A program made the translations under genes and the position numbers. A DNA stretch of 64,000 nt. Origin: Candidatus Omnitrophota bacterium. GTDB lineage: Bacteria; Omnitrophota; Gorgyraeia; Aquiviventales; Aquiviventaceae. Below the pieces are notes generated by a model. That model saw nothing but the letters and a program-made list of their open reading frames with translations, did not search any database and had not been told where the DNA came from. The stretch lies in NCBI GenBank assembly GCA_016198905.1, contig JACQHR010000013.1, positions 70,153-134,152 of the forward strand, read 5' to 3'. Below are positions 1 through 64,000 of this stretch, in pieces (positions within the stretch are counted from its first letter, which is position 1; each line of letters opens with the position of its first letter).

Positions 1-76
1 CAGCACAAGATGTTGTTGCCTGTTCAATCTGGCGCAATCTGCGTTTGCTGCTCGAAGAAACACCCATGACTTCCTG

Positions 77-125
77 CCTACTGCTTACTGCCGACTAGCT
101 ACTGACCGGCTCCTATTGCTTACTG
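77..125. repeat. heptad array (NNTACTG-type)x7
   Basis: cctactg cttactg ccgacta gctactg accggct cctattg cttactg, spanning the PilZ gene stop. Confidence 0.45.
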
Positions 126-490
126 TTGTCTTCCGGAGGGAGCGCGTTCAGCGCGGCATACTGCCCGAGGAGGGATACATCCTTTGAATCAATGGTCACA
201 AACTTGACCCCGATCTCGATGGTGGGAGTCTCGTAACTTTTGCGCGGCCCGCCAATCGGACGCGACCAGACCACTGCTGCGGAAAACGTGATCGGCGTGT
301 TGCGGTCTGGAAGTTGTAACTCAACATCGAGAGGTTCGCCCGGTTCGACGATCTCATCCGTCACGAAACAAATGCCGACACCGCTGATGTTCTTCGTGAG
401 CCCACGCCGCACTTTGCCGGTCTTGACGATCTTGAAGACCGTCGTCAGCTTGGTGCGCAATCGAATCACATGCCGTCGCTCAGGCTGCAT
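113..490 (-). CDS. PilZ domain-containing protein
   Basis: 125 aa. RxxxR (RRHVIR) followed by N-I-S-G-V-G, matching the D/NxSxxG half of the c-di-GMP-binding PilZ signature. Confidence 0.75.
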   Translation of the reverse strand: MQPERRHVIRLRTKLTTVFKIVKTGKVRRGLTKNISGVGICFVTDEIVEPGEPLDVELQLPDRNTPITFSAAVVWSRPIGGPRKSYETPTIEIGVKFVTIDSKDVSLLGQYAALNALPPEDNSKQ

Positions 491-523
491 GGATGCGGGT
501 CAACGGCTCTTCGCCTGATCCTT

Positions 524-1783
524 TCACGGCGCCGCGGTGGGGGACTCGGAGGCTGGAGCGCTGGTCGCAGCCATCGATGATCCACTGTGACTATCGAGAT
601 AAGTCCGCACCGCGGCCGACGTGGCGACATCCTGCGCCATCTCGCGCGCCAAGTGCGTTTCCACCCGCTGCAGATTGCCGGCACTCATCCCCGTCAGGGG
701 GGCCACCACAACGGATTGATAGCCGGTGGGGCCTTTCAAGAGGCCGGCCTGGCGCGTGTTGCGTTTCTTTTCCGACCAGAGCACCGTGCCGCTGGCGGCG
801 TCGACCACCTCCAACTGCAGCTCCGCTTTGACCCAGGACTCCACGACGGCGTAGCTGCGGCCCCAGTCCGTCACCGTCCCGCGCAACAGCACGTCGGCTC
901 CGAGTGCGCCTGCCGCATCTACCGTCACCGATTGTCCTGGCATCCATCCGTGATCTTTGAGCGCAGCGTCGATTCCCTGCAACTCCAGCACGTCGAAGTC
1001 GCTCTCTTGCAGACTCGCCGCCATATCCTGGCGCAAGGCGTCGGCTGCAGGCTGCCAGGGTTGGCGCTTCGCCTCAAATGGTAGAATCGCCAACCGCGCG
1101 CGACCCGATGCAGCGGCAGACGCCGTCACTTCGTGCGCGCTCATGGCAGGATTGGGCATCCCCTTCAGCGCTTGCCTCGCCGCAGCATCTGCGACGCGTA
1201 GAAACTTCACCTCCGGATGAAAACTGCGCGCCTGATCTTTGAGAAAATCCACGACTTGGCCCTTTTTCATCAGCGCCCCGCCGCGCTCAGCGGCACTCAC
1301 CGGCTGTCGCCAGAGTGCGTTGCCCGATGACGTCTCGACCATGCGCAGCGATCCTCGCAGACTCGTCTCGGTGTAGAGCGGCGTCGAGAGATGTACGATG
1401 CGGCTGATCTCACCATAGATGACCGCATCGACGCCCAGCGTCCGTCCCAGCGTTTGCGCCGTCGCCTCGCGCCACTTCCCCTCGTCCACCGGCCCGAAGG
1501 CGTCGCTGAGTTTCTGATCCACCTCGGCCAGTTTCATGTCCTCGTAGCCGTATGGCGCGAAGGCGTAGTAGAACGTCTTGCGGAATGTGTCGCGGCCGAT
1601 GACATGCGAGGCGGGAATCGCTTCTCCTGCCTTCAGATCGTACGGGTACGTGATCACGAAGGGCAGCACCGCGACTCGTGTCGGCGGATGCTCGAGAAAT
1701 CCAGGACGCACGTACGCCTTCGGCCCTGCGCATCCTGCGAGCATGAGGACAGCGCTCGTGGAAGCGATCAGCCGCCGCACCAT
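524..1783 (-). CDS. lipoprotein with two tandem DUF799/LpoB-like domains
   Basis: ORF 524..1855. The internal Met gives MVRRLIASTSAVLMLAGC, a lipobox, directly after the upstream stop at 1785. Two internally similar halves (RVAVLPF... and RLAILPF...). Confidence 0.55.
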   Translation of the reverse strand: MVRRLIASTSAVLMLAGCAGPKAYVRPGFLEHPPTRVAVLPFVITYPYDLKAGEAIPASHVIGRDTFRKTFYYAFAPYGYEDMKLAEVDQKLSDAFGPVDEGKWREATAQTLGRTLGVDAVIYGEISRIVHLSTPLYTETSLRGSLRMVETSSGNALWRQPVSAAERGGALMKKGQVVDFLKDQARSFHPEVKFLRVADAAARQALKGMPNPAMSAHEVTASAAASGRARLAILPFEAKRQPWQPAADALRQDMAASLQESDFDVLELQGIDAALKDHGWMPGQSVTVDAAGALGADVLLRGTVTDWGRSYAVVESWVKAELQLEVVDAASGTVLWSEKKRNTRQAGLLKGPTGYQSVVVAPLTGMSAGNLQRVETHLAREMAQDVATSAAVRTYLDSHSGSSMAATSAPASESPTAAP

Positions 1784-1784
1784 C

Positions 1785-2819
1785 TTACGCCGATGAAACC
1801 GGGGCCGCAGGGGCGCGGGCGTTCGCATCGACGTACCACTGGACGAACGCCACACTCGACACGAACAGCAAATAGAAATACCCCACCATATACACCAGAC
1901 TCGTCAGCAGGGTCAGGATCATCCCCGCAGGACCGCCGATGACACGCCCCATCCATTCGCCGATGATGAGCACCAGACCGACGCCAAGCGAAATCGCCCC
2001 AAGCAGAACACTGAGTCCTGCCAACGGCCACCAGGCGCCGCGCGTCGTGCGAAACGTCGCGCGCAATCCGGCGATGGGTCCAACTCCATCAACGACGATC
2101 GCAATGAACCAAAAGAGCAGCTTGATGCTCAGCCACACGACACCGACGGTCAGTGCCAACGTCAGGAGTACTGCCAACACCGCAAGCAGCCATCCCGGCA
2201 TCACGCGGTCAAGTCCGCTCATGATCAATATGATCACGAGCATCGCCAGCATCGCGACGATGAACGCCGCCGCCATGAGGAGCCACCCGCGCAACAGAGC
2301 CCAAAACGCGCGACCGGCGGCTTGAAAGAATGTTCTAAGATGCGCGCGCGGATCGGCGATGCGAGCCGCCACGTACCCTATTTGTCCGCCGATGAGCCAT
2401 ACTTTCACGACCGTAAAGAGCAGCAGGCATAAGAGGAGCACCGGCCACGCGCGTCCCATCCACTCACCAATGACGCGCACGCGCCGCTCGTCTTCTTGTT
2501 GGCGCGCTTTGGCCTGGGCATCAGGGGCGGGTGTTGTGGAAGCAGCGGTCGATGCCTGCGTCGTCACACTGATTGCCGACTCAGGACTCGTTGCCGCATT
2601 CGACGTGTCGGCCGATGGAGCCGGCGGTGGCGTCAGCGTCGCCTGCGCTGTTGCGGGCTGCTCCGGAAACAACTCTTTAGGAGGATTCGTCAGCGCGACA
2701 AGCAGACCCGTCACCGCCACGAGCGCGACCGAACATCCCGCAAACACCCCGATACCGGCCCACATCCGACTGGCGATGCGAAACCCTTGCCCGATTGACC
2801 GCCCGATGTTCGGCTGCAT
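1785..2819 (-). CDS. hypothetical polytopic membrane protein with Pro/Ala/Thr-rich linker
   Basis: 344 aa, multiple hydrophobic helices, repeated IGEWMGR motif. No family recognised. Confidence 0.55.
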   Translation of the reverse strand: MQPNIGRSIGQGFRIASRMWAGIGVFAGCSVALVAVTGLLVALTNPPKELFPEQPATAQATLTPPPAPSADTSNAATSPESAISVTTQASTAASTTPAPDAQAKARQQEDERRVRVIGEWMGRAWPVLLLCLLLFTVVKVWLIGGQIGYVAARIADPRAHLRTFFQAAGRAFWALLRGWLLMAAAFIVAMLAMLVIILIMSGLDRVMPGWLLAVLAVLLTLALTVGVVWLSIKLLFWFIAIVVDGVGPIAGLRATFRTTRGAWWPLAGLSVLLGAISLGVGLVLIIGEWMGRVIGGPAGMILTLLTSLVYMVGYFYLLFVSSVAFVQWYVDANARAPAAPVSSA

Positions 2820-2833
2820 TCACCCTCCTGACG

Positions 2834-3103
2834 TTAGACGAACTGTTGCTGCAACACCCGCTCGATGCGCGGCCCAAGAGCACTCCACTCTGCCTCAGAC
2901 GTTTTCGTAATCGAGATGAAGTTATTCACCGCAAACACCTGGACGACGCCTGCAATGCCGAGCAGCTGTTTGGCCCATGTGACATTGGCCGTCGCGGCAT
3001 CACGGTAGGTCGTGCCGTGCGCGGCGACGACGCGGTTCAGCGTAAACTTTGCCGCATTCGGATTCGGCGTGCCTTGCGCGCTAATCTGTAACAGCTCTGC
3101 CAT
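2834..3103 (-). CDS. NifU/Nfu N-terminal domain-containing protein
   Basis: 89 aa. TPNPNAAKFTLN ... VVQVFAVNNFISITK pattern typical of the Nfu_N scaffold domain. Confidence 0.65.
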   Translation of the reverse strand: MAELLQISAQGTPNPNAAKFTLNRVVAAHGTTYRDAATANVTWAKQLLGIAGVVQVFAVNNFISITKTSEAEWSALGPRIERVLQQQFV

Positions 3104-3110
3104 GGCGCCT

Positions 3111-3803
3111 TCAATACGTGCCAGACCTCTGTGGTCTCACCCACATGAATGGGAGGTAGGCTAGGAAGAACAATCCAAGCGCCGCGATCTCCATCACGCC
3201 TATATAGTACGGCCACGGGCCGAAGTAGTCGAGCAGGCTCGGTTGGCTCGGCTTGTGCGCCAAGTAGCCGTAGTTTGTTCCGTAGATCCCATTCAAGCAA
3301 CCGGCCACGAGCACGTAGACGTTGCTCACTCCAAAGACATACCAGATGGATCGGATCGTCGGCCGCACACGATCGGTCACCGCGAGGTACACGGCGCTGC
3401 AGACCACTCCCCCGTGCACGATGAAGAACGTGATCCACCAATAACTCGGAAAACTTTCCCGCAGATCGGGGGTGAGCAGGGCTTGCACGCTGCCTGTCAT
3501 TCCCCAAAAGTAGGCCAGTTCGCTCATCCGATGCTTCGGCCACCACAATGCCCACACGGTCGCGAAGAGGGCTACGTCGCACAGTTGCAGCGGCACACGT
3601 GCCCTACCCTGCAGGACGGCCACGATGAGCGCGATGACCTCGTTGCTCAGCAGCACGATAGCGGCTACGCGCCGCAGCCAACGATCGCGTGGCTCAGTGA
3701 TCCATCGACGACCGATGATGAGCGCGACCATCGCGCCGGCGACGAGGGCCAAGACGGCGACGTGATCCGTCCCAAAAAGCGCAAACGGATGCGCCGTAGC
3801 CAT
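3111..3803 (-). CDS. integral membrane protein (TIGR02206/YwaF-like)
   Basis: ORF 3111..3998. The hydrophobic protein starts at the internal Met (MATAHPFALFG); the upstream part is Arg/Gly-rich and overlaps the neighbouring gene. Confidence 0.5.
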   Translation of the reverse strand: MATAHPFALFGTDHVAVLALVAGAMVALIIGRRWITEPRDRWLRRVAAIVLLSNEVIALIVAVLQGRARVPLQLCDVALFATVWALWWPKHRMSELAYFWGMTGSVQALLTPDLRESFPSYWWITFFIVHGGVVCSAVYLAVTDRVRPTIRSIWYVFGVSNVYVLVAGCLNGIYGTNYGYLAHKPSQPSLLDYFGPWPYYIGVMEIAALGLFFLAYLPFMWVRPQRSGTY

Positions 3804-3808
3804 CACGG

Positions 3809-4117
3809 CTATGGGCGTTGGCCGAGCTCCTGAAATCGCTTCGCCCACATGCGCGCTTCTCGCGCCACCGCCAGACGAAACTCTGGTTGTTGGCCGAGTC
3901 GCGGCCACACCTGTTCCCACGTCTGGACGGCCGTGCTGACGTTGCGCAAGAGCTCCTGCGCTGCGCCGGCCTGCTTCTGTGCCGAGGCTTGCGCGCACAC
4001 CGTCGTGAGATCGGCGAGCGCGCGCTGGATGAGATCCGCCGGCTTGCGCGCCTCGATCAGCGAGGCGAGGTCGGCAAAAATCGTTCCGACCCGCTCCAGC
4101 GTCGATTCAGGAGACAT
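3809..4117 (-). CDS. hypothetical protein
   Basis: ORF 3809..4249. Start placed at MSPESTLERV, just after the nfo stop region. No motif recognised. Confidence 0.35.
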   Translation of the reverse strand: MSPESTLERVGTIFADLASLIEARKPADLIQRALADLTTVCAQASAQKQAGAAQELLRNVSTAVQTWEQVWPRLGQQPEFRLAVAREARMWAKRFQELGQRP

Positions 4118-5018
4118 GGGCTCGACTCCGCCGTGATGGGTGGACCGATCGCACGAGCTTCTTGACGACTGCGAGGTTGCGTCGATCCTCAGCGTCCCCG
4201 GCCCGACTCTCGCGAGAACCGGGGCGGGCCGTGCTCTTGGGCGTCTCAAGAATGAACGGAAGATTTTTCAGCTTCGGATGGTTGACGATGCGGCCAAAGG
4301 CTTCGAGCCCGATGTGGCCTTTGCCGATGTGCCAATGCCGATCCACCCGCGCATCAAACGGCACGTGCGAATCGTTCAGATGGATGAGCTTCAGATGCGC
4401 AAAGCCGAGCGTTCGGTCAAAGGCCGCAAGCGTCTGCTCCAGCCCCTCTGCGGTATGAATCGGATAGCCGGCGGCAAACAGGTGCGCGGTATCAAGACAA
4501 ATGCCGACGCGCTCCTTGCCGTTCACCTGATCGCGAATCGCCGCCAACTGCTCAAACTGATAGCCCAATCCCTGCCCGGAGCCTGCCGTGTTTTCCAGGA
4601 GAACCATCACGGTCTCGTCGATGCCGCGCAGGGTCTGCGTGAGGGCGTCGGCGACTTTGGCCGCTCCGGCTTGCTCACCGCTTCCTTTGTGGCTGCCGAC
4701 ATGCGTCACCAGATACTGGGCCTTGAGCGTCGCGGCACGGACGTATTCCTCCCGGTACAACCGCAGCGATTGCCGCCACATGGCGGGATCCGGCGAGGCG
4801 AGGTTAATGATGTAGGGGCCGTGGATGGCGAGCGGGTCGATGCCAGCGTCGCGGCGCTCACGGTCAAACTGCTGCGCGAGCTCGCGCGGAATGGGAACCG
4901 AGGGGCCGCCGCGGGGACTGCGGCTGAAGATCTGCATCGTGCTGCAGGCAAGCCGCTTGGCGCGCTCAACGGCCTCGAGCAGCCCGCCGGCAATCGGGAC
5001 ATGGACGCCTAACCGCAT
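4107..5018 (-). CDS. nfo: deoxyribonuclease IV (endonuclease IV)
   Basis: 303 aa. MRLGVHVPIAGG, HGPYIINLASPD, LENTAGSG, CLDTAHLFAAGY and ILETP blocks typical of the Nfo TIM-barrel AP endonuclease. Confidence 0.85.
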   Translation of the reverse strand: MRLGVHVPIAGGLLEAVERAKRLACSTMQIFSRSPRGGPSVPIPRELAQQFDRERRDAGIDPLAIHGPYIINLASPDPAMWRQSLRLYREEYVRAATLKAQYLVTHVGSHKGSGEQAGAAKVADALTQTLRGIDETVMVLLENTAGSGQGLGYQFEQLAAIRDQVNGKERVGICLDTAHLFAAGYPIHTAEGLEQTLAAFDRTLGFAHLKLIHLNDSHVPFDARVDRHWHIGKGHIGLEAFGRIVNHPKLKNLPFILETPKSTARPGSRESRAGDAEDRRNLAVVKKLVRSVHPSRRSRAHVS

Positions 5019-5234
5019 GGGAGTGCTTATGGTATCACGACGCTGGCGTCAGGACAACGTCGACGTCAGGTTCTCTTGACCAATCTCACCACCCCCCGTA
5101 TGATAAGGGCAATGAGTCGCGTGGCATCCATCTGGGGCTCGGCGCTCCTGAAGCGGCTGCCATCGAGGCAGCCGCGGAATGCCGAGCGCGCGGGCGCTCG
5201 GCCTTCGATCCTATGAGGCAACAATGAAAAGAAA

Positions 5235-5310
5235 TGGTGGAGCAGACGGGGATCGAACCCGTGACCTACAGACTGCCAGCCTGTCGCTCTCCCAGCTGAG
5301 CTACTGCCCC
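5235..5310 (-). tRNA. tRNA-Ala (anticodon GGC), CCA encoded
   Basis: The reverse complement folds as a 76-nt cloverleaf: GGGGCAG acceptor with the G3:U70 Ala identity pair, anticodon loop CTGGCAG, GGTTCGATCC T-arm, terminal ACCA. Confidence 0.9.
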
Positions 5311-5323
5311 ACGATAAGTTGGC

Positions 5324-6847
5324 GTGATGATGACGCGGAAGGATATCAACGATAACATGAGCGTTTCTCTGTGTCAACGACGGTGGGGCTGGCGGGCGCG
5401 CCTGGCGCTCCTCGGGATCACGTCCGCAGCGCTGGTGATCGCTGCGGACGCTGCGACGACGACTGCAACAGCCCCACGCATCCTCAGCCACACCAATCTC
5501 ATCGAGCTCGATAATCAGATCATCAGCCCGGTCACGCAGCAGTACATCGTCGATGCGATTGCGCGATCGGAGTCGGATGGCGCGGTCTGTCTGGTCATCA
5601 TGCTCGATACTCCCGGCGGCCTGCTGGAATCGACGCGCGGCATCGTCAAGCGGATGATGAATGCGAAGGTCCCGATCGTCGTCTATGTCGCCCCATCGGG
5701 GTCGCGGGCCGGCTCGGCCGGTGTCTTTATCACGCTGGCCGCCCATGTTGCGGCGATGGCACCGTCCACGAATATCGGTGCGGCCCATCCGGTCGGCCTA
5801 CAAGGCGGCGGACCGGTCAAAAAACTGATTCGGACATTCCGGCGGGCCGTCGAGGACGACACGAAATCCAAGATGGATAAGGATGGCAAGCATCGCGGCG
5901 AAGAAGAGATCGTCGAGGAAACGCAGAGTGATCCGATGGCCGAGAAGGTCATGAACGACACGGTGGCCTGGATCACGACCATCGCAAAGGCGCGCGGCCG
6001 CAACGAGACCTGGGCCGCTAAAGCCGTCACCGAGAGCGTGTCCGTCACAGAAACCGAAGCGGTCAAGGATCACATCGTGGATTTGATCGCCGCCGACGTC
6101 CCGGCACTCCTCGCCGCCATCGAGGGACGAACGGTCGAGCTCGCCGGCATCCCGGTCGAGCTGCACACAGCCAACTCCCAGATCATCCATCTGCCGATGT
6201 CGCGCCGCCAAGAATTCCTCACCATCATCACGAACCCGAACATCGCCTACCTCCTGATGCTCTTGGGCACGCTCGGACTCATCTTCGAGTTCACGCATCC
6301 GGGCTTGGCATTTCCCGGCATCGCGGGCCTCATCTGCCTGCTGCTGGCACTCTACGCGTTTCAGGCGCTGCCCGTCAGCTACGCCGCGATCGGGCTGCTC
6401 CTCTTAGGGCTGGTCCTGCTCATTGCGGAAGTGAAGATTGTCAGTCATGGGTTACTTGGAATTAGCGGCGTTGTGGCCCTGACGCTGGGCAGCCTCATGT
6501 TGTTTGAATCGCCGGGCTCCAATCTGCGCGTCTCGCTGCGCGTGATTCTTCCGACGGTCGGGACCATCGCGGGGATCGTCCTATTTATCGTCAACCGCGC
6601 GTTGAGCGCCCAGCGGCACCGCGTCACGACGGGCGTGCAGGGCTTGCTCGGGGAGATCGGGGTCGCCTCCACCGACGTGAATCTTGAGGGAAAAGTCTTC
6701 GTGCATGGCGAGCTATGGAATGCCGTCAGCCAGCGCCCCATCCAACAAGGCGAGAAGGTGCGGATCCTTCGTGTTGAGGGACTGCAGTTGCTCGTCGAAT
6801 CGCACGCACCAGGTTTCGCCAAGCCACGACACACGAAACGCACCTAA
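5324..6847 (+). CDS. NfeD family membrane-bound ClpP-class serine protease
   Basis: 507 aa. N-terminal ClpP-like domain (MLDTPGGLLEST, SAGVFI, NIGAAHPV), central TM helices and a C-terminal OB-like NfeD domain (GKVFVHGELWNA). Sits upstream of an SPFH gene. The start is uncertain (GTG/ATG cluster at 5324-5332). Confidence 0.85.
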   Translation: MMMTRKDINDNMSVSLCQRRWGWRARLALLGITSAALVIAADAATTTATAPRILSHTNLIELDNQIISPVTQQYIVDAIARSESDGAVCLVIMLDTPGGLLESTRGIVKRMMNAKVPIVVYVAPSGSRAGSAGVFITLAAHVAAMAPSTNIGAAHPVGLQGGGPVKKLIRTFRRAVEDDTKSKMDKDGKHRGEEEIVEETQSDPMAEKVMNDTVAWITTIAKARGRNETWAAKAVTESVSVTETEAVKDHIVDLIAADVPALLAAIEGRTVELAGIPVELHTANSQIIHLPMSRRQEFLTIITNPNIAYLLMLLGTLGLIFEFTHPGLAFPGIAGLICLLLALYAFQALPVSYAAIGLLLLGLVLLIAEVKIVSHGLLGISGVVALTLGSLMLFESPGSNLRVSLRVILPTVGTIAGIVLFIVNRALSAQRHRVTTGVQGLLGEIGVASTDVNLEGKVFVHGELWNAVSQRPIQQGEKVRILRVEGLQLLVESHAPGFAKPRHTKRT

Positions 6848-6862
6848 CGCAGGAGGGATTGG

Positions 6863-7624
6863 ATGCTCTTTGGCTCAATGCTCGTGCCGGTGATCGTGAT
6901 CCTCGGTTTTTGGCTCATCAACTGCGTGAAGATCTTGAACGAGTATGAACGCGGCGTCATCTTCCGGCTCGGACGCATGACGCCGGAGCCGCTCGGGCCG
7001 GGGCTGAAGCTCATCTTCTTTCCCATCGATCGGCTCGTCCGCATCAGCTTGCGCACCATCACGCTCGATGTGCCTCCGCAGGATGTCATCACCAAGGATA
7101 ATGTGTCGATCAAAGTGAACGCCGTGGTGTACTTTCGCGTGATGGAACCGAACAAGGCGATCGTCGAGGTGGAAGACTACCTCTTCGCCAGTTCCCAGAT
7201 GGCGCAGACCACACTGCGCAGCGTGCTCGGACAAGTCGAGCTCGATGAGCTTCTCGCCCACCGCGAGGCATTGAATGAGCGGCTCCAAACCCTGATCGAC
7301 AAACAGACCGCCCCGTGGGGCGTGAAAGTCTCCGCCGTCGAAATCAAACAGGTGGATTTGCCGGAGGAAATTCGCCGCGCGATGGCGCGCCAAGCCGAGG
7401 CGGAACGCGTGCGACGGGCCAAGATCATCGGCGCCGATGCCGAATTCCAGGCCGCACAAAAACTCGTCGATGCGGCTCGCCTGATGAGCGAAGCGCCCAT
7501 GTCGCTGCAGATGCGCTACCTACAGACGCTGGCGGAGATCGCGACGGAGAAGAACTCGACGATCATCTTCCCGATCCCGATCGAGCTGATCAAGCCGTTC
7601 CTCGAGAAAGCAAAGTCAAGCTAG
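6863..7624 (+). CDS. SPFH/band 7 (stomatin-like) protein
   Basis: 253 aa. [32 protein letters not shown] and [10 protein letters not shown] blocks typical of prokaryotic stomatins. Confidence 0.9.
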
Positions 7625-7678
7625 CGCCGGGCGTGTTACAATAGCGCGCGAACGGTACCCCCTGTAATGGCATCCAAC

Positions 7679-7762
7679 GCCGAGGTGGCGGAACTGGCAG
7701 ACGCGCGGGTCTCAAAAACCCGTGGCCGCAAGGTCATGAGGGTTCGATTCCCTCCCTCGGCA
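7679..7762 (+). tRNA. tRNA-Leu (anticodon CAA), no encoded CCA
   Basis: 84-nt class II cloverleaf: GCCGAGG acceptor, anticodon loop CTCAAAA, long variable arm, GGTTCGATTCC T-arm. Confidence 0.9.
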
Positions 7763-7885
7763 CTTCTCATAGGAGGGGATCGAAGGGAGCGCCGACTGAG
7801 TTGGACACAGCGGCGACGAACAGGAGCTGCGACCACCTCAGAAGGCGCGGGCGGCGACCGGAGCGAACCTTGCGAGCGGAGGCGC

Positions 7886-7934
7886 CGATTCCCTCCCTCG
7901 GCACTCTTCATGGGTGGGAATCGAAGAGGGTCGC
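7886..7934 (+). repeat. degenerate second copy of the tRNA-Leu 3-prime end plus its downstream flank
   Basis: cgattccctccctcggcact (20/20 identical to 7745..7764), followed by about 25 nt at roughly 70 percent identity to 7765..7790. Copies are offset by 141 bp. Confidence 0.7.
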
Positions 7935-7959
7935 AAGTCCTGGGGAGACGGAGCGGGCG

Positions 7960-8379
7960 ATGACGCAGCGCAAGCGGATCTTGGTGATCGACGATAATCC
8001 GAGCTTCCGTGAAGTCGTCCAGGTGCGCCTGATCAAGGAAGGCTACGAGGTCACACTGGCTGAGTCAGGACAAGCCGGGCTTGACGCGGTCAAGACACAA
8101 ACGTTCGATCTCATCCTTCTTGATATGCTGATGCCCGAGAAGGACGGCATCACCACCTACCAAGAGCTGCGCGCAAACGCCTCGACGATGCACATTCCGA
8201 TTATTTTGCTCACCGCGGCTGCGGTGGAAGGCCACTGGGAAGCGATGCCGTATGAAACGGAAGGCAAGATCTTTATCCTCGGCAAGCCGTACGACAATCA
8301 GGTGCTGGTGGCACGCATCCGGCAGTTGCTGACCGAAGCCAGCGGAGGCATTGAGGAAGGTTCTACGAAGTCGGCGTAA
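7960..8379 (+). CDS. response regulator (stand-alone receiver domain)
   Basis: ORF 7801..8379. Start placed at MTQRKRILVIDDN. Phospho-acceptor context DLILLDMLMP. Confidence 0.8.
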   Translation: MTQRKRILVIDDNPSFREVVQVRLIKEGYEVTLAESGQAGLDAVKTQTFDLILLDMLMPEKDGITTYQELRANASTMHIPIILLTAAAVEGHWEAMPYETEGKIFILGKPYDNQVLVARIRQLLTEASGGIEEGSTKSA

Positions 8380-9364
8380 CGGTGGCGGGCGGCTGGGCGA
8401 AGGCGCCGATCTGCCGAAACCGCTTGTAGCGCTGCTCGAGCAATCCCTCGCTCGTCATCCCATCGGTCAATTTGAAGAAGCGCAGCAGCGACGCGCGCAA
8501 GCGTTGGGCGATAAATTCCGGATCGCGATGCGCACCCCCCAACGGCTCTTCGATCACTTCATCCACAATCCCCAACTTCAAGAGATCGGCTGAGGTCAGT
8601 TTCAGCGCCTCCGCCGCGTCGGGGGCCCGCGCGCGATCCCGCCAGAGAATCGCCGCGCACCCTTCCGGCGAGATGACCGAGTAGTACGCGTTTTCGAGCA
8701 TCGCCACCCAATCGCCAACCCCGACGCCCAACGCGCCACCCGAGCCACCCTCGCCGATGACGCAAATGTAGATCGGAATCTTCAGACGCGCCATCTCGCG
8801 CATGTTGTGGGCAATCGAATGCGCTTGCCCGCGCTCTTCGGCGCCGATCCCAGGATACGCGCCGGGGGTATCGATGAAGATCACGACCGGCAGATGAAAC
8901 TTCTGCGCCATGTCCATCAAGCGCATCGCCTTGCGATAGCCTTCGGGGTGCGCCGAGCCAAAATTGCGCATGAGGTTTTCTTTGGTGTCGCGCCCCTTTT
9001 GGTGGCCGAGGAACATGCAGGAGCGCCCTTCGAACTTAGCCAAGCCGCCGACGAGCGCGCGATCATCGCTGAAGAGCCGGTCGCCATGGAGACGCGTCAC
9101 ATCGCTGAAGAGGAGTGACACGTAATCGAGCGTGTAGGGCCGCTGAGGATGGCGGGCGAGCTGGACGCGCTGCCACGGCGTGAGCGTCGTGTAGATCTTG
9201 CGCTTGAGCTGCTCCAACTGCGTCTCGAGCCCCTTGACGATCTCGGGGTGCTTCTCGCGGTCGGCGGCTTTCTGCGCTTCCTTGAGCCGGTGCTCCAACT
9301 CCGCAATCGGTTTTTCAAAGTCGTAGCGATAGCCGTTCATGAGTCCCACCGGAGGAGCCGCCAT
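8363..9364 (-). CDS. accA: acetyl-CoA carboxylase carboxyltransferase subunit alpha
   Basis: DFEKPIAELE ..., FIDTPGAYPG and GEGGSGGALG motifs. The start could be 9397, 9364 or 9340. Confidence 0.9.
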   Translation of the reverse strand: MAAPPVGLMNGYRYDFEKPIAELEHRLKEAQKAADREKHPEIVKGLETQLEQLKRKIYTTLTPWQRVQLARHPQRPYTLDYVSLLFSDVTRLHGDRLFSDDRALVGGLAKFEGRSCMFLGHQKGRDTKENLMRNFGSAHPEGYRKAMRLMDMAQKFHLPVVIFIDTPGAYPGIGAEERGQAHSIAHNMREMARLKIPIYICVIGEGGSGGALGVGVGDWVAMLENAYYSVISPEGCAAILWRDRARAPDAAEALKLTSADLLKLGIVDEVIEEPLGGAHRDPEFIAQRLRASLLRFFKLTDGMTSEGLLEQRYKRFRQIGAFAQPPATVTPTS

Positions 9365-9377
9365 GCCCTGCTCGATG

Positions 9378-10301
9378 CTAGTCCACAATCGTGACATCGG
9401 TGCCGACGGGCACGATGTCGTAGAGCTCTTCGACGTCGCTGTTGGTCATCCGCACGCAGCCGGCGGTCACCTGGTGACCGATGGTGTTGGGATCGATGGA
9501 CCCGTGAATGCCGTAGCCTGGTTTGTCGATACCCAGCCAGCGCGTGCCAAGCACGTTCTCGGGACTGTCCGACGGCACGGAGGCTCCCTGCTTCCACCAC
9601 ACCGGATTCGTGAGCTTGTTGTTGATCTTGAACGTGCCCACCGGGGTGGAATTCTCTTTCCCGGTCGCGACGGGATAGAGCTTGATGAACTGGTTATCTT
9701 CGGTCAACAGCAGCTGGTTTTGGGATTTGTCGACGACGATGCTGAAGGGCCCCTTCGGGACTTTGAGTTTCTGTTGCGGACGGATCACGTCGTTCTTGAG
9801 GCCATTGGCGCGTTTGATCAGATCGATCGTCGTGTGATTGGCCGAGGCGATTTTGCCGAGCGTATCGCCGGACTTGACCTCAACGACGTGGTCCAGATCG
9901 GTCACGGTCGGTGAAAAGAGCAGCCCGACGTTGACGTTCCCCAGGCGCTGCTGCGTCTCAGGGACCAAGGGCGAATCCGTGAATGTCTCGAGCAGCTTGC
10001 GATACGTGGCGCGCGCTTCCGCCAGCTGCTGCTGCCCTTCGTAGACTCCGCCAAGCTTAAGCAGCGCGTCATCCGCAAGCGGAGAATCTGGAAATGTGGC
10101 GATGAGCTCTTCGAGGCTCGCCTGTGCATCTGCAAGATTTCCGTGTTGCTGCGCGCGGCTGGCCTGGGAGAGGAGCTGCTGAGCTTTGCCTCCAAACGGA
10201 ATCCCCCGCTGCGCCATCAAGACGAGAAGCCCGATGACCACGACCGATCCCACCCCAACAGCCGCCCCGATCAAGACCTTCTGTTTCATCCCTCTGCCCA
10301 T
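9378..10301 (-). CDS. L,D-transpeptidase with LysM and TPR-like regions
   Basis: 307 aa. N-terminal TM anchor, LysM (VKSGDTLGKIAS...QKLKVP) and YkuD catalytic motif (HGS...GHQVTAGCVRM). Confidence 0.85.
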   Translation of the reverse strand: MGRGMKQKVLIGAAVGVGSVVVIGLLVLMAQRGIPFGGKAQQLLSQASRAQQHGNLADAQASLEELIATFPDSPLADDALLKLGGVYEGQQQLAEARATYRKLLETFTDSPLVPETQQRLGNVNVGLLFSPTVTDLDHVVEVKSGDTLGKIASANHTTIDLIKRANGLKNDVIRPQQKLKVPKGPFSIVVDKSQNQLLLTEDNQFIKLYPVATGKENSTPVGTFKINNKLTNPVWWKQGASVPSDSPENVLGTRWLGIDKPGYGIHGSIDPNTIGHQVTAGCVRMTNSDVEELYDIVPVGTDVTIVD

Positions 10302-10355
10302 GCCCTCGTTGTCAGCGCTACACCGGTTGCCCCGATCGTTGCGACTCGCTGTGCC

Positions 10356-10802
10356 CTACTGCATCACCAACGCGGTCACAACGCCCACTCCCATTCCCGC
10401 AATCACCTCAAGCGGCGTGTGCCCGAGCAGCTCCTTCAACCGCTGCTCCTGAATCCGCCGTTTGAAATACATGTCCTCAATCACCTTGTTCAAGACCTGC
10501 GCCTGGCGTCCGCTCCAGCGGCGCACGCCTTGCGCATCAAAGAGGGTAATCACGGTGAAGGCGACGGCCATCGCAAAGAGGGGGGAATCGAAACCGTTGG
10601 TGAGTCCAATGGTGCAACTGAGTGCCGTGACCCCGGCCGCGTGGGTGCTGGGCATGCCTCCGGTAACCAGGAGCCAGCGGAAGTCGAAGCGTCGTAGGCG
10701 AACCACTCCGATGAAAATTTTGATGCCTTGCGCCACCAGACAGGCGGTGATCCAAGACAGAAACGCCTGGTTCGAGGCCCAGGCGCCCATCACGGACTTC
10801 AT
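10356..10802 (-). CDS. divergent PAP2 family protein (DUF212)
   Basis: 148 aa. GGMPSTHAAGVTAL and LFDAQGVRRWSGRQAQVLN blocks. Confidence 0.7.
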   Translation of the reverse strand: MKSVMGAWASNQAFLSWITACLVAQGIKIFIGVVRLRRFDFRWLLVTGGMPSTHAAGVTALSCTIGLTNGFDSPLFAMAVAFTVITLFDAQGVRRWSGRQAQVLNKVIEDMYFKRRIQEQRLKELLGHTPLEVIAGMGVGVVTALVMQ

Positions 10803-10805
10803 GCG

Positions 10806-11414
10806 TTACTGGGACTGCTGAGGCTCCAGCACGTGGACTTGCAGCCGCTTGGTCGATCCGAGCGTCGAAGTGCCGTTGCGCATCACGTAGCCGCGATTGC
10901 CGGAGGCGAGTCGCTCTTGGTCCACTTCCTTCCGCTGCTGGATGTAGGCGCGCCAGGACGCGAGACGCTGCTGCCACATCTTGTGCTTGACGTTGCGAAT
11001 GGCGAGCTTGAGTTCTTTGAGGTTACTCAGCTTCGATTCCAGCTGCTGTTTTTCCGTCGTCACCGACTCGAGCTGAGCGGACATGGAGGCATTGTGTTGA
11101 CGCAGCTGCTCATGCTCGCGCTGCAGGGTCGAGAGCTGGACCGCGGTGTCATCAAGGCGGCCCTGGAGTGTCTTGAGCTCCTGTTCCAGACTTGAGATGT
11201 TGCCCGCCTGCCCTTCCACTGTTTCCTTGGCGCTGGAAAGCTCCGTATTGAGGCGGGCGCGCTCCTCTTCCAGCTGCTGGACCTCAGCTTGAGCGTGCTT
11301 GTACGCCTCATTAATACGACGCTTCTGCTGCTCAACCGACACCGTGCGCCACAAGCTCGCCCCGAAGAGAGCGATCAGCACGACCACGATCCACCGACTT
11401 CGACGTATTGCCAT
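10806..11414 (-). CDS. membrane-anchored coiled-coil protein, hypothetical
   Basis: 202 aa. One N-terminal TM helix, then a heptad-rich Q/E/L region. Confidence 0.5.
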   Translation of the reverse strand: MAIRRSRWIVVVLIALFGASLWRTVSVEQQKRRINEAYKHAQAEVQQLEEERARLNTELSSAKETVEGQAGNISSLEQELKTLQGRLDDTAVQLSTLQREHEQLRQHNASMSAQLESVTTEKQQLESKLSNLKELKLAIRNVKHKMWQQRLASWRAYIQQRKEVDQERLASGNRGYVMRNGTSTLGSTKRLQVHVLEPQQSQ

Positions 11415-11569
11415 GGCAGGAATCTCCTTGACTGCGGAAGGCTGGTTATGTTAGGGTTTATTTTACCGTTCAGCGTCTGAAAACACAAGCGGTTTTTCCC
11501 TCCAGTTCCACCCTTCCGATATTCCGCTCTTCTTGAATCCTCAGGCGCGCGTGTCGCGGCTGCGAATCG

Positions 11570-13087
11570 ATGCTGGCTCGTGCTATCTCCTATACAACCT
11601 TAGGGTTAGAGGCGCTGCCCATTGAAGTTGAGGTGGACGCCGCCCGCGGTCTGCCCACCTTTACGATCGTGGGCTTACCGGATCAGGCCGTCAGAGAAGC
11701 CAAGGAGCGTGTCCGGTCAGCCATCATCAACAGCCAGTACCAGTTGCCTTCCTCCCGGTTCACGGTCAACCTGGCCCCCGCCGATGTGAAGAAGGCGGGC
11801 GGTGTGTTTGATCTGGCGATTGCCCTTGGATTGCTTGCAGTGTCGGGGCAAGTCGACCCGGAACGGCTGGCGTCCATCGTCGCGCTCGGCGAACTGGCAC
11901 TGGATGGCAGCGTGCGCCCCGTTCCTGGAGTGCTGCCGATTGCCCGGGCGCTGCGAGGTTGCGGCCGCCGGCTGTTCGTGCCCACTCGCAACGCGCCTGA
12001 GGCCGCCGTCGTGGACGGCGTAGAAGTGATTCCGGTAGCTTCGCTGCGGGAAGTCGTCGAAACGCTGGCGCACATCCGGACCATCGCCGCGTACCGCCAT
12101 GCGGCGAAGGAGCATGGCGACTCCGAGCGTTCCTACGATGTCGACTTCGGCGATGTGAAAGGCCAGGTGCACGCTAAGCGCGCCCTCGAAATTGCCGTCG
12201 CAGGCGGCCACCATGCGCTATTGATCGGACCACCGGGATCGGGCAAGACAATGCTCGCCCAGCGCATTCCCACCATCCAGCCGGATTTGTCGACAGAGGA
12301 TCTGCTCGAAACCACGACGATTCACAGCGTCTGCGGGCTGCTCGGCGGCGCACCGCTTCTCGCGCAACGTCCGTTTCGAGCGCCACACCATACGAGCTCC
12401 GCCATCGCGCTCGTCGGCGGCGGGCCGATCCCGAAACCCGGCGAGGTGTCGCTGGCCCATCATGGCGTGCTGTTTCTGGATGAGCTGCCTGAATTTCATC
12501 GTGACGTGCTGGACAGCCTGCGGCAGCCGCTCGAGGAAGGCGCGGTCACGATCGCCCGTGTGAAACGCTCGCTCACGTTTCCTGCCCGGTTCATGCTCGT
12601 CGCGGCGATGAACCCCTGCCCCTGCGGGTATCTGACCGATCCACGAGGCCGATGCCGATGCCCCTCGACGAAGGTCGCCGCTTACCTTGCGAAAATTTCA
12701 GGACCGCTGCTCGACCGGATTGATCTCCATGTGGACGTGCCGGCCGTTCCCTTCGATGTGCTGACGCATGCCCCAAGCGGAGAGACGTCGGCTCACATCC
12801 GGGCGCGGGTAGTCAAAGCGCAGGGGCGTCGGCGAGAGCGAGGACAACAACACACGAACTCGCAGCTGCGTTCGAAGGAGCTCAAGACGTTCTGCGAGAT
12901 GACGCCTGAGGCGGGCAGCTTGTTGAAGTCGGCGATGCGGGAGTTAACCCTGTCTGCGCGGTCTTACACGAAGATTCTGAAGATCTCACGGACGATTGCG
13001 GACCTAGCCGCCTCAGACCAGATTCTCCCTGAACATATCGCGGAAGCAATCCAGTATCGCAGTCTCGACCGTCAGCTCTGGCTCTGA
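11570..13087 (+). CDS. comM: YifB/ComM family Mg-chelatase-like AAA ATPase
   Basis: 505 aa. Lon-like N-domain, Walker A GPPGSGKT, FLDELPEF, Cys cluster CPCGY...CRC. Confidence 0.9.
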   Translation: MLARAISYTTLGLEALPIEVEVDAARGLPTFTIVGLPDQAVREAKERVRSAIINSQYQLPSSRFTVNLAPADVKKAGGVFDLAIALGLLAVSGQVDPERLASIVALGELALDGSVRPVPGVLPIARALRGCGRRLFVPTRNAPEAAVVDGVEVIPVASLREVVETLAHIRTIAAYRHAAKEHGDSERSYDVDFGDVKGQVHAKRALEIAVAGGHHALLIGPPGSGKTMLAQRIPTIQPDLSTEDLLETTTIHSVCGLLGGAPLLAQRPFRAPHHTSSAIALVGGGPIPKPGEVSLAHHGVLFLDELPEFHRDVLDSLRQPLEEGAVTIARVKRSLTFPARFMLVAAMNPCPCGYLTDPRGRCRCPSTKVAAYLAKISGPLLDRIDLHVDVPAVPFDVLTHAPSGETSAHIRARVVKAQGRRRERGQQHTNSQLRSKELKTFCEMTPEAGSLLKSAMRELTLSARSYTKILKISRTIADLAASDQILPEHIAEAIQYRSLDRQLWL

Positions 13088-13426
13088 CGATTGCCTTGGC
13101 TTGGTCCCACAACTTCCCCATCCAGCCCAAGCACCGATTGCAACCGCTCCCAATTTCCGGGTAGGCTTCAGGTTCCGCTTCTCCCAGTTGATGACGGTCT
13201 CGGGCACCACGCCGACACGCTCTGCCAGTTCTTTCACCATCAAGTGCTGATCCATACGAGCCTTTCTGATGCGCTCACCGAGCGTCTTGGGGTCTTTCGG
13301 ATACTTGGGATCAAGTTCCTTTAGGTTGATCGCTATCTCAATGGTATAGAACAGTGGCAGGCTTCCATCTCGTTTTTCCTTCTGACCAGTCGCCTTTTGG
13401 CGTTCATCTTCAACGTTAACAGCCAT
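13013..13426 (-). CDS. XRE-family helix-turn-helix protein (paralog copy 1)
   Basis: LDPKYPKDPKTLGERIRKARMDQHLMVKELAERVGVVPETVINWEKR. The last 75 nt run antisense into comM, so the 3-prime end of the call is doubtful. Confidence 0.55.
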   Translation of the reverse strand: MAVNVEDERQKATGQKEKRDGSLPLFYTIEIAINLKELDPKYPKDPKTLGERIRKARMDQHLMVKELAERVGVVPETVINWEKRNLKPTRKLGAVAIGAWAGWGSCGTKPRQSSEPELTVETAILDCFRDMFRENLV

Positions 13427-13847
13427 ATTTTCTCAGAGGCTCTGTCTCAAGCTTGTCCATCTGATGGACCCACGACGGAATCCTGAGCGGCTTGACTGAG
13501 TCTTTCTTCGTGTAGGGCTTGATGTCAAAAACTGGAGTGCCATTCCATGCATCCAAACCCTCAACCCGAAGCCGTGAGCCCCGGCGTTTCAGCAACCTTA
13601 CAACCGTCACGCCGATAGGATTCGGCCGGTGCGGTGTCCTTGTCGCCAGAAAGCCGAGCTTTGGCAGTTCCTTGAAACCCTTGGGATGAATCCTAAGCTC
13701 TGGCTTTCTTGCCTGATGTAGCCAGAACAGGACAATGATGTGAGAGAAATCCTCGATGCCTTGCAAGCCTCTTGCCCAGCGTTTGTGAATCTCAATCGTG
13801 CCACCGCGCACCCTACCTATCGGTTGAAGCACACGCCCTTGCCTCAT
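13416..13847 (-). CDS. tsaA: tRNA (t6A37-N6)-methyltransferase TrmO (TsaA/YaeB family)
   Basis: ORF 13416..13946. Start placed at MRQGRVLQPIG, after the upstream stop at 13858. RTPHRPNPIG and GTPVFDIKPY motifs. Confidence 0.75.
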   Translation of the reverse strand: MRQGRVLQPIGRVRGGTIEIHKRWARGLQGIEDFSHIIVLFWLHQARKPELRIHPKGFKELPKLGFLATRTPHRPNPIGVTVVRLLKRRGSRLRVEGLDAWNGTPVFDIKPYTKKDSVKPLRIPSWVHQMDKLETEPLRKYGC

Positions 13848-13857
13848 GCGTAAAATC

Positions 13858-15201
13858 TCAGAAACTGTATCGAATCCTGACATACACGTTGTCGTTATCT
13901 TCAAGCTGCCCGAACTCGGTCCAGTCGTGCTGGCCGAAGAAGACATTCGCGCCGACCGTCGACTTCCACTGATCAGTCATCTGCCACGTGAGCCGAGGCC
14001 GCAGATGCGCGTCGTCATCAGTCGGGGAGTAAAAGGCGAAGAAGGAGGCCTCAAGGGTCTGCATCCAGAACAGCTTGGTGATCCGACACGTCATCAGCTG
14101 CCGAAACTCATCACGCGGTACATCGCCAGACTGGAAACTGGCCTTGAACTGCGTGAAGTCCAACATCTGCTCCACAGCGTACTGAAGCCCGACGCGAAGA
14201 TCGTTCGGGAAATCCCGCTCGTAGCCCGCCAGGTACTTCATGGAGGAGTTTTCGATCAGGCGGTTCTTGCCGCTGCGATCCTCAAGGGAATCGGAGTAGC
14301 CCACTTCGCCATAGGTGATGCCACCAATCTCGGGAGCAGGACCCCGGAGGCTCGCCCCGTAGACCGCAAGCTCCGGATAGAAGAGCTCCCGAGCATCTTG
14401 GTTCTTGATGCCCATGGCTTGCTTGAAGAACCCTCGGAACGCATACCCAGCGATTTCATAGCCACCAACGGTCCGGCTGATCCGGCCGGCGATCTCGGTG
14501 TGCTTTGGCTGAAACGCCGGCTCTGTCAACAGGCGATTCGCCTCTTCTCCAGCCAACTGGCCGAGGGTCGTGTCAAAGAAGCTGAGCCGGTCTCCGGTGA
14601 TGGGGGTGTCGGGCGTAAAGAACGGAATGAGCACGAGGTCAAGTGAACCCCACGGACTAAAGAATGAGGCCTTCGCGGCATCAGAAGGCACTTTGAGATA
14701 TTCATCGTCTCTGCCGATGAAGAACGAGACAAAGTCCTTTGGAAACACATCGTTGATGAACAGCAGATCACCCGTTCCCCAGGTGAGGATCTGCCGACCC
14801 AGTTTCATATCCAGCCAGGCGAATGGGCTAGCCGAGACATGCGCTTCACGGATCTTATATCGGACGGCTTCGTCGTACTCATCAACGACCAGATCCCCTT
14901 TGTAGAAAACTTCAGGGTTCCACGAGGCCAACGGCGCTGATCGGGGCGGCTGCCAGGTAGCTTTCAATTGAAGGCGTTGCTCAAGGACGTTGAACTCGTC
15001 CTTCTGCGTACGCTCATTCCCGAGGAACTTCGGGCCATAGACCGCTTCGACAAAGCCGTGGACATCTGGAAGGTCTGCGGCACACACAGACCGCGAAAAC
15101 AACCCAAGGCCTGCAGCAGTGACGCAGAGCCCGCAGAAAAAGGCCCTGTTAGCGAACCCACTGTGTTGGCGGCCGGCGCAGGCTGCGTTCTTGAAAGACA
15201 T
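13858..15201 (-). CDS. putative outer-membrane beta-barrel protein (DUF1302-like)
   Basis: 447 aa. Signal peptide ending VCAADL, alternating beta-strand-like pattern, C-terminal YVRIRYSF with a terminal Phe. Confidence 0.55.
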   Translation of the reverse strand: MSFKNAACAGRQHSGFANRAFFCGLCVTAAGLGLFSRSVCAADLPDVHGFVEAVYGPKFLGNERTQKDEFNVLEQRLQLKATWQPPRSAPLASWNPEVFYKGDLVVDEYDEAVRYKIREAHVSASPFAWLDMKLGRQILTWGTGDLLFINDVFPKDFVSFFIGRDDEYLKVPSDAAKASFFSPWGSLDLVLIPFFTPDTPITGDRLSFFDTTLGQLAGEEANRLLTEPAFQPKHTEIAGRISRTVGGYEIAGYAFRGFFKQAMGIKNQDARELFYPELAVYGASLRGPAPEIGGITYGEVGYSDSLEDRSGKNRLIENSSMKYLAGYERDFPNDLRVGLQYAVEQMLDFTQFKASFQSGDVPRDEFRQLMTCRITKLFWMQTLEASFFAFYSPTDDDAHLRPRLTWQMTDQWKSTVGANVFFGQHDWTEFGQLEDNDNVYVRIRYSF

Positions 15202-15964
15202 CGGCTGTAAGTCCTATGTCGTGGGAGACCGCTTGCAGCGCAATCTCCGTGAACCGCTCGTTTCCAAGATCCTTCATGACCGCCTTCGTGATGGTGGGCG
15301 TGCCGTGAATCGTCTGGATCTCCTGCGTCTCATAGACCTTGTACAGCGTGCCCTGAAGATCGTAATGCTCGACTTTCAGCGGCAGGTGTGTGGCCTGATC
15401 AATCCAGAACTTCCGGTAACTGAACTCCACTCCCTCCGGTCGTTTGGGCGTACTTTTGACCACGAATGCGGCATGCTCCCCGACAGCTTCCTCGCCCACC
15501 AGCTCATGCGTATCCTCGTCAAGATCCCGGCCGGACACATCTTCATAGGTGAAATCGGAGCCGGCAAAGCTGGCGCGCTTATCAGACGTGGCAATCCGCT
15601 TGACCAAGTCAATGGCCGGGACGTAGAGCCAGCGGTCGTCATCCCGTCCAGGGTGTTTCAGGACCAGAAAACTCATCCCTTCCACATCGGCGGGCTCGTG
15701 AAAGTAGAGGTAATAGGACTGCTCACCCCCATCGGTCTGATCCAAGCGCAGCATGGTCAGATGCCGCTTGCGCACTTGGCCCTGACGGTTGACGATCCGC
15801 ATGAGCACATCTTCCCTGGCGTCCTTGCCGGCGTAGTAATAGGCGAGGAGCGTCTGCTCCATCACGGAGCGACCGCTAGGGGATTCGGCTGCCTGAGCCG
15901 CGTGAGGCCTCCACACACTGGCAGACAGCAACAGCACAAGCAGCATAGACGTGACGGGCTTCAT
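15149..15964 (-). CDS. outer membrane lipoprotein-sorting (LolA-like) protein
   Basis: ORF 15149..16177. Start placed at MKPVTSMLLVLLL (signal peptide), overlapping the MMPL stop as ATGA. WLYVPA...SDFTYEDV motif of the LolA_3-type family. Confidence 0.7.
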   Translation of the reverse strand: MKPVTSMLLVLLLSASVWRPHAAQAAESPSGRSVMEQTLLAYYYAGKDAREDVLMRIVNRQGQVRKRHLTMLRLDQTDGGEQSYYLYFHEPADVEGMSFLVLKHPGRDDDRWLYVPAIDLVKRIATSDKRASFAGSDFTYEDVSGRDLDEDTHELVGEEAVGEHAAFVVKSTPKRPEGVEFSYRKFWIDQATHLPLKVEHYDLQGTLYKVYETQEIQTIHGTPTITKAVMKDLGNERFTEIALQAVSHDIGLTADVFQERSLRRPPTQWVR

Positions 15965-18282
15965 GTAATACCCTCCCTGAGCAACACGCGTTTCAACAGC
16001 TGGATCAATGCCGGCAAGTAGATAACGCTCATAACCGAGGAGAGGATCATGACCGCCGCCATCAGAATCCCAACGGTGATATAGGGGGTCAGGTCCGCAA
16101 AGCCCATGACGGCAAACCCCAGCGCAAATAGGATGGCGTTCAGGAAGATGCCCTTGCCAGGCCGCATGACCGTCCACACGAGCGCAGCCTTCAGGTCAGG
16201 CTGCTCCCGATACCGTTGTTGGAAGCGGCCGACAAAGTGGATCGCGAAATCAATGGCCATGCCAAGGGAGAGCGTGGATAACACGGCAACCGGCATGTCG
16301 AAATCCTTGCCGACTAACCCGACGACCCCGTAGATAAGCGCGATCGTGAACAACAGCGGCAGGAAACTCACCAGCCCCCAGAGAAAGGACCGGGTCTCGA
16401 TGACCAACAGGATCAAGACGAGCACCAATCCCCAGAGAAAGCTTTGGAGCATCCCCCACAGCACCTCGTGGTTCCAGACCATGTTGAAGTCGGCGATGCC
16501 GGCAGGCTTCACGATGGCTCCATCAGGGAGGGGGTGCCGAACCAAATACGCCTTCGTGCGAGCCATCACTTGCTCCATGACCCCAGCATCCCAGCTTTTC
16601 AGCTGGAGGATGATGTTCGCCTGTTGGAGCGAGAAATCGACGACGTTATCAAGGTGGCGGGGCTTGGCGGCCGACTGCAAGAGGAACAGGTATTGGCCGG
16701 CTTCGCGGGCTGACTCCGGGATGCGCTCAAAGGCCGCGTTGTCATCGTGCAACACCCGATTGACCCGCTTGATATAGTCAGCGACGGAGATGGTCTTACC
16801 AACCAAGGGATCATGTTCCAGTTCCCGTTGGAGGCCCTCGATCTGGCGCAGCATCGCCGGCTCTCCCATCGCCCCATCTGTTTGCGCCTGGATGACCAGA
16901 TAGGCGGTGGACGTCCCACCCAGGCGCTCATTCAGTACCCGGTCAGCCGTCCTCACCACGCTGTGGAACTTGAACCAGTGCACCATGTTGTTGTTGACAT
17001 GAATGCGCGCCAAGCCGATCACGGCCATGACGAACAATCCAAGGCCTGCTAAGAGAATCCACTTCGTCCTGCGCACGCAGAACTCGCCCAGGCGCGACAG
17101 CCACTGAAACGACGCACTGCTCGTTGCTGTCTGTGGTCGTGCCATCTTCGCGATGCGTTTGTTCGACATTAGCATGAGGATGGCCGGCACCAGGGTGTAG
17201 CTCATGAGCAGAATGACTACGGTACCGAAGCCAATGACGAGGCCGAAGATCTTGACTGGAATAATGGCTCCGGTGGCCAGCGCGGCGAAGCCCACCGCCG
17301 TCGTGACATCGGAGTAGAACACCGGCGGCCCCACGACAGCCATCGTCTCCAAGACCGCCCGGCGTTTGTCGTGGACCTCGCGCATTCGGAAGGCGAATTC
17401 GTTGAAGATATGGACGGCGTCGGTGGCAATCGCCATTAGAAAGACCGGACTCATGGAGCTCATGATGTGCACGGGATACCCTAACCCAATCAAGCCGCCC
17501 AAGCTCCAGATGATGCTAATCATCGCCACACTCATGTTCGCCAGAATCACCGTCCCGCTTCGGAACATCAGCCAGAGGGCTATGCACATCACCAGCCCGG
17601 CAATCGGCGAAAAGAGCGCCATCTGCCGGAACATCTCTGCGCCAAAGGTGTCGCGGGCCACCGGATCGCCGGCGAGGTAGAACTGATCACCGCCGGGCTC
17701 CTTCGGAAGCAGGGCGCGGATCTTGTCCGCCACCGCCTTGCCATTCGCGGTGGGCTCAATGGGGATAAAGATCGCCGTGGCGGTCGCGTCAGCCGAAATC
17801 AGGCGGTTCACCAAGAGGGGGTTGCCAAGCAAGGACTCCCGAAGCTGGAGCAGCGCTCGTTCAGCTTGCGGAATGTCGCCGACGGCGGGTTTGACGACGA
17901 GCTCGCCATCCCCTGCCGTCACGTTGTCCACGCTCGTCAGGCTGTCCACATCACGCGAGATGACGCCGGGAATCCGCTGAATGGCTGGGGTCAGCACCGC
18001 GATTGTCTTAAGCGTGTGCGGATTGATCACACCCTCGGGATGGACGATGCCCAGCGCAACGACATCCGGATGCAGGGCAAACTCCCGCTCGACCTGGTCG
18101 TTGTACTGCCGGACAGGCGAGGTGGCCGGCAGCATGTGCTTGGGATCGGTATCCACGGTGATCTTCGGAAACTGCGCTCCAAAGAGCAGCGTGATCGCAA
18201 CGGTCAGGCCAACGATCAGCCGAGGATGGTCAGCAGAAAAAGCTGAAAGCAGACGGAGCCACCGCATCTCACCACCAGCCAA
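15961..18282 (-). CDS. MMPL/RND superfamily exporter
   Basis: 773 aa. Two 6-TM bundles, each preceded by a large periplasmic loop. Typical HpnN/MmpL-like architecture. Confidence 0.85.
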   Translation of the reverse strand: MAGGEMRWLRLLSAFSADHPRLIVGLTVAITLLFGAQFPKITVDTDPKHMLPATSPVRQYNDQVEREFALHPDVVALGIVHPEGVINPHTLKTIAVLTPAIQRIPGVISRDVDSLTSVDNVTAGDGELVVKPAVGDIPQAERALLQLRESLLGNPLLVNRLISADATATAIFIPIEPTANGKAVADKIRALLPKEPGGDQFYLAGDPVARDTFGAEMFRQMALFSPIAGLVMCIALWLMFRSGTVILANMSVAMISIIWSLGGLIGLGYPVHIMSSMSPVFLMAIATDAVHIFNEFAFRMREVHDKRRAVLETMAVVGPPVFYSDVTTAVGFAALATGAIIPVKIFGLVIGFGTVVILLMSYTLVPAILMLMSNKRIAKMARPQTATSSASFQWLSRLGEFCVRRTKWILLAGLGLFVMAVIGLARIHVNNNMVHWFKFHSVVRTADRVLNERLGGTSTAYLVIQAQTDGAMGEPAMLRQIEGLQRELEHDPLVGKTISVADYIKRVNRVLHDDNAAFERIPESAREAGQYLFLLQSAAKPRHLDNVVDFSLQQANIILQLKSWDAGVMEQVMARTKAYLVRHPLPDGAIVKPAGIADFNMVWNHEVLWGMLQSFLWGLVLVLILLVIETRSFLWGLVSFLPLLFTIALIYGVVGLVGKDFDMPVAVLSTLSLGMAIDFAIHFVGRFQQRYREQPDLKAALVWTVMRPGKGIFLNAILFALGFAVMGFADLTPYITVGILMAAVMILSSVMSVIYLPALIQLLKRVLLREGIT

Positions 18283-18841
18283 GCCTGAGGGGCTTCGTAA
18301 ATGCGCGGGTGCTGAACAGACCAGCCAGGGCCAGGATCAGGAGATTTGCAAGTAGAGGAAACCGACTGAAGACCTGTAATCCCAACAGAACTGTGGCGAT
18401 CATCAGAAACAGACACGTGGCTGCCAGCCGCTTGCGCAAGAGCCGAAGCGGCTTGATCTGGGCCGCAATCTCCTGCGGCACAGGATCATTCTTCACCTGG
18501 CTGAACAACTTCTCGATCCTTGGCTGGATACGTAAGTGGACGACGGACAGCAACGCCATGAGCACGAACAGCAGGAGGAGCTTCAAAACGAGGACTGGAT
18601 TCCAATTCCACCCCAGCCTCCACACAAGCCCCAGGCCTGTCAGCAGCGCGGTGAGCTGGAAGACATAGCAGCGGAGGGCGTTTTTCCCAATCATGGTCTC
18701 CATGTAGCGATCGACCTGATAGACCATCTGCGGGCTGAAGAGGGCTCGCTCGTTCACGATGATGAGCGAATAGAGCGGCGCGGCCATGAAGACGACGGTC
18801 AGGACATGCAGGAATTTCAGGACGGCGTAGACGCTCTCCAT
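18269..18841 (-). CDS. hypothetical 5-TM membrane protein
   Basis: 190 aa, hydrophobic. Overlaps the MMPL start by 14 nt and follows the ArsR gene with a 2-nt gap. Confidence 0.5.
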   Translation of the reverse strand: MESVYAVLKFLHVLTVVFMAAPLYSLIIVNERALFSPQMVYQVDRYMETMIGKNALRCYVFQLTALLTGLGLVWRLGWNWNPVLVLKLLLLFVLMALLSVVHLRIQPRIEKLFSQVKNDPVPQEIAAQIKPLRLLRKRLAATCLFLMIATVLLGLQVFSRFPLLANLLILALAGLFSTRAFTKPLRLGWW

Positions 18842-18843
18842 GG

Positions 18844-19182
18844 CTACTTCCTCCTCCCGGCTTGTTCAATCAGCCGTCCGCCTTCCGCCAACTGCTCCAG
18901 CAAGACTTCCCGCAGAATGTCACAGGCTTTCAGCATCTTGGGGTTGGCGCACCGATAGTAGATGTTGAGTCCCTCGCGCCGCGTCGCCACGATGCCACGC
19001 TGGCGGAGCACGGCTAAGTGTTGGGAGAGGTTCGCCTTGCGGAGCTTCAGGGTCTTGGCCAGCACCTGGACGGATTGCTCCCCCTGCTGCAGGGCGTTGA
19101 GCACCTTCAGCCGCGTGGGGTTCGCCATGGCCTTACAGACTTCCGCATGGAGGGTAAACAGCCGGTCTTCAATTGAACTCAT
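18844..19182 (-). CDS. ArsR/SmtB family transcriptional regulator
   Basis: 112 aa. ANPTRLKVLNAL...SVQVLAKTLKLRKANLSQHLAVLRQRGIV winged HTH. Confidence 0.85.
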   Translation of the reverse strand: MSSIEDRLFTLHAEVCKAMANPTRLKVLNALQQGEQSVQVLAKTLKLRKANLSQHLAVLRQRGIVATRREGLNIYYRCANPKMLKACDILREVLLEQLAEGGRLIEQAGRRK

Positions 19183-19207
19183 CCAACCTCCCTAATGTTG
19201 AGTAGTT

Positions 19208-19227
19208 TCGTATATTCGAATGTATTA
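19208..19227. promoter_or_regulatory. candidate ArsR operator (imperfect palindrome around ATTCGAAT)
   Basis: tcgtatattcgaatgtatta lies 26 nt upstream of the ArsR start, in an AT-rich promoter patch. It shares TATATTCG with the site at 35987. Confidence 0.35.
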
Positions 19228-19299
19228 AATCAAAAGGCGGGACCGCTGTCAATGGCTTTCCTGGCCAGCGGGGCTTAATTAACGCGACTCAAGAAGACG

Positions 19300-19610
19300 T
19301 TACAGCAGGACGTGATATCCCCATTCCCTGAGCAATGCTCTCGTCTTCTCAAGGTTTCGGTCTGTCGGTTTCACACCCCTGAGTTCCCAGTTAATAATCG
19401 TGTCGGGACTTACTCCAACGAGCTCTGCAAGCTCCTTAATCATGAGCCGCCGATCCATGCGGGCCTTGCGGATACGCTCGCCGAGGGTCTTGGGATGCTT
19501 CGGATATTTGGGATCAAGTCCAACGAGATTGATGTGGAGTCAAGAGTGTAGACCAAAGGATTCGGCATCACTTCGCCATCTCCGATGACCCGTTGCTTAT
19601 CTCCAAGCAT
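19300..19610 (-). pseudogene. XRE-family HTH paralog copy 2, frameshifted
   Basis: The N-terminal part (MLGDKQRVIGDGEVMPNPLVYTLDST) and the HTH part (INLVGLDPKYPKHPKTLGERIRKARMDRRLMIKELAELVGVSPDTIINWELRGVKPTDRNLEKTRALLREWGYHVLL) are in different frames. A TGA lies just upstream in the HTH frame. Confidence 0.55.
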
Positions 19611-19745
19611 GCTTCTCCGAATCTCATCGTGTCGCCAAAAGCAAAAGAAAGACCCTCGCCTGGTAGGGTACTGTTCAGGCCGCACCCAATGACGCCAACT
19701 AGCATTACTGTTGGAGGGAGGATTTTGTGGTCGGCCCTCCCACAC

Positions 19746-20681
19746 TCAAAACTCTAGGGCGATGCCAGTCCGGATCAAATCATCGCTCACGCCGGTCAAC
19801 CCGAAGGCAGCCCCAACATGAATCATCACATGCTCCGAGGGATGGAACATCAGAATTGGCGAGAGATAGTGCGGCTGCATTTCAAACGGGCCGCCAAAGG
19901 CGCGGCTATTGCCCAGTCCGCCGAAGAGTTCCACCCCGATGGCTGCCGGTTTCCAGCGGCCGGCGAGGGTCGGCTGACCTGCCGGCAACCCATGCCTGCC
20001 ATGATGCGCCAGATGACTTGCGCTGTGATCCGCGGGATGCTCGTCATCTTCATCCTCATCTTCATGATGATGATCGCTCAAACTGTAGCGCAGGCCTAGC
20101 GCGTATCCGAAATCCGTGAAGCCGCTGCGGCGCATGTCCGTCTCGTTGATCCAGTTGAACGCCACGTTGAGCCGCCCGACGTCGCGCGAGAGAACGAGCC
20201 GGGTCTCCATGATACGTTCACGCTGATCCTCCTCCGGCGGCTCGCCCTTGCCGTCTTCCCGGCCGCTGACCTCCATCTTGAACCGCGTCTTGGGATCCAA
20301 GTCCTCGTACTCCATGTATAGCATCGGGTTAAGGAACCAGTTCTTATCCTTGAGGAGCCGGTAGCGGTTCTCCCACCGGAAGCCGGTGAATTTGCCGTAG
20401 CTGTGCGTGACATCCTCGAAGCCTTCCAGCATCACCTCGGTCGCGAACTGCTCGGTCACCCCATACTCCAATTCCAGCATGTTGGAGAAGTAGCCGCCAA
20501 GCTTCTCCTCCTCTGAGCGCTCCGCCGGCTCGGTAAAATCATTCATCACCATCAGCTCGGTCTCACCCTTCTCAACGTGGTGATTGTAGGTGACGAAGTA
20601 GATGTCATTTCCTGCCCAAGCCAACGCGGGCCCGACGACCATGCTTCCAGCAACAGCCAGTGCCACCACGCTCATCCGCAT
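19746..20681 (-). CDS. putative outer-membrane barrel with His/Asp/Glu-rich loop
   Basis: 311 aa. Signal peptide ...PALAWAG, loop SDHHHEDEDEDDEHPADHSASHLAHHGRHG, C-terminal GIALEF. GGGAGGG RBS. Confidence 0.55.
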   Translation of the reverse strand: MRMSVVALAVAGSMVVGPALAWAGNDIYFVTYNHHVEKGETELMVMNDFTEPAERSEEEKLGGYFSNMLELEYGVTEQFATEVMLEGFEDVTHSYGKFTGFRWENRYRLLKDKNWFLNPMLYMEYEDLDPKTRFKMEVSGREDGKGEPPEEDQRERIMETRLVLSRDVGRLNVAFNWINETDMRRSGFTDFGYALGLRYSLSDHHHEDEDEDDEHPADHSASHLAHHGRHGLPAGQPTLAGRWKPAAIGVELFGGLGNSRAFGGPFEMQPHYLSPILMFHPSEHVMIHVGAAFGLTGVSDDLIRTGIALEF

Positions 20682-20684
20682 CGC

Positions 20685-20876
20685 TCAGCCCTCCCTGCTG
20701 TGTGGTTTGACAAATGGGCTCTGGATGCTGGGATCGCGGGCCGCTCTGTTTTCCGGTTGCCATGCAAACATCATCACCCGCTTGCAGCGCGGGCACTTCA
20801 GCTCAAGCCCCTGGGGTGTGCGCCTGGCGATCAGGCGGCCGCAGTCGCACCGCGCCTCAATCACCGGAGTGCTCAT
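20685..20876 (-). CDS. small zinc-ribbon protein (Mu Com-like CxC...CPRC)
   Basis: 63 aa. ARCDCGRLIARRTPQGLELKCPRCKRVM resembles the Com-type zinc finger. Confidence 0.45.
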   Translation of the reverse strand: MSTPVIEARCDCGRLIARRTPQGLELKCPRCKRVMMFAWQPENRAARDPSIQSPFVKPHSREG

Positions 20877-21066
20877 TCAGGGAGTGATAATTGATGCCGT
20901 CGAAATTGGTAAGTTGGCTCAGGGCATGCTGAGCACTCCACGGCAGCACGATATCCACGTGATCGATGATCTGTCCCGCCGCCGAGCGGCGCACTCCATG
21001 GAGCATGAATTGCATGTCCTTGATGCAAAGCTTAACTTCGTCGAGCTTCAAGCGGATATCCGCCAT
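20857..21066 (-). CDS. hypothetical 69-aa protein
   Basis: Start at MADIRLKLDEV, overlapping the upstream stop as TAATG. No motif recognised. Confidence 0.4.
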   Translation of the reverse strand: MADIRLKLDEVKLCIKDMQFMLHGVRRSAAGQIIDHVDIVLPWSAQHALSQLTNFDGINYHSLNEHSGD

Positions 21067-21293
21067 TAGTGACCTGCCTGCCGTGTGCGGTTCCGTAATC
21101 CAATCCACCAATCCCCGGCACCAGGGTGAATGCTGACGAACCCCTCTTTGAAGAGCCAGCCGAGCGCCATGAGCACGGCATCCCGAGAGCACCGACGGGA
21201 TGAGGTTAACTGCTCCACAGGAACGTTGCCGGCATGCTGCTCAAGCGCGGAGAGAATCTCGCCTGCTGTCATGCTCACTTCGATGACACTCAT
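21066..21293 (-). CDS. winged-helix protein (DUF2582-like)
   Basis: MTAGEILSALEQ...AVLMALGWLFKEGFVSI pattern. Start placed at the internal Met of ORF 21066..21347. Confidence 0.5.
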   Translation of the reverse strand: MSVIEVSMTAGEILSALEQHAGNVPVEQLTSSRRCSRDAVLMALGWLFKEGFVSIHPGAGDWWIGLRNRTRQAGH

Positions 21294-21324
21294 GGATGCT
21301 GCCTCTGTATGCCCGCGCCGCACC

Positions 21325-22098
21325 CTATGGCGCCGAGGTGCCCGCATGGTTCACCAGACCCCGCAACCGTTGCCGGCCCCACGCCAGCAGGAGCCATCCC
21401 ATGCAGATGACCACCGTCACGATGGAGAACCATTTCCCGTAGAGGCCGTCCGGCGAGAAGGGCTCGGTCGCCAGATGAAACGCCTCGCTACCGGGGAAGA
21501 CGCCCGCTTCGCTCAATTCGTGAAGGGCATAGATGAAAACCTGGCCTAAGAACAAAAGCAGGAAGATGCTCGTGACCTGAAAGAACAGCTTCAGGTTGAT
21601 CAGGTGGCTGCACCGCACCCATAGCATCGCCAGGAGAGCCGTACAGAGCAGGCCCAGCCCGGCGCCTGTCAGGAAGGCGGGATCGCGCACCTGAAGGAGC
21701 ATCAGGGCGGTCTCGATCCCCTCGCGGGTGATCATCAAGACGGTAAAGAGGAATACTCCCGCGATGGCCCAGCGGGTTGAGGGCCGGGACGAGAGTGTGT
21801 GGAGTTTTTGTTCCGTCTCCTGCTTGAGATACCGTCCGTACCGCCACATCTGCATCACCAGCATGGACACGAAGCCCACGGCGATCAGGCCGAGGAGGCC
21901 TTCCCAGAGCGGATCATAGCCCCGTTGGGACAGGCCCGCTCCCAAGCCGGCGCTGGCCGCCAGCGACACCCCGATGCCCCAATAGACCGCGGGCAACAGT
22001 TGACGACGGTTGATCTTCAGGAGGTAGGCCACGATGATCGAGACGATCAGAAACGCCTCGAATCCTTCCCGTAATACGATCACGAAGGCTTGGAACAT
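21325..22098 (-). CDS. FTR1 family high-affinity iron permease
   Basis: Start at MFQAFVIVLREGFEAFL with a GAGAGGAG RBS. Two REXXE motifs (REGFE, REGIE). About 7 TM helices. Confidence 0.85.
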   Translation of the reverse strand: MFQAFVIVLREGFEAFLIVSIIVAYLLKINRRQLLPAVYWGIGVSLAASAGLGAGLSQRGYDPLWEGLLGLIAVGFVSMLVMQMWRYGRYLKQETEQKLHTLSSRPSTRWAIAGVFLFTVLMITREGIETALMLLQVRDPAFLTGAGLGLLCTALLAMLWVRCSHLINLKLFFQVTSIFLLLFLGQVFIYALHELSEAGVFPGSEAFHLATEPFSPDGLYGKWFSIVTVVICMGWLLLAWGRQRLRGLVNHAGTSAP

Positions 22099-22254
22099 TT
22101 GGTGCTCCTCTCGTTGAATGGACCTGCGATGCAGATGCGCAATAGCACACTCAATGCGGATAGGTTGGGACTGGCTTGCGGAACTGTCGTGGGTTGGGAA
22201 GGTATACAAGCCGCCCGCAACGCGGAAGATTGCAGATTGGCGGGATGGTGTGTC

Positions 22255-22530
22255 TTAGTGCGTAGGAAGCACGACACCGGAGGCATGACCATTATGCTCG
22301 ATGAATGGTCGCTTGCCTCCAGCGGTCTGGTCGGCGAACGAGGGGTGATTGGTGCGGCCGCCTGAGAGCAGGTGGGCCTTGTGGTCCAATCGAATCTTCT
22401 GGGTGGCTTCAATCTGCACGACCCGCGCATCGTGGATGGTGATCTGGACGGAGCCGAATCGGACTCCCTCAATCGCTTCCGCGATCTGCAGCAGGGTTGC
22501 TTCAGACACGACGCTCGGTTGCGCTCTCAT
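22255..22530 (-). CDS. YezD/DUF2292-like small protein
   Basis: GSVQITIHDARVVQIEATQKIRLD core. Start placed 2 nt after the fur stop. Confidence 0.55.
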   Translation of the reverse strand: MRAQPSVVSEATLLQIAEAIEGVRFGSVQITIHDARVVQIEATQKIRLDHKAHLLSGGRTNHPSFADQTAGGKRPFIEHNGHASGVVLPTH

Positions 22531-22532
22531 CG

Positions 22533-23012
22533 TTACGCCACGATCTCTTCGACGTGCAGCTCCGGTTCTTTGCGGATCGGCGTGCCGTGCTGCTTCTGGC
22601 AGCTCCCGCACAGTCCATAGAGCTTATGGGTGTGCGACAACAGGGTGTACCCGTAACGCTTCGCCGCTTGTTCTTGCATGGGTTCCCACCGCGGCTCTTG
22701 GAATTCGATGATTTCTCCACAGCGCATGCACATCAGATGATCGTGATGGGCCTTGCCGTAGGTGACTTCATAGTAGGGCGGCCCGTAGCGGAAATCGTGC
22801 TTCTCGACCAGACCGGCATCCTGCAGGAGCGTCAGGGTGCGAAACACCGTCATCCGCGACACCGAAGCGTCAATGCGTCGAACATCTTTGACGAGCTCCT
22901 CGGCGGAAAAGTGCAAATGGTTCACCGCCCGACGGAGGATGAGCTGCCGCTCCGACGTGAGCCGGATGCCTTTCTCCTTTAATACTTGGGTGACTGAAAT
23001 GAGCCTGTTCAT
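22533..23012 (-). CDS. fur: Fur family transcriptional repressor
   Basis: 159 aa. RMTVFRTLTLLQDAGLV HTH, HHDHLMCMRCG and CGSC metal sites. Confidence 0.9.
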   Translation of the reverse strand: MNRLISVTQVLKEKGIRLTSERQLILRRAVNHLHFSAEELVKDVRRIDASVSRMTVFRTLTLLQDAGLVEKHDFRYGPPYYEVTYGKAHHDHLMCMRCGEIIEFQEPRWEPMQEQAAKRYGYTLLSHTHKLYGLCGSCQKQHGTPIRKEPELHVEEIVA

Positions 23013-23036
23013 TTTACTTGATACTCAGTAACAGGT

Positions 23037-23064
23037 ATTCTATAATCATTTGGTCTATTGTCAA
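23037..23064 (-). promoter_or_regulatory. candidate fur promoter (TTGACA-16-TAGAAT) overlapping a Fur-box-like AATGATTATAGAAT
   Basis: Minus-strand read: cTTGACAatagaccaaatgattaTAGAATacc. The half-site ATAATCATT matches the Fur-box core. Confidence 0.4.
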
Positions 23065-23094
23065 GCAAAAATGCGTGTCGGGAAACACACGCCG

Positions 23095-23123
23095 TTGACA
23101 TGAGCAGAATGGCTGCCTATAGT
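23095..23123 (+). promoter_or_regulatory. candidate sigma-70 promoter for the ferritin-like gene
   Basis: TTGACA, a 17-nt spacer, then TATAGT. Confidence 0.45.
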
Positions 23124-23175
23124 GAGTCCCTGCACCGGCTATGTCGCACGAGTTTCAAACAAAGAGGGGGAACCA

Positions 23176-23595
23176 ATGGTGCCGGACGTGAAGAAACTCT
23201 TGGTGCTGCTCAATGAAGGTTTGGAGATGGAATACGCGAGCCAAATCCAGTACCTGACTCAGGCGGCGATCACCAAAGGACCGTATGCAGAAGGATTAAT
23301 CGCCAGGTTCAAAGAAATCGCAGGTGACGAAGCGGAGCACGCCGACATCCTCCGCCAGCGAATCGTCGCGTTAGGTGGAACGCCGACGACGAAGGTCGGC
23401 GACATCCAGATTCACCCCGATTCTCTGAAAGCCGTCCAGATCAACCTGAAATACGAAAAGGACACTGTAGAGTTCTACCGCAAGATTCTCAATCTCATTT
23501 CCTCTGATCACCCCATCCTCTACGAAGCAATCGAGCATATCCTTGAGGACAGCGAAGAACACGTCGAAGAGTTGGAGCGGCTGGTAGGCAAGTGA
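23176..23595 (+). CDS. ferritin-like domain protein (bacterioferritin/Dps-like four-helix bundle)
   Basis: Start at MVPDVKK behind AAAGAGGGGG. EMEYASQIQY, GDEAEHADIL and EDSEEHVEEL di-iron-type ExxH motifs. Confidence 0.7.
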   Translation: MVPDVKKLLVLLNEGLEMEYASQIQYLTQAAITKGPYAEGLIARFKEIAGDEAEHADILRQRIVALGGTPTTKVGDIQIHPDSLKAVQINLKYEKDTVEFYRKILNLISSDHPILYEAIEHILEDSEEHVEELERLVGK

Positions 23596-23847
23596 CCGGG
23601 GTTTCTCAGAGAAACCCCAAAACCTCCCTGACCTTCCCAAGCCTCCCCCGCTTGGTTGCAGACCTCGCACTTCCCAGTTAATTACGGTATCTTCGCTCAC
23701 ACCGACGAGCGCGGCAAGCTCCTTAATCATGAGCCGCCGATCCATGCGTGCCTTGCGGATATGCTCGCCAAGCGTATGAGGCTCTTTTGGATACGCAGGA
23801 TCAAGTTCGACGAGATTAAGGTTTAGTTCGAGGAATCGTTGAAGCAT
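23371..23847 (-). CDS. XRE-family HTH paralog copy 3
   Basis: LDPAYPKEPHTLGEHIRKARMDRRLMIKELAALVGVSEDTVINWEVR. About 50 nt are near-identical to copy 2. The called 3-prime 225 nt run antisense through the hairpin and the ferritin-like gene and are probably not real. Confidence 0.5.
   Translation of the reverse strand: MLQRFLELNLNLVELDPAYPKEPHTLGEHIRKARMDRRLMIKELAALVGVSEDTVINWEVRGLQPSGGGLGRSGRFWGFSEKPRSLAYQPLQLFDVFFAVLKDMLDCFVEDGVIRGNEIENLAVELYSVLFVFQVDLDGFQRIGVNLDVADLRRRRST
23598..23618. terminator. perfect 9-bp hairpin 3 nt after the ferritin-like stop
   Basis: ggggtttct-cag-agaaacccc. No clear U tract on either strand. Confidence 0.45.
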
Positions 23848-24193
23848 GCCGATTAGGCGCGGCGATTTGTTCTAGGTGGACTTGAATCCAGTCAAAGGTT
23901 CAGAGCGAGCAGGTAGGCGTCCGGTCGTAGTCATCCAGAACGACGTCGGCAACGACGCTGCGCCCACCGTCATTGTGGCGCCGCTCACCACGAAGAGCTT
24001 CACGAAGCCCTACCCGATCAACGTCCATGTTCCCCGCGGTGTGGCCGGACTGAAAGAAAACTCCGCCGTCTTGCTTTCTCAAATCCGCACCATTGACAAG
24101 ATCCGCCTGGATCGCAAAATCGGCCACCTACCGCCCTCCCACCTCAAACAGACTGACCAGGCCATCTGCATCAGCCTCGGCCTCACGTTGTGA
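23846..24193 (+). pseudogene. mazF: MazF/PemK-family toxin interrupted by an amber codon at codon 10
   Basis: ATG at 23846 reads [35 protein letters not shown].... TAG at 23873 sits where family members have Trp (TGG). The ORF track restarts at GTG 23876. Confidence 0.65.
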
Positions 24194-24206
24194 AGCTCGT
24201 CCCTTC

Positions 24207-24252
24207 CAAAAATGAAAAGGCCCCGCCGCAGGACAGAACCTGCGTGGGAGCC
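24207..24252 (-). terminator. intrinsic terminator closing the Ehr operon
   Basis: Minus-strand read: GGCTCCCACGCAGG-ttctgt-CCTGCGGCGGGGCC followed by TTTTCATTTTT. Confidence 0.65.
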
Positions 24253-24340
24253 TCTTCGTGGTGACCTACACTACAGATACACCGTGACTCTAAACGGTGC
24301 CAGCTACTGCGCGCCTGGTACCTTTCCTGGCATCTTTCTC

Positions 24341-25108
24341 CTATCGCGTTCCGTTCTCAATCCGACCAAGTAGACGCAGCATCCCATCAAGGATCGTCAG
24401 CGGATGCGGCGGGCAGCCGGGGATGTAGAGATCAACCGGCAGGAACTGTTCCGCCCCGTTATACACCTCTGGACCGTCTCGGAACGGGCCCCCGCTGATC
24501 GCACAGGCTCCGACCGCGATGACCAGCTTCGGAGATGGAACGGCCTCATAGGTTTTGAGCAGCGCCGTGCGCATGTTCTCCGTCACAGGCCCGGTCACGA
24601 TGAGTCCGTCTGCATGGCGCGGAGAAGCAACGAATTGAATGCCGAAGCGGCCCAGGTCAAAGACAACGTTGTTCAGCGCCTGCAGCTCCATCTCGCAGCC
24701 GTTGCAACTGCCGGCGCAGACCTCGCGCAACTTCAGCGAACGGCCAAAGAGCCTGCGCGTTTTTTCTTCGAGCGCCAAAACCTTGGGGATTTCATCACTC
24801 CGCAGAATGAGACTCTTGCGTGTTGTCGCAGCCAGCCTGAAGTCAGCCGTATACGTGATGGCCTGCTCGGGACAAGCCATGACGCATTCCTGGCAGAACA
24901 GGCAGCGCCCGAGATCAAGCTGCACTGTTCCATTCGCCTGAATCGCCTGAGTCGGACACGCCTCAGCGCATTGTTGACAGTTGGCCGGGCATTGCTTGCT
25001 GTCAATGGTCGGACGACCGCGAAAGCGCTCCGGGAGTTTCGCCTCTGCACCAGGAAACGCGAGCGTCCGACACCCTTGCTCAATTCGCGTAGCAATGATG
25101 TTCAGCAT
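24341..25108 (-). CDS. ehrS: Ehr small subunit: 2x[4Fe-4S] ferredoxin fused to NuoB/HycG-like domain
   Basis: CPANCQQCAEACP and CLFCQECVMACP, then CAGSCNGCEME, GACAISGG and PGCPPHP. Confidence 0.8.
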   Translation of the reverse strand: MLNIIATRIEQGCRTLAFPGAEAKLPERFRGRPTIDSKQCPANCQQCAEACPTQAIQANGTVQLDLGRCLFCQECVMACPEQAITYTADFRLAATTRKSLILRSDEIPKVLALEEKTRRLFGRSLKLREVCAGSCNGCEMELQALNNVVFDLGRFGIQFVASPRHADGLIVTGPVTENMRTALLKTYEAVPSPKLVIAVGACAISGGPFRDGPEVYNGAEQFLPVDLYIPGCPPHPLTILDGMLRLLGRIENGTR

Positions 25109-25119
25109 CGACAGGCTCC

Positions 25120-26640
25120 TTACAAATCGTGCCCGGCATACGAGAGGTTGAAGCTCTTATTGCACAACGGAAAATCCGAGATCTCACCATTCCGCAAAGC
25201 CATCGCCAGTCCCATCCAATTGTGAAATGAAGGGTCGACGATCTTGTATCGGGCGATGCCGCCCTTCGCATCCGTCATCACGACGTGCACAATTTCCCCG
25301 CGCCATCCTTCCACCATGGAGAACGCAACGCTGTCCGCCTTCATCTGCGGACACGGCACGCGCAACTCGCCTTCCGGCAGGCTGGTCAGTTGCTCCAGCA
25401 GGAATTCCAACGACCGCTCTGCCTCAAGCCAGCGGATGAGCGCCCGCGCATGCACGTCTCCGGTGTCAGCCGTCATCATGGGAAGATGGGCAAACTGATA
25501 GATGCCTGAGGGATGGTCATGCCGGATGTCACGATGGCTTCCGCATGCCCTAGCTGCCGGTCCAACAAGCCCAAGTTCCTCGCTCACTTGTTCCGTGAGC
25601 ATGCCAGTACCTTCAAACCGATCAATGACGGATGGCGTGTCAAAGAGCATGCGTGCAAATGTCCGTAACTCCTTCTGAGCCCGCTTCATCCTCTTCTCGA
25701 AATCTACCAGCAACACTCCACTGAGGTCATGCAGCACGCCACCGGCACGCAGAAAGCTTCGACCATAGCGGCTGCCGGTCAGCTCCATGAGCAGGTTGAG
25801 ACATTCGCCGCGTAGGCGCCCGAAATAGGCGGCGGCGGGTAAGAATCCCACGTCGGTGCCCAATGCTCCCAGATCGCCAACATGATTCGCCAGCCGCTCA
25901 AGCTCAAGCGCGATACCGCGTAAGGCCTGCGCTCTGGGACTGATCTGGCAGCCGCCAAGCGATTCCATGACTTCGCAGAAGGCGAGGGCATGACCGATGA
26001 CCGTATCACCGGCAATCGATTCAGCCAGGACAGACATCCGCTGTGAGAGACCGCCTGCAAGCATCCGCTCAATGCCGCGATGCTGATAGCCCAGCTGAAT
26101 CTCAAGATGCAGCACCCGCTCGCCATGACACTGGAAGCGGAAGTGGCCCGGCTCGATGATGCCGGCGTGCACCGGACCCACAGCGACCTCATGAATTTCG
26201 CTGCCCTTCACATGGAAGAAGGGGTAGCTGCCGGGGATCGGAGATGCGGCATCCTGTCCGGGCCATAGATCCGACGCGCCACGGTAGTTGCGATGATGCC
26301 TGAGAGGCTTCAACCATGGATGCCCTGCCGGCTTGATGGCAAACTGCTCAGCCAGCTCCCGCTCAAACCAATGCGCCTGGGGGCACTCAGGCGTGAGGGA
26401 TGGATACGAATCCTGTACCATCGTCCCAATCGCTGCACATTCCCCCGTCTCGTCGTGGGCCAGCAGAGCGTACACTTTCACCTGTTTCCCGTTGATCAGT
26501 CGGCCAAAGAACGCTGACAGGCGCGCACCCTCTTTTACCGCGAGAAGCACTGCGTCGCGGAATGCCGGTATCGGCAGCACCGGAACGGCTGCCTCATCAA
26601 CAGCCTGAGGATTCTTGAGGGACAGAGGCGCTGGGATCAC
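25120..26640 (-). CDS. ehrL: Ehr large subunit: NuoC + NuoD/HycE-like fusion lacking NiFe ligands
   Basis: VGPVHAGIIEPGHFRF and GPAARACGSHRDIR hallmarks. No CxxC anywhere. C-terminus is DFPLCNKSFNLSYAGHDL. Confidence 0.8.
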   Translation of the reverse strand: MIPAPLSLKNPQAVDEAAVPVLPIPAFRDAVLLAVKEGARLSAFFGRLINGKQVKVYALLAHDETGECAAIGTMVQDSYPSLTPECPQAHWFERELAEQFAIKPAGHPWLKPLRHHRNYRGASDLWPGQDAASPIPGSYPFFHVKGSEIHEVAVGPVHAGIIEPGHFRFQCHGERVLHLEIQLGYQHRGIERMLAGGLSQRMSVLAESIAGDTVIGHALAFCEVMESLGGCQISPRAQALRGIALELERLANHVGDLGALGTDVGFLPAAAYFGRLRGECLNLLMELTGSRYGRSFLRAGGVLHDLSGVLLVDFEKRMKRAQKELRTFARMLFDTPSVIDRFEGTGMLTEQVSEELGLVGPAARACGSHRDIRHDHPSGIYQFAHLPMMTADTGDVHARALIRWLEAERSLEFLLEQLTSLPEGELRVPCPQMKADSVAFSMVEGWRGEIVHVVMTDAKGGIARYKIVDPSFHNWMGLAMALRNGEISDFPLCNKSFNLSYAGHDL

Positions 26641-28085
26641 GGGGTTCCTCCGACAAGCTGTGCCGCGTGAGTGAGCGCTTCTTTCAAGCCTGGCGGCACG
26701 TAGAGACCGAGCACGAGCACCGCGATCAGCAACACCAGGGGCACGCCCACCAACAACCCGGATTCTCCTCTTACATGTGAGCTCCCGGTCACCCCAGCCA
26801 CAGGCTGCCCCTGAGCCATTGGCAGGACAATAGCCCCCATGCCAAGAAACACGACGGCAAGCAGTGCCAGATATATGGTAGCCACAACGGGGTGACCTTG
26901 GCTGACGGCGGCGTTCAGGATCGTGAATTCGCTCAGGAATAAACCGAAGGGAGGAGCGCCGGTGATCGCGAAGAATCCTCCGAGCAGCAGCGCCCCAGAC
27001 ACCGGCAGGCGGCGCAGAACGCCTCTCACTTCAGTGGCGATTTTCGTCCCATGAGCGAGGAGGATATTGCCGGCCACGAAGAATAGCAGCGCCTTAGTCA
27101 GCGAGTGATTCACTGCATGTAGCATGGCGCCATAGGCTCCTGCCCCTCCGAGGCCAACTCCCAGCGACAGCATCCCCATGTGCTCAACACTGGAGTACGC
27201 CAGCATGCGCTTGTAGTCGGATTGGCCGACGATAAACACCGCGGCGACAAAGAGCGATAACAGGCCAAACACCACAAGCAGTTCCTGGACAAACGAGGCG
27301 AGCCCTGCCGCCAGACACACCTGAAAGAGACGCAGGATGCCGAGAAACGCGCAGTTGAGCAACGCGCCTGATAACAGGGCCGATGCCGGCGACGGCGCTT
27401 CGCTGTGGGCATCCGGCAACCAGGTATGAAACGGTGCTAACCCCATCTTCGTGCCATAGCCGACCAGAAAGAAGAGGAAGCCTCCTTTCAGCCACGGGAG
27501 GTGCAGCCGGCCGGCATGGCTGATCAGCTCACTGACCAACAGGGAGAGCTGGTCTGCTCCATGATCTGAGCCTGCCAGCGCGACGAAAAACGTCCCTAAC
27601 AGCGCCAGAGCAATCCCGACGGAGCAGATGAGCAAGTACTTCCACGTGGCCTCAAGCGATCGTTGACTGTGATGAAAATAGATCAGCGGCGCGCTGGCCA
27701 GCGTGGTGCCCTCGATTGCCACCCACAGCAGCCCCAGATGCTGGCTCACGGTCACAAGGCTCATGGCTGCGAGGAACCCAAGCAAACAGCCCACGAACGT
27801 ACGATTGGAGCGGCGCGGTTCATGTTGCAGATACCCAACCGCATAGAGGGCCGCACACACGAACAGCACGCTGACCAGCGTCAAGAAGATACGGCCGAGC
27901 GCATCGACTGCGAGCCAACCGCCCAGGAGAGAGGCCGGCTGCTGATACCAGCACGAGATGACGAGCGCAAGATGAAAGACAGCGATTCCGATGAGCAGCG
28001 CCAGGCGGAGCCTGTTTGAACGCAACAAAAAAGCCACGCCTGCGCCAACCAGCGGAACAAGGACCACTCCAAGCAACATGGTCAA
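26637..28085 (-). CDS. ehrD: NuoN/M/HyfF-like proton-conducting antiporter subunit
   Basis: 482 aa, about 14 TM. WLPDAHSEAPSPASALLSG motif of the Mrp/NuoLMN family. Confidence 0.8.
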   Translation of the reverse strand: MTMLLGVVLVPLVGAGVAFLLRSNRLRLALLIGIAVFHLALVISCWYQQPASLLGGWLAVDALGRIFLTLVSVLFVCAALYAVGYLQHEPRRSNRTFVGCLLGFLAAMSLVTVSQHLGLLWVAIEGTTLASAPLIYFHHSQRSLEATWKYLLICSVGIALALLGTFFVALAGSDHGADQLSLLVSELISHAGRLHLPWLKGGFLFFLVGYGTKMGLAPFHTWLPDAHSEAPSPASALLSGALLNCAFLGILRLFQVCLAAGLASFVQELLVVFGLLSLFVAAVFIVGQSDYKRMLAYSSVEHMGMLSLGVGLGGAGAYGAMLHAVNHSLTKALLFFVAGNILLAHGTKIATEVRGVLRRLPVSGALLLGGFFAITGAPPFGLFLSEFTILNAAVSQGHPVVATIYLALLAVVFLGMGAIVLPMAQGQPVAGVTGSSHVRGESGLLVGVPLVLLIAVLVLGLYVPPGLKEALTHAAQLVGGTP

Positions 28086-28726
28086 CCCTTCAGCGTCGTG
28101 AGGTGATACGTATCAATATGATCGAATTCCCGGCTGATGTGATAGATGACGATCCCCATGATGAAGACGCCGGCGAACAGATCCAGCAGAACGCCCAGCT
28201 CCACCAGTAAGGGCATGCTCTGGACGAGGGTCAACCCAAATAGGAAAATGCCGTTCTCGAGCATCAGATACCCGAGCACCTGCGTCAGCGCTTTGGTGCG
28301 GGACACCAACACCACGAGGCTGATGAGCAGTGTGGTCATGGCTGCTGGCACCAGGAGCGATGAAGTCATGGACGGCAGGGACGGCAGCCGAGAGGACAGC
28401 ACGAACGCCACAACGGTGGCAACGGCTCCCACGAGCAGGGACGCCGTGAATCCGATGAGCGGCTCGATCTCAGCACGCATGGAACCGTCGCGCAACGTGC
28501 GCAGCAGCAGCCAGGGAAACAAGACTCCTTTGAGCGCCAGCATGCCCGCCGATAACGCAACCATATGGACCGCCAGGTCGCCCTGATGCAGCAGGAGCGG
28601 CAGGATGCTCAGTAAGACGCCTTGAAAGGCCACCGCCCGGATGCAAGCTCTGAGCCGGCTGCTGCCCAGGACAAGGAAATTCAACAGCATGGCCAGCACC
28701 AGAATCAGGTCAATGCCCTGCGCCAT
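28082..28726 (-). CDS. ehrC: HyfE/NuoK-like membrane subunit
   Basis: 214 aa, about 7 TM. 4-nt overlap with the next gene. Position equivalent to hyfE. Confidence 0.7.
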   Translation of the reverse strand: MAQGIDLILVLAMLLNFLVLGSSRLRACIRAVAFQGVLLSILPLLLHQGDLAVHMVALSAGMLALKGVLFPWLLLRTLRDGSMRAEIEPLIGFTASLLVGAVATVVAFVLSSRLPSLPSMTSSLLVPAAMTTLLISLVVLVSRTKALTQVLGYLMLENGIFLFGLTLVQSMPLLVELGVLLDLFAGVFIMGIVIYHISREFDHIDTYHLTTLKG

Positions 28727-28732
28727 AGCCGC

Positions 28733-29647
28733 CTACCTCCACACCAGCAACAGGCCGACAGCGGCCAGCACACCTGAGGTGACCAGCAGTTGCGGCACGC
28801 GGATCAAGCGAAGCCGCGCCATCGACGACTCCACGATACCGATGAGCACTGCCAGCCCCAACAGCCCGGCGACGACTATGACGAGATCCAGCCAGACTAC
28901 ACCGATGTGCACGGGCACGAGCAGCCGGACGAGCAGCACGCTGAACAGAAACAGCTTCAGCGCACTGCCGTAGAGGATGAATGCAAAATCAGGACCGCTG
29001 TGGTCGAGCACCATCACTTCATGGATCATCGTCAACTCAAGATGGGTCGTGGGATCGTCAACGGGCATGCGGGCGTTTTCCGCCAGCAGCACGAGAAAGA
29101 AACTGGCGGCTGCCAGCGCAAGCGCCGGACCGGCCGTGCGCCAGGCCTGCCCTAAGACCGGGCCGAACATTTCGGACAGTTGCACGCTGCCGGTCACTTT
29201 GGCGATTACGGCAAGCGCGACAAACAACGCCGGCTCCGCCAGGCTGGCAAACGTGACTTCGCGGCTAGCACCCATCCCTTCAAAGCTCGACCCGGTATCA
29301 AGCGCTGCGAGCACGGTGATGAAGCGGGCAACGCCGATGAGATAGGCCCAGAGCACCACGTCCCCCCAGAACGAGAGGAGCGCTGAAGGCGTTGTAAGTG
29401 GAACAAAGAGGGCTGCGGTTAGGAATGCTGCCGGCGAAACCAGCGGCCCGGCTCGGAACACCCATGACGTGGTCCGGCTGTAAACCGCACCTTTCTGCAG
29501 CAGCTTCCATAGGTCGTAGTACGGCTGCAGCACCGGGGCGCCAACGCGTCCTGTGAGGATTGCTTTTGTCTTGTGAATCACGCCTAACAGCAGCGGCGGA
29601 CAGACGAGCGCCAGGCCTAAGGACAACAGTAGTGGGATGACCGACAT
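28733..29647 (-). CDS. ehrB: NuoH/HycD/HyfC-like membrane subunit
   Basis: ORF 28733..29806. Start placed at MSVIPLLLSLG, 4 nt after the upstream stop. PYYDLWKLLQKG and EGMGASREV motifs. Confidence 0.75.
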   Translation of the reverse strand: MSVIPLLLSLGLALVCPPLLLGVIHKTKAILTGRVGAPVLQPYYDLWKLLQKGAVYSRTTSWVFRAGPLVSPAAFLTAALFVPLTTPSALLSFWGDVVLWAYLIGVARFITVLAALDTGSSFEGMGASREVTFASLAEPALFVALAVIAKVTGSVQLSEMFGPVLGQAWRTAGPALALAAASFFLVLLAENARMPVDDPTTHLELTMIHEVMVLDHSGPDFAFILYGSALKLFLFSVLLVRLLVPVHIGVVWLDLVIVVAGLLGLAVLIGIVESSMARLRLIRVPQLLVTSGVLAAVGLLLVWR

Positions 29648-29651
29648 TACC

Positions 29652-31643
29652 TCAGACCCCGAGTTTCCATACCAGCAGCACCACGAGCGTGATAAAAATG
29701 TAGAGCAGATACAACTGAACCCGGCCCTGCTGCAGCCACCGCAGACCCTCCAGGCCGCGCCGGACCTTGGCGAACAATGGCAGGAACAGGTAGGCGGTCG
29801 CCACATCAGGCGTGTGAGATGTCAGGCGTGCCGACGCGGGAAAATAGCCGGCAGGGGCCTGCTCATGGGACTGTGTTCGCAACACGCTTTGAAACAGCCT
29901 CACGAGTGGTTGCGCAAAGGATGCGGCAGTGTACTGCATGCTGGCTGCCGGAGCCGTGTAGCCACAGTCCCATGTGACCGTCTGGCTGATTGGTCGGTTC
30001 GATAGAGAGAGCCGCCGCAACACGACGAGTGCCAGCGTGATGCAGAGAAACAGTGCGGCTGTCGCGCTGACCATCATCAGGCCGGCCAACGCTGAAGCCA
30101 TTCCCTCGATGTTCAGTGACGGCGTTTCGTTGTAGATACCGCTGATCGCTGGCATCATGAATTGCACGACTCGATGAGGCCATAACCCAATCGCCAGACA
30201 GCTTCCCACAAGCACCATCATGGGGATCAGCATGGCCGGACCAGCTTCGTGAAGCGGATGAGCGCGTGATTCCCGAGGGCTCCCAAGAAACACCGTGCCG
30301 AAGGCTTTGGCAAAGCACGCCGCCGCCAAGCCGCCGATCAACGCCAGTGCTGCAATTCCCAGTCCGAGCCACATCCCGCTGCGTGTCGTGAACTCCAGAA
30401 AACCACGAAACCCGCCCACGTAGATCAGCCACTCGCTGACAAAACCATTGAATGGAGGCAGACCGCAGATGGCCATGGCTCCGACGAGAAATGTGAACGC
30501 CGTCCACGGCATCGTCTTGAGCAACCCGCCGAGCCGGTCCAGCTCCCGTGTACCCGTCGCATGGAGCACAGAGCCTGCCCCGAGGAACAGCAGCGCCTTG
30601 AACAGGCTGTGGTTGAGCACATGCAGGAGCGCTCCGCCAAATCCAAGCCAGCTCATCACCGGCTGCCCCTTGGAGTGGCCAAGCAGCCCGATGCCTAACC
30701 CTAAGGCAATGATGCCGATATTCTCGACGCTGTGGTAGGCCAGCAGTCGTTTGAGGTCATGCTGGGAAAGAGCAAACACAACACCTAACACGCCCGAGGT
30801 CATGCCAATCATGAGGAAGGTCTGACCCCACCAAGCCGGCGGCGGGCCCAGGAAAGTCAGCGTCCGCAGGATGCCGTAGATGCCGAGCTTGATCATCACG
30901 CCGGACATCACCGCAGAGACATGACTCGGCGCTGCCGGATGGGCTTCCGGCAGCCACACATGCAGCGGCATAAAGCCGGCCTTGGTACCAAACCCCACGA
31001 GCGCCAGGAGGAACAAGACTGCCGTCAAGACTGATGGCATTGAGCTTATGGCCGAAAACTGATCGAAATTCATGGAACCCGCTTGCCGACCAAGCAGCGT
31101 GAAGAGCACGAAGAGGAAGGCCGTGCCAAGATGCGTAGCCACGAGGTAGGTCCAGCCCGCTTCCCGAACCTCCTCGCGTTCATCCTCGAAGGTGACGAGG
31201 AAGAATGACGCCAGCGACATCACCTCCCAGGCCACGAGAAACAAGACGGCGTTGCGTGCGGCCACCACCAGCGCCATTGAGGCGATGAGGATGTTGAACC
31301 AGCCAAAGATTGGCCCGAGGGATTGACGCTCACCGAACGGCCTAAGATACTCGCTGCTGTACACGGCGGCCAGCGCCGATACGCCGAACACGGGTAGGAG
31401 AAACCAGGCGGTCAGCGGATCAATGGCCAGATAGAATTCGCCGTATGGCACGTCCCAGGCTGACCGGAAGGAGAACCCTGCGCTGCCCATCAGGACCTGG
31501 ATTGCAGGCGCTAAGCCTGCCAAACAGCCAACCAGTGCACCGCTAACGCCCCAGCATGTGGCAAGGCGCGAGTTGCGGCCTGCCAATACGGCCATGCCTC
31601 CACTGACGGTCAACACGCCGAGTGCAAGAAAGAAGGCGATCAT
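29652..31643 (-). CDS. ehrA: NuoL/HyfB-like proton-conducting antiporter subunit
   Basis: 663 aa. WLPEAHPAAPSHVSAVMSGVMIKLG motif. The start overlaps the upstream stop as ATGA. Confidence 0.85.
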   Translation of the reverse strand: MIAFFLALGVLTVSGGMAVLAGRNSRLATCWGVSGALVGCLAGLAPAIQVLMGSAGFSFRSAWDVPYGEFYLAIDPLTAWFLLPVFGVSALAAVYSSEYLRPFGERQSLGPIFGWFNILIASMALVVAARNAVLFLVAWEVMSLASFFLVTFEDEREEVREAGWTYLVATHLGTAFLFVLFTLLGRQAGSMNFDQFSAISSMPSVLTAVLFLLALVGFGTKAGFMPLHVWLPEAHPAAPSHVSAVMSGVMIKLGIYGILRTLTFLGPPPAWWGQTFLMIGMTSGVLGVVFALSQHDLKRLLAYHSVENIGIIALGLGIGLLGHSKGQPVMSWLGFGGALLHVLNHSLFKALLFLGAGSVLHATGTRELDRLGGLLKTMPWTAFTFLVGAMAICGLPPFNGFVSEWLIYVGGFRGFLEFTTRSGMWLGLGIAALALIGGLAAACFAKAFGTVFLGSPRESRAHPLHEAGPAMLIPMMVLVGSCLAIGLWPHRVVQFMMPAISGIYNETPSLNIEGMASALAGLMMVSATAALFLCITLALVVLRRLSLSNRPISQTVTWDCGYTAPAASMQYTAASFAQPLVRLFQSVLRTQSHEQAPAGYFPASARLTSHTPDVATAYLFLPLFAKVRRGLEGLRWLQQGRVQLYLLYIFITLVVLLVWKLGV

Positions 31644-32323
31644 GCCTGCTTGAGTTGATCCTCAACCCGTAAGAAGTGTCCGAGAATACTATCAAAACGT
31701 TCCCGTTGGCGTAATGCCTGGCGCAAACTTGTGTCCTGCAGGACGAACGCCAGCCGTGAGAGTAAGGTGAGGTGCATGCGAACCGTTGGGGTGATGAGCG
31801 TAAACAGTGTAGAAACCGGTTTGCCATCCACCGCATGAAAGTCCACCGGTTGGCGCAGAAATGCCAATGTGACCATCGGCGTAGACACGCGCAACACGAT
31901 GGGGTTGCGGACATGCGGAATCGCAATGCCTTCCCCGACGCCTGTTGAACCCAGCCGTTCACGGGCTAGCAACATCCGCAGGAGAAACGTTCGGTCAGTG
32001 TCCTTCGGCAACGGCAGTCCGGTGACCAGTTCTTTGAGCACGGTACTAATCTGCTTCCCTGGCAGGTCCTCAATGATACCGCCAAGTTCCAGCGCTCGTG
32101 TCAGCACGGGCGCGTGTGACTGAGCGCTTCCATGTCCCATGCGGAACGACTGCGCTGAGAGCCGAACACCTTCTGCCGTGGCCCACTCCAGCAATTGCGC
32201 GTGATTGAAACGGTACTGCTCATTGACTCGATGCGCAGGCAGGCCCTTATCCCGAATCCACTGGTAGAGCACGTCCTGGGAAATGTTCAGCAGTTTGGCA
32301 GCTTCACGAGCCGTGAGTTCCAT
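31640..32323 (-). CDS. HTH (excisionase/MerR-type) + PTS EIIA type-2 (PtsN-like) fusion protein
   Basis: MELTAREAAKLLNISQDVLYQWIRDKGLPAH, then the EIIA fold with GIAIPHVRNP (phospho-His context). Confidence 0.8.
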   Translation of the reverse strand: MELTAREAAKLLNISQDVLYQWIRDKGLPAHRVNEQYRFNHAQLLEWATAEGVRLSAQSFRMGHGSAQSHAPVLTRALELGGIIEDLPGKQISTVLKELVTGLPLPKDTDRTFLLRMLLARERLGSTGVGEGIAIPHVRNPIVLRVSTPMVTLAFLRQPVDFHAVDGKPVSTLFTLITPTVRMHLTLLSRLAFVLQDTSLRQALRQRERFDSILGHFLRVEDQLKQA

Positions 32324-32343
32324 GATGCACCCTTTGTCCTTAT

Positions 32344-32378
32344 ACAAACAGGGAGGTGGCACGACCCTCCCTGTTTGT
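32344..32378 (-). other. perfect 13-bp stem hairpin in the leader of the HTH-EIIA gene
   Basis: acaaacagggagg-(9 nt)-cctccctgtttgt, 20 nt upstream of the ATG at 32323. Confidence 0.5.
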
Positions 32379-32482
32379 GCCTTCCCTTCAATTCCTTACC
32401 AGACCGGCGCCAACCGCCACTGCTGACCTGAAGCTATTTCGGAATGGATTGCGGTCGTCGCGGCTTCCGGTTCCTTGCGAGC

Positions 32483-32776
32483 TTACTTCACCTCGATCAC
32501 TGAGTTAGTGGTCCCGTACTGGTTTGACGCCTGCCCCTTCGCTTTCAGATCCGTGAGCCACTGGCTGTCGTTGACGAGAAACTTGTACTGGTAGCGTCCC
32601 GGTGCAAGCTCCACCGTGGCCTCCCACAACCCTGAAGTAGCCTTGCGCATCCTGTGGCTGTAGTGGTTCCAGGAATTGAAATCCCCCACGAGTGCGACGC
32701 GCTGCGCTGTCGCCGGTGCCTGGAACTCGAAGTGGGTGGCCCGGCGCGTTAACGTGGGCTTCTGTGCGATTGCCAT
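32483..32776 (-). CDS. stand-alone CBM48 / AMPK-beta-like glycogen-binding domain protein
   Basis: 97 aa. RVALVGDFNSWN...GLWEATVELAPGRYQYKFLVN pattern. Confidence 0.7.
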   Translation of the reverse strand: MAIAQKPTLTRRATHFEFQAPATAQRVALVGDFNSWNHYSHRMRKATSGLWEATVELAPGRYQYKFLVNDSQWLTDLKAKGQASNQYGTTNSVIEVK

Positions 32777-32852
32777 TGTGACATCCCCCCTCCAAAAAGG
32801 AGGAGCGGTGGCTTGGAAACCAATCCCTCACCACCGCTCCCGGTAGTGCCGG

Positions 32853-33284
32853 TTAGTACGACGCTGCGGCAGGCTTAGCCGTTGAGGTAGCACTCCCTGA
32901 GCTTGCAGCTGTCGGCAATTGGATCGTGATTGAGCTGGCCACGTTCTTGCCGTCCTTCGTGGCGTACTCAACCGTCACCGCATCGCCAACGCGCAGGTCC
33001 GCCAGTGTCAGCGGCTGCTTGTCCTTGGAGACGACCGTCTTCGCGTCAACGAGGTAACTCGTCGGTTGCGCGGCGGTCCCTGTCACCGGGTCAAGATGCG
33101 TTGACTCCTTGACGGTCAGCACGCCCCCTAGCGCATCGACTGATGCGATCACCCCCGAGGCTTGTAGCGGCTTCGCCGGATCCCCAACCTCTTCAGCCGC
33201 CAGACAGACACCGCTTGCAGTGCCCAGCATGGCGACCACGGCGAAAGTCTCCCACAGCCTTGCAGTTGACCTCATCCCCCTCAC
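32853..33284 (-). CDS. secreted hypothetical protein
   Basis: 143 aa. Signal peptide ...GVCLAAEE. No family recognised. Confidence 0.45.
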   Translation of the reverse strand: MRGMRSTARLWETFAVVAMLGTASGVCLAAEEVGDPAKPLQASGVIASVDALGGVLTVKESTHLDPVTGTAAQPTSYLVDAKTVVSKDKQPLTLADLRVGDAVTVEYATKDGKNVASSITIQLPTAASSGSATSTAKPAAASY

Positions 33285-33406
33285 CCCCTCTCCTCTGTTG
33301 TTCTCTCACTTCGAACCGACAACACCTGAGGTGGTTGGCTTCACAATCTCGATAGCCCGGGCCACCCAGCCACCGTCTTGATTGATGTCATGGTCATCCC
33401 CATGTG

Positions 33407-33706
33407 TCATGACCTGTGTTTCTGCGCCATGCGACTCAGAAAGGGCCGAGCGCGTTCCTGTTCCACATGGCTGACCGTTCCATCGTCTGCCAAGACGGAC
33501 GCGGTCCCGACACCATCGCTGATTGTGAGGACCACGTCTGCGCCGTTTCCCGCATAGGATTGCACGTGCCGACCAGACTCAATGATCCGAATCGCCTGAA
33601 CCACGCCAATGGTCCGCTGGCTGCCCCAACTTACAACGTCACCCACAGCAATCTTTAGCTTCGGATGGCGTGGGGTGCGCGTCTGCGCCTCGTTCGCCCG
33701 AGACAT
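33407..33706 (-). CDS. hypothetical protein
   Basis: 99-aa ORF overlapping the CarD-like 3-prime end by 52 nt. The start is uncertain. Confidence 0.3.
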   Translation of the reverse strand: MSRANEAQTRTPRHPKLKIAVGDVVSWGSQRTIGVVQAIRIIESGRHVQSYAGNGADVVLTISDGVGTASVLADDGTVSHVEQERARPFLSRMAQKHRS

Positions 33707-34245
33707 GTACGGATATGCTCCTCGATGGTCTTACGCGATGTGTGTTGGACATAGGCGAGTTCCTCAATCAGCCGGTCGAGGGCTTGGGTGAGCATCGCTT
33801 GTTCACTGCGTCGGTGACTCGTCAACGCCCCTTCCGGTTGGCCGAGCCATCCCTTCACCCCGGCAGCTACCAGATCCCGAACCGTCGACGCTACGATGCG
33901 CAGATCATGACTATTCAACCGAGTCGCTACTTCATCAAGTTCCTCTTTCGAGTGCGACTCTAAAGGCGTGGCGGGCAGTTGGAACACTTGGAGGACGTCC
34001 TCCGCCTCACGTTGGGTAACGGGACGCCGCAAGCCTGCCGCCTCAGCCTGCGCCACCGGCATCAGGACCTTGATCGGATTTCTGAGTGACCCCATGCGAA
34101 ACACGTAGCAATCCTCCATACCGTCCCGAACGTGGGCGCGCTCGATTGCGGCAATCCGGCAAAAGCCATAGGTCGGATGCACGACGAGCTGGCCCTTCTG
34201 AAAGGACGTTTGGCATTCATGATGATTGAACTGTATGGCAGCCAT
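33655..34245 (-). CDS. CarD/CdnL/TRCF-domain transcriptional regulator
   Basis: FQKGQLVVHPTYGFCRIAAIE...YVFRM...IKVLMPV core. Start could be 34245 or 34317. Confidence 0.65.
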   Translation of the reverse strand: MAAIQFNHHECQTSFQKGQLVVHPTYGFCRIAAIERAHVRDGMEDCYVFRMGSLRNPIKVLMPVAQAEAAGLRRPVTQREAEDVLQVFQLPATPLESHSKEELDEVATRLNSHDLRIVASTVRDLVAAGVKGWLGQPEGALTSHRRSEQAMLTQALDRLIEELAYVQHTSRKTIEEHIRTCLGRTRRRRAPHAIRS

Positions 34246-34360
34246 GTTGAAATCGAGGACCCTCTGTGCTCCTGGCTCAAGCTTCTTACTTCCTCGTACC
34301 GTAAACACTATTCGCATTGATAGACCGCTTCTCTCTTGAGCGTGTGAAACCGCCGCGGTC

Positions 34361-35569
34361 TCATCGACCGACGTGCCGTTTGGCTTGCCCATCAGCAATG
34401 AGCAACGCGCGCTCTGAAACCGCGTGCGCAACAAAGCTGTGCAGTTGCCGGTCTAACGAATCCGGGACGAACTGCCCATTCGGTGTCGCTTGGACGATGG
34501 CTTCAGCAGCCGCCAACAGCATCTCATCATCGAACTGCGCTGCCTGGGCATGCAGCGCTCCCCGGAATAGTCCCGGAAAAGCCAGGAGGTTGTTCACGGC
34601 CGTGCCATCCAAGGCTACCGCGCAGCCGGCGGCATCAAGCTCATCGGTCGTGAGCGCGGGATCTGGGTTTGCAATGACCAGCGCTATGGGCCGTCTCGCC
34701 ATCATCGTGATGTGTGTCGCCGTGATTTGGCACCGGCTTGACGTGCTGATCAATACGTCGCGTGCGTTGAGAAGATCCTCCAGCCGTGCGCCCACACCGT
34801 CAGGATTCACCAATCCCGCAATGGTCTTCTCCGTTGCATCACTCAGCGAAGCTGAACCAGGCCATCGGGTGCCATCGGCCCGGCACACGACGATATCCCT
34901 GAGGCCGTCAACGTGGAGCAGCCGGGCCACCGCAAGACCGGACGCTCCGCTGCCATGGATCAGCACTTTGAGTTGGCGATAGGGCTTCTGGACGAATGCC
35001 GCAGTCTTCTTCAACACAGCCAGCACTGCGACAGCCGTGGCATGCTGATCCGCATGGAGAATGGGAATCTGAAGACGCTCCTGCAGCGTGCGTTCAATCT
35101 CAAAACAGGCCGGACTTTCAATATCCTCCAACATGACCGCTCCGAACGACGCGGCAATCTGTTCGACGACCTTGACAACCGTCTCCGGCTCGCGCGACTC
35201 GATCAGGATTGGTACCCCGTTTAATTCGACCAACTCCCTGAACAGGACGGCTTTGGCCTCCATGACCGGCAGGCTCGCCTTCGTCCCGATGGCTCCGAGG
35301 CTCATGACCGCGCTGCCGTTCGTCACGATCGCCACGGTGGTGTCCCGCCAGGTATACTGCCCGGCTTCCTCTGGATGATTCTGGAGCTGCCGGCAAACCT
35401 CCGCTACGCCAGGCGTGTAAACCTTCCGCAGGTCGCGGGAGGTTTTCAGCCGCACCCGTGACCTGACTTCAATCACCCCTCCGCAATGTGCCTTGAAAAT
35501 CCGCCGCCTTGCCGCGTCGGTCGTCCGGGGGCATGCATTGACAGCTTGCGTCGTCATCGTCGCGGCCAT
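34361..35569 (-). CDS. NAD(P)-dependent malic enzyme-like protein (short form)
   Basis: YTPGVAEVC, LPVMEAKAVLF, LEDIESPACFEIE, HADQHATAV and GSGASG blocks. Confidence 0.75.
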   Translation of the reverse strand: MAATMTTQAVNACPRTTDAARRRIFKAHCGGVIEVRSRVRLKTSRDLRKVYTPGVAEVCRQLQNHPEEAGQYTWRDTTVAIVTNGSAVMSLGAIGTKASLPVMEAKAVLFRELVELNGVPILIESREPETVVKVVEQIAASFGAVMLEDIESPACFEIERTLQERLQIPILHADQHATAVAVLAVLKKTAAFVQKPYRQLKVLIHGSGASGLAVARLLHVDGLRDIVVCRADGTRWPGSASLSDATEKTIAGLVNPDGVGARLEDLLNARDVLISTSSRCQITATHITMMARRPIALVIANPDPALTTDELDAAGCAVALDGTAVNNLLAFPGLFRGALHAQAAQFDDEMLLAAAEAIVQATPNGQFVPDSLDRQLHSFVAHAVSERALLIADGQAKRHVGR

Positions 35570-35635
35570 CGTTTCAACGTCGGGTTGCGCTTATCGTGTC
35601 GATGCTGTTCGCACGAGGAGCTGGGCGGCATTGCG

Positions 35636-35968
35636 TCATGACTCCTCAACGCTCTTCAGCAGTTCCTGGTCCACCTGCAGCTTGCGCTTTAACAGCTCAG
35701 TCAGCTGTTGAAGCAACTGGACGGTTTCCTCGTTCTGCAGCCGGTAGATCACCGAGGCCCCGTCCTGGCGTGTCGTCACCAGGCCTCCCTGCTTCAGGAT
35801 GCCCAGATGCCGCGACACCGTAGGCTGGTCCACGGACAACATCTGCGCAAATTGCCCGACCGACTGCTCCTTTTGCCCAAGCAATTCCAAGATGCGCAGC
35901 CGCAAGGGGTGAGCGAGGACCTTTAGGAAGGCAGCTTTGATGAGGTGAACCTGGTTGCCCTCGGGCAT
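35636..35968 (-). CDS. ArsR/SmtB family transcriptional regulator
   Basis: 110 aa. AHPLRLRILELL...SVGQFAQMLSVDQPTVSRHLGILKQGGLV. Confidence 0.8.
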   Translation of the reverse strand: MPEGNQVHLIKAAFLKVLAHPLRLRILELLGQKEQSVGQFAQMLSVDQPTVSRHLGILKQGGLVTTRQDGASVIYRLQNEETVQLLQQLTELLKRKLQVDQELLKSVEES

Positions 35969-35986
35969 GCTTTAGTCATATCCTCC

Positions 35987-36008
35987 TATATTCGCATATT
36001 AGCATATA
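35987..36008. promoter_or_regulatory. candidate ArsR operator (22-bp imperfect palindrome)
   Basis: tatattcgcatattagcatata sits just upstream of the AGGAGG RBS of the 35636..35968 gene. Confidence 0.35.
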
Positions 36009-36063
36009 ACGATGAAGCGGTTCTGTCAAGAGCCGGACGGAAAGGTACAGAACGAGGGAAGAG

Positions 36064-36408
36064 TTATTCCTTGCCGAGGGTGGCAAGGACGCGTTCAGAT
36101 TCCTTGAACTTCTTGTGCAGCATCATCGCAACGGGCCGGAGGATTCTGAAGATGTCGTGGTCGCGAATCGCGTAGTAGACGGTGGTGCGCTCCTGGCGGG
36201 AGGTGAGGATCCCGGCCTCCCGGAGGGCCAGGAGATGTCGAGAGAGGGTAGACTGCTCGACGCCGAGCGCCTTGACGAGAACCCCAACGCTTTTCTCCCC
36301 GTGCTTGAGGACCTCGACGACCTTGAGGCGAACCGGATAGCTCAAGGCCCGCAGGAAATCCGCCTTGACCTTGTAAACCATGTCCTCCATCAGAGCCCTG
36401 TCCTTCAT
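36064..36408 (-). CDS. ArsR/SmtB family transcriptional regulator
   Basis: 114 aa. SYPVRLKVVEVL...SVGVLVKALGVEQSTLSRHLLALREAGIL. Confidence 0.8.
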   Translation of the reverse strand: MKDRALMEDMVYKVKADFLRALSYPVRLKVVEVLKHGEKSVGVLVKALGVEQSTLSRHLLALREAGILTSRQERTTVYYAIRDHDIFRILRPVAMMLHKKFKESERVLATLGKE

Positions 36409-36533
36409 CGTCCTCCTATCATAGCTGGTGGCTTGCGGGAGTCAATGGCAGGGACAGCAACCAGGGCAGCACGGCTCCTAACTGAGGGACGAACGCTCAC
36501 ATGGACACGCAAGGCGGCACCCGCAGGCGCGCG

Positions 36534-37892
36534 TCATTTAGAGCTCCTATCAAAATACCGCGCGAGCCGCGTTGCGTGCGCCCGGGCCTCTCGGCCAAGG
36601 CGCGACGACGACGGCGTAGTCGCAGCACTACGCCAAGGAGGAGCAACGCCGGCCGCGGGCCCGGCCGCCGCAACCCATGGGCCGACAGCGGGCTGGGCCG
36701 ATCTGTGGCGCTGCGCGGCGTTGCTCGTGCTTCGACTTCGCTCAGCACGAGTCCCGAGCGAAGTCGAGGGACTCGTCGCTCGCGTACTCGTCTGCGCGTA
36801 CGCCACGCTCCTCGCGCCTTGCGAGCCTCGCACCTCGGCCCAGCGCGGCCGCGGGGTATTTTGATAGGAGCTCTTATAGCGTCCGGCGGCAAAGCGTCGC
36901 AAATGTTTGACGTGGAGGGCGAAGTTAAGGCCGACGGTGACGCCTTGTGGAGCCATGCCGAAGGTGTTCATGCCGATCACTTCGTTGGCGGCATTGAGGA
37001 GCGGGCCTCCGCTATTGCCCGGATTGATGGACGCATCCGTCTGGATCCAGGTCATGTCCTCGAACTCTCGCTCGCTCATCGACTCCCCCGGTACTGCCAC
37101 GTAGGGAACGTGCATCTGGAAATTCGTCCGGATCGCGCTGACGATCCCTTGGGAAACCGTCACGGATAACCCGAAGGGGTTGCCGATCGCCTTCACCTCA
37201 TCGCCGACCTTCAGGCCTTTCTCTGAGGCCAGATGCAAATAATCCGGCGTGCTCGCGTGAATGGCAATCAGCGCCATATCGTAATAGGGACTCGTTTTCA
37301 GCACCGTCGCACTGTATTCCCTCGCCTCTTTGAAGCGCGAGACGCGTTCTTCGGCAAGGACCACAGTGATCGTCTTCATGCCGTTGACGACATGATAGTT
37401 GGTCAAGATGATGCCGTGCGGATTGATGATGATGCCGCTGGCCGCCCCTTGGCCGCCGTCGGCGGTGACCAGCTTGATGGTGGCGACGCCTTTGATGGCT
37501 TGAGCGAGCGTGACCTCCGGCGCTGCGGCGACAGACGATGCGGCCCGTGATTTGGCGGCGGTGTCGTCGGTTAGCGGCGCGCTCGATGGAGAAGGAGGAA
37601 GATTCGCAGGCTCTGGCGGTGCCGTGTCAGGCGGGGGTGTCGTCTCCGGCGTAGTCACGGGTGTCTCAGGCGGCTGCGGCGCATCCTCGATCACGCGCAC
37701 CTCTCCTGGAGCAAAACTCATCGTCCCAAACTCGAACTGCACCACCACCTCGCGAGCGTCCTGCGTGACGATCGTCCCGGGAAGAGTTGTGCCATCCTTG
37801 AGACGGATGCGGCTGGCACTCACCGGCATCGCCCACACGCAGAGCAGGCTCAGGGCAAGGAGCGCTCTTCTCATTATCCGCTCACCAGACAA
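36534..37892 (-). CDS. trypsin-like (S1C/HtrA-type) serine protease, no PDZ, with element-encoded C-terminal extension
   Basis: Signal peptide. TNYHVV, YDMALI and GNSGGPLL catalytic-triad contexts. The last 112 codons are translated from the MITE-like element. Confidence 0.75.
   Translation of the reverse strand: MSGERIMRRALLALSLLCVWAMPVSASRIRLKDGTTLPGTIVTQDAREVVVQFEFGTMSFAPGEVRVIEDAPQPPETPVTTPETTPPPDTAPPEPANLPPSPSSAPLTDDTAAKSRAASSVAAAPEVTLAQAIKGVATIKLVTADGGQGAASGIIINPHGIILTNYHVVNGMKTITVVLAEERVSRFKEAREYSATVLKTSPYYDMALIAIHASTPDYLHLASEKGLKVGDEVKAIGNPFGLSVTVSQGIVSAIRTNFQMHVPYVAVPGESMSEREFEDMTWIQTDASINPGNSGGPLLNAANEVIGMNTFGMAPQGVTVGLNFALHVKHLRRFAAGRYKSSYQNTPRPRWAEVRGSQGARSVAYAQTSTRATSPSTSLGTRAERSRSTSNAAQRHRSAQPAVGPWVAAAGPAAGVAPPWRSAATTPSSSRLGREARAHATRLARYFDRSSK
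36541..36873. mobile_element. 333-bp non-autonomous (MITE-like) element with 19-bp perfect terminal inverted repeats and a TTA duplication
   Basis: Left end GAGCTCCTATCAAAATACC; right end GGTATTTTGATAGGAGCTC. TTA at 36538..36540 and 36874..36876. Interior full of hairpins. No transposase. Confidence 0.6.
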
Positions 37893-39024
37893 TAAATGTT
37901 TTCGCGATCGCCCAGTAGGCTTCCAGCAGCGGGTTCACGACATAGCGGATCACCGGATGACGTCGCCAGACTCCCGCGATTCCACCGGCAAAGTGTTTCA
38001 CGATCTGTGCGTCTGTCCGGATGCGCAGCTGCCGCACGTGCCGCCGATGCGCCAGAATGGTCCGCCACGTGCGCCCCTTGAGCAATTCGCGAACCGCGCG
38101 CCACTGCGCCCTGCCCCATCCATGGGCGATGAAGTAGACGCTCAGCAGCGCTTCCGCCACGAGCAAACACGGGGCTGTCACCGCCAGCGTGCGCCACTTC
38201 TCCAGCGCCAGGAGCGTCATCCACCGATTGCGCTGAAAATAATAGAGCCAGACCGATGGGTCGCGATACGCGTGCTTATGATAGCAGATCGAGCGATGGG
38301 CTAACCCGATGTTATAGCCTGCGAGCCTCGCCCGCCAGCAAAACTCCACATCATCGTAGTACATGAAGTACTCGTCCCGGAACAACCCGATGCGCTCGAA
38401 GACTTCGCGCCTGACCAGCATCGCCGCACCGCTGGCGGCATCCGGCGCGGTTGTGGAGGGCTGCCATGTGCGCGGCTCGCCATACCCCTGGCAGTACCCG
38501 TAGCCGAGGTAGTGGATGCGATTGCCGCACGAGTTGATCTGCGAGGTGCCATGCAAGAGGATCGTCGACTGCCAGATGTGCGTCTGCGGCGAGGCCTCCG
38601 CCGCCTCGATGAGCCGCGCGAGCCAATCCGGCTCCACCACCGTATCGACGTTCAACAGGACGAGGTAGTCAAATCCCTCGTCGAGGGCCACACGGATGGC
38701 GGTGTTGTTCCCGCCCGACCATCCCAGGTTGAGGCTGTTGTGCAGGAGTCGAGCCTGCCGGGCGACGTGACGGGTGAGGTGCCGGTTCTCCTCGCTCACG
38801 CCATTCGTCACCACGAAAACGGTGAACAAATCCGTGGCGTAGGTTTGCGCGTACAGACTGGCATAGCATGCCGCTAAGTAGCGCGGTGTATAGTCTCCTG
38901 AGCTGACCAGAATCACGGCGACGCGCGCATGCCGGATACGCAGGGTCGTAGGGTCGTCACACGGCAGATGAGGTGTCGACGCCGTCAGCGGCTCAAGCAC
39001 GGGTGTGGCCGGCACAACACTCAT
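37882..39024 (-). CDS. glycosyltransferase family 2 protein
   Basis: 380 aa. VAVILVSSGD..., NLGWSGGNN and LLNVDTVVEPDW (DxD-like) motifs. C-terminal hydrophobic helices. Confidence 0.8.
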   Translation of the reverse strand: MSVVPATPVLEPLTASTPHLPCDDPTTLRIRHARVAVILVSSGDYTPRYLAACYASLYAQTYATDLFTVFVVTNGVSEENRHLTRHVARQARLLHNSLNLGWSGGNNTAIRVALDEGFDYLVLLNVDTVVEPDWLARLIEAAEASPQTHIWQSTILLHGTSQINSCGNRIHYLGYGYCQGYGEPRTWQPSTTAPDAASGAAMLVRREVFERIGLFRDEYFMYYDDVEFCWRARLAGYNIGLAHRSICYHKHAYRDPSVWLYYFQRNRWMTLLALEKWRTLAVTAPCLLVAEALLSVYFIAHGWGRAQWRAVRELLKGRTWRTILAHRRHVRQLRIRTDAQIVKHFAGGIAGVWRRHPVIRYVVNPLLEAYWAIAKTFIVW

Positions 39025-40928
39025 CCTTCCGGTATGGCGCGCCGGCGAAGCCGCTCAAGATTGCGCCGAGCACCTGTATGTGTGGGATCGAGCGCCAGGG
39101 CCTGCGCATAATGCGCCTGGGCTTCTTCGACATGGCCCTCCAACATGAGGACATTGCCCCAGTTATTGTGGGCATCCGGCAAGCGTGGTTCGAGTCGCAG
39201 CGCATCGGCATATTGGGCGATTGCCTCGTTGCCTCGTCCTTGGGTGGCCAACGCATTGCCGAGATTATAGTGCACGCCGGCGGTGCGGGGTTTGAGCGCC
39301 AGCGCGCGGGCGAATTGGTTTGCGGCCTCCGGGGCGCGTCCCTGGCGCAGGAGGGCCACACCAAGATTGTTATAGGCCTCCGCGTAGCGCGGAGCCAGCC
39401 GGATGGCCTCGCGATAGTGCGCGATGGCGTCGTCGAGCTTTCCGATCTGCACGAGCGAGGCGCCGACATTATTGTGCGTCTCGGCATCGGTCGGTTTGAG
39501 CCGCAGCGCTTCGATGTAGTGCGCCATCGCTGCGTCATGCTGACCGCTCTGAGCTAAAGCGAACCCAAGATTCGCATGCGCCCGCGCATTGGCGGGACGC
39601 TTGCGCACCACATCGCTCCACATCACCAATGCTGACCGATAGTCTTGGTTGCGACGCGCGGTGCCGACGGCGAAGACGATCGCGACTCCGCTCACCATGA
39701 TGCACCCGATGCCCCATCGCGCGCGAGGAGGTGTTCGCCACGCACACGTCAGCAGCGCATGACCGCCGAAGACGACCAAGGCCACGACGCCGATGAGCGG
39801 CAGATACATGCGGTGCTCCGCCGCCAGATCGGTGACAGAAATCACGCTGGACGTCGGCACCAAGATCAGCAAGACCCAGAGCCAGAGAAACGCCGGCGGT
39901 GGGCGACGACGCCACGTCCAGATCGCCACTCCCCAGAGCCCTGCGACCACGAGCCCTGGAAGCACAATCGCCGGCAGCGTCCTGGCGATCGGCCAATCGT
40001 AATCGAAGACGAGCGGCGATGGCCAGAGGGCGAGCCGCAGGTAGTGGAGGATCACGCCGGGCTGTGTGACCGCGTAGTCGAACCACGCGACGTCTTTCAG
40101 TGCAAATCCCGCCGTCGGCTCCGGCATCGTCGGCGCGCTGGCCAGCAAGAGTGCCAGCCACACCCAGCTTCCGAATAATCCAAGATAGAGAAAGCGTCGC
40201 TGACGCCAGGCGCTGCGCCATGATCCGGCAAGGAACACGCGATCGTAGAGCCCCACGATGAGCGGAGCGATTACCATGACCGCTTTGCTGGCCATGCCGG
40301 CACAGCAGGATAGGACCGCGGCGGCGTACCAGACGCGTGCGTGCGGCGTTTCGGCCCCTCGCACCACGCAATAAAGAGTCGTGAGCAAGAAAACCCCCGC
40401 GAGCAGCTCCGCGCGCTGGATGATGTACGTGACACTCTGCGTCAGCAACGGATGCACCACCCACAGGAGCGCGACGGCAAGCGCCAGCCAGGAGGCCGAG
40501 CGTCCATACCGCGCGCGCAGCGTCGAGGTCAGGAGCGTGCGCCGGATGAGGCCGAACAGAATCAACGCGCTCAGTAGATGGATCGCCAGGTTCACGAGGT
40601 GGTAGCTGACGACGTGTTCGCCGGCGAGCGCATAATTGAGCGCCAGCGAGAGCATCACCACGGGCCTCGCGGCATCGACGCGCAGCACCTCCCACAGCGG
40701 CCACAGGTGGCGGATCGCGGGATTGCGCAGCACCCACAAGGTGTCGTCGAAGAGAAACGGACAGGAGAGGCTATTGAGGTACGCGGCGATGCCTGCCACA
40801 ATGATGAGCCACGGTAGAGCCGCGCGAACCCGCGGCGACGGCTCAGGCATGTTGGGGTTATGTGCCGCGGCTGCGGACATCGGTCTATGACGCGACGCGC
40901 GCCGAAGCGCGCATCGAAGTGGTGGCAT
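39021..40928 (-). CDS. polytopic membrane protein with C-terminal TPR repeats (GT-C / TMTC/PMT-like)
   Basis: 635 aa. About 11 TM with an early FDD motif (CPFLFDDTLWV), then about 6 TPR units (AHxNLGxAL...). Confidence 0.7.
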   Translation of the reverse strand: MPPLRCALRRASRHRPMSAAAAHNPNMPEPSPRVRAALPWLIIVAGIAAYLNSLSCPFLFDDTLWVLRNPAIRHLWPLWEVLRVDAARPVVMLSLALNYALAGEHVVSYHLVNLAIHLLSALILFGLIRRTLLTSTLRARYGRSASWLALAVALLWVVHPLLTQSVTYIIQRAELLAGVFLLTTLYCVVRGAETPHARVWYAAAVLSCCAGMASKAVMVIAPLIVGLYDRVFLAGSWRSAWRQRRFLYLGLFGSWVWLALLLASAPTMPEPTAGFALKDVAWFDYAVTQPGVILHYLRLALWPSPLVFDYDWPIARTLPAIVLPGLVVAGLWGVAIWTWRRRPPPAFLWLWVLLILVPTSSVISVTDLAAEHRMYLPLIGVVALVVFGGHALLTCAWRTPPRARWGIGCIMVSGVAIVFAVGTARRNQDYRSALVMWSDVVRKRPANARAHANLGFALAQSGQHDAAMAHYIEALRLKPTDAETHNNVGASLVQIGKLDDAIAHYREAIRLAPRYAEAYNNLGVALLRQGRAPEAANQFARALALKPRTAGVHYNLGNALATQGRGNEAIAQYADALRLEPRLPDAHNNWGNVLMLEGHVEEAQAHYAQALALDPTHTGARRNLERLRRRAIPEG

Positions 40929-40936
40929 GAAAGGTC

Positions 40937-41374
40937 GTGGTGTCGGCGAAATCCCTGGCGTACAATACGCTATCAGTGTTCGCGCGGCGCGCGCGACAAC
41001 CCGTCACGAAAGGATCGTCCATGGAACCGATGTCGTCCTCGCCCACCTGCCCGCTCTGCGGCACCCTGCGCGTCTCGGGTGCGACCACATGCAGCCACTG
41101 CGGACTCGAATCGAAACCCTCCGCCGTCCGACCTGCGCGTCCCGCGAGCCAATGGTATCACAATTTCTGGATCGTGCTGGCGATGATCTTATTCGTCCTG
41201 GGACCGCTGGCGCTGCCGATGGTGTGGAAGAACCCGACGCTGTCGCGGGGCACGCAGTGGGTCCTCACCTTCTTTGCCCTCGCGTACACGGTCATTCTGG
41301 TGGTCGTCACGATGCGCATCGTGCAGGCGGCCATGGGGGAATTCGGCCAGATCAATAGCCTTTTCGCGTACTGA
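40937..41374 (+). CDS. zinc-ribbon membrane protein, hypothetical
   Basis: CPLCG...CSHCG followed by two TM helices. The stop overlaps the next start (TGATG). Confidence 0.45.
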   Translation: MVSAKSLAYNTLSVFARRARQPVTKGSSMEPMSSSPTCPLCGTLRVSGATTCSHCGLESKPSAVRPARPASQWYHNFWIVLAMILFVLGPLALPMVWKNPTLSRGTQWVLTFFALAYTVILVVVTMRIVQAAMGEFGQINSLFAY

Positions 41375-42153
41375 TGCGTCGCAGCGCCGTGCTGGGCATG
41401 TTGGTGCTCGCTGGCTGCGTGCGCAGCAATTTCAATTTGGCCACGCAACAGCAAGAGTACACGATGACCTCCACCGACAAGGAGGTCGCGATGGGGCGAA
41501 AACTGGTTCGGCGCGTGCTGAAGGAACTGCCGCTGGTCGCCGACGAAGCGCTCCAACAGAAAGTCCGCACGATCGGGGCGCGCCTGGCCGCAGTCTGTGA
41601 TCGACAGGAGCTCATCTATAGCTTCGCGGTCGTCCAGGATCCCGAGGTGAATGCGTTTTCCCTGCCCGGCGGCTACGTCTTCATCAATGAGGGTTTGACG
41701 AAGAAGGTGACCAACGACAATGAACTTGCCGCCGTCATCGCGCACGAGATTGCCCATATCGCCGCGCGGCACGCCGTCAAGCGTTATGAAAGCGCCTTAG
41801 GCTTGCAGCTCGTGCAATTGGCCACAGTCGCGACACGGCAAGGCGAGGCCGCACAGGGCATCACGGTCGCAGCCCAAGCGGCACAATTGGCGTACGCCAG
41901 GGACGATGAACTCGAAGCGGATAAGCTGGCGGTGAAGTATCTCAAAGCGGCGGAATTCGATCCGACGGCAATCCTGTCATTCCTGAACACGCTGCACACC
42001 CTCGATCAGGAAAAGAGCCACTATCTGCCGCGCGGCGTGGTGCGCCCGCAGTACGCGCTCACGCATCCGTACGTGCCGGAGCGCTTGCGAGCGGTCAAAG
42101 AAGCGCTCTATGGCGTCGCCGACTATATGGACTACCTCAATACTCCAGACTGA
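41374..42153 (+). CDS. M48 family metallopeptidase (lipoprotein)
   Basis: LVLAGC lipobox, HEIAHIAARH zinc motif, downstream ELEADK. Confidence 0.8.
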   Translation: MRRSAVLGMLVLAGCVRSNFNLATQQQEYTMTSTDKEVAMGRKLVRRVLKELPLVADEALQQKVRTIGARLAAVCDRQELIYSFAVVQDPEVNAFSLPGGYVFINEGLTKKVTNDNELAAVIAHEIAHIAARHAVKRYESALGLQLVQLATVATRQGEAAQGITVAAQAAQLAYARDDELEADKLAVKYLKAAEFDPTAILSFLNTLHTLDQEKSHYLPRGVVRPQYALTHPYVPERLRAVKEALYGVADYMDYLNTPD

Positions 42154-42156
42154 GTT

Positions 42157-42240
42157 TGGGGTAAGAGACACGGGGCGTGGGGCGCGGAAAACTGTTTGTC
42201 GAGGATGCGCTCGTCCCCTGTCTCCCGTCCCCTGCCCCGG
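42157..42240. repeat. G-run / C-run inverted heptad arrays between convergent genes
   Basis: ggggtaa gagacac ggggcgt ggggcgc ... cgtcccc tgtctcc cgtcccc tgccccg. Confidence 0.5.
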
Positions 42241-42243
42241 AGT

Positions 42244-42429
42244 CTATTGTTCGGACACCAGCTTACCCGCCATGGCCCAGTCGGAGCGCTTCACGTCTCG
42301 AAAGACGATCCAGACTTGGTCCTTTGACACCTTGGCGATGTCGACGAACGCGTTCGTGAGCGCCTCGGCGAGCTGCGTTTTCTGAACCTGCGTGCGGCCC
42401 TCCAGCCACTCCACGGTAATCATCGGCAT
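42244..42429 (-). CDS. 4-oxalocrotonate tautomerase family protein
   Basis: 61 aa. The MPMITVEW N-terminus (catalytic Pro after Met removal) is typical of the family. Confidence 0.8.
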   Translation of the reverse strand: MPMITVEWLEGRTQVQKTQLAEALTNAFVDIAKVSKDQVWIVFRDVKRSDWAMAGKLVSEQ

Positions 42430-42466
42430 GGATGCGATCCTCCTTCTTGCCTGCCCGTGACCGGTG

Positions 42467-43864
42467 TCAGGTCACGAGTGATTCGATTTCCGGTAGACGC
42501 CGCGGCCGCACATGCGCCTGCCGCAATGCCGCGCGCAATTCGCCGGCCAGAAACAACGAACCGGTCACCACGATGACGTCCTGAGACGAGACGGCGTTGA
42601 GCAAATACGTGTAGGCATCAATGGGATCGCTCATCACGTGGACGTCATGGCAGAAGGGATACAGCCGCGTCGCAAGCTCCGTGGGGTCAAGCGCACGGGG
42701 GTGGCGGCTCTTCGTGCAGGTCACACTCACCGCTATCCGGCCGATGATCTTGCCCACGTCCTCGATGGATTTATCCTCAGACATGCCCATCAGCAGGTGG
42801 ATCGTGCGGCCCTGACAGAATTCCTCGAGCGTCTCGCGCAAGGCCTGTGCCGCATGCGGATTGTGCGCCCCGTCGATGAACACGAGGGGGACATCGCTCA
42901 CCACTTCCAGACGTCCCGGCCACTGCGCGCTGATGAGTCCTCGCTCCACCAACCCATAGGGCACGCCGGTGTCGGAGAGCGCTTCGAGGGCCGCGATCGC
43001 CAGCGCGGCGTTCGACGCCTGGTGCCGCCCGATCAGCGGCACGTGCAACGAGTCATAGCGTCCGCGTAGGCCGGTGATCGAGATCCGCGATCCCTCGAGC
43101 GATGACTCGTGAATCGTCACGCCAACATCGATCCCGCAGACGGTGAGTGGCACACCCTGCGCGTCGCACACCGTGCGCAGCACATCCAGCACCGGTTCTT
43201 GCTGCGGCGCGCTGAGGACCACCTGATTCGCTTTGATGATGCCGGACTTTTCATAGGCGATCTTCACCGGGTCATTGCCTAACACATCCGCATGATCCAC
43301 GTCGATCGGGCCGAGCACCGAAATTGCCTGGTCGACGATGTTCGTCGCATCCAATCGGCCGCCCAGGCCGACCTCCAACACCGCGATCTCCACGCCGATG
43401 CGGCTGAAGTGCAGCAGTGCAGCGGCGGTCATGACCTCGAAGTACGTCGGCGCGCCAAGCGACTCGTCGCGCATCGCCTCCGCGCACGAGGCCACGCGTT
43501 CGATGATCGCGGCCACGTCCGCCTCGCTGATCCAATCGTCTTGATGGGCCCGCTCTGCTTGCGGCCCGCGCGTCCACGCCCGGATGCGCTCCCGCAGATG
43601 CTCAACGTGCGGCGACGTGTAGAGGCCCGCGCGCAGCGAGCTTTCCCGCAGCATCGAGTAGAGCAGCGCGCAGATCGAGCCTTTCCCGTTCGTGCCGGTC
43701 ACGACGACCGAACGAAAGCGCCGCTGGGGATCGCCGAGTTTCTGGCAGAGCCGCCGCATGCGCGTGAGCTTTACCTCGCGCATCGCCTGCGGATCATGGC
43801 AGCGCTCGTAGTTGACGAGCGATTCGAGATACTGCACGGCGTCCTGATACGTCATGCCTGACAC
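42467..43864 (-). CDS. folC: bifunctional folylpolyglutamate synthase / dihydrofolate synthase
   Basis: 465 aa. VTGTNGKGS P-loop and Mur-ligase-type middle and C-terminal domains. Confidence 0.9.
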   Translation of the reverse strand: MSGMTYQDAVQYLESLVNYERCHDPQAMREVKLTRMRRLCQKLGDPQRRFRSVVVTGTNGKGSICALLYSMLRESSLRAGLYTSPHVEHLRERIRAWTRGPQAERAHQDDWISEADVAAIIERVASCAEAMRDESLGAPTYFEVMTAAALLHFSRIGVEIAVLEVGLGGRLDATNIVDQAISVLGPIDVDHADVLGNDPVKIAYEKSGIIKANQVVLSAPQQEPVLDVLRTVCDAQGVPLTVCGIDVGVTIHESSLEGSRISITGLRGRYDSLHVPLIGRHQASNAALAIAALEALSDTGVPYGLVERGLISAQWPGRLEVVSDVPLVFIDGAHNPHAAQALRETLEEFCQGRTIHLLMGMSEDKSIEDVGKIIGRIAVSVTCTKSRHPRALDPTELATRLYPFCHDVHVMSDPIDAYTYLLNAVSSQDVIVVTGSLFLAGELRAALRQAHVRPRRLPEIESLVT

Positions 43865-43886
43865 GCCTTCACGCCTCGTCGTGGTC

Positions 43887-44426
43887 TCATGATGGGGGCT
43901 GCCGGCGGCGCCATTGCTCCAAGATCCGCCGCAGATCGCCTTCGGCGGATCGGATCACCAACGCCCCGACGAGCATCAGCACGGAAAACTGCCAGGCTTC
44001 CTCCGGCCCGACGACGAGTCCCGTGGTGATGTCCTCGGCCATCGTCAGCTGTTTCGTGAACCGCTCAATCGCCTGCTGCAACGAACCCTCGAGGAGATCC
44101 AGCGAGGAGACGGCGTGATGATACTTCAGCGACGGGAATCGAATGCCGCGCACGAGCAGGAACGTGGCGACCGTGTCATCGCTCACGTGCAACTCGCCCT
44201 CGAAGTCGAAGCCCTCGAACTGCGGCGAGAAATTCGGCAGCACGATCGAGGGATGCTCGATCAGCACCTGTCCTCTGCGAACGACGGTATCCCCCGGGTT
44301 GACGGACGACTCGGCCAGGAAGACGTACGGGACGACCGTCGTCTCCACAGTCGAGAGATCCTGCATCCGCATGCGGTGCAGTTCGGTGCGCTTGCGCGCC
44401 TGATCCCACAACGCTTGGATATCCAT
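43887..44426 (-). CDS. hypothetical protein
   Basis: 179-aa ORF packed between purH and folC. No motif recognised. Confidence 0.45.
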
Positions 44427-44427
44427 C

Positions 44428-45966
44428 TCAATGGCGAAAGTGCCTGATGCCGGTCATGAGCATGGCGAGGTTCGCGCGATCCGCAGCCGCGATGACCTCG
44501 GCATCGCGGATCGATCCGCCCGGTTGAATCACGGCCGTGACTCCGGCCTTCGCCAAGAGCTCGAGGCCATCGGGAAATGGAAAGAAGCCATCCGACGCCG
44601 CGACCGTGCCGGCGCTCTTTCCGGCTGCCTTTTCGATCGCGAGCCGCACCGATCCTACGCGGCTGGGCTGTCCCTGCCCGATGCCCACGGTGGCGCGGTC
44701 GCGCGCCAACACGATCGCATTGGATTTGACGTGCTTCGCCGCCTTCCACGCAAAGAGCAGGTCGGCCTGCTCCTGAGGCGTGGGCTGACGTTTGGTGACC
44801 ACCTTGGGCGGATCGGACGCCAGCACGGTCCGATCCATGTCCTGCATGAGCCAACTGCCCAACAGCTGCCGCCATTCGCGTCCATCCACCCGCGCGCTCG
44901 GCCACTCGACGGTCACGACCCTCAGGTTCGGCTTCTTGCCGAAGAGGGCGACCGCCTGCGGCTCAATCGACGGGGCGAGCACGACCTCGAGGAACGTCGA
45001 GGTCAACTGCTGGGCCAGTGCTGCGTCCACCGGCTGATTGAACCCGACGATGCCGCCGAAGGCAGACTCGGCATCGCACGCATAAGCGCGCTCGTAGGCC
45101 TGGGATGGCGTGATCGCACTCGCCACTCCGCATTGGGAATTGTGCTTGATGATCGCGCACGTCGGTTCATCGAAATCCAGCAAACAACGCAACGCCGCGT
45201 CGATGTCCAACAGGTTGTTGTAGGAGAGCTCCTTGCCTTGGAGTTGGCTCAGCGTGCCAAGACCCCATGCCGGCCCGGCTGCCGGGGCATACCACACCCC
45301 CTGCTGATGCGGATTTTCTCCGTAGCGCAGAGGCTGGCGCCGACGAACATCGAGGGACACGTCATCCGCGCCGGTCCGGTTATTGGTCGGTGCAAGATAC
45401 GCCGCAATCGCCGTGTCGTAGCGGCTGGTCGTCTCGAACGCGCTCAACGCTAGCTGGCGCGCCAGCGGCTCTGGCAATTGTCCGCGGCTCTCGCGCAACG
45501 CCTGGATGACTGTGGGATATTGCTCCGTTCGGGAGACGACGCCCACGTGCGCAAAATTTTTCGCGGCAGCGCGCAGCAACGCGACACCGCCGATGTCGAT
45601 CTGCTCGATGGACTCCGCCAGCGTCACCCCGGGCTTTTGAATCGTGCGCTCAAACGGGTATAAGTTGACGACGACCAGATCGATCAGCCCCGCCGTCCCG
45701 ACGCTCTTCATGTGCGCCGGATCATCGCGCCGCGCGAGGATGCCCGCGTGAATCTTCGGGTGGAGCGTTTTGACGCGCCCATCGAGCTGCTCGGTGATGC
45801 CCGCGAAAGCTTCCACGCTCTTCACGCGCACGCCGTGCGTCGTGAGAAACTCCGCGGTCCCTCCGGAGGCAATAAGCTCGACGCCCAGGTCCGCGAGCCC
45901 TTGGGCAAAGGTCTCGAGCCCGGTCTTATCGTGGCAACTCAATAACGCGCGTTTGATGGTGATCAT
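44428..45966 (-). CDS. purH: bifunctional AICAR transformylase / IMP cyclohydrolase
   Basis: 512 aa. [24 protein letters not shown] and QPGGSIRD motifs. Confidence 0.95.
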
Positions 45967-45971
45967 GTGGA

Positions 45972-46784
45972 TTATGTGTTATTCAATTCGGTTCGCACGA
46001 GCGTGCGAAACGCGTGCAGGAGGCGCTTCGACACCGGGCCGGGGCGTCCGGTTCCGATCGCCCGCCCATCAATCCTCGTCACCGGTAAGACGTCTTTCAG
46101 CGTGCTCGTCAGAAACGCCTCCTCGGCATTATACAAATCGTGCCGCGTCAGCGGCGTTTCGCGAATGGGCAGGCGCAACGACGCCGCGAGCTCAAAGAGC
46201 ACGTCGCGCGTGATGCCCGCCAACAATCCTAACCAGCATGGCGGCGTCAGGATCGTCCCGCGCGAGACGATGCCGAGATTGCTGGCCGTGCTCTCGGTCA
46301 CCGAGCCCATCGCATCCATGAAGAGCGCTTCATCGACGTGGCGCAATTGCGCATCCGCCACCGCCATCACGCTGCCCAGCCGGGCCGAGTATTTCGCCTG
46401 CGGATCAATCGATGCGACCGAAAATTTTCTCGCCGGCACCACGGCCAAACGAATTCCACGCGCGTAGGCTAAAGGCGGCGGTAACGTCGCCGCCCGCACG
46501 ACGATGCTCGGATACGCCTCGCCGTCGGGTTCCACCATCAGCGCGATCCTCACCACCGCCTCCTTCAATCCTGAACGGGCCAGGGCCGTGATGAGTTTGT
46601 GCCGCAGGATGCGCCGCGGCATCTGAAAGGGCGTGCTCAAATATGTCACGGAAGCATCAAGGCGATCCAAGTGGTCGTCGAGCCTGAAGATGCGGCCGCG
46701 ATAGGCGCGCATCGTTTCAAAGCAACCGTTGGCGCCGGTTTCACGCGGCAGCAGGCGCTGGCGAGGGTCAGCGAGCAACGGCAT
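45972..46784 (-). CDS. pabC: aminodeoxychorismate lyase / class IV aminotransferase
   Basis: Fold-type IV PLP pattern (FETMRAY..., GITR). Sits downstream of pabB. Start could be 46784, 46802 or 46904. Confidence 0.7.
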   Translation of the reverse strand: MPLLADPRQRLLPRETGANGCFETMRAYRGRIFRLDDHLDRLDASVTYLSTPFQMPRRILRHKLITALARSGLKEAVVRIALMVEPDGEAYPSIVVRAATLPPPLAYARGIRLAVVPARKFSVASIDPQAKYSARLGSVMAVADAQLRHVDEALFMDAMGSVTESTASNLGIVSRGTILTPPCWLGLLAGITRDVLFELAASLRLPIRETPLTRHDLYNAEEAFLTSTLKDVLPVTRIDGRAIGTGRPGPVSKRLLHAFRTLVRTELNNT

Positions 46785-48243
46785 CGGCCTGTGTCGAGAC
46801 ATCGGCTGTAACAGCCAATGCACGAATGAGGGCTTCGGCTTTCGCAAGCGTTTCGGCGTATTCGCGCTCGGGCATGGAATCCGCGACAATCCCCGCCCCG
46901 ACATGGAAGGAGACGTGCCGATCCCTGAGCACTATGGTCCGGATCGCAATATTCAGATCCATCGTGCCATCAAAACCAAGATACCCGAGGGAGCCGGTAT
47001 ACACGCCGCGCGCCACCGGCTCGAGCGCTCGCAGAATCTGCATGCACCGCACCTTGGGACATCCGGTGATCGTGCCGCCGGGAAACACTGCGCGGATGAC
47101 GTCAACCGGGTCGACGCCGCGGCGCAGCACTCCGGAGACATCCGAGACGATGTGGATCACGTGCGAATACGCTTCGAGCGTCATGAGCTCACTCACCGAG
47201 ATCGATCCCGTCCGGCACATTCGGCCGAGGTCGTTGCGCGCCAGGTCCACCAGCATGATGTGCTCGGCCCGTTCTTTTTCGCTGACGAGCAGTGCCAGGC
47301 TATTCGCGAAATCCTCGTCGGGTGTGGCGCCGCGGGGCCGCGTGCCTGCGATGGGCCGCGTATCGACGCGCCCCTCCTGCACGCGCACGAGGCGTTCCGG
47401 CGAGCAGCTGACAATGGACACGCGCTCCCCTGAAAGAAAACAGGCAAACGGCGATGGATTGATGCGACGCAGCCGATCATACAGCGTCCGCGGATCCGCA
47501 GGCCACGACGTCGTGAAGCGCTGGGCGACGTTCGCTTGAAAGATGTTCCCGGCACGGATATGGTCCAGGGCATCCGAGACCATCGTCTCAAACTCCCGCG
47601 GCGTGCTGGTCGGATGCAGCGTTGGCACATCATGGCACGCGAGGAATGTGGTAGGCGTGGGTGTCGTCCGAGTCACGTGCTCCTCAAGCCATTCAAGCTT
47701 CTCAAGCGCCTCCCGCTTCGCCAGCGACGCTGGACGATGCGGGTCCACCACACTCAGCAGCCAGGTGCGTTGATCGAGATGATCCACGAGCACGATAGCG
47801 CGCATCGCGTACCACAGCATGTCCGGCACCTCGCCCCACGCCGGTTGCGGCTCCGGCATGCGCTCGATCCACTGATTCATTTCGTATCCGAGATAGCCCA
47901 TGAGACCGATCGCGCGGACGTAGGGCTGCGATCGCGCCGGAGCGCGGTAGCGCCCCATGATCTCGCGCAGGGCGTCCAACGGATTGGCTCGCCGCACGTG
48001 GGTCGCGGCACTCGTGCGCACCTCGACCCGATCGCGGCGCGCGACGCACGTCAGCCAGGGATCGCAGCCGAGCATCGACCAGCGGCCGGTCACCGCATGC
48101 CGGCGCGCACTGTCACACCAGATCACCGGCATGGTCGACGGAAGGGAGTGGAGCATCGGTTGCAGGTCCGGCGTGCCGTCAACGGCTTGAAGGATGACGG
48201 TGAGCGGGCCGTGATGAATCGTTGCGGCGGGCGATCGGCGCAT
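46768..48243 (-). CDS. pabB: aminodeoxychorismate synthase component I (anthranilate synthase I family)
   Basis: 491 aa. SPERLVRV, FPGGTITGCPK and GSLGYLGFDG motifs. Confidence 0.85.
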   Translation of the reverse strand: MRRSPAATIHHGPLTVILQAVDGTPDLQPMLHSLPSTMPVIWCDSARRHAVTGRWSMLGCDPWLTCVARRDRVEVRTSAATHVRRANPLDALREIMGRYRAPARSQPYVRAIGLMGYLGYEMNQWIERMPEPQPAWGEVPDMLWYAMRAIVLVDHLDQRTWLLSVVDPHRPASLAKREALEKLEWLEEHVTRTTPTPTTFLACHDVPTLHPTSTPREFETMVSDALDHIRAGNIFQANVAQRFTTSWPADPRTLYDRLRRINPSPFACFLSGERVSIVSCSPERLVRVQEGRVDTRPIAGTRPRGATPDEDFANSLALLVSEKERAEHIMLVDLARNDLGRMCRTGSISVSELMTLEAYSHVIHIVSDVSGVLRRGVDPVDVIRAVFPGGTITGCPKVRCMQILRALEPVARGVYTGSLGYLGFDGTMDLNIAIRTIVLRDRHVSFHVGAGIVADSMPEREYAETLAKAEALIRALAVTADVSTQADAVAR

Positions 48244-48311
48244 GACACGTTATTCTAACACAGGCCTGTGGCGTTTGGGAGGAGCGCTGGCAGGACGCCG
48301 TGAGGGTGCAA

Positions 48312-48878
48312 TCAGAACCGAATGAGCAGGAGCTTCTCTTTGATCAACCTGATGTGCGCCTTCATGGTGGCGATTTCCTGATCGACCCGGGCTGCGTCGC
48401 GCAAGAGCTCGTTGATCTGCGCATCGTTCTTCGCGCGGTCCCGATCGGTCCAGACGTTCTCGGCGGCTTTCGCGGCTTTGCGCAATTGCGCGATCTGGCG
48501 GCCGAGGGTGGCTCGCTGCAGCTGCTTGGCCCGCAATTCTTCGGCGGCGCGAGCGAGCGCGCTCGAGAGCGTTGTTTGTTCCGGCTCCATCCCCTTCTTG
48601 ATCTCAGCGGTCCGGATCTTGACGTTGGCTGCGGTGACCGCCAAATCCCTGCGCAGCTGGGCGATGCTCTGCTCCACCGTCGTCTTCTTGAGGGCGAGCT
48701 TGCGCTCTTCGGTTTCGATGCGACCGGCCAGATGCCGATACTTCTCCAGCACGGAAGAAAATTCCGGGTCGTCCTTGAGGACGTCTTTGGAGAGCTGTTC
48801 GCGATTGACCGGGCTGCAGCCGGCGAGGACAACGCACACGCCCAGCGCCATCATCACGCCGTCAGAGCTACGTCGCAT
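48312..48878 (-). CDS. coiled-coil lipoprotein, hypothetical
   Basis: VVLAGC lipobox, followed by a heptad-rich region. Confidence 0.5.
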   Translation of the reverse strand: MRRSSDGVMMALGVCVVLAGCSPVNREQLSKDVLKDDPEFSSVLEKYRHLAGRIETEERKLALKKTTVEQSIAQLRRDLAVTAANVKIRTAEIKKGMEPEQTTLSSALARAAEELRAKQLQRATLGRQIAQLRKAAKAAENVWTDRDRAKNDAQINELLRDAARVDQEIATMKAHIRLIKEKLLLIRF

Positions 48879-48909
48879 GTGCCGTTGATCGCTCGCTATG
48901 GTGTGTGCT

Positions 48910-48944
48910 CACAAAAACTCCGCACCCACTTAGCACAGGTGCGG
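48910..48944 (-). terminator. intrinsic terminator after kamA
   Basis: Minus-strand read: CCGCACC-tgtgctaagtg-GGTGCGG followed by AGTTTTTGTG. Confidence 0.6.
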
Positions 48945-48969
48945 GGCGTGCCGCCCGTGCCAACCGGCG

Positions 48970-50145
48970 TTATCGAATGAGCGCGTACGACGGTTCGATC
49001 GAGGCCGTCCGCGCGCCATTGCCGTTGGCCGATTCCTCTCGATACGTAAACGTCTTGCCGGCGAAGTTGCGCAGCGTCCACACCCCATCCTTGACGCTGA
49101 CGACGTAGTTCGGCATGAGCGGAATCTTGCCGCCGCCGCCCGGCCCATCGACGACAAACGTCGGCACCGCATAGCCCGTCGTGTGCCCGCGCAGCTTCTC
49201 GATGATCTGAAGGCCGGCTGAGACCGGCGTGCGGAAGTGCGCCGTCCCCTTCACCGGATCGCACTGATAGATGTAGTAGGGCCGCACGCGGGTTTTCAGC
49301 AGCTCATGGAACAGTTTCTTCATGATCGCCGGCCGGTCGTTGAGGCCCTTCATCAGCACCGTCTGCGAACCGAGCGGCACCCCGCTGTCGGCGAGCATGC
49401 CGCACGCTTTCCGCACCGGCGGTGTCACCTCTTTCGGGTGATTGAAGTGCACGCTCATCCAGATCGGTTTGTGCTTGCGCAGCACCGCGCACAGCGGCTC
49501 CGTGATGCGATACGGCAGGGTCACCGGATTGCGCGTGCCGATGCGCACGAACTCCACATGCGGGATCGCTTTGAGTTTCGTCAGGACTTCATCGAGGCGT
49601 TCATCGGAGAGCGTGAGCGGATCACCGCCCGAGATCAGCACATCGCGAATCTTACGGTGCGCCCTGATGTAGTCGATCGCCGCGTCGATGTTGGCCGGGC
49701 GGCTGTAGCCGGCGGTCGTGCCGACCACCCGGCTGCGCGTGCAGAAGCGGCAGTACATCGAGCAGACTTCCACGACGAGCAGCAGCACGCGATCCGGGTA
49801 GCGATGCACCAATCCCGGCACCGGCATATGGCTGTCCTCGCTTAGCGGGTCGATCATGTCGTTCGGGCTCAGCTTGTACTCATCCTCGACGGGCACCGCC
49901 TGGCGACGAATCGGACACGTGGGATCGTCCGCATCCATGAGGGCGGCCCAATACGGTGGAATACCCATGATGAAGCGGCCCGACTTGCGCGTCACCGCAT
50001 TGCGTTCCGATGAGGTCAGACGAATGACCTGCTGTAAGTGCTCCACCGTCTGAATCCGGTTGGCCATCTGCCACCGGTACGTTTCCCACTGCTCCAAGGG
50101 AACGTCTTTCCACAGGGGAATTCGCTGATAGGCTTCCACGCTCAC
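48970..50145 (-). CDS. kamA: lysine 2,3-aminomutase (KamA family radical SAM)
   Basis: CSMYCRFCTRS radical-SAM motif, YIYQCD and VVDGPGGGGK. Start placed at GTG 50145, 7 nt after AAGGAGGG (ORF track 50259). Confidence 0.85.
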   Translation of the reverse strand: MSVEAYQRIPLWKDVPLEQWETYRWQMANRIQTVEHLQQVIRLTSSERNAVTRKSGRFIMGIPPYWAALMDADDPTCPIRRQAVPVEDEYKLSPNDMIDPLSEDSHMPVPGLVHRYPDRVLLLVVEVCSMYCRFCTRSRVVGTTAGYSRPANIDAAIDYIRAHRKIRDVLISGGDPLTLSDERLDEVLTKLKAIPHVEFVRIGTRNPVTLPYRITEPLCAVLRKHKPIWMSVHFNHPKEVTPPVRKACGMLADSGVPLGSQTVLMKGLNDRPAIMKKLFHELLKTRVRPYYIYQCDPVKGTAHFRTPVSAGLQIIEKLRGHTTGYAVPTFVVDGPGGGGKIPLMPNYVVSVKDGVWTLRNFAGKTFTYREESANGNGARTASIEPSYALIR

Positions 50146-50170
50146 CGTGCTCCCTCCTTTATCCGCCGTC

Positions 50171-51280
50171 TCATGGAGCGACCGGGCTTGCCACAAGCCG
50201 ATTCGCTGATGCGGGCTCCTGAGCGGGGACGCTCCCATCATCGCGCGTGGTCCCGGCACATGCCGGCCGCGCCGTCTGGGAGGTCTGGCTGTAGCGGGCC
50301 GTGGCCAATTCCACGATCCGCTGAATCAGCGCATGATGAGAAAGTCCTGCCGCCGTGGTCATCGCCGTAAAGTTGCTATCAAGCGGACTTAAACCCGGCA
50401 AGGGATTGACTTCCAACACGAATGGCGTGCCATCAGCACGGAGTCGAATGTCGGTCCGAGAAAAATCGGCGCAGCCCAGCGCGCGATGCGCGCGACGCGC
50501 CATCTCGTGCACGCGTGCGGCCATCTGCGCATCCAACCGCGCAGGACAATGAAATGCCGGAGCCAGGCCCAGCGACGCGTCGCCCTGAAATTCCTTCATG
50601 CGCCACGAGTAGAAGAACTCGCCCGACCCTTTGCACGGCGAGAAATCGATTTCCAGGATCGGCAGCGCGTCATCGCCAATCATGCCGACGGTGAGTTCCG
50701 TCCCGTCGACGAACTCTTCCACGAGCACTTCTTGATGGTACCGCTCGTAGATGCGCGCGACTTGCCGGCGCAGCGAGGCTTCATCCCCCACGACGCTCTC
50801 GCGCCAAATCCCCTTGCTGGAGCCTTCGCGGTTGGGTTTCACAATCAACGGAAACCCCAATCGCGTATTGAGTCGTGTCGTCGGCGTCGGAAACAACTGC
50901 CATGAGGGCGTCGGGATGCCTTCGGAGACGAGAATCTGCTTGGTCTTGGCTTTATCGAGGGCGAGGGCGAGGGTCACGCTGTTGGAACCGGTGTAGGGCA
51001 CGCCCAGCGATTCGAGGATCGCGGGCACTTGCGATTCGCGATGCTGTCCGTGGGTGCCTTCGGCGATATTGAAGACGAGATCGACGGTGTGAGTGAGGAA
51101 CCACTCCGACAGCTGCGCCGTGGCTTCGACGAGGCTGACGGTATGCCCGCAGGCGCGCAGGCTGCCGACGATCGTATCGATCGTCTTCTGGGTGTCGAAC
51201 TCCGAATCTCCATCAAGGCATCCCTCCCCCGAGGAGCGTTCGCGTTTGAGGTTGTAGGCTAGCGCGATGGAGTAGCTGAT
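50171..51280 (-). CDS. D-alanine--D-alanine ligase family ATP-grasp protein (paralog 2), non-canonical start
   Basis: The ORF track starts at GTG 51028. However, the same frame upstream encodes LAYNLKRE...VDLVFNIAEGTHGQHRESQ, which aligns to the N-terminus of paralog 1. No ATG, GTG or TTG is available there. A candidate ATC at 51280 follows GAGGG. Confidence 0.6.
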   Translation of the reverse strand: MSYSIALAYNLKRERSSGEGCLDGDSEFDTQKTIDTIVGSLRACGHTVSLVEATAQLSEWFLTHTVDLVFNIAEGTHGQHRESQVPAILESLGVPYTGSNSVTLALALDKAKTKQILVSEGIPTPSWQLFPTPTTRLNTRLGFPLIVKPNREGSSKGIWRESVVGDEASLRRQVARIYERYHQEVLVEEFVDGTELTVGMIGDDALPILEIDFSPCKGSGEFFYSWRMKEFQGDASLGLAPAFHCPARLDAQMAARVHEMARRAHRALGCADFSRTDIRLRADGTPFVLEVNPLPGLSPLDSNFTAMTTAAGLSHHALIQRIVELATARYSQTSQTARPACAGTTRDDGSVPAQEPASANRLVASPVAP

Positions 51281-52290
51281 AGAACCCTCGTTTCGTTGCG
51301 CGGGAGTAACCCATAGCGCATGAGAGCCATGTCGAGAATCCGATTGATCGTCTGGTAGTGGGTCGTCCCCCGCGTCTTCGCAATGAAGGTAAAGACGTCT
51401 TCGGTCGAGAGCGACGGCAGCGGATTGATCTCCAGCACATAGGGATTCCCATGTCGGTCCACGCGAAAATCTACGCGGCCAAAATCACGGCAGTCAACGG
51501 CTTGATAGGTGCGCAAGGCGAGGTCTTGCATGCGTTTGGCGAGCGTCTCAGGAATGGGCGCGGGGCAGATGTAGTCGGCCCCCGCGCGCAAATAGGCGAA
51601 CGTGAAAAACTTCCGGCCCAGATCCGTTTGCCCATCAAGGGCGATCTGGACCACGGGATACGCCTCCGGGTGCTCATTGCCAATAATGGCGACGGTGAAT
51701 TCTTTGCCCTCGATGAATTCTTCAATGAAGATCGACGAGCGTTTGTAGGTCTCGCCGAGCCATTGCACCTGGCGTCGCAGCTCCTCCGGCGTGTTGACGA
51801 GCGATTTTTCGCTCAAACCCTTGCTCGAGCCTTCGCAGCGCAGCTTCACGATGAGCGGATAGCGCAGATCGGTCTTCCACAATTTTTCCTGATCCGCCAC
51901 TTCAAAGTAGCGGGGCGTGGGAATGTCTTCTGCGATGAGGACTTTCTTCGTCAGCACCTTGTCCAGCGTCAATCCCAGCGTCAGCCCATCGGCTCCGACG
52001 AAGGGAATGCGCAGCATCTCAAGCAGAATGGGCACTTGCGATTCGCGGTTGCGGCCCTCGTAGCCTTCGGCGATATTGAAGACGATGTCGACCTCGAGCT
52101 TGCCTCGGTGCTCGAGCAACTGCCGCGCATTGCCGATGCGGATGACGTCGTGGCCATTGCCGCGAAACGCTTTCTCAATATGATTGATCGTGTCCTCGTG
52201 ATCGAGCTCCGCGTTGAGATCCGGCGGATCGCCCGGTCGCAAGACGACCTCGCTTTTCACGTTGTAGGTTAAGCCCACGCGAAACCCCAT
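51259..52290 (-). CDS. D-alanine--D-alanine ligase family ATP-grasp protein (paralog 1)
   Basis: Start placed at MGFRVGLTYNVK behind GGAGTGAGG. IVKLRCEGSSKG, EEFIEGKEFTVAIIG and GRVDFRVD...VLEINPLPS motifs. Confidence 0.8.
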   Translation of the reverse strand: MGFRVGLTYNVKSEVVLRPGDPPDLNAELDHEDTINHIEKAFRGNGHDVIRIGNARQLLEHRGKLEVDIVFNIAEGYEGRNRESQVPILLEMLRIPFVGADGLTLGLTLDKVLTKKVLIAEDIPTPRYFEVADQEKLWKTDLRYPLIVKLRCEGSSKGLSEKSLVNTPEELRRQVQWLGETYKRSSIFIEEFIEGKEFTVAIIGNEHPEAYPVVQIALDGQTDLGRKFFTFAYLRAGADYICPAPIPETLAKRMQDLALRTYQAVDCRDFGRVDFRVDRHGNPYVLEINPLPSLSTEDVFTFIAKTRGTTHYQTINRILDMALMRYGLLPRNETRVLSATPSR

Positions 52291-52320
52291 CCTCACTCCG
52301 TGCTCACCGACGGTAGACAC

Positions 52321-52349
52321 AAAGAAAAGGACCCCGCTCGTCGGAGTCC
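52321..52349 (-). terminator. terminator-like hairpin + U tract inside the operon leader (candidate attenuator)
   Basis: Minus-strand read: GGACTCCG-acga-GCGGGGTCC followed by TTTTCTTT, about 30 nt upstream of the start codon. There is no upstream same-strand gene to terminate. Confidence 0.5.
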
Positions 52350-52568
52350 CTGGTCACGATCGCTGAGTTGTTTCAACGGTGACGCGCCAGTCCTCAAATC
52401 ATCCGTCGCGATCCGCCACAGACCGCGCGGGCATCGAAAGGCCGAATCACCATCACGTGTGCGTTCATTGACACTATAGTTCGTACCATACCCCACCAAC
52501 CCTGTCAAGCAATTGTCATGCATCACGAAGTTGTGTTATAGTTGACGACCATCAACGGAGGCATCGCC

Positions 52569-53222
52569 ATGGGCACGCTCGTCCTCATTCGTCACGGCCA
52601 ATCGCAATGGAATCTCGAGAACCGTTTCACCGGCTGGGTCGACATTCCGCTCACCGATGCCGGCCGAGAGGAAGCGCGGCGCGGCGCTGAACTCATCCGT
52701 GGCATGACGTTCGACCGCGCCTTTACGTCGGTCCTGCAGCGCGCGCAAGAAACGTTGCGCATCGTCCTCAACACCATCGGCCAACCCACCGTCCCTGTTG
52801 AAGCCGATCAAGCGCTCAACGAGCGGCACTACGGCGCCTTGCAAGGGTTGAACAAAGCCGAGACCGCGCAGAAATACGGGGACCAACAAGTCAAAATCTG
52901 GCGCCGCAGCTACGATGTTCCTCCGCCCAACGATCGCACGCCGATGAATCCCGACGGCATGAGCGAAAGCCTCAAAGACACCGCCGCTCGCACGCTGCCT
53001 TACTTCAACGCGAAGATCCTGCCGCTCGTGAAAGCGGGCAAGACGATTCTCGTGGCCGCGCACGGCAACAGTTTGCGCTCCATCGTCATGGACCTCGATC
53101 ATCTGACGAAAGAGCAAGTCCTCGAACTCAACATCGCCACCGGGGCCCCGATCATCTACGAGATCGACGCCAACGGCCGCGTCCTCAGCAAGAAAGTCCA
53201 CGAGCTTGCTCCTCAGAAGTAA
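52569..53222 (+). CDS. gpmA: 2,3-bisphosphoglycerate-dependent phosphoglycerate mutase
   Basis: Start at [15 protein letters not shown] behind GGAGG. RHG and AAHGNSLR motifs. Confidence 0.9.
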
Positions 53223-53230
53223 TTCCGTGT

Positions 53231-53318
53231 AGCACACAGCACTAAGCACAAAGCACACAGAACGATTACCTTAACTCTGTGTACTGTCTGCTTTGTGCTT
53301 TGTGCTTTCTGCTGCTCT
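53231..53318. repeat. inverted heptad arrays (AGCANNN)x4 / (NNNTGCT)x5
   Basis: agcacac agcacta agcacaa agcacac ... gtgtact gtctgct ttgtgct ttgtgct ttctgct, between convergent gpmA and ogg. The right arm lies in the last ogg codons. Confidence 0.6.
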
Positions 53319-54143
53319 TAGGTTTCTCACATAGTGATACAAATACTGCTGCGCATAGCCGGCGTACGGGCCGAAGTGGCGCCGCGCGTACTCGTGCAAA
53401 CCCTTGCGCGTCATCTTCCGGTGCCGGAAGTAGTAGCGCATCGCGCGCTCCATCCACACGTCAATCGGAAACGCCTCGTACTTCTCAAAGCCAAACAGGG
53501 CCACGCAGTCCGCCACCTTATCGCCCACGCCTTCGCATCCGAGTAGCGCGCGTTTCGTCGTCTCGTAGTCCACGCGTCGCAGATGGTCGGTGGGGAGTTT
53601 GCCTTCAGCGACGAGGCGAGCCGTCGCTCGCAGATACGGCGCGCGATAGCCCAGCCCGAGGCTGCGCAGCGAGCGCTCCGGCACGCGTGCGAGCCGCTCG
53701 GCGGTCGGAAAACTAAACCCGCGGAACCCGTTCAGGGCCACCGGCTCACCATACGCTTGGCACAAGCGCTCGATCATGCCTTCAATGCGCTTGATGTTGT
53801 TGAACGACGCGCAGATGAACGAGGCGAGCGTTTCCCATCCATCCTGACGCAGCACGCGCAGGCCGCGATAGCGCATGATCGCCTGATGGACTTGGATGTC
53901 GACGTTGATCGAGGAGAGAATCTCGGGCAAGTTCAAATCAAGAGCGAAGTAGTCGCTGATCCGATTGGGGGTGAGCGCCGGATCAGAGGATTCGCAGAAC
54001 AGCCGGTCACCGTCTTGCCGGACCTTCAGGACGCTGGAGCCGATGAAGCCGTAGGCCCACCCATCATGCTCGGTCCATCGGAAGGCTTGACCGGAGGTGA
54101 GGGTCGCACGGAGCGAGAAATCTGCGGCGGGAACTTCAATCAT
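53271..54143 (-). CDS. 8-oxoguanine DNA glycosylase / HhH-GPD family N-glycosylase
   Basis: 290 aa. SGQAFRW N-domain and the HhH-GPD region LLGCEGVGDKVADCVALFG...PIDVW. Confidence 0.75.
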   Translation of the reverse strand: MIEVPAADFSLRATLTSGQAFRWTEHDGWAYGFIGSSVLKVRQDGDRLFCESSDPALTPNRISDYFALDLNLPEILSSINVDIQVHQAIMRYRGLRVLRQDGWETLASFICASFNNIKRIEGMIERLCQAYGEPVALNGFRGFSFPTAERLARVPERSLRSLGLGYRAPYLRATARLVAEGKLPTDHLRRVDYETTKRALLGCEGVGDKVADCVALFGFEKYEAFPIDVWMERAMRYYFRHRKMTRKGLHEYARRHFGPYAGYAQQYLYHYVRNLRAAESTKHKADSTQS

Positions 54144-54214
54144 CCGTTTCGCGTTTCACGTTTCATGTTTCACGTCCAACTTGAAACCTGAAACGTGAAA
54201 CCTGAAACGAAACG
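54144..54214. repeat. inverted heptad arrays (CGTTTCA)x4 / (GTGAAAC-type)x4 abutting the ogg start codon
   Basis: ccgtttcg cgtttca cgtttca tgtttca cgtccaac ttgaaac ctgaaac gtgaaac ctgaaac gaaacg. Confidence 0.6.
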
Positions 54215-54220
54215 TCGATC

Positions 54221-54829
54221 CTAAACTTTGGGGAGCGTGATTCCCTGCTGTCCTTGATACTTGCCCTTGCGATCCGCGTACGAGACTTCCGGCAGCGAGC
54301 CCGCTTCGAAGAAGAGGACCTGTGCGATCCCTTCGAAAGAGTAGATGCGCGCCGGCAGCGGGGTCGTGTTGGAGATTTCAATCGTCAGATGCCCTTCCCA
54401 GCCCGGCTCAAGCGGCGTGATGTTGACCACGATGCCGCAGCGGGCGTAGCTGGACTTGCCAAGACAAATTCCAAGGATCGAGCGCGGCATCCGGAAGAAC
54501 TCGACCGATCGCGCCAGCGCAAACGAATTGGGCGGCACCACGCAGACCTCACCCTTGAAGTCGATGAACGAGTCGGGATTGAACTGCTTGGGATCCACGA
54601 CGGCCTGTTTGAGGTTCGTGAAGACCTTGAACTCATCCGTCACGCGAATGTCGTAGCCCATCGAGGAGAGGCCGTAGGAAATGACGCCATCACGTTTGAG
54701 CCGCTCTTCGAAGGGGTCGAGCATCCGATACTTCTTCACATAGTCGCGAATCTCCCAATCCACGAGGATGCGGCCGGTCGACTTGATATGTTCGGGAATG
54801 TCGGAGAGTTTCGAAGGACTCTCAAGCAT
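54221..54829 (-). CDS. dcd: dCTP deaminase
   Basis: Start placed at MLESPSK behind [28 protein letters not shown] and [12 protein letters not shown] motifs. Confidence 0.9.
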
Positions 54830-55058
54830 TGGCGGCTCCCTTCTTTTCGGTAGATAAGGCAAGATGAATGCGGTTGATGCTGCCACGGACGGCGATCAAC
54901 GGAAGATTTTTTCGATGGCGGCGCAACGCTTTGAGGTAGGGGTTGGCGGTGTGGCGGACCCAACTGACCGGCCGTTCTTTCGCTTGCTGGAGCCCTTCCC
55001 GTCCCCAGTGGGACTTGACGAACGCCTTGCACTTCTTCGAAAGCTCGAGGGATAGCAT
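54822..55058 (-). CDS. small basic hypothetical protein (78 aa)
   Basis: ATG at 55058 is preceded by GGGAGG at a 5-nt spacing. The stop overlaps the dcd start by 8 nt. Confidence 0.45.
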
Positions 55059-55183
55059 GTGAACCTCCCTGTGACACTCATCAGCCGCACACTCCGGGGC
55101 TTTTCCGGGCCCGGCGCTCAAAGGGCTCCCACACCCTTCGATCTGCCACTGATGAGTTGTACGAACTTCTACAAGTTTTCTCT

Positions 55184-55211
55184 TTGTGCTTGGTGCTGTG
55201 TGCTTAGTGCT
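55184..55211. repeat. heptad array (NNGTGCT)x4 directly 3-prime of the nrdJ stop
   Basis: ttgtgct tggtgct gtgtgct tagtgct. Same unit family as 53231..53318. Confidence 0.55.
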
Positions 55212-55214
55212 GAG

Positions 55215-57989
55215 TTACGAGCAGCCGGAGGTGGTGCCGCAGTTGGCGCACTTGTAGCAGCTGCCGCTACGGATCATGAGCGAGCCGCAGTCACTGCACA
55301 CCGGCGCATCGGCTTGCGAGACGAACGTATTCTTCTCTTGCTGCTCCATCGCATTGCCGTAGCTGTTCTCCGCCGGTATCTTGGCCGTGGCAGGAACCGC
55401 TGTCGCAACCGACTTGGCCCCAGGAATCTCAGTCACTTTGAACTGCTGGGCTTCTTCTGCCGGCAGGAATTTCAGCGCCATCCAGCGGAAGATGTAGTCG
55501 ATCACCGATTTGGCAAAGCGAATGTCCTTGTTGTTGGTGACCCCGGAAGGTTCAAACCGCACGTGGCTGAATTTGTTCACGAGAATCTTGAGCGGCACGC
55601 CGTATTGCAGCGAGAGCGAGACGGTCGTCGCGAAACAGTCCATGACGCCGGAGAGGGTCGAGCCTTCCTTCGACATCACGATGAAGATTTCGCCTGGCTG
55701 GCCGTCTTCGAAGAGCCCAACGGTCAGATACCCTTCATGGCCACCGATGGAAAACTTATGCGTGATCGCCTGGCGCTCATCCGGAAGCCGGCGGCGGTAG
55801 GGCGTGCCTACCGGGGCTTTTGCTTTCGCTTTATCACCCTTGCTCGTCGAAAGTGGCTGCACTTTCTTGGAGCCGTCACGGTAGATCGCCAGCGCCTTCA
55901 CACCGAGTCGCCACGCCTCGGTGTAGGCGTGCACGATGTCTTCGACCGTCGCCTCTTCCGGCAAATTCACCGTCTTGCTGATCGCCCCGCTGATGAACGG
56001 CTGGGCGGCTCCCATCATCCGCACGTGGCCCATGGAGTGGATCGAGCGCGTACCGTGCATCGGCCGAAACGCGCAGTCGAACACCGACAGATGCTCAGCC
56101 TTCAATCCCGGCGCCCCTTCGATGGTTTCCTTTTCATTCAAGTGCTTGAGAATCGCTTCGATCTCCTGCGGCTCGTAGCCGAGTTTCTTCAGCGCCTTCG
56201 GGACGGTCTGATTGACGATCTTCAGCATCCCCCCACCGACGAGGCGCTTGTACTTGATGAGCGCGATGTCCGGTTCGACCCCGGTCGTGTCGCAATCCAT
56301 CAGAAACGCGATCGTGCCGGTCGGTGCGAGCACCGTGACCTGCGAATTGCGCACGCCGAATTGCTCGCCAAGCTTGATGGACTCATCCCACGTTCGCGTT
56401 GCGGCTTGCAAGAGCGGCTGTGGCACGAGGCGATGGTTGATTTTATCGACCTGCGCGCGATGCTTGCGCAACACGCGGATCTGCGGCTCGCGATTGAGCG
56501 CAAAGCCCGCATATGGCCCAAGCTGCTGCGCAATCTGCCCGGAGACTTCATACGCATGCCCGCACATGAGTGCCGTAATCGCCCCGGCCCACGCGCGGCC
56601 CTCTTCCGAGTCGTAGGCGACACCCAGCGACATGAGCAGCGCGCCAAGATTCGCGTAGCCCAAGCCGAGCTCGCGGTAATCTCTCGCGTTGCGATCGATC
56701 TTCGGCGTCGGATAGGAAGAGTTGTCGACGATGATATCCTGCGCGATGATCATGATGCGCACCGCGTACTTGAACTGTTCGGTCAGGAAGTTGCCCTCAT
56801 CGTCGACGAACTTCATGAGGTTGATGCTGGCGAGGTTGCACGCGCTGTTATCGAGGTGCATGTACTCGCTGCACGGGTTGCTCGCGTTGATGCGGCCGGT
56901 GTTCGGGCAGGTGTGCCAATCGTTGATCGTCGTGTCAAACTGCATGCCGGGATCGCCGCAATGCCAGGTCGCTTCGGCGATCAATCGCAGCAGGTCGCGG
57001 GCTTTGGCGCGCTCAATCACCTCTCCGGTGGTCGCGGCCTTCAGATCCCACTCCTCATCGGTGAGCGCTCGCTTCATGAAATCGTCCGTCACGCGCACGG
57101 AGTTGTTCGCGTTCTGGAAGAACACCGAGGTGTACGCTTCCCCGTCGATCGTCGCGTCGTAGCCCAAGTCGATCAGCTTGTGCGCCTTCTCTTCTTCCTT
57201 CCACTTGCAGAGGATGAACTGCTTGATATCCGGGTGATCGGCGTTCATCACGACCATTTTCGCCGCGCGCCGCGTTTTGCCCCCGGACTTGATGACGCCC
57301 GCCGAGGCATCGGCCGCGCGCATGAAGGAGACCGGTCCTGATGCGGTGCCGCCCCCGGCGAGGCGCTCGCGCGAGGAGCGGATGTTCGACACGTTCAGGC
57401 CGGCCCCGGAACCGTACTTGAAGATCATCCCTTCGTTGCGGTACCACTCGAGGATGGACTCCATCGTGTCATCGACGGAAAGAATGAAACACGCGGAGCA
57501 CTGCGGGATTTTCTCGATCCCCACGTTAAACCACACCGGCGAATTGAACGCGGCGTATTGATTGACGAGGAGGTAGGTCAGCTCGGCATGATAGGTCTGG
57601 GCATCGTCATCGGTCGCAAAGTAGCCGTCTGCGATGCCCCAATTGGTAATCGTATCAGCCACCCGGCTAATGAGCTGCTTCACGCTGCGCTCGCGCGCCG
57701 GGGTCCCGAGGGCGCCGCGGAAATACTTGGAAACCACTACGTTGGTCGCCAGCTGGCTCCAGAAATTCGGCACCTCGACGTCTTTTTGTTCAAAGACCAC
57801 TTCCCCTTTCTCGTTGCCGATCGAGGCGCTGCGCAACTCCCAGGTCATTTCGTCATACGGATGCACGGTCGGACGGGTCCAGCGGCGGGCGATTTTGAGG
57901 CCCGTTGTCTGAGTTTTGGGACGCCCTTGGAGAGTGACCGCCGATGCCTCACCTGCAGGCCTTCCAACTGTCTTGACGCCCTCAGCCAT
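55215..57989 (-). CDS. nrdJ: adenosylcobalamin-dependent (class II) ribonucleotide reductase
   Basis: Start placed at MAEGVKTV behind GAGGAG. NPCSE active-site loop. C-terminal Cys-rich tail CSDCG...CYKCANCG. Confidence 0.9.
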   Translation of the reverse strand: MAEGVKTVGRPAGEASAVTLQGRPKTQTTGLKIARRWTRPTVHPYDEMTWELRSASIGNEKGEVVFEQKDVEVPNFWSQLATNVVVSKYFRGALGTPARERSVKQLISRVADTITNWGIADGYFATDDDAQTYHAELTYLLVNQYAAFNSPVWFNVGIEKIPQCSACFILSVDDTMESILEWYRNEGMIFKYGSGAGLNVSNIRSSRERLAGGGTASGPVSFMRAADASAGVIKSGGKTRRAAKMVVMNADHPDIKQFILCKWKEEEKAHKLIDLGYDATIDGEAYTSVFFQNANNSVRVTDDFMKRALTDEEWDLKAATTGEVIERAKARDLLRLIAEATWHCGDPGMQFDTTINDWHTCPNTGRINASNPCSEYMHLDNSACNLASINLMKFVDDEGNFLTEQFKYAVRIMIIAQDIIVDNSSYPTPKIDRNARDYRELGLGYANLGALLMSLGVAYDSEEGRAWAGAITALMCGHAYEVSGQIAQQLGPYAGFALNREPQIRVLRKHRAQVDKINHRLVPQPLLQAATRTWDESIKLGEQFGVRNSQVTVLAPTGTIAFLMDCDTTGVEPDIALIKYKRLVGGGMLKIVNQTVPKALKKLGYEPQEIEAILKHLNEKETIEGAPGLKAEHLSVFDCAFRPMHGTRSIHSMGHVRMMGAAQPFISGAISKTVNLPEEATVEDIVHAYTEAWRLGVKALAIYRDGSKKVQPLSTSKGDKAKAKAPVGTPYRRRLPDERQAITHKFSIGGHEGYLTVGLFEDGQPGEIFIVMSKEGSTLSGVMDCFATTVSLSLQYGVPLKILVNKFSHVRFEPSGVTNNKDIRFAKSVIDYIFRWMALKFLPAEEAQQFKVTEIPGAKSVATAVPATAKIPAENSYGNAMEQQEKNTFVSQADAPVCSDCGSLMIRSGSCYKCANCGTTSGCS

Positions 57990-58103
57990 ACGATGTTCTC
58001 CTCGACCCCTCGACTCGCTGCGCTCGCTCGGGACACCGCGAAGCACAAGCTGTTGATCTATTTCCACAAGGAATCCCCAAGCCCTTGTGGATTTGCATTG
58101 ACG

Positions 58104-58131
58104 ACTTTAGCACACACGAATGGCTTGTCAA
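58104..58131 (-). promoter_or_regulatory. candidate nrdJ promoter TTGACA-16-TAAAGT
   Basis: Minus-strand read: ggcTTGACAagccattcgtgtgtgcTAAAGTcg. Confidence 0.4.
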
Positions 58132-58142
58132 GCCAAAAAAAT

Positions 58143-58187
58143 ACCAGATATTGTGGGTGATGATCTCTCGACGACAATATCTTGGGT
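58143..58187. promoter_or_regulatory. two tandem NrdR-box-like palindromes
   Basis: Minus-strand read: CCCAAGATATTGTCG and CACAATATCTGGTA, versus my recollection of the consensus acaCwAtATaTwGtgt. Centres are 31 bp apart. Confidence 0.55.
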
Positions 58188-58201
58188 GTCTGGCAAGAAA
58201 A

Positions 58202-58666
58202 CTACAGGGTGTAACGCTCGCCTTGGGGCTGCCGGCGGATCGTGGGCGGCAATGCCGGCTTTTTGACGGTGATGTCAATCGTTGATGTTTCGAGTTCTTG
58301 CTTCTGTTGCCGAACCTTGAACGGTCCCAACTTGAAGGTGCCCGCGCGTTGCGGCACGAGGACGAATGCGAGCCCTGTCGAGCGCTCCGTGACACCCGCG
58401 TGCATGGAGAAGTTCGTGGACTGATTGCGGGCGACGATGATAAATCCCTCCGGCAACTCAGGCGGGGGCAGTTGAACACCCGAGAGATCGCCTTTGAGGG
58501 TAATGGTCAGCGTCACGGGCGAGCCGATATCGACGGTCGTACGATCGACTTGCGCCGAGATGCTCAGGTCGCCGGCCCACGCAACGGCACCGAAACCGGC
58601 GACGATCACCGCTGCGCACAGCCACCGTTGATTACGACCCGCTGAACGTAAGCGCCTGGGTGCCAT
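58202..58666 (-). CDS. BatD N-terminal-like secreted protein
   Basis: 154 aa. Signal peptide, then [25 protein letters not shown]...[10 protein letters not shown] pattern. Confidence 0.45.
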
Positions 58667-61214
58667 TCTGGTCCACCGTCACGGTTTGGCCGGCTTTGAG
58701 CGTCCCGTCGAGCAACTGAAGGGCGAGCGGATCCATCAGGAATTTCTGCACGGCTCGACGCAGCGGCCTCGCACCGTAGACCGGATCGAAGCCCTCCTTT
58801 GCGAGAAAGGCTTTCGCGCGATTCGTCAGCTTCAAGGTCACATGGCGCTCGGTCAACCGTGACTGCGCACGAGCCACTTGCAGCTCGACGATACGATCAA
58901 GGTCCTTCGGCGTCAGCCGGTTGAACATCACGATGTCATCGATGCGATTCAAGAACTCCGGCCGGAAGCTCTTTCTCAGGACATCAAGAACCGCTTCTTT
59001 TTGCTGTGTGCTGTCTGCTGTGGGCTGTGTGCTGAATACTTGGCTGCCGACGTTGGACGTCATGATGACCACCGTGTTCTTGAAACTCACGACGCGGCCT
59101 TGTCCATCGGTGAGCCGGCCGTCGTCGAGCAATTGGAGCAGCGCGTTCAACACATCCTGGTGCGCCTTCTCGACTTCATCAAACAGGATGACGCAATAGG
59201 GCTTGCGCCGCACCGCCTCGGTCAGTTGCCCGCCTTCCTCATACCCAACGTACCCCGGAGGCGCGCCCATGAGGCGCGAGACGGTGTGATGTTCCATGTA
59301 TTCGGACATGTCGATGCGCACGAGGGCGTTTTCATTGTCGAAGAGAAATTGTGCGAGCGCTTTGGCAAGCTCGGTTTTCCCCACCCCGGTCGGTCCGAGG
59401 AAGAAGAATGAGCCTAACGGCCGATTCGGATCGGCAAGATCGGCGCGGGCGCGGCGAATCGCATTCGACACCGCCTCAACCGCTTCGTCTTGCCCGATCA
59501 CGCGCGCCTTGAGCCGCTCCTCCATATGGACGAGCTTTTCGCGCTCGGTCTCCATGAGACGGGACACCGGAATGCCGGTCCAATTGGACACGACTTCCGC
59601 GATATCTTCGTCGGAGACTTCCTCTTTCAACATCTTCGTCTTGCGCTGCAACTCGGCGAGCTTGGCCGCCTTCTGTTCGAGCTCTTTCTGCAACTGCGGC
59701 ACGACGCCGTAGCGCAGCTCAGCCACGCGGCCCAAATTGCCGGCGCGCTCTTCGCGTTCGGACTCAAGACGCGTCTGCTCGAGTTTCTCTTTGACCTCAC
59801 GGACAGACTTGATCAACTCTTTTTCCTGCTGCCAATGTTTTTCGAGTTTCGCGCGCTCGGCCTTGAGCTTCTCGAGCTCGTTCTCGAGCGTCTTCAAACG
59901 AGACTTCGCCTCAGGATCGGTCTCTTTCTTCAGCGCCTCGCGCTCCACTTCCAGCTGGATCACCCGTCGGTGAATCGCGTCGATCTCCGAGGGCATACTG
60001 TCGATTTCCATCCGCAGGTGCGCCGCGGCTTCGTCCATCAAGTCGATCGCCTTATCCGGCAGAAACCGATCCGCGATGTAACGCGAGGAGAGCCGCGCGG
60101 CAGCGATAATCGCGCTGTCCGTAATGCGCACGCCGTGGTGGACTTCGTAGCGCTCCTTGAGCCCGCGCAAGATCGCGATCGTTTCTTCCACTGAAGGCTC
60201 GTTCACGATGATGGGCGCAAAGCGGCGCTCAAGCGCCGGATCTTTTTCGATGTGTTTGCGATATTCATCGAGCGTGGTCGCACCCACGCAGCGAAGCTCG
60301 CCGCGGGCCAACGCCGGCTTGAGCAAATTCGAGGCATCGACAGCCCCTTCGGCGGCCCCGGCGCCAACTACGGTGTGCAATTCGTCAATGAACAGGACGA
60401 CGTTGCCAGCGCTCGCTTCAATCTCTTTCAGGACGGCTTTGAGTCGCTCTTCAAATTCACCGCGGAACTTCGTGCCGGCGATGAGGGCGCCAAGATCCAG
60501 CGCCATCACGCGCTTGTTTTTGAGATTATCCGGCACATCGCCTCGGATGATGCGCTGGGCGAGTCCTTCGGCGATCGCGGTTTTACCGACGCCCGGTTCG
60601 CCGATCAACACGGGATTATTTTTGGTGCGGCGGGTGAGCACTTGGATGACGCGGCGGACTTCTTGATCGCGGCCGATCACCGGATCGAGCTTGCCCTTGC
60701 GCGCAAGGTCGGTGAGGTCGCGGGAAAATTTCTCGAGCGCGCGGTACTTCTCTTCAGGAGTCGCGTCGGTGACGCGATGCGCGCCGCGCAGCGCCTTCAG
60801 CGCGATTTCCACGCTGTCGCGTTTGAGTCCCAACCGTTTGTACAGCGCGCCAAGCTCGTCATCCTTGAAACTGGCCAGCAGCAAATGCTCGGTGGAAATG
60901 TATTCGTCGGTGAGCCGTTTCGCCTCATCCTCAGCTTGGAGCAGCAAGCGATTCAGCCGATTGGAGAGGTGCAGCGAGTCGCCGCCGCTAACCGCAGGCA
61001 CTTTCGCCAGCGACGCCTCGAGCTCATTGCTCAGGCGCGACGCCCCCACACCCACCTTCTCAAGCAGCTGCCCGACCAGGCCTTCCTCTTGATCGATGAG
61101 TGCGAGCAGCAGATGCTCAGGCTCAAGCCGCTGATGACTGCGCCGTTGAGCAGCCGCCTGCGCTTCTTGCAGAGCCTCTTGAGCTTTGATCGTCAGCTTA
61201 TCGAGTTTCATCAA
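58632..61214 (-). CDS. clpB: ATP-dependent chaperone ClpB
   Basis: 860 aa. Two Walker A sites ([16 protein letters not shown]) and a long coiled-coil M domain. Confidence 0.95.
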
Positions 61215-61245
61215 GTGCGCAAGGGTTCGCCCCCCTGCCCGTGGA

Positions 61246-62106
61246 TTACAACCTCATTGATCGCAGGCGGCGAATGCGCTCGGCAATCGGCGGATGCGTG
61301 GAAAACAGCTTGGCGATGCCGCCAGCCGACAGCGGATTGACGATGAACAAGTGCGCCGTCGCCGGATTCGCATTCGGCAGCGGATACGCGCGCGCGGCTT
61401 GATCCAATTTCTCCAACGCGCTGGCTAACCCATGCGGCGTGCCGGCCAAATGCGCGCCGGTGTCATCGGCGCCGTATTCGCGCGTGCGCGAGATCGCCAA
61501 CTGAATCAACATTGCGGCCAGCGGAGCTAAGATCGCGACCAGCAGCAACACGACGAGCTGGAATGCGCCGGAATTGCGATTGTTATCGCGGCTGCGGCTG
61601 GAGCCGCCAAACATCATGCCCCACTGCGCCATCCGCGCGAGATACATGATGGCGCCAGCGACGGCCGCGGCGATCGTCATCACGAGCGTATCGCGATTCT
61701 TCACGTGGCTGAGCTCGTGCGCCAGCACACCCTTCAACTCTTCCTCACTCATGATTTCCAGCAGCCCGGACGTCACCGCCACGGCGGCGTGCTTTGGATT
61801 GCGTCCGGTTGCAAACGCATTCGGGGTTTTCGTGGCCATCCAATAGATCTTCGGCACCGGCATGTGAACGCGAGAAGAGATCTCGCGCACCGCCCGATAG
61901 ACCTGCGGCCCATCCGCCTCGCTCAATGGCTTGGCCTGGTACATCGCCAGCACGATCTTGTCGCTGAACCAGTACGCGCCGAGATTGAGGACCAGCGCAA
62001 AGATAAACGCAAACGTGGCTCCCTGTACGCCGCCGACGAGATGGCCGAGTGCGACGAGCAACACGGTCAACAACGCCAGCAAAAACCCGGTTTTAAGTAC
62101 GTTCAT
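61246..62106 (-). CDS. htpX: zinc metalloprotease HtpX
   Basis: 286 aa. HELSHV motif, 4 TM, EYGAD downstream. Confidence 0.9.
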
Positions 62107-62206
62107 GTGAGTGTGCTCCTCTCGTTGGGTTCGCTTCTGGGGACTCTCCTCGAAGCTCGTGCCATTATACCACGAACGATCACAAGGAGCCGTTCTTCAG
62201 GATGCT

Positions 62207-62959
62207 TTAGATGTGGAAGGACGTGAAATCGCGGGCAAGAGTGAGGTGGCCGCGGTAGGAGCGGCGCACGCGGGCGCGGATGTCGTAGCGCTTGAAGACC
62301 GGATAGAAATGACTGAGGACGAGGCGGCGGCATTGCGCGCGGGCGGCGATCTGCGCGCACTCAGACGGCGTGAGATGGCCTTCGACCTTCTGCTCATCGG
62401 GCACCGAGCATTCGAGGATCAACAGATCCGCTCGCTGCCCCATCGCCACCGCGCTATCGCAGACATCAGTATCACCCGAATACGCCAGCGTTTTGCCGCC
62501 CGCTGTCAGACGATAGCCGACCGCGCGCGTGGCATAGTGATTCATAGGATATGAACGGACGGTGTAGCCTGGTAAGCGAAGCGTGGCGCGCTGCACTTCA
62601 TGGAAGATGACGCGGTAGCCGCGCGGCGAGAGCCAATCGTGATAGGCAGCGTTGAGTTGCCGATACAGTGTCTTCAAACCAGGCGGTCCATAGACCTGCA
62701 GCGACTTCTTGCGGCGCACCTGCGGTAATCGCAGCGCAAACAAGATCGAGACGAGATCGAGACAGTGATCGACGTGAAAGTGCGTGAGGAAAATTCTATC
62801 GAGCTGATCCCACGGAGCCTTCGCCAGATGCAATCGCTGCAAGCTACCGGCTCCAGCATCAAGCAGCACGCGCTCACGGGCCACCTGCACATAGATGCCG
62901 GCCGGACTATACCCGCGCGCAGGAATCGATGTCCCGGCGCCGAGAATGGTCACCCGCAT
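62207..62959 (-). CDS. MBL-fold metallo-hydrolase (RNase Z-like)
   Basis: 250 aa. THFHVDH motif and downstream GDT / H contexts. Confidence 0.75.
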   Translation of the reverse strand: MRVTILGAGTSIPARGYSPAGIYVQVARERVLLDAGAGSLQRLHLAKAPWDQLDRIFLTHFHVDHCLDLVSILFALRLPQVRRKKSLQVYGPPGLKTLYRQLNAAYHDWLSPRGYRVIFHEVQRATLRLPGYTVRSYPMNHYATRAVGYRLTAGGKTLAYSGDTDVCDSAVAMGQRADLLILECSVPDEQKVEGHLTPSECAQIAARAQCRRLVLSHFYPVFKRYDIRARVRRSYRGHLTLARDFTSFHI

Positions 62960-62965
62960 CCGTGT

Positions 62966-63802
62966 TTACTCGGCGACCGCGGTGGGCACAAAATCGGACG
63001 GGACGGTGTAGCGCTGCCAGGTGGGCTTGATGTCGAGGACGCGATCGATGCGAAACTGCCGCACAGCCTGGCGCAGATGGCAGTAGCCTTCGAAGTACGG
63101 CTCGGTGATGGAATAGACGTCCACCTTGCGCACGTTGCGTGGCGACTCGCCGCTGGCCGCGCTCTGTGACAGGTATTCGATCTCCACTTGCAGCCGCTTG
63201 CCGAACGCCTCAGTAAGCATCTTGGCGATGGCACTCATCTCACGCTTGCGCTCGGGCCAGAACACGGGAATCTGCAGCTTCTCATTACCGAAGCGGTTCG
63301 TCGCGAAGAGCCGGCCGTGCTGCTTGCCATAGTCGTAGAGTTCCTTCGTGAGCTTCACATCATCGAGACAATACTTCGTGATCAGATCGAACCGGCCTTC
63401 TTTAAACCATCGCAGCGCATCCAGCCCGTGGCCGGACTTGCCCTGCCCCAAGGTCGCCTGTGCCAGACTATCCAAACTGAGACGGTGGCCGAGATTCTTC
63501 ACCACCTCTTCCATGATATCGAGCATCGGCAACGTGTTGAGCGAGAAGGACAGGTAGGGTTGCAGCACCGGCAGATCAAACCGCCGGATGTTGAAGCCGA
63601 TGAGCAGCTCCGCCGCTTGCAGGCGCGGCCCGAGCTTGCTGGCCAGGTCCGCTTCGAGGTACGCATCGTAGCGATTCTGCTCATAGCTGTAGACTCCGAC
63701 GACCGAGACCAGCAGCAGCTCCGGCTTTCGCCCCTCGACCTCAGCAAATTCTTTTTGAGTTTCTAAGTCTAAGACAAGCCGCTCACCCATTATTTCACCC
63801 AT
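62966..63802 (-). CDS. RNase H-fold DEDDy-type exonuclease fused to a WYL-like C-terminal domain
   Basis: LVLDLET, GFNIRRFDLP and KYCLDDV exonuclease motifs. C-terminus is VEIEY...PYFEGYCHLRQAVRQFRIDRVLDI. Confidence 0.6.
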   Translation of the reverse strand: MGEIMGERLVLDLETQKEFAEVEGRKPELLLVSVVGVYSYEQNRYDAYLEADLASKLGPRLQAAELLIGFNIRRFDLPVLQPYLSFSLNTLPMLDIMEEVVKNLGHRLSLDSLAQATLGQGKSGHGLDALRWFKEGRFDLITKYCLDDVKLTKELYDYGKQHGRLFATNRFGNEKLQIPVFWPERKREMSAIAKMLTEAFGKRLQVEIEYLSQSAASGESPRNVRKVDVYSITEPYFEGYCHLRQAVRQFRIDRVLDIKPTWQRYTVPSDFVPTAVAE

Positions 63803-63833
63803 TCATCTAGGAACTATACGTTTGCAGAATAGT

Positions 63834-63915
63834 CAGAACCATCCTGCTCTGTCGAAAACTCCTTGCGATAGCTCCCAGGGCCACGGGTGAGCTTTTCGAC
63901 AGAGCAGAACCATCC
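63834..63915. repeat. 15-bp perfect-stem hairpin flanked by an 11-nt direct repeat
   Basis: cagaaccatcc-tgctctgtcgaaaa...(34 nt)...ttttcgacagagcagaaccatcc. Confidence 0.5.
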
Positions 63916-64000
63916 CCTATTTTCCATGCCACTTCCATGCACGCCTGAAACCGAGCTCCTCAGCCTCTTTTACGGTCGAAACGCACTTTTCCATCCTCTC

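Follow-up and report, generated by a model that had tools for sequence, protein, structure and literature searches.

The window analysed here (the whole stretch of 64,000 nucleotides, from the MAG of an uncultured Candidatus Omnitrophota bacterium) contains an operon in which a gene for an FTR1 permease follows fur and is accompanied by genes for four small proteins and an outer-membrane barrel. This raises the question of how such a permease could serve metal uptake without the periplasmic partners of known FTR1 systems, and of what the small proteins contribute. In the reading that we favour (probability roughly 0.6) the locus is a Fur-repressed uptake operon for a metal, most likely ferrous iron, which works across both membranes and carries lineage-variable accessories; the metal, the direction of transport and the binding by Fur are what we infer from the data below.

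Gene Order and Domain Assignments

All seven minus-strand genes listed in an earlier note on this DNA (fur, DUF2292, FTR1, DUF2582, the 69-aa ORF, zinc ribbon, barrel) were found, with the order, gaps, overlaps, motifs and promoters that it had described, and the domain assignments agreed with its designation of a Fur-headed iron operon. The features are as follows:

22533-23012, minus strand: fur, Fur-family repressor of 159 aa with HHDH and two CxxC motifs (Pfam FUR, E = 2e-28)
22255-22530, minus strand: DUF2292 (YezD-like) protein of 91 aa, 2-nt gap after fur (Pfam PF10055)
22099-22254, minus strand: spacer between DUF2292 and FTR1, 156 nt
21325-22098, minus strand: FTR1/EfeU-type inner-membrane permease of 257 aa (Pfam FTR1, E = 1e-34)
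21066-21293, minus strand: DUF2582-type winged-helix protein of 75 aa (Pfam PF10771)
20857-21066, minus strand: 69-aa protein of a narrow orphan family, TAATG overlap, no family match
20685-20876, minus strand: Com-like zinc-ribbon protein of 63 aa, 20-nt overlap, motif RCDCGRLIAR...GLELKCPRCKR
19746-20681, minus strand: outer-membrane beta-barrel of 311 aa, 3-nt gap, signal peptide, 12 predicted strands
23019-23033, no strand assigned: candidate Fur operator, 7-1-7 palindrome TGATACTCAGTAACA, from symmetry and conservation
23037-23064, minus strand: fur operon promoter, TTGACA-16-TAGAAT, 11/12 consensus matches
23095-23123, plus strand: divergent ferritin promoter, TTGACA-17-TATAGT, 11/12 consensus matches
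23176-23595, plus strand: ferritin-like protein, divergently transcribed (Pfam Ferritin, E = 8e-20)

The permease is a genuine FTR1/EfeU-type protein, as had been claimed, with REGFE at residue 10 (TM1) and REGIE at residue 125 (TM4), and scores 133 bits against the NCBIfam EfeU equivalog (cut-off 255). Seven hydrophobic segments with the N-terminus outside were predicted, a topology backed by hydropathy and charge bias, and the prediction places the acidic loop (residues 194-222) in the periplasm. Residues invariant among 19 homologues include R10, E11, E14, R125, E126, E129, H193, E194, E197, and E212. The absence of a canonical partner was likewise confirmed, as no gene of the operon was identified by domain searches as EfeO, EfeB, P19/FtrA or a cupredoxin, and no EfeO, EfeB, P19 or cupredoxin partner was present among the annotated flanking genes; a partner gene may be encoded in another part of the genome, of which 64 kb were covered. 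Purified EfeU alone reportedly transports Fe2+ in proteoliposomes (Grosse et al. 2006, cited in PMC9174327).

The spacer upstream of FTR1 is kept in close relatives (mean column identity of 76% over three sequences) and has the ribosome-binding site GAGAGGAG at its 3' end. An Rfam search with the spacer gave no match, and a structure was predicted for it in which convincing covariation was not found.

The barrel protein has a signal peptide with predicted cleavage after AWA, a C-terminal Phe, and a His/Asp/Glu-rich loop (residues ~201-243) between strands 8 and 9, and it carries DHHHEDEDEDDEHPADHSASHLAHHGRHG. Its AlphaFold2 model (pLDDT 80.4) has 12 strands, with the loop disordered at 205-240, and strand parity in this predicted model would place the His-rich loop on the periplasmic side. 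Foldseek returned generic channels only (FapF, NanC, OmpG, COG4313), and Pfam contained no family for the protein beyond a sub-threshold DUF5777 match. The family comprises 495 homologues, in which the strands show an alternating pattern of invariant Glu, Arg and Met residues and the inserts in the strand 8-9 loop are His-rich, Cys-rich or HMBD; its members are also found in unrelated settings away from FTR1.

None of the four small proteins has a predicted signal peptide or TM segment, and they are presumably cytoplasmic and not fixed parts of the transporter. DUF2292 scores 59 bits in Pfam (cut-off 22) and 46.7 bits against the OscA equivalog, below the cut-off of 85. DUF2582 scores 29.9 bits (cut-off 24.2) and matches the solved DUF2582-like structure 2L02 weakly (E = 0.26); the gene callers chose its 75-aa form, with GAGG as ribosome-binding site, and translation from the alternative start at 21347 would yield 93 aa.

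The 69-aa protein belongs to a family with nine members among 5.8 billion proteins (62-72% identical when aligned), for which Pfam/NCBIfam-type domain searches gave no match and hhalign gave no mutual relation with DUF2292 or HemP. Invariant positions are MADIRLKLDEVK, C14, K16, Q19, L22-H23-G24, D35, D38, P42-W43, L49, N54, D56-G57-I58, and L63, and dN/dS values of 0.09-0.23 indicate purifying selection. The nucleic-acid-binding appearance previously attributed to this protein was not recovered: its AlphaFold2 model (pLDDT 76) consists of three strands and one helix, with no significant match in the PDB or BFVD.

Zinc-ribbon proteins of the type encoded upstream of the barrel were matched by 394 representative clusters at E <= 1e-3. 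The motif is conserved in 30/30 aligned sequences, 12 of which match Pfam Zn_ribbon_Com. The protein of the window resembles phage Mu Com in its four-cysteine zinc ribbon, its length and its motif (CxC...CPRCKR), but lies in no phage context and has no occluding mRNA hairpin at the downstream gene. No obvious ribosome-binding site was found for the zinc-ribbon gene.

Mu Com activates translation of mom. By extension, the small proteins of the operon might form a second regulatory layer, in which the zinc ribbon would activate translation of the barrel and the winged helix, the 69-aa protein or both would modulate Fur or transcription. We regard this as improbable. The zinc ribbon does resemble Com and 'translational regulator' families (PHROG 6417, E = 1.4e-5), its gene lies immediately upstream of a gene for a secreted protein both here and in the related locus L177, and DUF2582 is a winged helix; however, the Com score in Pfam is under the cut-off (16.1 against 22.9 bits), the RNA around the start of the barrel gene is no more stably folded than shuffled versions of it (z = -0.25), the ribosome-binding site of the barrel gene, GGGAGGG, is strong and exposed, and the 89%-identical relative L092, the closest complete one, has the same barrel arrangement without a zinc-ribbon gene.

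Putative Operator and Regulation

The Fur protein is identical in sequence to MBI3996658.1 (Candidatus Omnitrophica MAG). The promoter scan gave five promoter-like sites where 1.7 were expected, and the two promoters proposed earlier were both recovered; the -35 and -10 hexamers of the fur promoter are conserved in relatives. The Fur-box-like AATGATTATAGAAT noted previously is present in the sequence, yet it is not conserved across orthologous promoters. Conserved there instead is the 7-1-7 palindrome at 23019-23033 (consensus TG(A/T)(G/T)ACTnAGT(A/C)(A/T)CA), 4 nt past the -10 hexamer and ahead of the fur start codon. It is the sole exact match within the window and shows symmetric covariation (TGTTACT/AGTAACA versus TGAGACT/AGTCTCA). 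Searching 1.5 Mb of related loci yielded 31 exact matches (controls 0) and 44 with one mismatch (controls 0-2), nearly all directly upstream of fur, FTR1 or barrel genes. The palindrome, rather than AATGATTATAGAAT, is the likely operator candidate of Fur, and on comparison of these sequences an autoregulated Fur-FTR1 unit with this element recurs among related loci.

For the ferritin-like gene, relatives support ATG 23176 (MVPDVKK, behind GAGGGGG) and not GTG 23122 as the most likely start. The divergent ferritin arrangement is also present in L087, L092, L094, L095, and L098.

Distribution and Genomic Context of Related Loci

The locus survey covered 167 loci with the short (~250 aa) FTR1 subfamily. 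The fur gene is upstream of FTR1 in 48 loci, a homologous barrel adjoins FTR1 in 17, and DUF2292 follows fur in 12. The tight coupling of three tiny proteins to the permease, which the earlier note had emphasised, is not conserved: DUF2582 and the 69-aa gene each accompany FTR1 in 2/167 loci (the window's own sequence and the 89%-identical relative) and the zinc ribbon in 1/167 (the window's own sequence). Its caveat that the small ORFs might be unconserved holds in part, in that they are real genes but not conserved FTR1 partners. The slot after fur is occupied across loci by a small cytoplasmic DUF2292, HemP or 69-aa protein. Because what recurs in relatives is limited to the regulator, its operator, the barrel gene and one or two small proteins, we regard the operon as a variant of a known uptake system.

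Such a distribution might also be expected if DUF2582, the 69-aa gene and the zinc ribbon were a lineage-specific insertion between FTR1 and the barrel, transcribed with the operon but without a part in metal uptake, which we consider somewhat unlikely. Besides the low counts, operon variants A and B have the barrel directly upstream of FTR1, with at most one YHS gene between and without these three genes; the closest annotated relatives of the zinc ribbon are phage Com-type regulators; and a 174-nt direct repeat flanks the locus on both sides. The 69-aa gene, however, was seen solely in Fur-headed operons, in five different contexts. Its order on the four other contigs is fur, 69-aa gene, DUF2292, followed in L093, the sole contig of these four that is long enough, by a porin/FMN-binding module, and judging from these contexts the protein tracks fur, not FTR1. 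In L177 the same operator occurs twice ahead of the gene for a zinc-ribbon relative (P0252), start and stop codons that overlap suggest translational coupling, the other small proteins have no PHROG match, and the only PADLOC match, a weak one to JetB2, was that of DUF2582.

The specificity for iron is uncertain, because HMBD and YHS, which are characteristic of copper systems, occur in the barrel homologues (as inserts) and in variant B, respectively, and because an FTR1 81% identical to that of the window is located among CzcCBA, P-II, Cu-Zn SOD, P-type ATPase and CsoR genes. The FTR1 (iron/lead transporter) superfamily also takes in the lead transporter PbrT, each half-site of the operator departs from the classical Fur box at 2/7 positions, and Fur scores below the equivalog cut-offs. 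It nevertheless appears quite unlikely that the substrate is another metal (Cu, Zn, Mn or Pb) with the Fur-family protein as its local sensor, given that the NCBIfam models scoring best against the regulator all describe ferric uptake regulators, with PerR, Zur and Irr behind them, that the HHDH motif is as in E. coli Fur, that a conserved divergent ferritin gene adjoins fur, that the post-fur slot of variant B holds HemP, a haem/iron operon protein, and that relatives of the same barrel adjoin an Fe(III)-type ABC importer and another fur.

Proposed Mechanism of Metal Uptake

Under the preferred reading of a Fur-repressed metal uptake operon, a Fur dimer would bind the palindrome when iron is plentiful, as suggested by its position, symmetry and conservation. 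Sitting between the -10 hexamer and the start codon of fur, the bound dimer would block transcription of all seven genes, fur itself among them; iron scarcity would lead to expression of the operon. For the uptake steps fold, topology and motifs were computed, and from these we infer function. The 12-stranded barrel would let metal in through a lumen lined with the invariant Glu, Arg and Met residues, and its strand 8-9 loop would hold it. FTR1 would then take the metal at its acidic periplasmic loop and, by way of its two REXXE motifs, pass it across the inner membrane. Such a route would involve no separate ferroxidase, cupredoxin or P19 partner; the hand-over role may fall to the barrel with its metal-binding loop, where relatives instead carry a lipoprotein rich in Cys or a YHS protein of the periplasm. 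DUF2292 and the 69-aa protein would belong to a class of tiny proteins encoded right after fur, like HemP in other relatives, and the DUF2582 winged helix and the Com-like zinc ribbon would be sporadic additions. The small proteins are most likely regulators, or accessories that handle iron or modulate the permease, in a logic like that of FeoA and FeoC beside FeoB.

Comparison with Known Systems

EfeUOB (E. coli, B. subtilis; FepABC in S. aureus) shares the 7-TM FTR1/EfeU permease with two REXXE motifs and Fur-type iron control, but its EfeO (cupredoxin/M75) and EfeB (DyP peroxidase) are absent in the window, where a barrel and small cytoplasmic proteins are found instead and fur itself heads the operon. 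P19-cFtr1 (Campylobacter), FetMP (E. coli F11) and FtrABCD (Bordetella, Brucella) are listed in PMC9174327. Their permeases are of the same family, whereas the window has no P19/FtrA copper-iron periplasmic protein, FtrB cupredoxin or FtrD ferredoxin, and its FTR1 lacks the periplasmic N-terminal domain of FetM. Yeast Ftr1p-Fet3p shares the REXXE motifs of TM1 and TM4 and the acidic loop, its loop 6, on the extracytoplasmic side, but a multicopper ferroxidase gene was not found near the window's FTR1. Group-4-hydrogenase-type (complex-I-like) genes are encoded near the operon and point, at most weakly, to anaerobic life, in which Fe2+ would need no oxidation step.

The solo cFTR1 of Synechocystis is an FTR1 permease without an adjacent partner gene, to which the window adds a Fur-headed operon, a dedicated barrel and small proteins. 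FeoABC offers an analogy only, in that tiny cytoplasmic accessory proteins (FeoA and FeoC, the latter a winged helix) are encoded on one transcript with a metal permease; homology with the window's proteins was not detected, and FeoB, unlike the window permease, is a GTPase-coupled transporter. HemP (PF10636) and OscA/YezD (DUF2292) are, like those of the window, tiny proteins at the head of nutrient-uptake operons.

Operon content and layout

An earlier note on this locus, made from the sequence alone, was accurate as an observation: the junctions it described (gaps of 2 and 3 nt, a TAATG overlap and a 20-nt overlap) and its two divergent near-consensus promoters were all found as stated. The genes and the candidate operator are placed as follows:

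23012 down to 19746, minus strand: seven co-oriented genes in the order fur, DUF2292, FTR1, DUF2582, a 69-aa gene, a 63-aa zinc ribbon and a 311-aa His-rich secreted protein
23019-23033: candidate Fur operator TGATACTCAGTAACA, a 7-1-7 palindrome overlapping fur's own promoter (evidence: conservation, covariation, enrichment)

Profile searches placed FUR, DUF2292, FTR1 and DUF2582 above their Pfam thresholds, and in agreement with the earlier note returned no EfeO, EfeB, P19 or cupredoxin among the operon genes; the same four partners were absent when the seven operon genes were scanned together with 13 flanking ORFs. The zinc ribbon gave a sub-threshold Com-like match, the 69-aa protein matched zero families, and the 311-aa protein gave nothing significant. 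All four small proteins lack a signal peptide and a transmembrane segment, and no paralogues of the operon genes occur elsewhere in the 64-kb window.

FTR1 permease and known partner systems

The permease belongs to the FTR1/OFeT family (EfeU-type) with 120.7 bits to PF03239 (cut-off 25.3), and it carries the two REXXE motifs REGFE (residue 10, TM1) and REGIE (residue 125, TM4), which are invariant in 19 homologues. Seven hydrophobic segments were found, with a charge bias indicating an outside N-terminus and an inside C-terminus, and a periplasmic position is predicted for the conserved acidic loop (residues 194-222). The score to the EfeU equivalog (133 bits) lies below its cut-off of 255.

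Bacterial FTR1 permeases are taught as requiring a periplasmic oxidase or copper-protein partner. EfeU by itself reportedly moves Fe2+ in proteoliposomes, and partner-free FTR1 function is plausible for this reason. The window was compared with the known FTR1 partner systems listed in PMC9174327. In EfeUOB the genes for EfeO (cupredoxin/M75) and EfeB (DyP peroxidase) are adjacent to the permease gene, whereas neither is present in the window's operon or the 13 scanned flanking ORFs. P19 or FtrA (with FtrB and FtrD) is likewise adjacent in the P19-Ftr1, FtrABCD and FetMP systems, whereas none of these is present in the window's operon. FetM possesses a periplasmic domain, in contrast to the window permease of 257 aa, which has no extra domain.

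Synteny across FTR1 loci

For the synteny analysis 80 species-representative genome loci and 80 metagenome loci of the short FTR1 subfamily (46-77% identity) were used, to which closer relatives were added by exact-protein look-ups, giving a total of 167 loci. A gene was counted as a neighbour if it was located on the same strand within 3 kb of FTR1.

Neighbours of FTR1 and recurring gene arrangements in the 167 loci
fur: 48/167
barrel homologue: 17/167
DUF2292: 12/167
DUF2582: 2/167
69-aa gene: 2/167
zinc ribbon: 1/167
none of these six: 117/167
Arrangement A: fur, Cys-rich lipoprotein, DUF2292, 250-aa barrel, FTR1
Arrangement B: fur, HemP, 254-aa barrel, periplasmic YHS protein, FTR1
Arrangement C (window and L092): fur, DUF2292, FTR1, DUF2582, 69-aa gene, (zinc ribbon), 311-aa barrel
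Arrangement D: fur, FTR1; mostly Acidobacteriota
Arrangement E: FTR1 alone

The whole window arrangement except the zinc ribbon is kept in L092, a related locus with an 89%-identical FTR1. From these counts and from L092 it follows that the permease has no conserved partnership with the three small genes downstream of it; where the earlier note had proposed a tight coupling of three tiny proteins to the iron permease, the synteny analysis points to local gene shuffling instead. The seven-gene arrangement of the window is a local variant and not a conserved machine. The short FTR1 subfamily as such is large, occurs in four or more phyla that are mostly uncultured, and usually lacks an oxidase or copper-protein partner close by. 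What recurs beside it is a Fur repressor whose operator is distinct, together with an outer-membrane barrel of no established class, the loop of which gathers metal-binding inserts.

Variants A and B each encode a small secreted Cys-rich protein that could serve as a periplasmic metal carrier, and the window has neither of the two. The variant A lipoprotein, a candidate for such a carrier, is encoded between fur and DUF2292 (L007 5783-5977; L089 4790-5011; L098 3120-3356; L100 121-399), shares seven conserved Cys in the pattern LC(V/K)HCNC(L/V)MPAG..P....CP.C.CG.....C and has no Pfam match. A further locus, L087 (a MAG with a 91%-identical FTR1), carries an element inserted at the 3' end of FTR1 (6950-9450), by which the protein is extended to 316 aa; the element has inverted terminal repeats of about 570 nt (7002-7573, 8700-9265) and a 270-aa ORF. 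Owing to this insertion, which is followed by the contig end, L087 is uninformative on the genes downstream of FTR1.

Fur and its candidate operator

The regulator belongs to the Fur family (99.3 bits to PF01475), contains HHDH and CMRC...CGSC, and is an exact match to MBI3996658.1 from a Candidatus Omnitrophica MAG; it scores 94 bits against a Fur equivalog cut-off of 146. The earlier note had proposed AATGATTATAGAAT as the Fur box. In the aligned regions upstream of fur the conservation of that sequence stops at the -10 hexamer, and it is a palindrome just downstream of this hexamer that is conserved, close relatives having TGTTACTnAGTAACA and more distant ones TGAGACTnAGTCTCA. Its two half-sites covary symmetrically across relatives, a joint change that a dimer's binding site would be expected to show, and each half-site agrees with the classical 7-1-7 Fur half-site TGATAAT at 5/7 positions.

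The degenerate pattern TGWKACTNAGTMWCA has a single occurrence in the window, at 23019-23033. Searching the operator pattern in 1.5 Mb of related loci gave 31 exact matches and 44 with at most one mismatch, compared with 0-2 (0 exact) in reversed and shuffled controls, and nearly all matches are placed a short way upstream of fur or, wherever fur is not first, of FTR1 or the barrel. The literature that was searched did not mention the sequence of this candidate operator, which offers a testable handle with which Fur regulons could be predicted in the phyla of the FTR1 subfamily.

A second promoter-like site (23018-23046, plus strand, TTGATA-17-TATAAT) is directed towards the ferritin gene. Since its -35 hexamer is the operator palindrome itself, Fur binding at this candidate site might also affect ferritin transcription.

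Outer-membrane barrel

The 311-aa protein has the features of an outer-membrane barrel, namely a hydrophobic N-terminus ending in AWA, 12 strands (pLDDT 80) and a C-terminal F. In the AlphaFold2 model, built from a 38-sequence alignment, the His-rich segment 205-240 is disordered and located between strands 8 and 9. Foldseek returned generic channels only (FapF, NanC, OmpG, COG4313), and no curated family contained the barrel, DUF5777 matching with E = 0.045 only. The 495 homologues are distributed over Omnitrophota, Armatimonadota, Verrucomicrobiota, Elusimicrobiota, Acidobacteriota and other phyla. Along the strands there is an alternation of invariant Glu, Arg and Met residues, which we read as a charged lumen.

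In homologues the same loop holds Cys-rich CxC...CxCxHC motifs or a complete HMBD (YxCPMHP...CPxCGM), which makes it a hot spot for inserts that bind metal; strand parity in the predicted model would place it on the periplasmic side. Members of the family also occur in other contexts, several of them metal-related, for example beside a DtxR/FeoA-type regulator. The barrel family is a candidate for a family of outer-membrane metal channels.

A second Fur-linked module occurs in the same clade. L002 (8000-16400) encodes a 311-type barrel, Porin_O_P, FMN_bind, Aq_1264_TM, ApbE, fur and a Fe-type ABC importer, and in L093 (1-2830) a porin and FMN_bind come after fur, the 69-aa gene and DUF2292. 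The module may provide an extracytoplasmic flavin-dependent route of iron reduction.

Small proteins of the operon

The DUF2292 protein is a member of its Pfam family (59 bits, cut-off 22) but scores 46.7 bits to the OscA equivalog, below the cut-off of 85, and so falls outside that group. The DUF2582 winged helix was recognized with 29.9 bits (cut-off 24.2), and the solved structure 2L02 is weakly similar (E = 0.26). A literature search on DUF2292 and DUF2582 found nothing relevant.

Only nine sequences of the 69-aa protein are known among 5.8 billion, with an alignment identity of 62-72% and invariant positions that include the first 12 residues (MADIRLKLDEVK), C14, H23, D35, D38 and P42-W43. 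Its dN/dS of 0.09-0.23 shows that the ORF is a real gene. Outside the window and L092 it is located directly after fur and before DUF2292, and hence tracks the Fur operon rather than FTR1. The predicted model consists of three strands and a helix (pLDDT 76); comparison with PDB and BFVD gave no significant fold match, PUR-repeat and CsrA look-alikes having E >= 0.02 and low TM-scores. A common origin with DUF2292 and HemP, which likewise look like short beta-hairpin proteins with a His, was considered and rejected on hhalign probabilities below 1%.

The zinc ribbon scores 16.1 bits to Pfam Com, below the cut-off of 22.9, and matches PHROG 6417 ('translational regulator') with E = 1.4e-5. Its family comprises 394 representative clusters at E <= 1e-3 with the motif RCxCGRLLAR..G.ELKCPRCKR, and 12 of 30 members match Zn_ribbon_Com (best E = 2.9e-6). 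In phage Mu the hairpin in the target mRNA of Com occludes the downstream start, whereas no such hairpin was found at the barrel start of the window, where folding of 20630-20760 (z-score -0.25) gave no support for an occluding structure of the Com/mom type. That the small genes come from phages or defence systems was also rejected, as the sole PHROG match was the zinc ribbon and the sole PADLOC match a weak JetB2 for DUF2582.

In P0252 (L177 164-629), another member of the family, an N-terminus resembling the window's DUF2582 protein (MSMAEVSLMAGEILSGLKQ...) is fused to a Com-like zinc ribbon; two copies of the operator precede its gene, and the gene after it begins with a signal-peptide-like sequence. 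P0250 is a predicted protein of 7228 aa with 23 Com-like zinc-ribbon repeats.

Putative function of the locus

The locus is best read as a Fur-autoregulated uptake route over both membranes, leading from the barrel to FTR1 and operating without a discrete periplasmic oxidase or P19 component, in which the small proteins would be cytoplasmic accessories that differ among lineages. A more far-reaching proposal is that the locus and its relatives form a partner-independent class of FTR1 uptake systems, in which the metal-binding loop of a dedicated outer-membrane barrel stands in place of the periplasmic ferroxidase or P19, the tiny post-fur proteins (DUF2292, the 69-aa orphan, HemP) act as iron acceptors, permease gates or Fur modulators, and control of the entire system lies with a Fur lineage that has an operator of its own, of the TGAGACTnAGTCTCA type, common to Omnitrophota, Planctomycetota, Acidobacteriota and Gemmatimonadota. 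Taken as a whole we regard this proposal as unlikely, with a chance of roughly one in five.

Judged from sequence and gene context, iron is the favoured metal because of the Fur-type sequence features, the conserved divergent ferritin gene and HemP in variant B, and because iron ABC genes adjoin a close barrel relative. The identity of the metal is nevertheless uncertain, since HMBD and YHS typically belong to copper systems, and a Czc/CsoR context surrounds an FTR1 of 81% identity. The latter locus (L091 300-9650) encodes CzcC, CzcB, CzcA, P-II, FTR1, Cu/Zn-SOD, a P-type ATPase and CsoR, and has no fur; the FTR1 subfamily may accordingly not be strictly dedicated to iron.

Worth pursuing are the conserved Fur-FTR1 unit with its own operator, the unclassified family of metal-loop barrels and the tiny Fur-linked proteins, including the nine-member orphan, which may have roles in iron homeostasis.

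Non-coding and flanking regions

The spacer between DUF2292 and FTR1 (22099-22254, 156 nt) is conserved as strongly as coding sequence, with a mean column identity of 76% in three relatives. It has no Rfam match, and the three sequences gave neither a convincing RNA structure nor convincing covariation; a small predicted hairpin takes in the FTR1 ribosome-binding site. A riboswitch or known RNA in the operon was rejected, Rfam giving a chance SECIS match alone (E = 0.22).

The operon is flanked by an MMPL/LolA-like/DUF1302 cluster, an ArsR regulator, a MazF toxin gene and a group-4 hydrogenase-like cluster. A 174-nt direct repeat of 77% identity (19367-19540 and 23654-23827) borders the ferritin/fur operon on both sides, its copies being paralogous small XRE-type HTH genes (MDRRLMIKELA.LVGVS.DT.INWE.RG). 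The ORF of the upstream copy is antisense and reaches into the 3' end of the ferritin gene, and an HTH_3 gene follows the barrel in L092 too. Just past the iron locus is the MazF/PemK-type toxin gene (23876-24193, plus strand, Pfam E = 1e-28), for which no antitoxin was identified. The complex-I-like, group-4 [NiFe]-hydrogenase-type cluster (24341-32362, minus strand) encodes a ferredoxin-NuoB fusion, a NuoCD-like large subunit, antiporter-like subunits and a NuoH-like subunit, and gives no more than a weak hint that the organism lives anaerobically.

Follow-up and report, generated by a model that had tools for sequence, protein, structure and literature searches.

Ech-hydrogenase-related (Ehr) complexes, encoded by ehrABCDLS, have been described for Geobacter sulfurreducens, Methylacidiphilum and Nitrospirales. 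According to papers citing Coppi 2005 and Marreiros et al. 2013, they possess six structural subunits, namely NuoL-, NuoH-, HyfE- and NuoN/M-like membrane proteins, a large subunit that lacks the NiFe cysteines and a small subunit in which the proximal cluster is present. The literature up to 2025-2026 still assigns Ehr no function, and we found no biochemical assay of any Ehr in the searchable literature. A second described system is the hyqRBCEFGI operon of Azorhizobium caulinodans and Rhizobium johnstonii (PMC2650096, PMC3357923; locus L081), with seven genes in the order regulator-B-C-E-F-G-I and 4-nt overlaps. In Azorhizobium, hyq is part of the nif regulon and its expression is NifA-dependent. 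Its deletion slows diazotrophic growth only, and H2 evolution of the mutant is 10-15 times up in diazotrophic culture and 0.4 times under microaerobiosis. The authors of the Hyq study, who had no assay in cell-free extracts, considered a NiFe site 'uncertain, if not unlikely'.

The window, which is the whole 64-kb stretch of DNA analysed here, contains a locus that is best explained as a seven-gene operon for an Ehr/Hyq-type complex. All six structural subunits of the Ehr complexes named above are present, including the large subunit devoid of NiFe cysteines and the small subunit that keeps the proximal cluster. The features are as follows, in the direction of transcription.

32344..32378, minus strand: perfect 13-bp inverted repeat, ACAAACAGGGAGG-N9-CCTCCCTGTTTGT, 20 nt 5' of the first start codon
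31640..32323, minus strand: gene 1, HTH_17 + PtsN-like PTS EIIA_2 protein, 227 aa (PF12728, 2.4e-13; PF00359, 3.1e-21)
29652..31643, minus strand: gene 2, EhrA/HyfB-like antiporter-type membrane subunit, 663 aa (NF005086)
28733..29647, minus strand: gene 3, EhrB/HyfC, NuoH-like membrane subunit, 304 aa (PF00146, 1.5e-29)
28082..28726, minus strand: gene 4, EhrC/HyfE-like small membrane subunit, 214 aa (NF008556, 5e-22)
26637..28085, minus strand: gene 5, EhrD/HyfF-like antiporter-type membrane subunit, 482 aa (NF005044, 4.6e-115)
25120..26640, minus strand: gene 6, EhrL/HyqG-type large subunit, NuoC+NuoD/HycE-like fusion, 506 aa (Pfam, NCBIfam, HycE alignment)
24341..25108, minus strand: gene 7, EhrS small subunit, ferredoxin-like + NuoB/HycG-type fusion, 255 aa (PF01058, 1.9e-32; Fer4 families)
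24208..24241, minus strand: terminator-like GC-rich hairpin with a 10-pair stem, followed by a T-run (tail TTTCATTTTT), which closes the operon

The six structural genes are tightly packed between 24341 and 31643, and seven genes including the regulator extend to 32323. A first-pass annotation, made from the sequence alone, had reported the six genes in hyf/ech order. This order and the lengths of 663, 482, 506 and 255 aa, together with a 214-aa HyfE-like ORF and a NuoH-like ORF, are borne out by the ORF list and by Pfam and NCBIfam, which concur on Proton_antipo_M (twice), NADHdh, HyfE (NF008556), Complex1_30kDa with Complex1_49kDa, and Fer4 with Oxidored_q6. The description of the junctions as 4-nt overlaps or gaps of at most 11 nt also holds (-4, +4, +6, -4, -4 and +11 nt), as does that of a terminator 3' of the gene set, where the hairpin and T-run lie at 24241-24208. 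The range given, up to 32323, covers the structural genes and also the HTH_17 + PTS_EIIA_2 gene at 31640-32323, which went unmentioned. Because of the junction and the gene calls in relatives, the NuoH-like gene most likely starts at the ATG at 29647 (MSVIPLL, 304 aa) and not at the longest-ORF start at 29806.

Related loci with enough DNA have the same B-C-E-F gene order (ehrABCD). As first reported, hyp and maturation protease genes are missing from the window; tblastn and the Pfam survey found no homologue of HypA-F or HycI within its 64 kb. Beyond the seven genes there are no conserved neighbours in the related loci surveyed. Partner dehydrogenase genes (FDH, CODH, NuoEFG) are not linked in any of 80 loci, and therefore the ferredoxin domain fused to the small subunit is the sole visible electron port.

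The large subunit was aligned with HycE (7z0s_E) using HMMER (E-value 3.7e-49). The RVCGICGFAH motif of HycE aligns to SIAGDTVIGH and the DPCYSCTDR motif to NLSYAGHDL, so all four ligand cysteines are gone and their positions read A210, T213, S500 and G503. There is no CxxC anywhere in the 506 residues, and neither the L1 (RxCGxCxxxH) nor the L2 ([DE][PL]CxxCxx[HR]) motif of group 4 [NiFe] hydrogenases was found. Thus the absence of CxxC and of the NiFe cysteines, noted from the sequence alone, is confirmed, and the alignment places no cysteine at L1 or L2. The motifs quoted in the first-pass annotation, group-4 hallmarks included, are found at residues 154, 360, 206 and 489. The protein ends at the equivalent of HycE Arg537, the cleavage-equivalent position, without a C-terminal extension. 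The beta1-beta2 loop is of the hydrogenase type (GPVHAGIIEPGHFRF) and complete, with its Glu in place.

The replacement motifs are xGD[TS] and DFPLCNKSFNLSYxGHDL. Across 79 family members from many phyla there is little or no variation at G211, D212 and T213 or in the C-terminal SDFPLCNKSFNLSYxGHDL, which argues that the pocket is under strong selection. A strictly conserved polar set occupies the former metal site, namely D212, T/S213, N494, K495, S496, N498, S500, Y501, H504 and D505. No cysteine is conserved clade-wide, as some subclades have I or V in place of C493, and C, A and S all occur at position 502. The quinone ligands of complex I are replaced as well: in an ungapped alignment to Nqo4 residues 23-125 (Thermus numbering), His38 corresponds to I162 and Tyr87 to G211. 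G211 is invariant, and so is I162 in a 36-sequence alignment. The AF2 monomer is unreliable at the pocket, with pLDDT <50 at residues 155-165 and 493-506.

The N-terminal domain of the small subunit is a 2x[4Fe-4S] ferredoxin-like domain of HycF/NuoI type, with HycF/HyfH models matching residues 1-104. Its eight cysteines are conserved in 71-78 of 78 sequences. Of the two CxxCxxCxxxCP motifs originally listed, the second is present as written and the first is Cx3Cx2Cx3CP. The four proximal-cluster cysteines reported for this subunit (135, 138, 202 and 232) are indeed there and invariant in all 78 sequences, with a hydrogenase-type CxxC in contrast to the CC of NuoB. In the membrane arm, gene 2 scores 633.6 bits against NF005086 ('hydrogenase 4 subunit B'), under the cutoff of 667, and its residues E140, K221, K252, H341, H345, K349 and E404 align with key residues of E. 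coli HyfB/NuoL. Gene 5 has the same pattern as E. coli HyfF (E125, K213, H323, H327, K331, E386). The Glu/Lys/His ion-path sets of both antiporter-like subunits are thus identical to those of HyfB and HyfF, and they match key positions of NuoL/M/N. Many acidic residues of the NuoH-like subunit are invariant among 31 orthologues, and K66, E86, R143, E157, E176 and D182 of the HyfE-like subunit among 61.

A neighbour-joining distance tree, rough and without support values, was built from about 100 representatives together with HycE, HyfG and NuoCD of E. coli and HyqG of Rhizobium. In it the 506-aa protein falls deep within a monophyletic Cys-less clade, to which rhizobial HyqG also belongs. It is placed outside the bona fide hydrogenases and outside NuoD, so that alignment and tree both support the original assignment to the Ehr class. 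The literature agrees with the accompanying statement that Ehr has no established role, but that statement overlooked the hyq operon, which belongs to the same Cys-less clade and comes with genetic data. HyqG is a NuoC::D fusion of about 504 aa, shares hallmark motifs (TSGDS; DFPLCNKSFNCSYSGHDL) with the window protein and is 35% identical to it. Rhizobial HyqI, on the other hand, is a 177-aa NuoB-only protein without the ferredoxin domain found in the window small subunit.

The sister of the Cys-less clade is a four-Cys clade of hyf-type group 4 [NiFe] hydrogenases (P0215, P0229, P0264; L091-L093) with the gene order of the window, B-C-E-F-large-(ferredoxin)-small. Its large subunits are 35-39% identical to the window protein and share the beta1-beta2 loop and the DFPLxNKSF motif, but they keep RxCGxC and LCYxCxDR and match PF00374. 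Here the ferredoxin is a separate gene or absent and the regulator is TetR-type. Much of the conserved C-terminal motif (DFPLxNKSF) is inherited from these hydrogenases and not newly evolved. The best solved relative, in sequence (3.7e-49) as well as in fold (TM 0.82), is E. coli formate hydrogenlyase/hydrogenase-4 (HycE, HyfG; 7z0s), and the models for HyfB, C, E and F pick up the membrane subunits of the window. E. coli possesses NiFe ligands, a HycI-cleaved C-terminal extension, HycB/FdhF partners and hyp genes, none of which the window has. The Q-module of complex I/NDH-1 (Nqo4/NuoD, Nqo6/NuoB, Nqo8/NuoH) is alike in overall architecture, in lacking a NiFe site and in its intact antiporter-like ion paths, and the NuoC-NuoD fusion is common to the window and E. 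coli complex I (TM ~0.79). Unlike complex I, the window complex has neither the Tyr87 and His38 quinone ligands nor the CC of the proximal cluster nor NuoA and NuoEFG, and the ferredoxin-like part of its fused small subunit is shorter than NuoI. The best explanation is that the complex evolved from a hyf-type [NiFe] hydrogenase through loss of the metal site and is a stripped-down relative of complex I.

The first gene is conserved in the window's subfamily and may set it apart from the Geobacter and Nitrospira loci. Its stop overlaps the start of gene 2 by 4 nt, and an HTH + EIIA gene lies directly upstream on the same strand in 59 of 60 loci with enough DNA, from many phyla. A reverse look-up starting from the regulator recovered the same cassette. 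The closest solved chains are all PtsN (4gqx, 1.5e-16), and His150 and His197, the GIAIPH-motif His and a second His, are invariant in all 59 orthologues. Since it scores only 70 bits against TIGR01419 (cutoff 138.7), the EIIA domain is, by sequence, PtsN-like and not an equivalog. We found no paper reporting a link between an HTH + PtsN-like EIIA protein and Ehr. HyqR is a 98-aa HTH protein without detectable similarity to the gene 1 product (Rhizobium HyqR, E-value 0.18), and while hyq is driven by NifA and sigma-54, no match to a sigma-54 -24/-12 promoter was seen 5' of the window operon. Gene 1 is presumed to be the operon regulator. Upstream of its start, a TGTC[CT]-N5-TGTC[CT] repeat occurs in 23 of 58 loci, compared with 0.015 expected, mostly at -49. 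The 13-bp inverted repeat is a candidate operator or 5' hairpin; it is kept in a close relative (L086) with compensatory arm changes, is thermodynamically unexceptional as RNA (z -1.18) and has no match in Rfam.

We tentatively propose that the complex may well be a reversible oxidoreductase that translocates ions, is linked to ferredoxin and is probably coupled to quinone. Ferredoxin or flavodoxin, as a one-electron carrier of low potential, would dock on the 2x[4Fe-4S] domain of the small subunit and pass electrons to the proximal N2-type cluster. The remodelled pocket, where the large, small and NuoH-like subunits meet, would be the place at which these electrons are exchanged with a quinone of the membrane or a comparable acceptor, and this redox step would be reversibly coupled to H+ or Na+ movement via the HyfB-, HyfF-, HyfE- and NuoH-like subunits. 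Running forward, the complex would conserve energy from reduced ferredoxin; running backward, it would use the membrane potential to make reduced ferredoxin. The HTH/PtsN-like protein most likely controls the operon according to the phosphorylation state of its His residues. The sequence comparison shows which subunits are present, that the NiFe ligands are lost, that the Fe-S ligands and ion-path residues are kept, and that cassette and regulator are conserved; the donor of electrons, quinone as partner, the working direction and the logic of regulation are inferred.

As hosts, the records name Verrucomicrobiota, Planctomycetota, Binatia, Myxococcota, Gemmatimonadota, Rhizobium, Burkholderia, Rhodococcus and Allomeiothermus. 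For the most part these are quinone-respiring lineages, which we count in favour of quinone coupling. Against it stand the absence of the canonical quinone head-group ligands (I162, G211) and the hydrogenase-type proximal cluster, as well as the Riflemargulisbacteria, which carry an Ehr of another clade and for which the authors found no full quinone biosynthesis pathway. The lack of a ferredoxin domain in rhizobial HyqI also speaks against the proposal, as the ferredoxin port is thus not universal in the clade.

Both missing quinone ligands, the new polar set and the genomes of other Ehr clades without a full quinone pathway would fit an ion pump that is driven by ferredoxin and reduces, at the remodelled pocket, some soluble or unusual small molecule instead of quinone, with the Pyrococcus MBS/Mbx sulfane reductase as precedent. 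We regard this as unlikely, since the neighbourhood, with nothing conserved beyond the seven genes, offers no candidate substrate, the inheritance of much of DFPLxNKSF weakens the case for a new site, and the match to MbsL is distant (6u8y_L, 5.9e-23).

In E. coli and Rhizobium, K+ transport is regulated by PtsN proteins. Together with the conserved PtsN-like regulator and the intact ion-path residues, this could point to a role mainly in ion or pH homeostasis. The complex would then be an Mrp-like cation/proton transporter, redox-gated or redox-sensing, in which the Fe-S clusters serve as the switch and control is of the PtsN type; in the Methylacidiphilum genome paper, ehr is named as one of the candidate systems for pH homeostasis. 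However, it would be costly to maintain twelve Fe-S ligands and the whole peripheral arm for sensing alone, all the relatives among hydrogenases and complex I are driven by redox reactions, and the PtsN-like gene is missing from distant Ehr loci, so we give this explanation a low probability too.

The first-pass claim that the complex cannot be a hydrogenase is very likely correct but is contested in print, where Azorhizobium Hyq was read as an 'endo-hydrogenase'. In that reading the complex would be a true hydrogenase whose active site is non-canonical, oxidising or producing H2 at the cytoplasmic face and exchanging the electrons with quinone. The altered H2 evolution of the hyq mutant, the retained beta1-beta2 loop with its Glu and a hyp or hycI-like gene nearby in 3 of the 80 related loci agree with this. 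It is nevertheless highly improbable, given the loss of all four ligand cysteines, the lack of any cysteine conserved clade-wide, a window free of hyp and protease genes, the doubts of the Hyq authors themselves and the report that H2 does not increase the expression of Ehr in Nitrospira moscoviensis. The H2 phenotypes may also come about indirectly, via electron flux to nitrogenase. In favour of our own proposal we count that the place of hyq in the nif regulon and the purely diazotrophic growth defect of the Azorhizobium mutant would be explained by a role in supplying low-potential electrons no less well than by H2 recycling.

Because the replacement motifs and ion-translocation residues are near-invariant, the locus is a well-preserved, intact member of the known Ehr/Hyq family and not a decaying relic. 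A drifting, non-functional hydrogenase relic, as suggested for Geobacter Ehr by one 2026 paper that reads ehrA-2 and ehrB missense mutations in long-term electrode cultures as relaxed selection, is extremely improbable, being already contradicted by this conservation across phyla, which extends to the Fe-S ligands, by intact and tightly coupled reading frames, by the thousands of homologues found and by the detection of all Ehr subunits as abundant proteins in formate-grown Geobacter.

Ehr/Hyq complexes occur in thousands of genomes, from lineages of soil, freshwater and engineered systems that include Nitrospira, Geobacter, methanotrophic Verrucomicrobia, rhizobia, Planctomycetes and Binatia. 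In evolution they stand on the way between membrane hydrogenases and complex I. No Ehr substrate has been demonstrated in about 20 years. Comparing the locus with its relatives offers three handles: the strictly conserved replacement pocket xGD[TS] ... NKSFNLSYxGHDL, the four-Cys sister clade with the same gene order for a before/after comparison, and the conserved PtsN-like regulator with its candidate operator, which could show under which conditions the complex is used. A more specific version of our proposal, possible but rather unlikely, is that the HTH + PtsN-like protein acts as a dedicated phosphorylation-controlled switch, via TGTC[CT]-N5-TGTC[CT] as operator, for a widespread Ehr subfamily with seven genes, and that the complex is a membrane-potential-driven quinol:ferredoxin oxidoreductase feeding quinone-respiring bacteria, with the low-potential electrons supplying 2-oxoacid synthases, nitrogenase and the like. 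If this were true, the question of Ehr function would be settled and the 'endo-hydrogenase' phenotypes of rhizobial hyq mutants would be effects on electron flux to nitrogenase. A complex that reduces ferredoxin at the expense of the membrane potential would fill a gap in the low-potential electron supply of aerobes.

The six consecutive minus-strand genes that the first-pass annotation described in hyf/ech order are found in the six-frame ORF list, with the sizes it gave, at 24341-31643. The range it assigned to them ran on to 32323, the start codon (ATG) of a seventh gene that its text leaves out; the six-gene part of that range stands.

Genes of the cassette, in order, with the models they match
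31640-32323, minus strand: regulator with HTH_17 and PTS EIIA_2 domains (Pfam)
24341-31643, minus strand: six subunit genes, as follows
HyfB/NuoL-like subunit: PF00361 (Pfam) and NF005086 (NCBIfam) at 633.6 bits, slightly below the model cutoff
NuoH-like subunit: PF00146 (Pfam)
HyfE-like subunit: NF008556 (NCBIfam)
HyfF/NuoM-N-like subunit: NF005044 (NCBIfam)
25120-26640, large subunit: Complex1_30kDa and Complex1_49kDa fusion (Pfam/NCBIfam)
24341-25108, small subunit: Fer4 and Oxidored_q6 fusion (Pfam/NCBIfam)

The regulator and HyfB-like genes overlap by 4 nt at stop and start codon, and given a NuoH-like start at ATG 29647 all junctions are as tight as had been claimed (-4, +4, +6, -4, -4 and +11 nt). 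This start (MSVIPLL) is the one in the relatives' gene calls, and the real start is almost certainly not that of the longest ORF, at 29806. The terminator proposed after the last gene corresponds to a terminator-like hairpin with a T-run at 24241-24208. Directly downstream of it lies a MazF/PemK-type toxin gene (PF02452, 1e-28) at 23876-24193 on the plus strand. Pfam gave no match at E <= 1e-5 for the adjoining 158-aa ORF (23371-23847, minus strand), so no cognate antitoxin was identified beside the toxin. Neither of the two is conserved beside the cassette in other loci. Just downstream there is also an iron-homeostasis cluster at 21325-23595 (FTR1-family iron permease, Fur-family regulator, ferritin-like protein), whose members are not conserved neighbours of the cassette.

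The best solved relative of the large subunit is E. coli HycE (7z0s_E, E 3.7e-49; HMMER). In this alignment SIAGDTVIGH lies under the L1 motif RVCGICGFAH and NLSYAGHDL under the L2 motif DPCYSCTDR, which puts A210, T213, S500 and G503 at the four NiFe ligand positions. The four motifs quoted in the first-pass annotation are all present and the 506-aa protein contains no CxxC. The observation is confirmed, and its interpretation as a member of the Ehr class, the Cys-less relatives of group-4 hydrogenases, is supported. The protein stops at the position equivalent to HycE Arg537, which we take to be the HycI cleavage site, and therefore has no extension to process. As had been noted, hyp and maturation protease genes are missing from the window: E. 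coli HypA-F, HycI and HycH gave no match in it as tblastn queries, and a Pfam survey found only housekeeping genes among its other ORFs. In the quinone-site columns, His38 and Tyr87 of Thermus Nqo4 correspond to I162 and G211 (ungapped alignment). With both the NiFe cysteines and the quinone ligands replaced, the pocket fits neither a hydrogenase nor the canonical complex I quinone site.

Across 79 family sequences, G211, D212, T213 and the final 19 residues vary little or not at all. At position 502, 72 of the 79 have Cys, and the clade of the window protein has Ala. A conserved thiolate metal site was considered and rejected, because a universally kept Cys is absent from the wider Cys-less clade. 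The AF2 monomer of the large subunit is confident overall (pTM 0.87) and its closest fold is HycE (TM 0.82), followed by E. coli NuoCD. In the beta1-beta2 loop and at the C-terminus pLDDT falls below 50, which makes the model uninformative on the pocket, and inference from it was abandoned.

Close relatives of the large subunit number more than 8000 in the database, and the search of 50%-identity representatives returned 6524 matches at E <= 0.001. Among named relatives, the closest carry the label Candidatus Omnitrophica (84% identity). We built a neighbour-joining tree from the top representatives together with E. coli HycE, HyfG and NuoCD and Rhizobium HyqG; in this rough distance tree without support values, the window protein falls deep within a single Cys-less clade. 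The members of this clade carry x-G-D-[TS] where hydrogenases have C-G-x-C, and N-K-S-F-N-L-S-Y-x-G-x-D-L in place of ...L-C-Y-x-C-x-D-R. The sister group is a four-Cys clade (P0215, P0229, P0232, P0237, P0248, P0262, P0264 and P0266; 35-39% identity), whose loci have the gene order HyfB-HyfC-HyfE-HyfF-large-(ferredoxin)-small, as in the window. Because of this sister clade and the common gene order, the Cys-less complexes appear to derive from a six-gene hydrogenase of the hyf type.

The class is named Ehr (ehrABCDLS) in the literature and is reported from Geobacter sulfurreducens, Methylacidiphilum and about half of the Nitrospirales genomes; its function is called unknown in papers up to 2025-2026. 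We found no biochemical or structural characterisation of any Ehr complex in the searchable literature. Two hyf/ehr-type clusters are present on plasmid 3 of Variovorax sp. PBL-E5 (L082), at 3905-11189 and 14601-19428, with about 3 kb between them. One is Cys-less with a ferredoxin-NuoB fusion and has 41% identity to the window large subunit; the first gene of the other is annotated hyfB.

A relative with genetics is the hyq operon (PMC2650096, PMC3357923), which a paper on complex I evolution lists as a second Cys-less type beside ehr. In Azorhizobium caulinodans, hyqRBCEFGI is a seven-gene operon whose expression depends on NifA and sigma-54, and HyqG is a NuoC::D fusion of 504 aa without either CxxC motif. 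Deletion of hyq slowed diazotrophic growth and changed H2 evolution, which was 10-15x higher at 20 uM O2 and 0.4x under microaerobiosis. The authors named the complex an 'endo-hydrogenase', and conceded both that a NiFe site was 'uncertain, if not unlikely' and that a cell-free assay did not exist. An orthologous operon is present on pRL11 of Rhizobium johnstonii 3841. Its HyqG reads ...RTSGDSTVAY... and ends in ...DFPLCNKSFNCSYSGHDL; it shares 35% identity and a common clade with the window large subunit. Unlike that of the window, the rhizobial small subunit lacks the ferredoxin domain. As its regulator, the rhizobial operon has an HTH protein of 98 aa in which no homology to the window regulator was detected, and we rejected a relationship between the two. 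A hyq-like sigma-54 promoter was also searched for; there was no match 5' of the operon, and window-wide counts equalled chance expectation.

The closest solved relatives of the EIIA domain of the window regulator are exclusively PtsN, and the PtsN model TIGR01419 matches at a score under its cutoff. The best 80 loci of a genome-collection scan were compared; the MAGs that hold them are labelled Planctomycetota, Verrucomicrobiota, Omnitrophota, Binatia, delta-proteobacteria, Methylomirabilota, Holophagales, Gemmatimonadota, Hydrogenedentota and Brocadiia. Of the 60 loci with enough DNA, 59 have the regulator gene directly upstream in the same orientation, and the best homologues of the regulator, searched for independently, sit in the same cassette. 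The EIIA active-site residues H150 (in GIAIPH) and H197 are invariant in all 59 sequences. The gene is absent from more distant Ehr loci (45%, 41% and 35% identity) and therefore marks a subfamily. No mention of a PtsN-Ehr association was found in the searchable literature. L047 (3254-4024, minus strand) and five other loci have a second, paralogous HTH and EIIA-like gene near the cassette on the opposite strand, upstream of it in five of the six, which suggests that some lineages carry a pair of such regulators.

Upstream of the regulator start, 23 of 58 loci from several phyla have a tandem direct repeat TGTC[CT]-N5-TGTC[CT], often ATGTCCAAAGATGTCCAAAG. It lies only on the operon strand, about 25-75 nt 5' of the start codon and mostly at -49 (loci L005-L072; for example L016, L041, L046 and L060). 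In shuffled sequences the mean was 0.015 loci, and a search of the opposite strand gave one locus. TTGACA, counted on both strands, is enriched there as well (32/58 loci). The repeat is a plausible candidate operator that overlaps a promoter. It is absent from the window itself, where a perfect inverted repeat is found 20 nt 5' of the regulator ATG (32344-32378, minus strand), with 13-bp arms around a 9-nt loop and GGGAGG in the left arm. The close relative L086 keeps this palindrome via compensatory changes. As an RNA element it was rejected, with no Rfam match and an unexceptional hairpin energy.

Together with the large-subunit motifs, conservation in the other subunits points to a complex under strong purifying selection. 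In the small subunit, 12 of 12 Fe-S cysteines are conserved; of the two CxxCxxCxxxCP motifs described there, the second is correct and the first is actually Cx3Cx2Cx3CP. Both antiporter-like subunits keep the TM5 Glu, the TM7 Lys, the central Lys and His and the TM12 Glu, in a pattern that matches E. coli HyfB and HyfF exactly, and the NuoH- and HyfE-like subunits have many invariant acidic residues. When all flanking ORFs of the 80 loci were clustered, nothing past the seven genes recurred, including FDH, CODH, NuoEFG and hyp; a sigma-54 activator is found near the cassette in 14 of the 80, at variable distance. A linked partner dehydrogenase is missing from every one of the 80 loci, which leaves the fused 2x[4Fe-4S] domain as the sole electron port in view.

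Our preferred reading, held tentatively at a little under an even chance, is a reversible, ion-translocating oxidoreductase linked to ferredoxin or flavodoxin. Electrons would enter or leave through one of these carriers at the fused 2x[4Fe-4S] domain and be exchanged reversibly with a membrane partner, most likely quinone, with coupling to ion translocation. The quinone is the weakest link, because the canonical ligands are missing and another Ehr clade occurs in genomes in which no complete pathway for quinone biosynthesis was detected. The nif-regulon membership of hyq and the diazotrophy-specific growth defect of its mutants may fit a role in low-potential electron supply no less well than H2 recycling.

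Reduction of a different acceptor in the remodelled pocket would suit the near-invariant residues there, and seems unlikely. We give a similarly low probability to a redox-gated ion-homeostasis device under PtsN-type control, which would draw on the intact ion path and on the conserved PtsN-like regulator. A non-canonical hydrogenase, which the altered H2 evolution of hyq mutants might recall, is quite improbable with all four ligand positions substituted. A decaying relic is very improbable and is contradicted by the conservation data.

Downstream of the Cys-less cassette, three of the 80 loci have a hypA-, hypF- or hycI-like gene within a few kb (L061 5810-6154, L070 3420-5741 and L032 17349-17765; two are Holophagales MAGs), which may reflect a separate nearby hydrogenase. 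The window also encodes two proteins of types common in anaerobes and facultative anaerobes, a weak hint at the lifestyle of the host:
55215-58067, minus strand: class II (B12-dependent) ribonucleotide reductase
48970-50259, minus strand: lysine-2,3-aminomutase-like radical SAM protein

The class itself is already well known, and this locus is an intact further example of an Ehr/Hyq complex, from an uncultivated bacterium. To what is known of the family this analysis adds a conserved PtsN-like seventh gene with a candidate operator, a four-Cys sister clade with common gene order, and an explicit tie to hyq genetics.

Follow-up and report, generated by a model that had tools for sequence, protein, structure and literature searches.

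The question raised by this locus is where the last 112 residues of a secreted trypsin-like protease came from, and what kind of DNA encodes them. The protease is specified by a minus-strand open reading frame of 452 amino acids (36534..37892) in the window, by which we mean the whole 64-kb stretch of DNA that was analysed, and the Trypsin_2/Trypsin domain found within residues 148–318, with Trypsin_2 at 151–308, bears out the identity given to it in a preliminary description of the sequence. That description also held that a GC-rich, hairpin-dense segment of 333 bp sits at the end of the gene, bounded by exact 19-bp terminal inverted repeats (TIRs) and flanked by TTA, and all of these features were found again (Table 1). 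The two TIRs are the sole matches to the 19-bp sequence in the window when up to three mismatches are allowed, none of 100 shuffles gave any, and the pairing between the ends continues inward imperfectly, over 25 nt at 96% and over 34 nt at 91%.

Table 1. Positions of the protease gene, the element and their parts in the window.
Feature	Position	Strand	Basis and remarks
Native S1C/trypsin-like secreted protease, residues 1–340, ending ...RRFAAGRYK	36873..37892	-	Domain search, homologue alignment
Probable MITE-derived C-terminal tail, 112 codons	36537..36872	-	Element plus duplication; no homologue has the tail
Original TGA stop, reused	36534..36536	-	Element plus duplication = 336 nt = 112 × 3
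Left target-site duplication (TTA)	36538..36540		Sequence; same TWA flank at other copies
Left TIR, type A, GAGCTCCTATCAAAATACC	36541..36559	+	Exact, unique in the window; imperfect pairing to ~36574
Whole element (probable MITE)	36541..36873		333 bp, 70.6% GC, non-coding; no Pfam, no Rfam
Left internal hairpin arm of conserved core	36571..36674		Consensus structure, columns 31–140/145; compensatory pairs
Right internal hairpin arm with small sub-hairpins	36692..36844		Consensus structure, columns 158–311/317; compensatory pairs
Extra 48-bp block at right-arm tip	36724..36771		Alignments; inverted repeats I5, I14, I18
Right TIR, exact reverse complement of left	36855..36873	-	Exact motif search
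Right target-site duplication (TTA)	36874..36876		Sequence
Promoter-like site for ArsR-family gene	36418..36445	-	Consensus match only; outside the element

The segment differs from its surroundings in several ways. Its GC content is 0.706, compared with 0.604 for the window, and it is dense with inverted repeats; the hairpins cited in the earlier account are real and were recovered as I15, I5, I14 and I18 in our inverted-repeat search. Both strands fold far beyond shuffled sequences (z = -9.4 and -9.5), and the element can be aligned with its own reverse complement from end to end, i.e., it is a global imperfect palindrome. It has no coding capacity of its own: the reading frames that cross it are without a Pfam match and no transposase is encoded. 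A search of Rfam 15 over positions 36000–37400, with E-values up to 10, gave no meaningful match, the best overlaps scoring 12.7–17.4 bits against gathering scores of 37.8–83, with E-values of 5–8. Neither blastn nor nhmmer found a second copy of the element in the 64-kb window.

Deleting the element together with one TTA in silico gives back the ending ...RRFAAGRYK-TGA, with CGCTATAAATGACGCG as the predicted element-free junction. The open reading frame also confirms that the inserted codons are free of stops as far as the native TGA. The insertion had been placed two codons before the stop, which is right as to the end of the gene and slightly off as to the exact point: this lies within the last sense codon, Lys340 (AA|A), and the duplicated TAA of the coding strand takes in the third base of the Tyr339 codon and bases 1 and 2 of the Lys340 codon. 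The nearest non-self homologues of the protease are 43–54% identical and 296–360 amino acids long. All of the 20 closest end at the predicted pre-insertion stop, 0–9 residues past an FAAGYYK motif that is the counterpart of ...RRFAAGRYK, and none carries the tail, so a conserved C-terminal domain, the outcome that this comparison of C-termini might have revealed, is not upheld. In the alignment of these 20 sequences H167 and S294 are invariant and D205 is nearly so, and the catalytic domain of the protease and its final helix are intact.

The tail itself looks quite different. It is rich in Ala, Ser, Arg, Thr and Pro, with a pI of about 12, and the GC contents at codon positions 1, 2 and 3 are 0.63, 0.77 and 0.69, compared with 0.61, 0.49 and 0.74 in the body of the gene. 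The value of 0.77 at the second position compares with 0.30–0.49 in the protease body and the neighbouring genes. Three of the six frames are free of stops across the element, in line with the earlier remark that other frames are open too, and since the codon-position GC of the tail lacks a coding signature, the open frame is indeed no evidence of selection. AlphaFold2 models the protease domain confidently and gives the tail a pLDDT of 40–50, save for a predicted helix at residues 431–449. Given the second-position GC content, the three open frames and the low model confidence, the tail is non-coding in origin and is not an evolved coding sequence. It is presumably translated and tolerated all the same, and the likely effect, judged from the sequence, is that an mRNA whose 3′ region is structured and very stable gives rise to a protease with a tail that is basic and probably disordered.

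At the DNA level, an empty site from a close relative was not found by looking up the neighbouring genes for a glycosyltransferase, a malic enzyme and ArsR. Four of the contigs (L018, L019, L021 and L022) are identical to the window and stop short of the element, and one from a relative with 90% identity (L020) ends at the start of the protease; the ArsR homologues, or the ArsR pair, of other Omnitrophota have different genes upstream. In the window an ArsR-family gene lies downstream of the protease (36064–36408, minus strand). Because the promoter-like site for this gene is outside the element, its expression need not depend on read-through. A similar sequence, seen by eye and unaligned, precedes the start codon of the ArsR homologue in two further loci (L026 and L028). 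A role for the element as a terminator or promoter was rejected, as no terminator-like site was found and, near the ArsR gene, the sole promoter-like sequence is the one beyond the borders of the element.

If the segment is mobile, the same ends should be found elsewhere, as the preliminary description had suggested looking for. The exact 19-mer was scanned across genome and metagenome collections and occurs at 14 loci, eight of which are true relatives. Two complete copies of 285 bp (L004 and L007) and two copies cut by contig ends (L002 and L006) belong to one MAG labelled Planctomycetales. The other four come from JGI metagenomes, two of them complete (L010, 292 bp, and L014, 285 bp) and two again cut by contig ends (L012 and L013). 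The remaining six matches (L001, L003, L005, L008, L009 and L011) are due to chance, lying in low-GC contigs with unrelated interiors; one of the chance matches falls in a ROK-kinase-like motif, GILIGAPNL, as translated by eye. The window element is 92.6% identical to L004 and L007, 91.2% to L014 and 78.9% to L010, and with all these loci the window has the element alone in common, the flanks being unrelated. No difference separates L004 from L007 (100% identity), which suggests a recent transposition in that MAG; together with the two contigs of the same MAG that break inside the element, this fits a recently active repeat. The MraZ protein of L013 shares a cluster, at ≥90% identity, with an MraZ from an Omnitrophota MAG, and at least some of the further copies are in Omnitrophota.

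Other searches extended the family in a different direction. With the tail as query, a word-indexed protein search had no hits and missed even the protein from which the query was taken. When 1.84 billion protein representatives were searched exhaustively, related segments turned up in just four other proteins. Their contigs carry three further elements (L030, L031 and L032), which brings the family to 12 copies on as many contigs, partial ones included, in unrelated contexts, 11 of them beyond the window. A plasmid collection searched in distant mode held no match to the element, and viral contigs held no copies: a 16-mer of the TIR and two core motifs gave chance matches only, and nhmmer was negative.

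The flanks of the copies tell us how the element inserts. In the orientation of the window, the complete copies with the window's TIR (type A) are flanked by TTA/TTA in the window, TTA/TTA in L004, TTA/TAA in L007, TAA/TAA in L010 and TAA/TAA in L014. Identical 3-bp TWA duplications are thus present in four of these five, and the duplication is degraded in L007, L030, L031 and L032. Of the 18 element ends examined, 15 have TTA or TAA, and when whole and partial type-A copies are taken together, seven of nine show the longer C-TWA-G context at one end or both. We also considered duplications of 2 bp (TA) or 4 bp (YTAR) and rejected both, since neither fits the flanks of the window, L004 and L010 together. 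The copies occur in either orientation relative to neighbouring genes, and those outside the window are mostly intergenic, often a few tens of base pairs past a stop codon, which is the pattern that a T-W-A target would give in GC-rich DNA. The window copy is inserted a few bases earlier than these gene-end copies, in TAT AAA TGA.

We therefore consider that the segment is very probably, at roughly 85%, a MITE, i.e., a non-autonomous DNA transposon moved in trans, of a family previously undescribed. The MITE-like behaviour without an internal transposase that had been proposed for it is supported both by the dispersed copies with the same TIR and by the lack of any Pfam match. On such a scheme, a DDE transposase acting in trans would recognise the 19-bp TIRs, move the element and integrate it at a T-W-A trinucleotide, which would then be duplicated. 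In this genome, of ~60% GC, A/T-rich triplets of this kind cluster at gene ends and between genes. In the window the element would have struck the TTA/TAA inside the ...TAT AAA TGA end of the S1C protease gene, and the gain of 336 nt, combined with a frame that happens to be free of stops, would let ribosomes read across the element as far as the original TGA. This would give an otherwise intact protease with a 112-residue basic, low-complexity tail.

Which enzyme does the moving can be narrowed down to some extent. The preliminary description pointed to IS5/Harbinger-like groups on the basis of the 3-bp TTA/TAA duplication; the duplication recurs as TWA and fits the literature on the IS1031 group (PMC12016507), while the assignment of the transposase itself is an inferred one. 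We put the chances that the mobilising enzyme is of the IS5 family, and IS1031-like, at about even, the lead coming from the 3-bp TNA/TWA duplication, the GAG/GAA termini and a weak resemblance of the TIRs. Elements of the IS1031 group of IS5, such as IS1031 and ISLrh, prefer a T-N-A target and make exclusively 3-bp repeats (PMC12016507; PMC2516522). Their inverted repeats of 17–24 bp start with GA(A/G)C, and all three types of TIR that we find in the family begin with GA(G/A)C. The type-C TIR GAACCGGTTTCATAAATCC agrees with the ISLrh inverted repeat GAACCTGTCTAGTATCT at ~11 of 17 positions, a weak similarity aligned by eye. The element differs from this group in being without a transposase gene, and no matching full-length IS was found: neither the window nor ~280 kb of retrieved loci holds an autonomous element with matching TIRs, and the exact type-A 19-mer scans of the collections gave MITE-sized pairs only, a search that partners with variant ends would escape. 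PIF/Harbinger elements, the eukaryotic relatives of IS5, also use TWA and are not expected in bacteria.

The three elements reached through the protein search show that the ends and the interior of this family have not changed together. L030 is 286 bp long with termini GAGCGCCTTTCCTCACCTC that are complementary at 19/19 positions (type B) and flanks CTA/TTA, and it supplies a GDPD-family gene with its last ~100 residues. L031 is 283 bp long with termini GAACCGGCTTCATAAATCC, complementary at 18/19 positions (type C), and flanks CTA/TAA. L032 is 292 bp long and is flanked by TAA/TTG; its right end is of type C, 18/19 identical to that of L031, and its left end is degraded, with four mismatches. 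Only 9–11 of the 19 positions are identical between the three TIR types, the changes being parallel on both arms, whereas the GC-rich core of ~245 bp is 79–92% identical across them, with a sharp boundary of divergence at position 19/20. Moreover, the core of the type-B copy is closer to that of the window (0.92) than is the core of the type-A copy L010 (0.88), whose TIR still matches at 19/19. On these alignments the divergence of TIR and core is not clock-like: around an interior that stayed conserved, the ends have changed as a unit, either by replacement or by co-evolution with different transposases. A core that is more conserved than the TIRs is the reverse of the usual MITE pattern, and hints that the element may be something beyond a passive deletion derivative.

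The conserved interior has a definite shape. In the consensus fold, a closing stem made up of the TIRs and ~10 subterminal pairs leads into two long hairpin arms. The right arm of the window element carries an extra block of 48 bp at its tip, which comprises three interlocked hairpins bounded by a CTCGT direct repeat, contributes 16 of the 112 tail codons and is missing from the copies of 283–292 bp. That this block is a nested foreign insert was rejected because L032 has a related block at the same site, in inverted orientation and matching at 17/18 positions; it is therefore a variable apical module of the arm. Across five copies 95.8% of the cells pair, and 10 pairs have changes on both sides where 2.8 are expected, a number that none of 500 shuffles reaches and that compares with 0–2 in slid controls. 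With seven copies, 29 of the 97 consensus pairs are compensatory, i.e., pairing is kept through two-sided changes, and 14 of these are in the TIR stem.

Such numbers raise the alternative that what matters functionally is the GC-rich core, acting as a structured RNA or as a DNA cruciform to the benefit of either the element or its host, with the terminal stem free to covary. The compensatory pairs, the strong folding of both strands and the contrast between core and TIR identities all speak for it, and a mobile structured-RNA module of this sort, as opposed to a mere dead transposon, would be compatible with mobility by a transposase. Nevertheless, we think it unlikely. No Rfam family matches, and the equal folding of both strands together with the self-palindromy describes a DNA palindrome in which no single transcribed strand is indicated, and copies lie in either orientation relative to their neighbours. 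Independent lineages are few, about 5–6, hairpin-templated repair also yields paired changes without selection, and concerted change of the TIRs is equally expected from co-evolution with transposase variants. The same absence of an Rfam match and of strand asymmetry, and the two orientations, make a host RNA gene the less favoured explanation of the fold, which is more likely to serve the element or to be a by-product of palindrome maintenance. Our inference is that the element rather than the host profits from the conserved two-arm fold, which may, for example, bring the ends together or stabilise transcripts. The stronger proposal, that the ~245-bp core is a selected structured module (an RNA or DNA fold) re-fitted at least three times with different 19-bp TIRs, strikes us as improbable on the present sequences; were it true, the cargo would be the fold itself, carried on interchangeable transposase-recognition ends, and not a decaying IS remnant.

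Other origins for the segment fare worse. A GC-rich, hairpin-dense and globally palindromic sequence that at times lies inside ORFs (the window and L030) could be a palindromic repeat of the REP/REPIN or Rickettsia RPE kind, in which case recombination or a tyrosine/HUH enzyme, and not cut-and-paste transposition by a DDE enzyme, would have spread it. This is very unlikely given the identical 3-bp TWA flanks beside sharply defined 19-bp TIRs in four of the five intact type-A copies; REPINs and RPEs are not known to make target-site duplications. The length of 283–333 bp is also 2–3 times that of REPINs or RPEs, and reading through the listed neighbouring ORFs, rather than a dedicated search, no RAYT-like gene was noticed. 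An error of assembly, with a repeat misjoined into the contig of the MAG, would be in keeping with the independent Logan assemblies of this population, which stop at 37017 and at 36146 without crossing the element, and repeats of the family do break contigs elsewhere. However, a chimeric join would not yield a precise 3-bp duplication, the exact frame and the native stop, and these make the artefact extremely improbable. Finally, the tail could belong natively to the protease gene, as its C-terminal part or as structured 3′ regulatory DNA: an open frame runs to a proper stop codon, and NCBI annotates a protein of 446 amino acids, starting at the next start codon and labelled trypsin-like peptidase, as a single CDS. 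We give this practically no weight, as the homologue ends and the occurrence of the same sequence beside unrelated genes in other genomes refute it, and the composition is that of non-coding DNA with TIRs and a duplication as its bounds.

Taking the element to be a MITE, we can compare it with known systems. Type II MITEs of prokaryotes are non-autonomous IS derivatives that have only the TIRs in common with an IS (PMC10969869). The present family resembles them in its size of 283–333 bp, its perfect 19-bp TIRs, short target duplication and lack of an ORF of its own, and also in its multiple dispersed copies, strong fold-back and mostly intergenic or gene-end sites (PMC10969869). It differs in that no cognate IS was found within the window and the retrieved loci, and in that the interior is more conserved than TIRs that differ block-wise. 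MITEs are known to form in-frame fusions and C-terminal extensions (PMC10969869; PMC5896051). In Coxiella burnetii, for example, QMITE1 and QMITE2 reach into functional genes at their 3′ ends and supply C-terminal residues to the products, and EnhC of the Dugway strain has a QMITE extension of 33 amino acids (PMC5896051). The QMITEs share with our element the basic peptides and the very stable RNA stem (PMC5896051), but they are an unrelated family with duplications of 7–9 bp, and the extension here is far longer (112 amino acids) and reuses the original stop. In-frame insertions are also documented for the RPEs of Rickettsia (reviewed in PMC10969869). Like the element studied here, these are palindromic repeats lying in frame within protein genes, to which they add a peptide, and the host protein remains functional. 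RPEs are about 100–150 bp long, are not known to have a clear signature of TIRs and target-site duplication, and insert in frame as a rule. In our family the in-frame insertion is incidental: the 292 + 3 nt of L010 is not divisible by three, and the majority of copies lie between genes.

What we describe is a new family of elements of a well-known kind, with a known kind of effect, and no major concept is changed by it, MITE-made C-terminal extensions having already been documented in Coxiella and Rickettsia. It does have consequences for annotation, as the 446-residue record of a trypsin-like peptidase is one quarter transposon sequence, and at least one other gene, for the GDPD-family phosphodiesterase at L030, has the same kind of tail. 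The family also provides evidence of transposon activity in uncultured groundwater bacteria of the Omnitrophota type, a lineage whose mobile elements are, to our knowledge, barely catalogued, and the two identical copies in one MAG argue that the activity is recent. The feature that most deserves to be followed up is the conserved, covarying core with its block-wise exchange of terminal repeats, a pattern of evolution that is unusual among bacterial MITEs. Should it hold in a larger sample, it would bear on how MITEs switch between transposase partners, and on selection acting on their folds.

The MITE that adds a 112-residue tail to the trypsin-like protease of the window has lengthened at least one further gene. 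In a groundwater metagenome contig (L030), the final ∼100 residues of a GDPD-family phosphodiesterase are encoded by a copy of subfamily B, and the stop codon of the gene overlaps the start of the next (ATGA); this is the second gene lengthened by the family. At a metagenome locus carrying a complete type-A copy (L010), a ParC/GyrA-like reading frame ends after ∼260 residues, exactly at the element boundary. Proteins of this type are usually >700 aa long, and taking the element out of L010 did not bring back a longer one. This leaves two explanations: a rearrangement at the element that truncated the gene, or chimerism of the short L010 contig.

When the 112-aa tail was used as a query, a word-indexed protein search returned no match, not even the protein the tail belongs to, yet an exhaustive HMMER scan recovered that same protein with E = 8.5e-59. 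Negative results from indexed searches are therefore unreliable for low-complexity queries.

Coordinates of the features discussed, by locus.
Locus	Feature	Coordinates	Strand
Window	Tandem ArsR-family regulator genes (n = 2)	35636-35968, 36064-36408	-
Window	MITE, type A	36541-36873	
Window	AGCACNN/GTGCTNN arrays	53231-53313, 55182-55215	
Window	Palindromic heptad array	54145-54209	
L030	GDPD-family gene	226-1170	
L030	MITE, type B	866-1151	
L010	MITE, type A	218-509	
L010	ParC/GyrA-like ORF	509-1291	-
L004	AGCACNN/GTGCTNN heptads	1077-1100	
L007	AGCACNN/GTGCTNN heptads	54-95, 448-520	
L002	Element at contig end	1-51	
L006	Element at contig end	1-50	

Over its full length, the window element aligns with its own reverse complement (for several copies, nhmmer gives E-values of 1e-11 to 1e-14), so its two halves are related in inverted orientation, and a ∼140-bp half that underwent inverted duplication may be its origin. 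Two contigs of the CAYJWN01 MAG terminate within the element, which indicates that the family breaks assemblies; its copy number in MAGs is for this reason probably underestimated.

Just downstream of the window protease lie the two ArsR genes. A tandem ArsR pair followed by CarD is conserved across many Omnitrophota contigs (L021-L029), with malic enzyme in addition in the window. Because the gene upstream of the pair differs among these contigs, the adjacency of protease and ArsR genes is lineage-specific.

The window also holds several heptad arrays. One, located between an OGG/AlkA-like gene and the gene for a dCTP deaminase, is palindromic: a 3-nt spacer separates four CGTTTCA-type heptads from four opposing ones of the form (G/C)TGAAAC. 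Two others, built of AGCACNN/GTGCTNN 7-bp tandem units, are intergenic, 3′ of gpmA and 3′ of a ribonucleotide reductase gene, and form mutually inverted repeats with 1.9 kb between them. In a MAG labelled Planctomycetales, these AGCACNN/GTGCTNN heptads also flank MITE copies (L004 and L007), and there the element sits within a CTTAG of the heptad array. Their presence both in the window and beside these copies suggests that the two hosts are related or have a repeat family in common, and that the heptads are preferred targets of the MITE.
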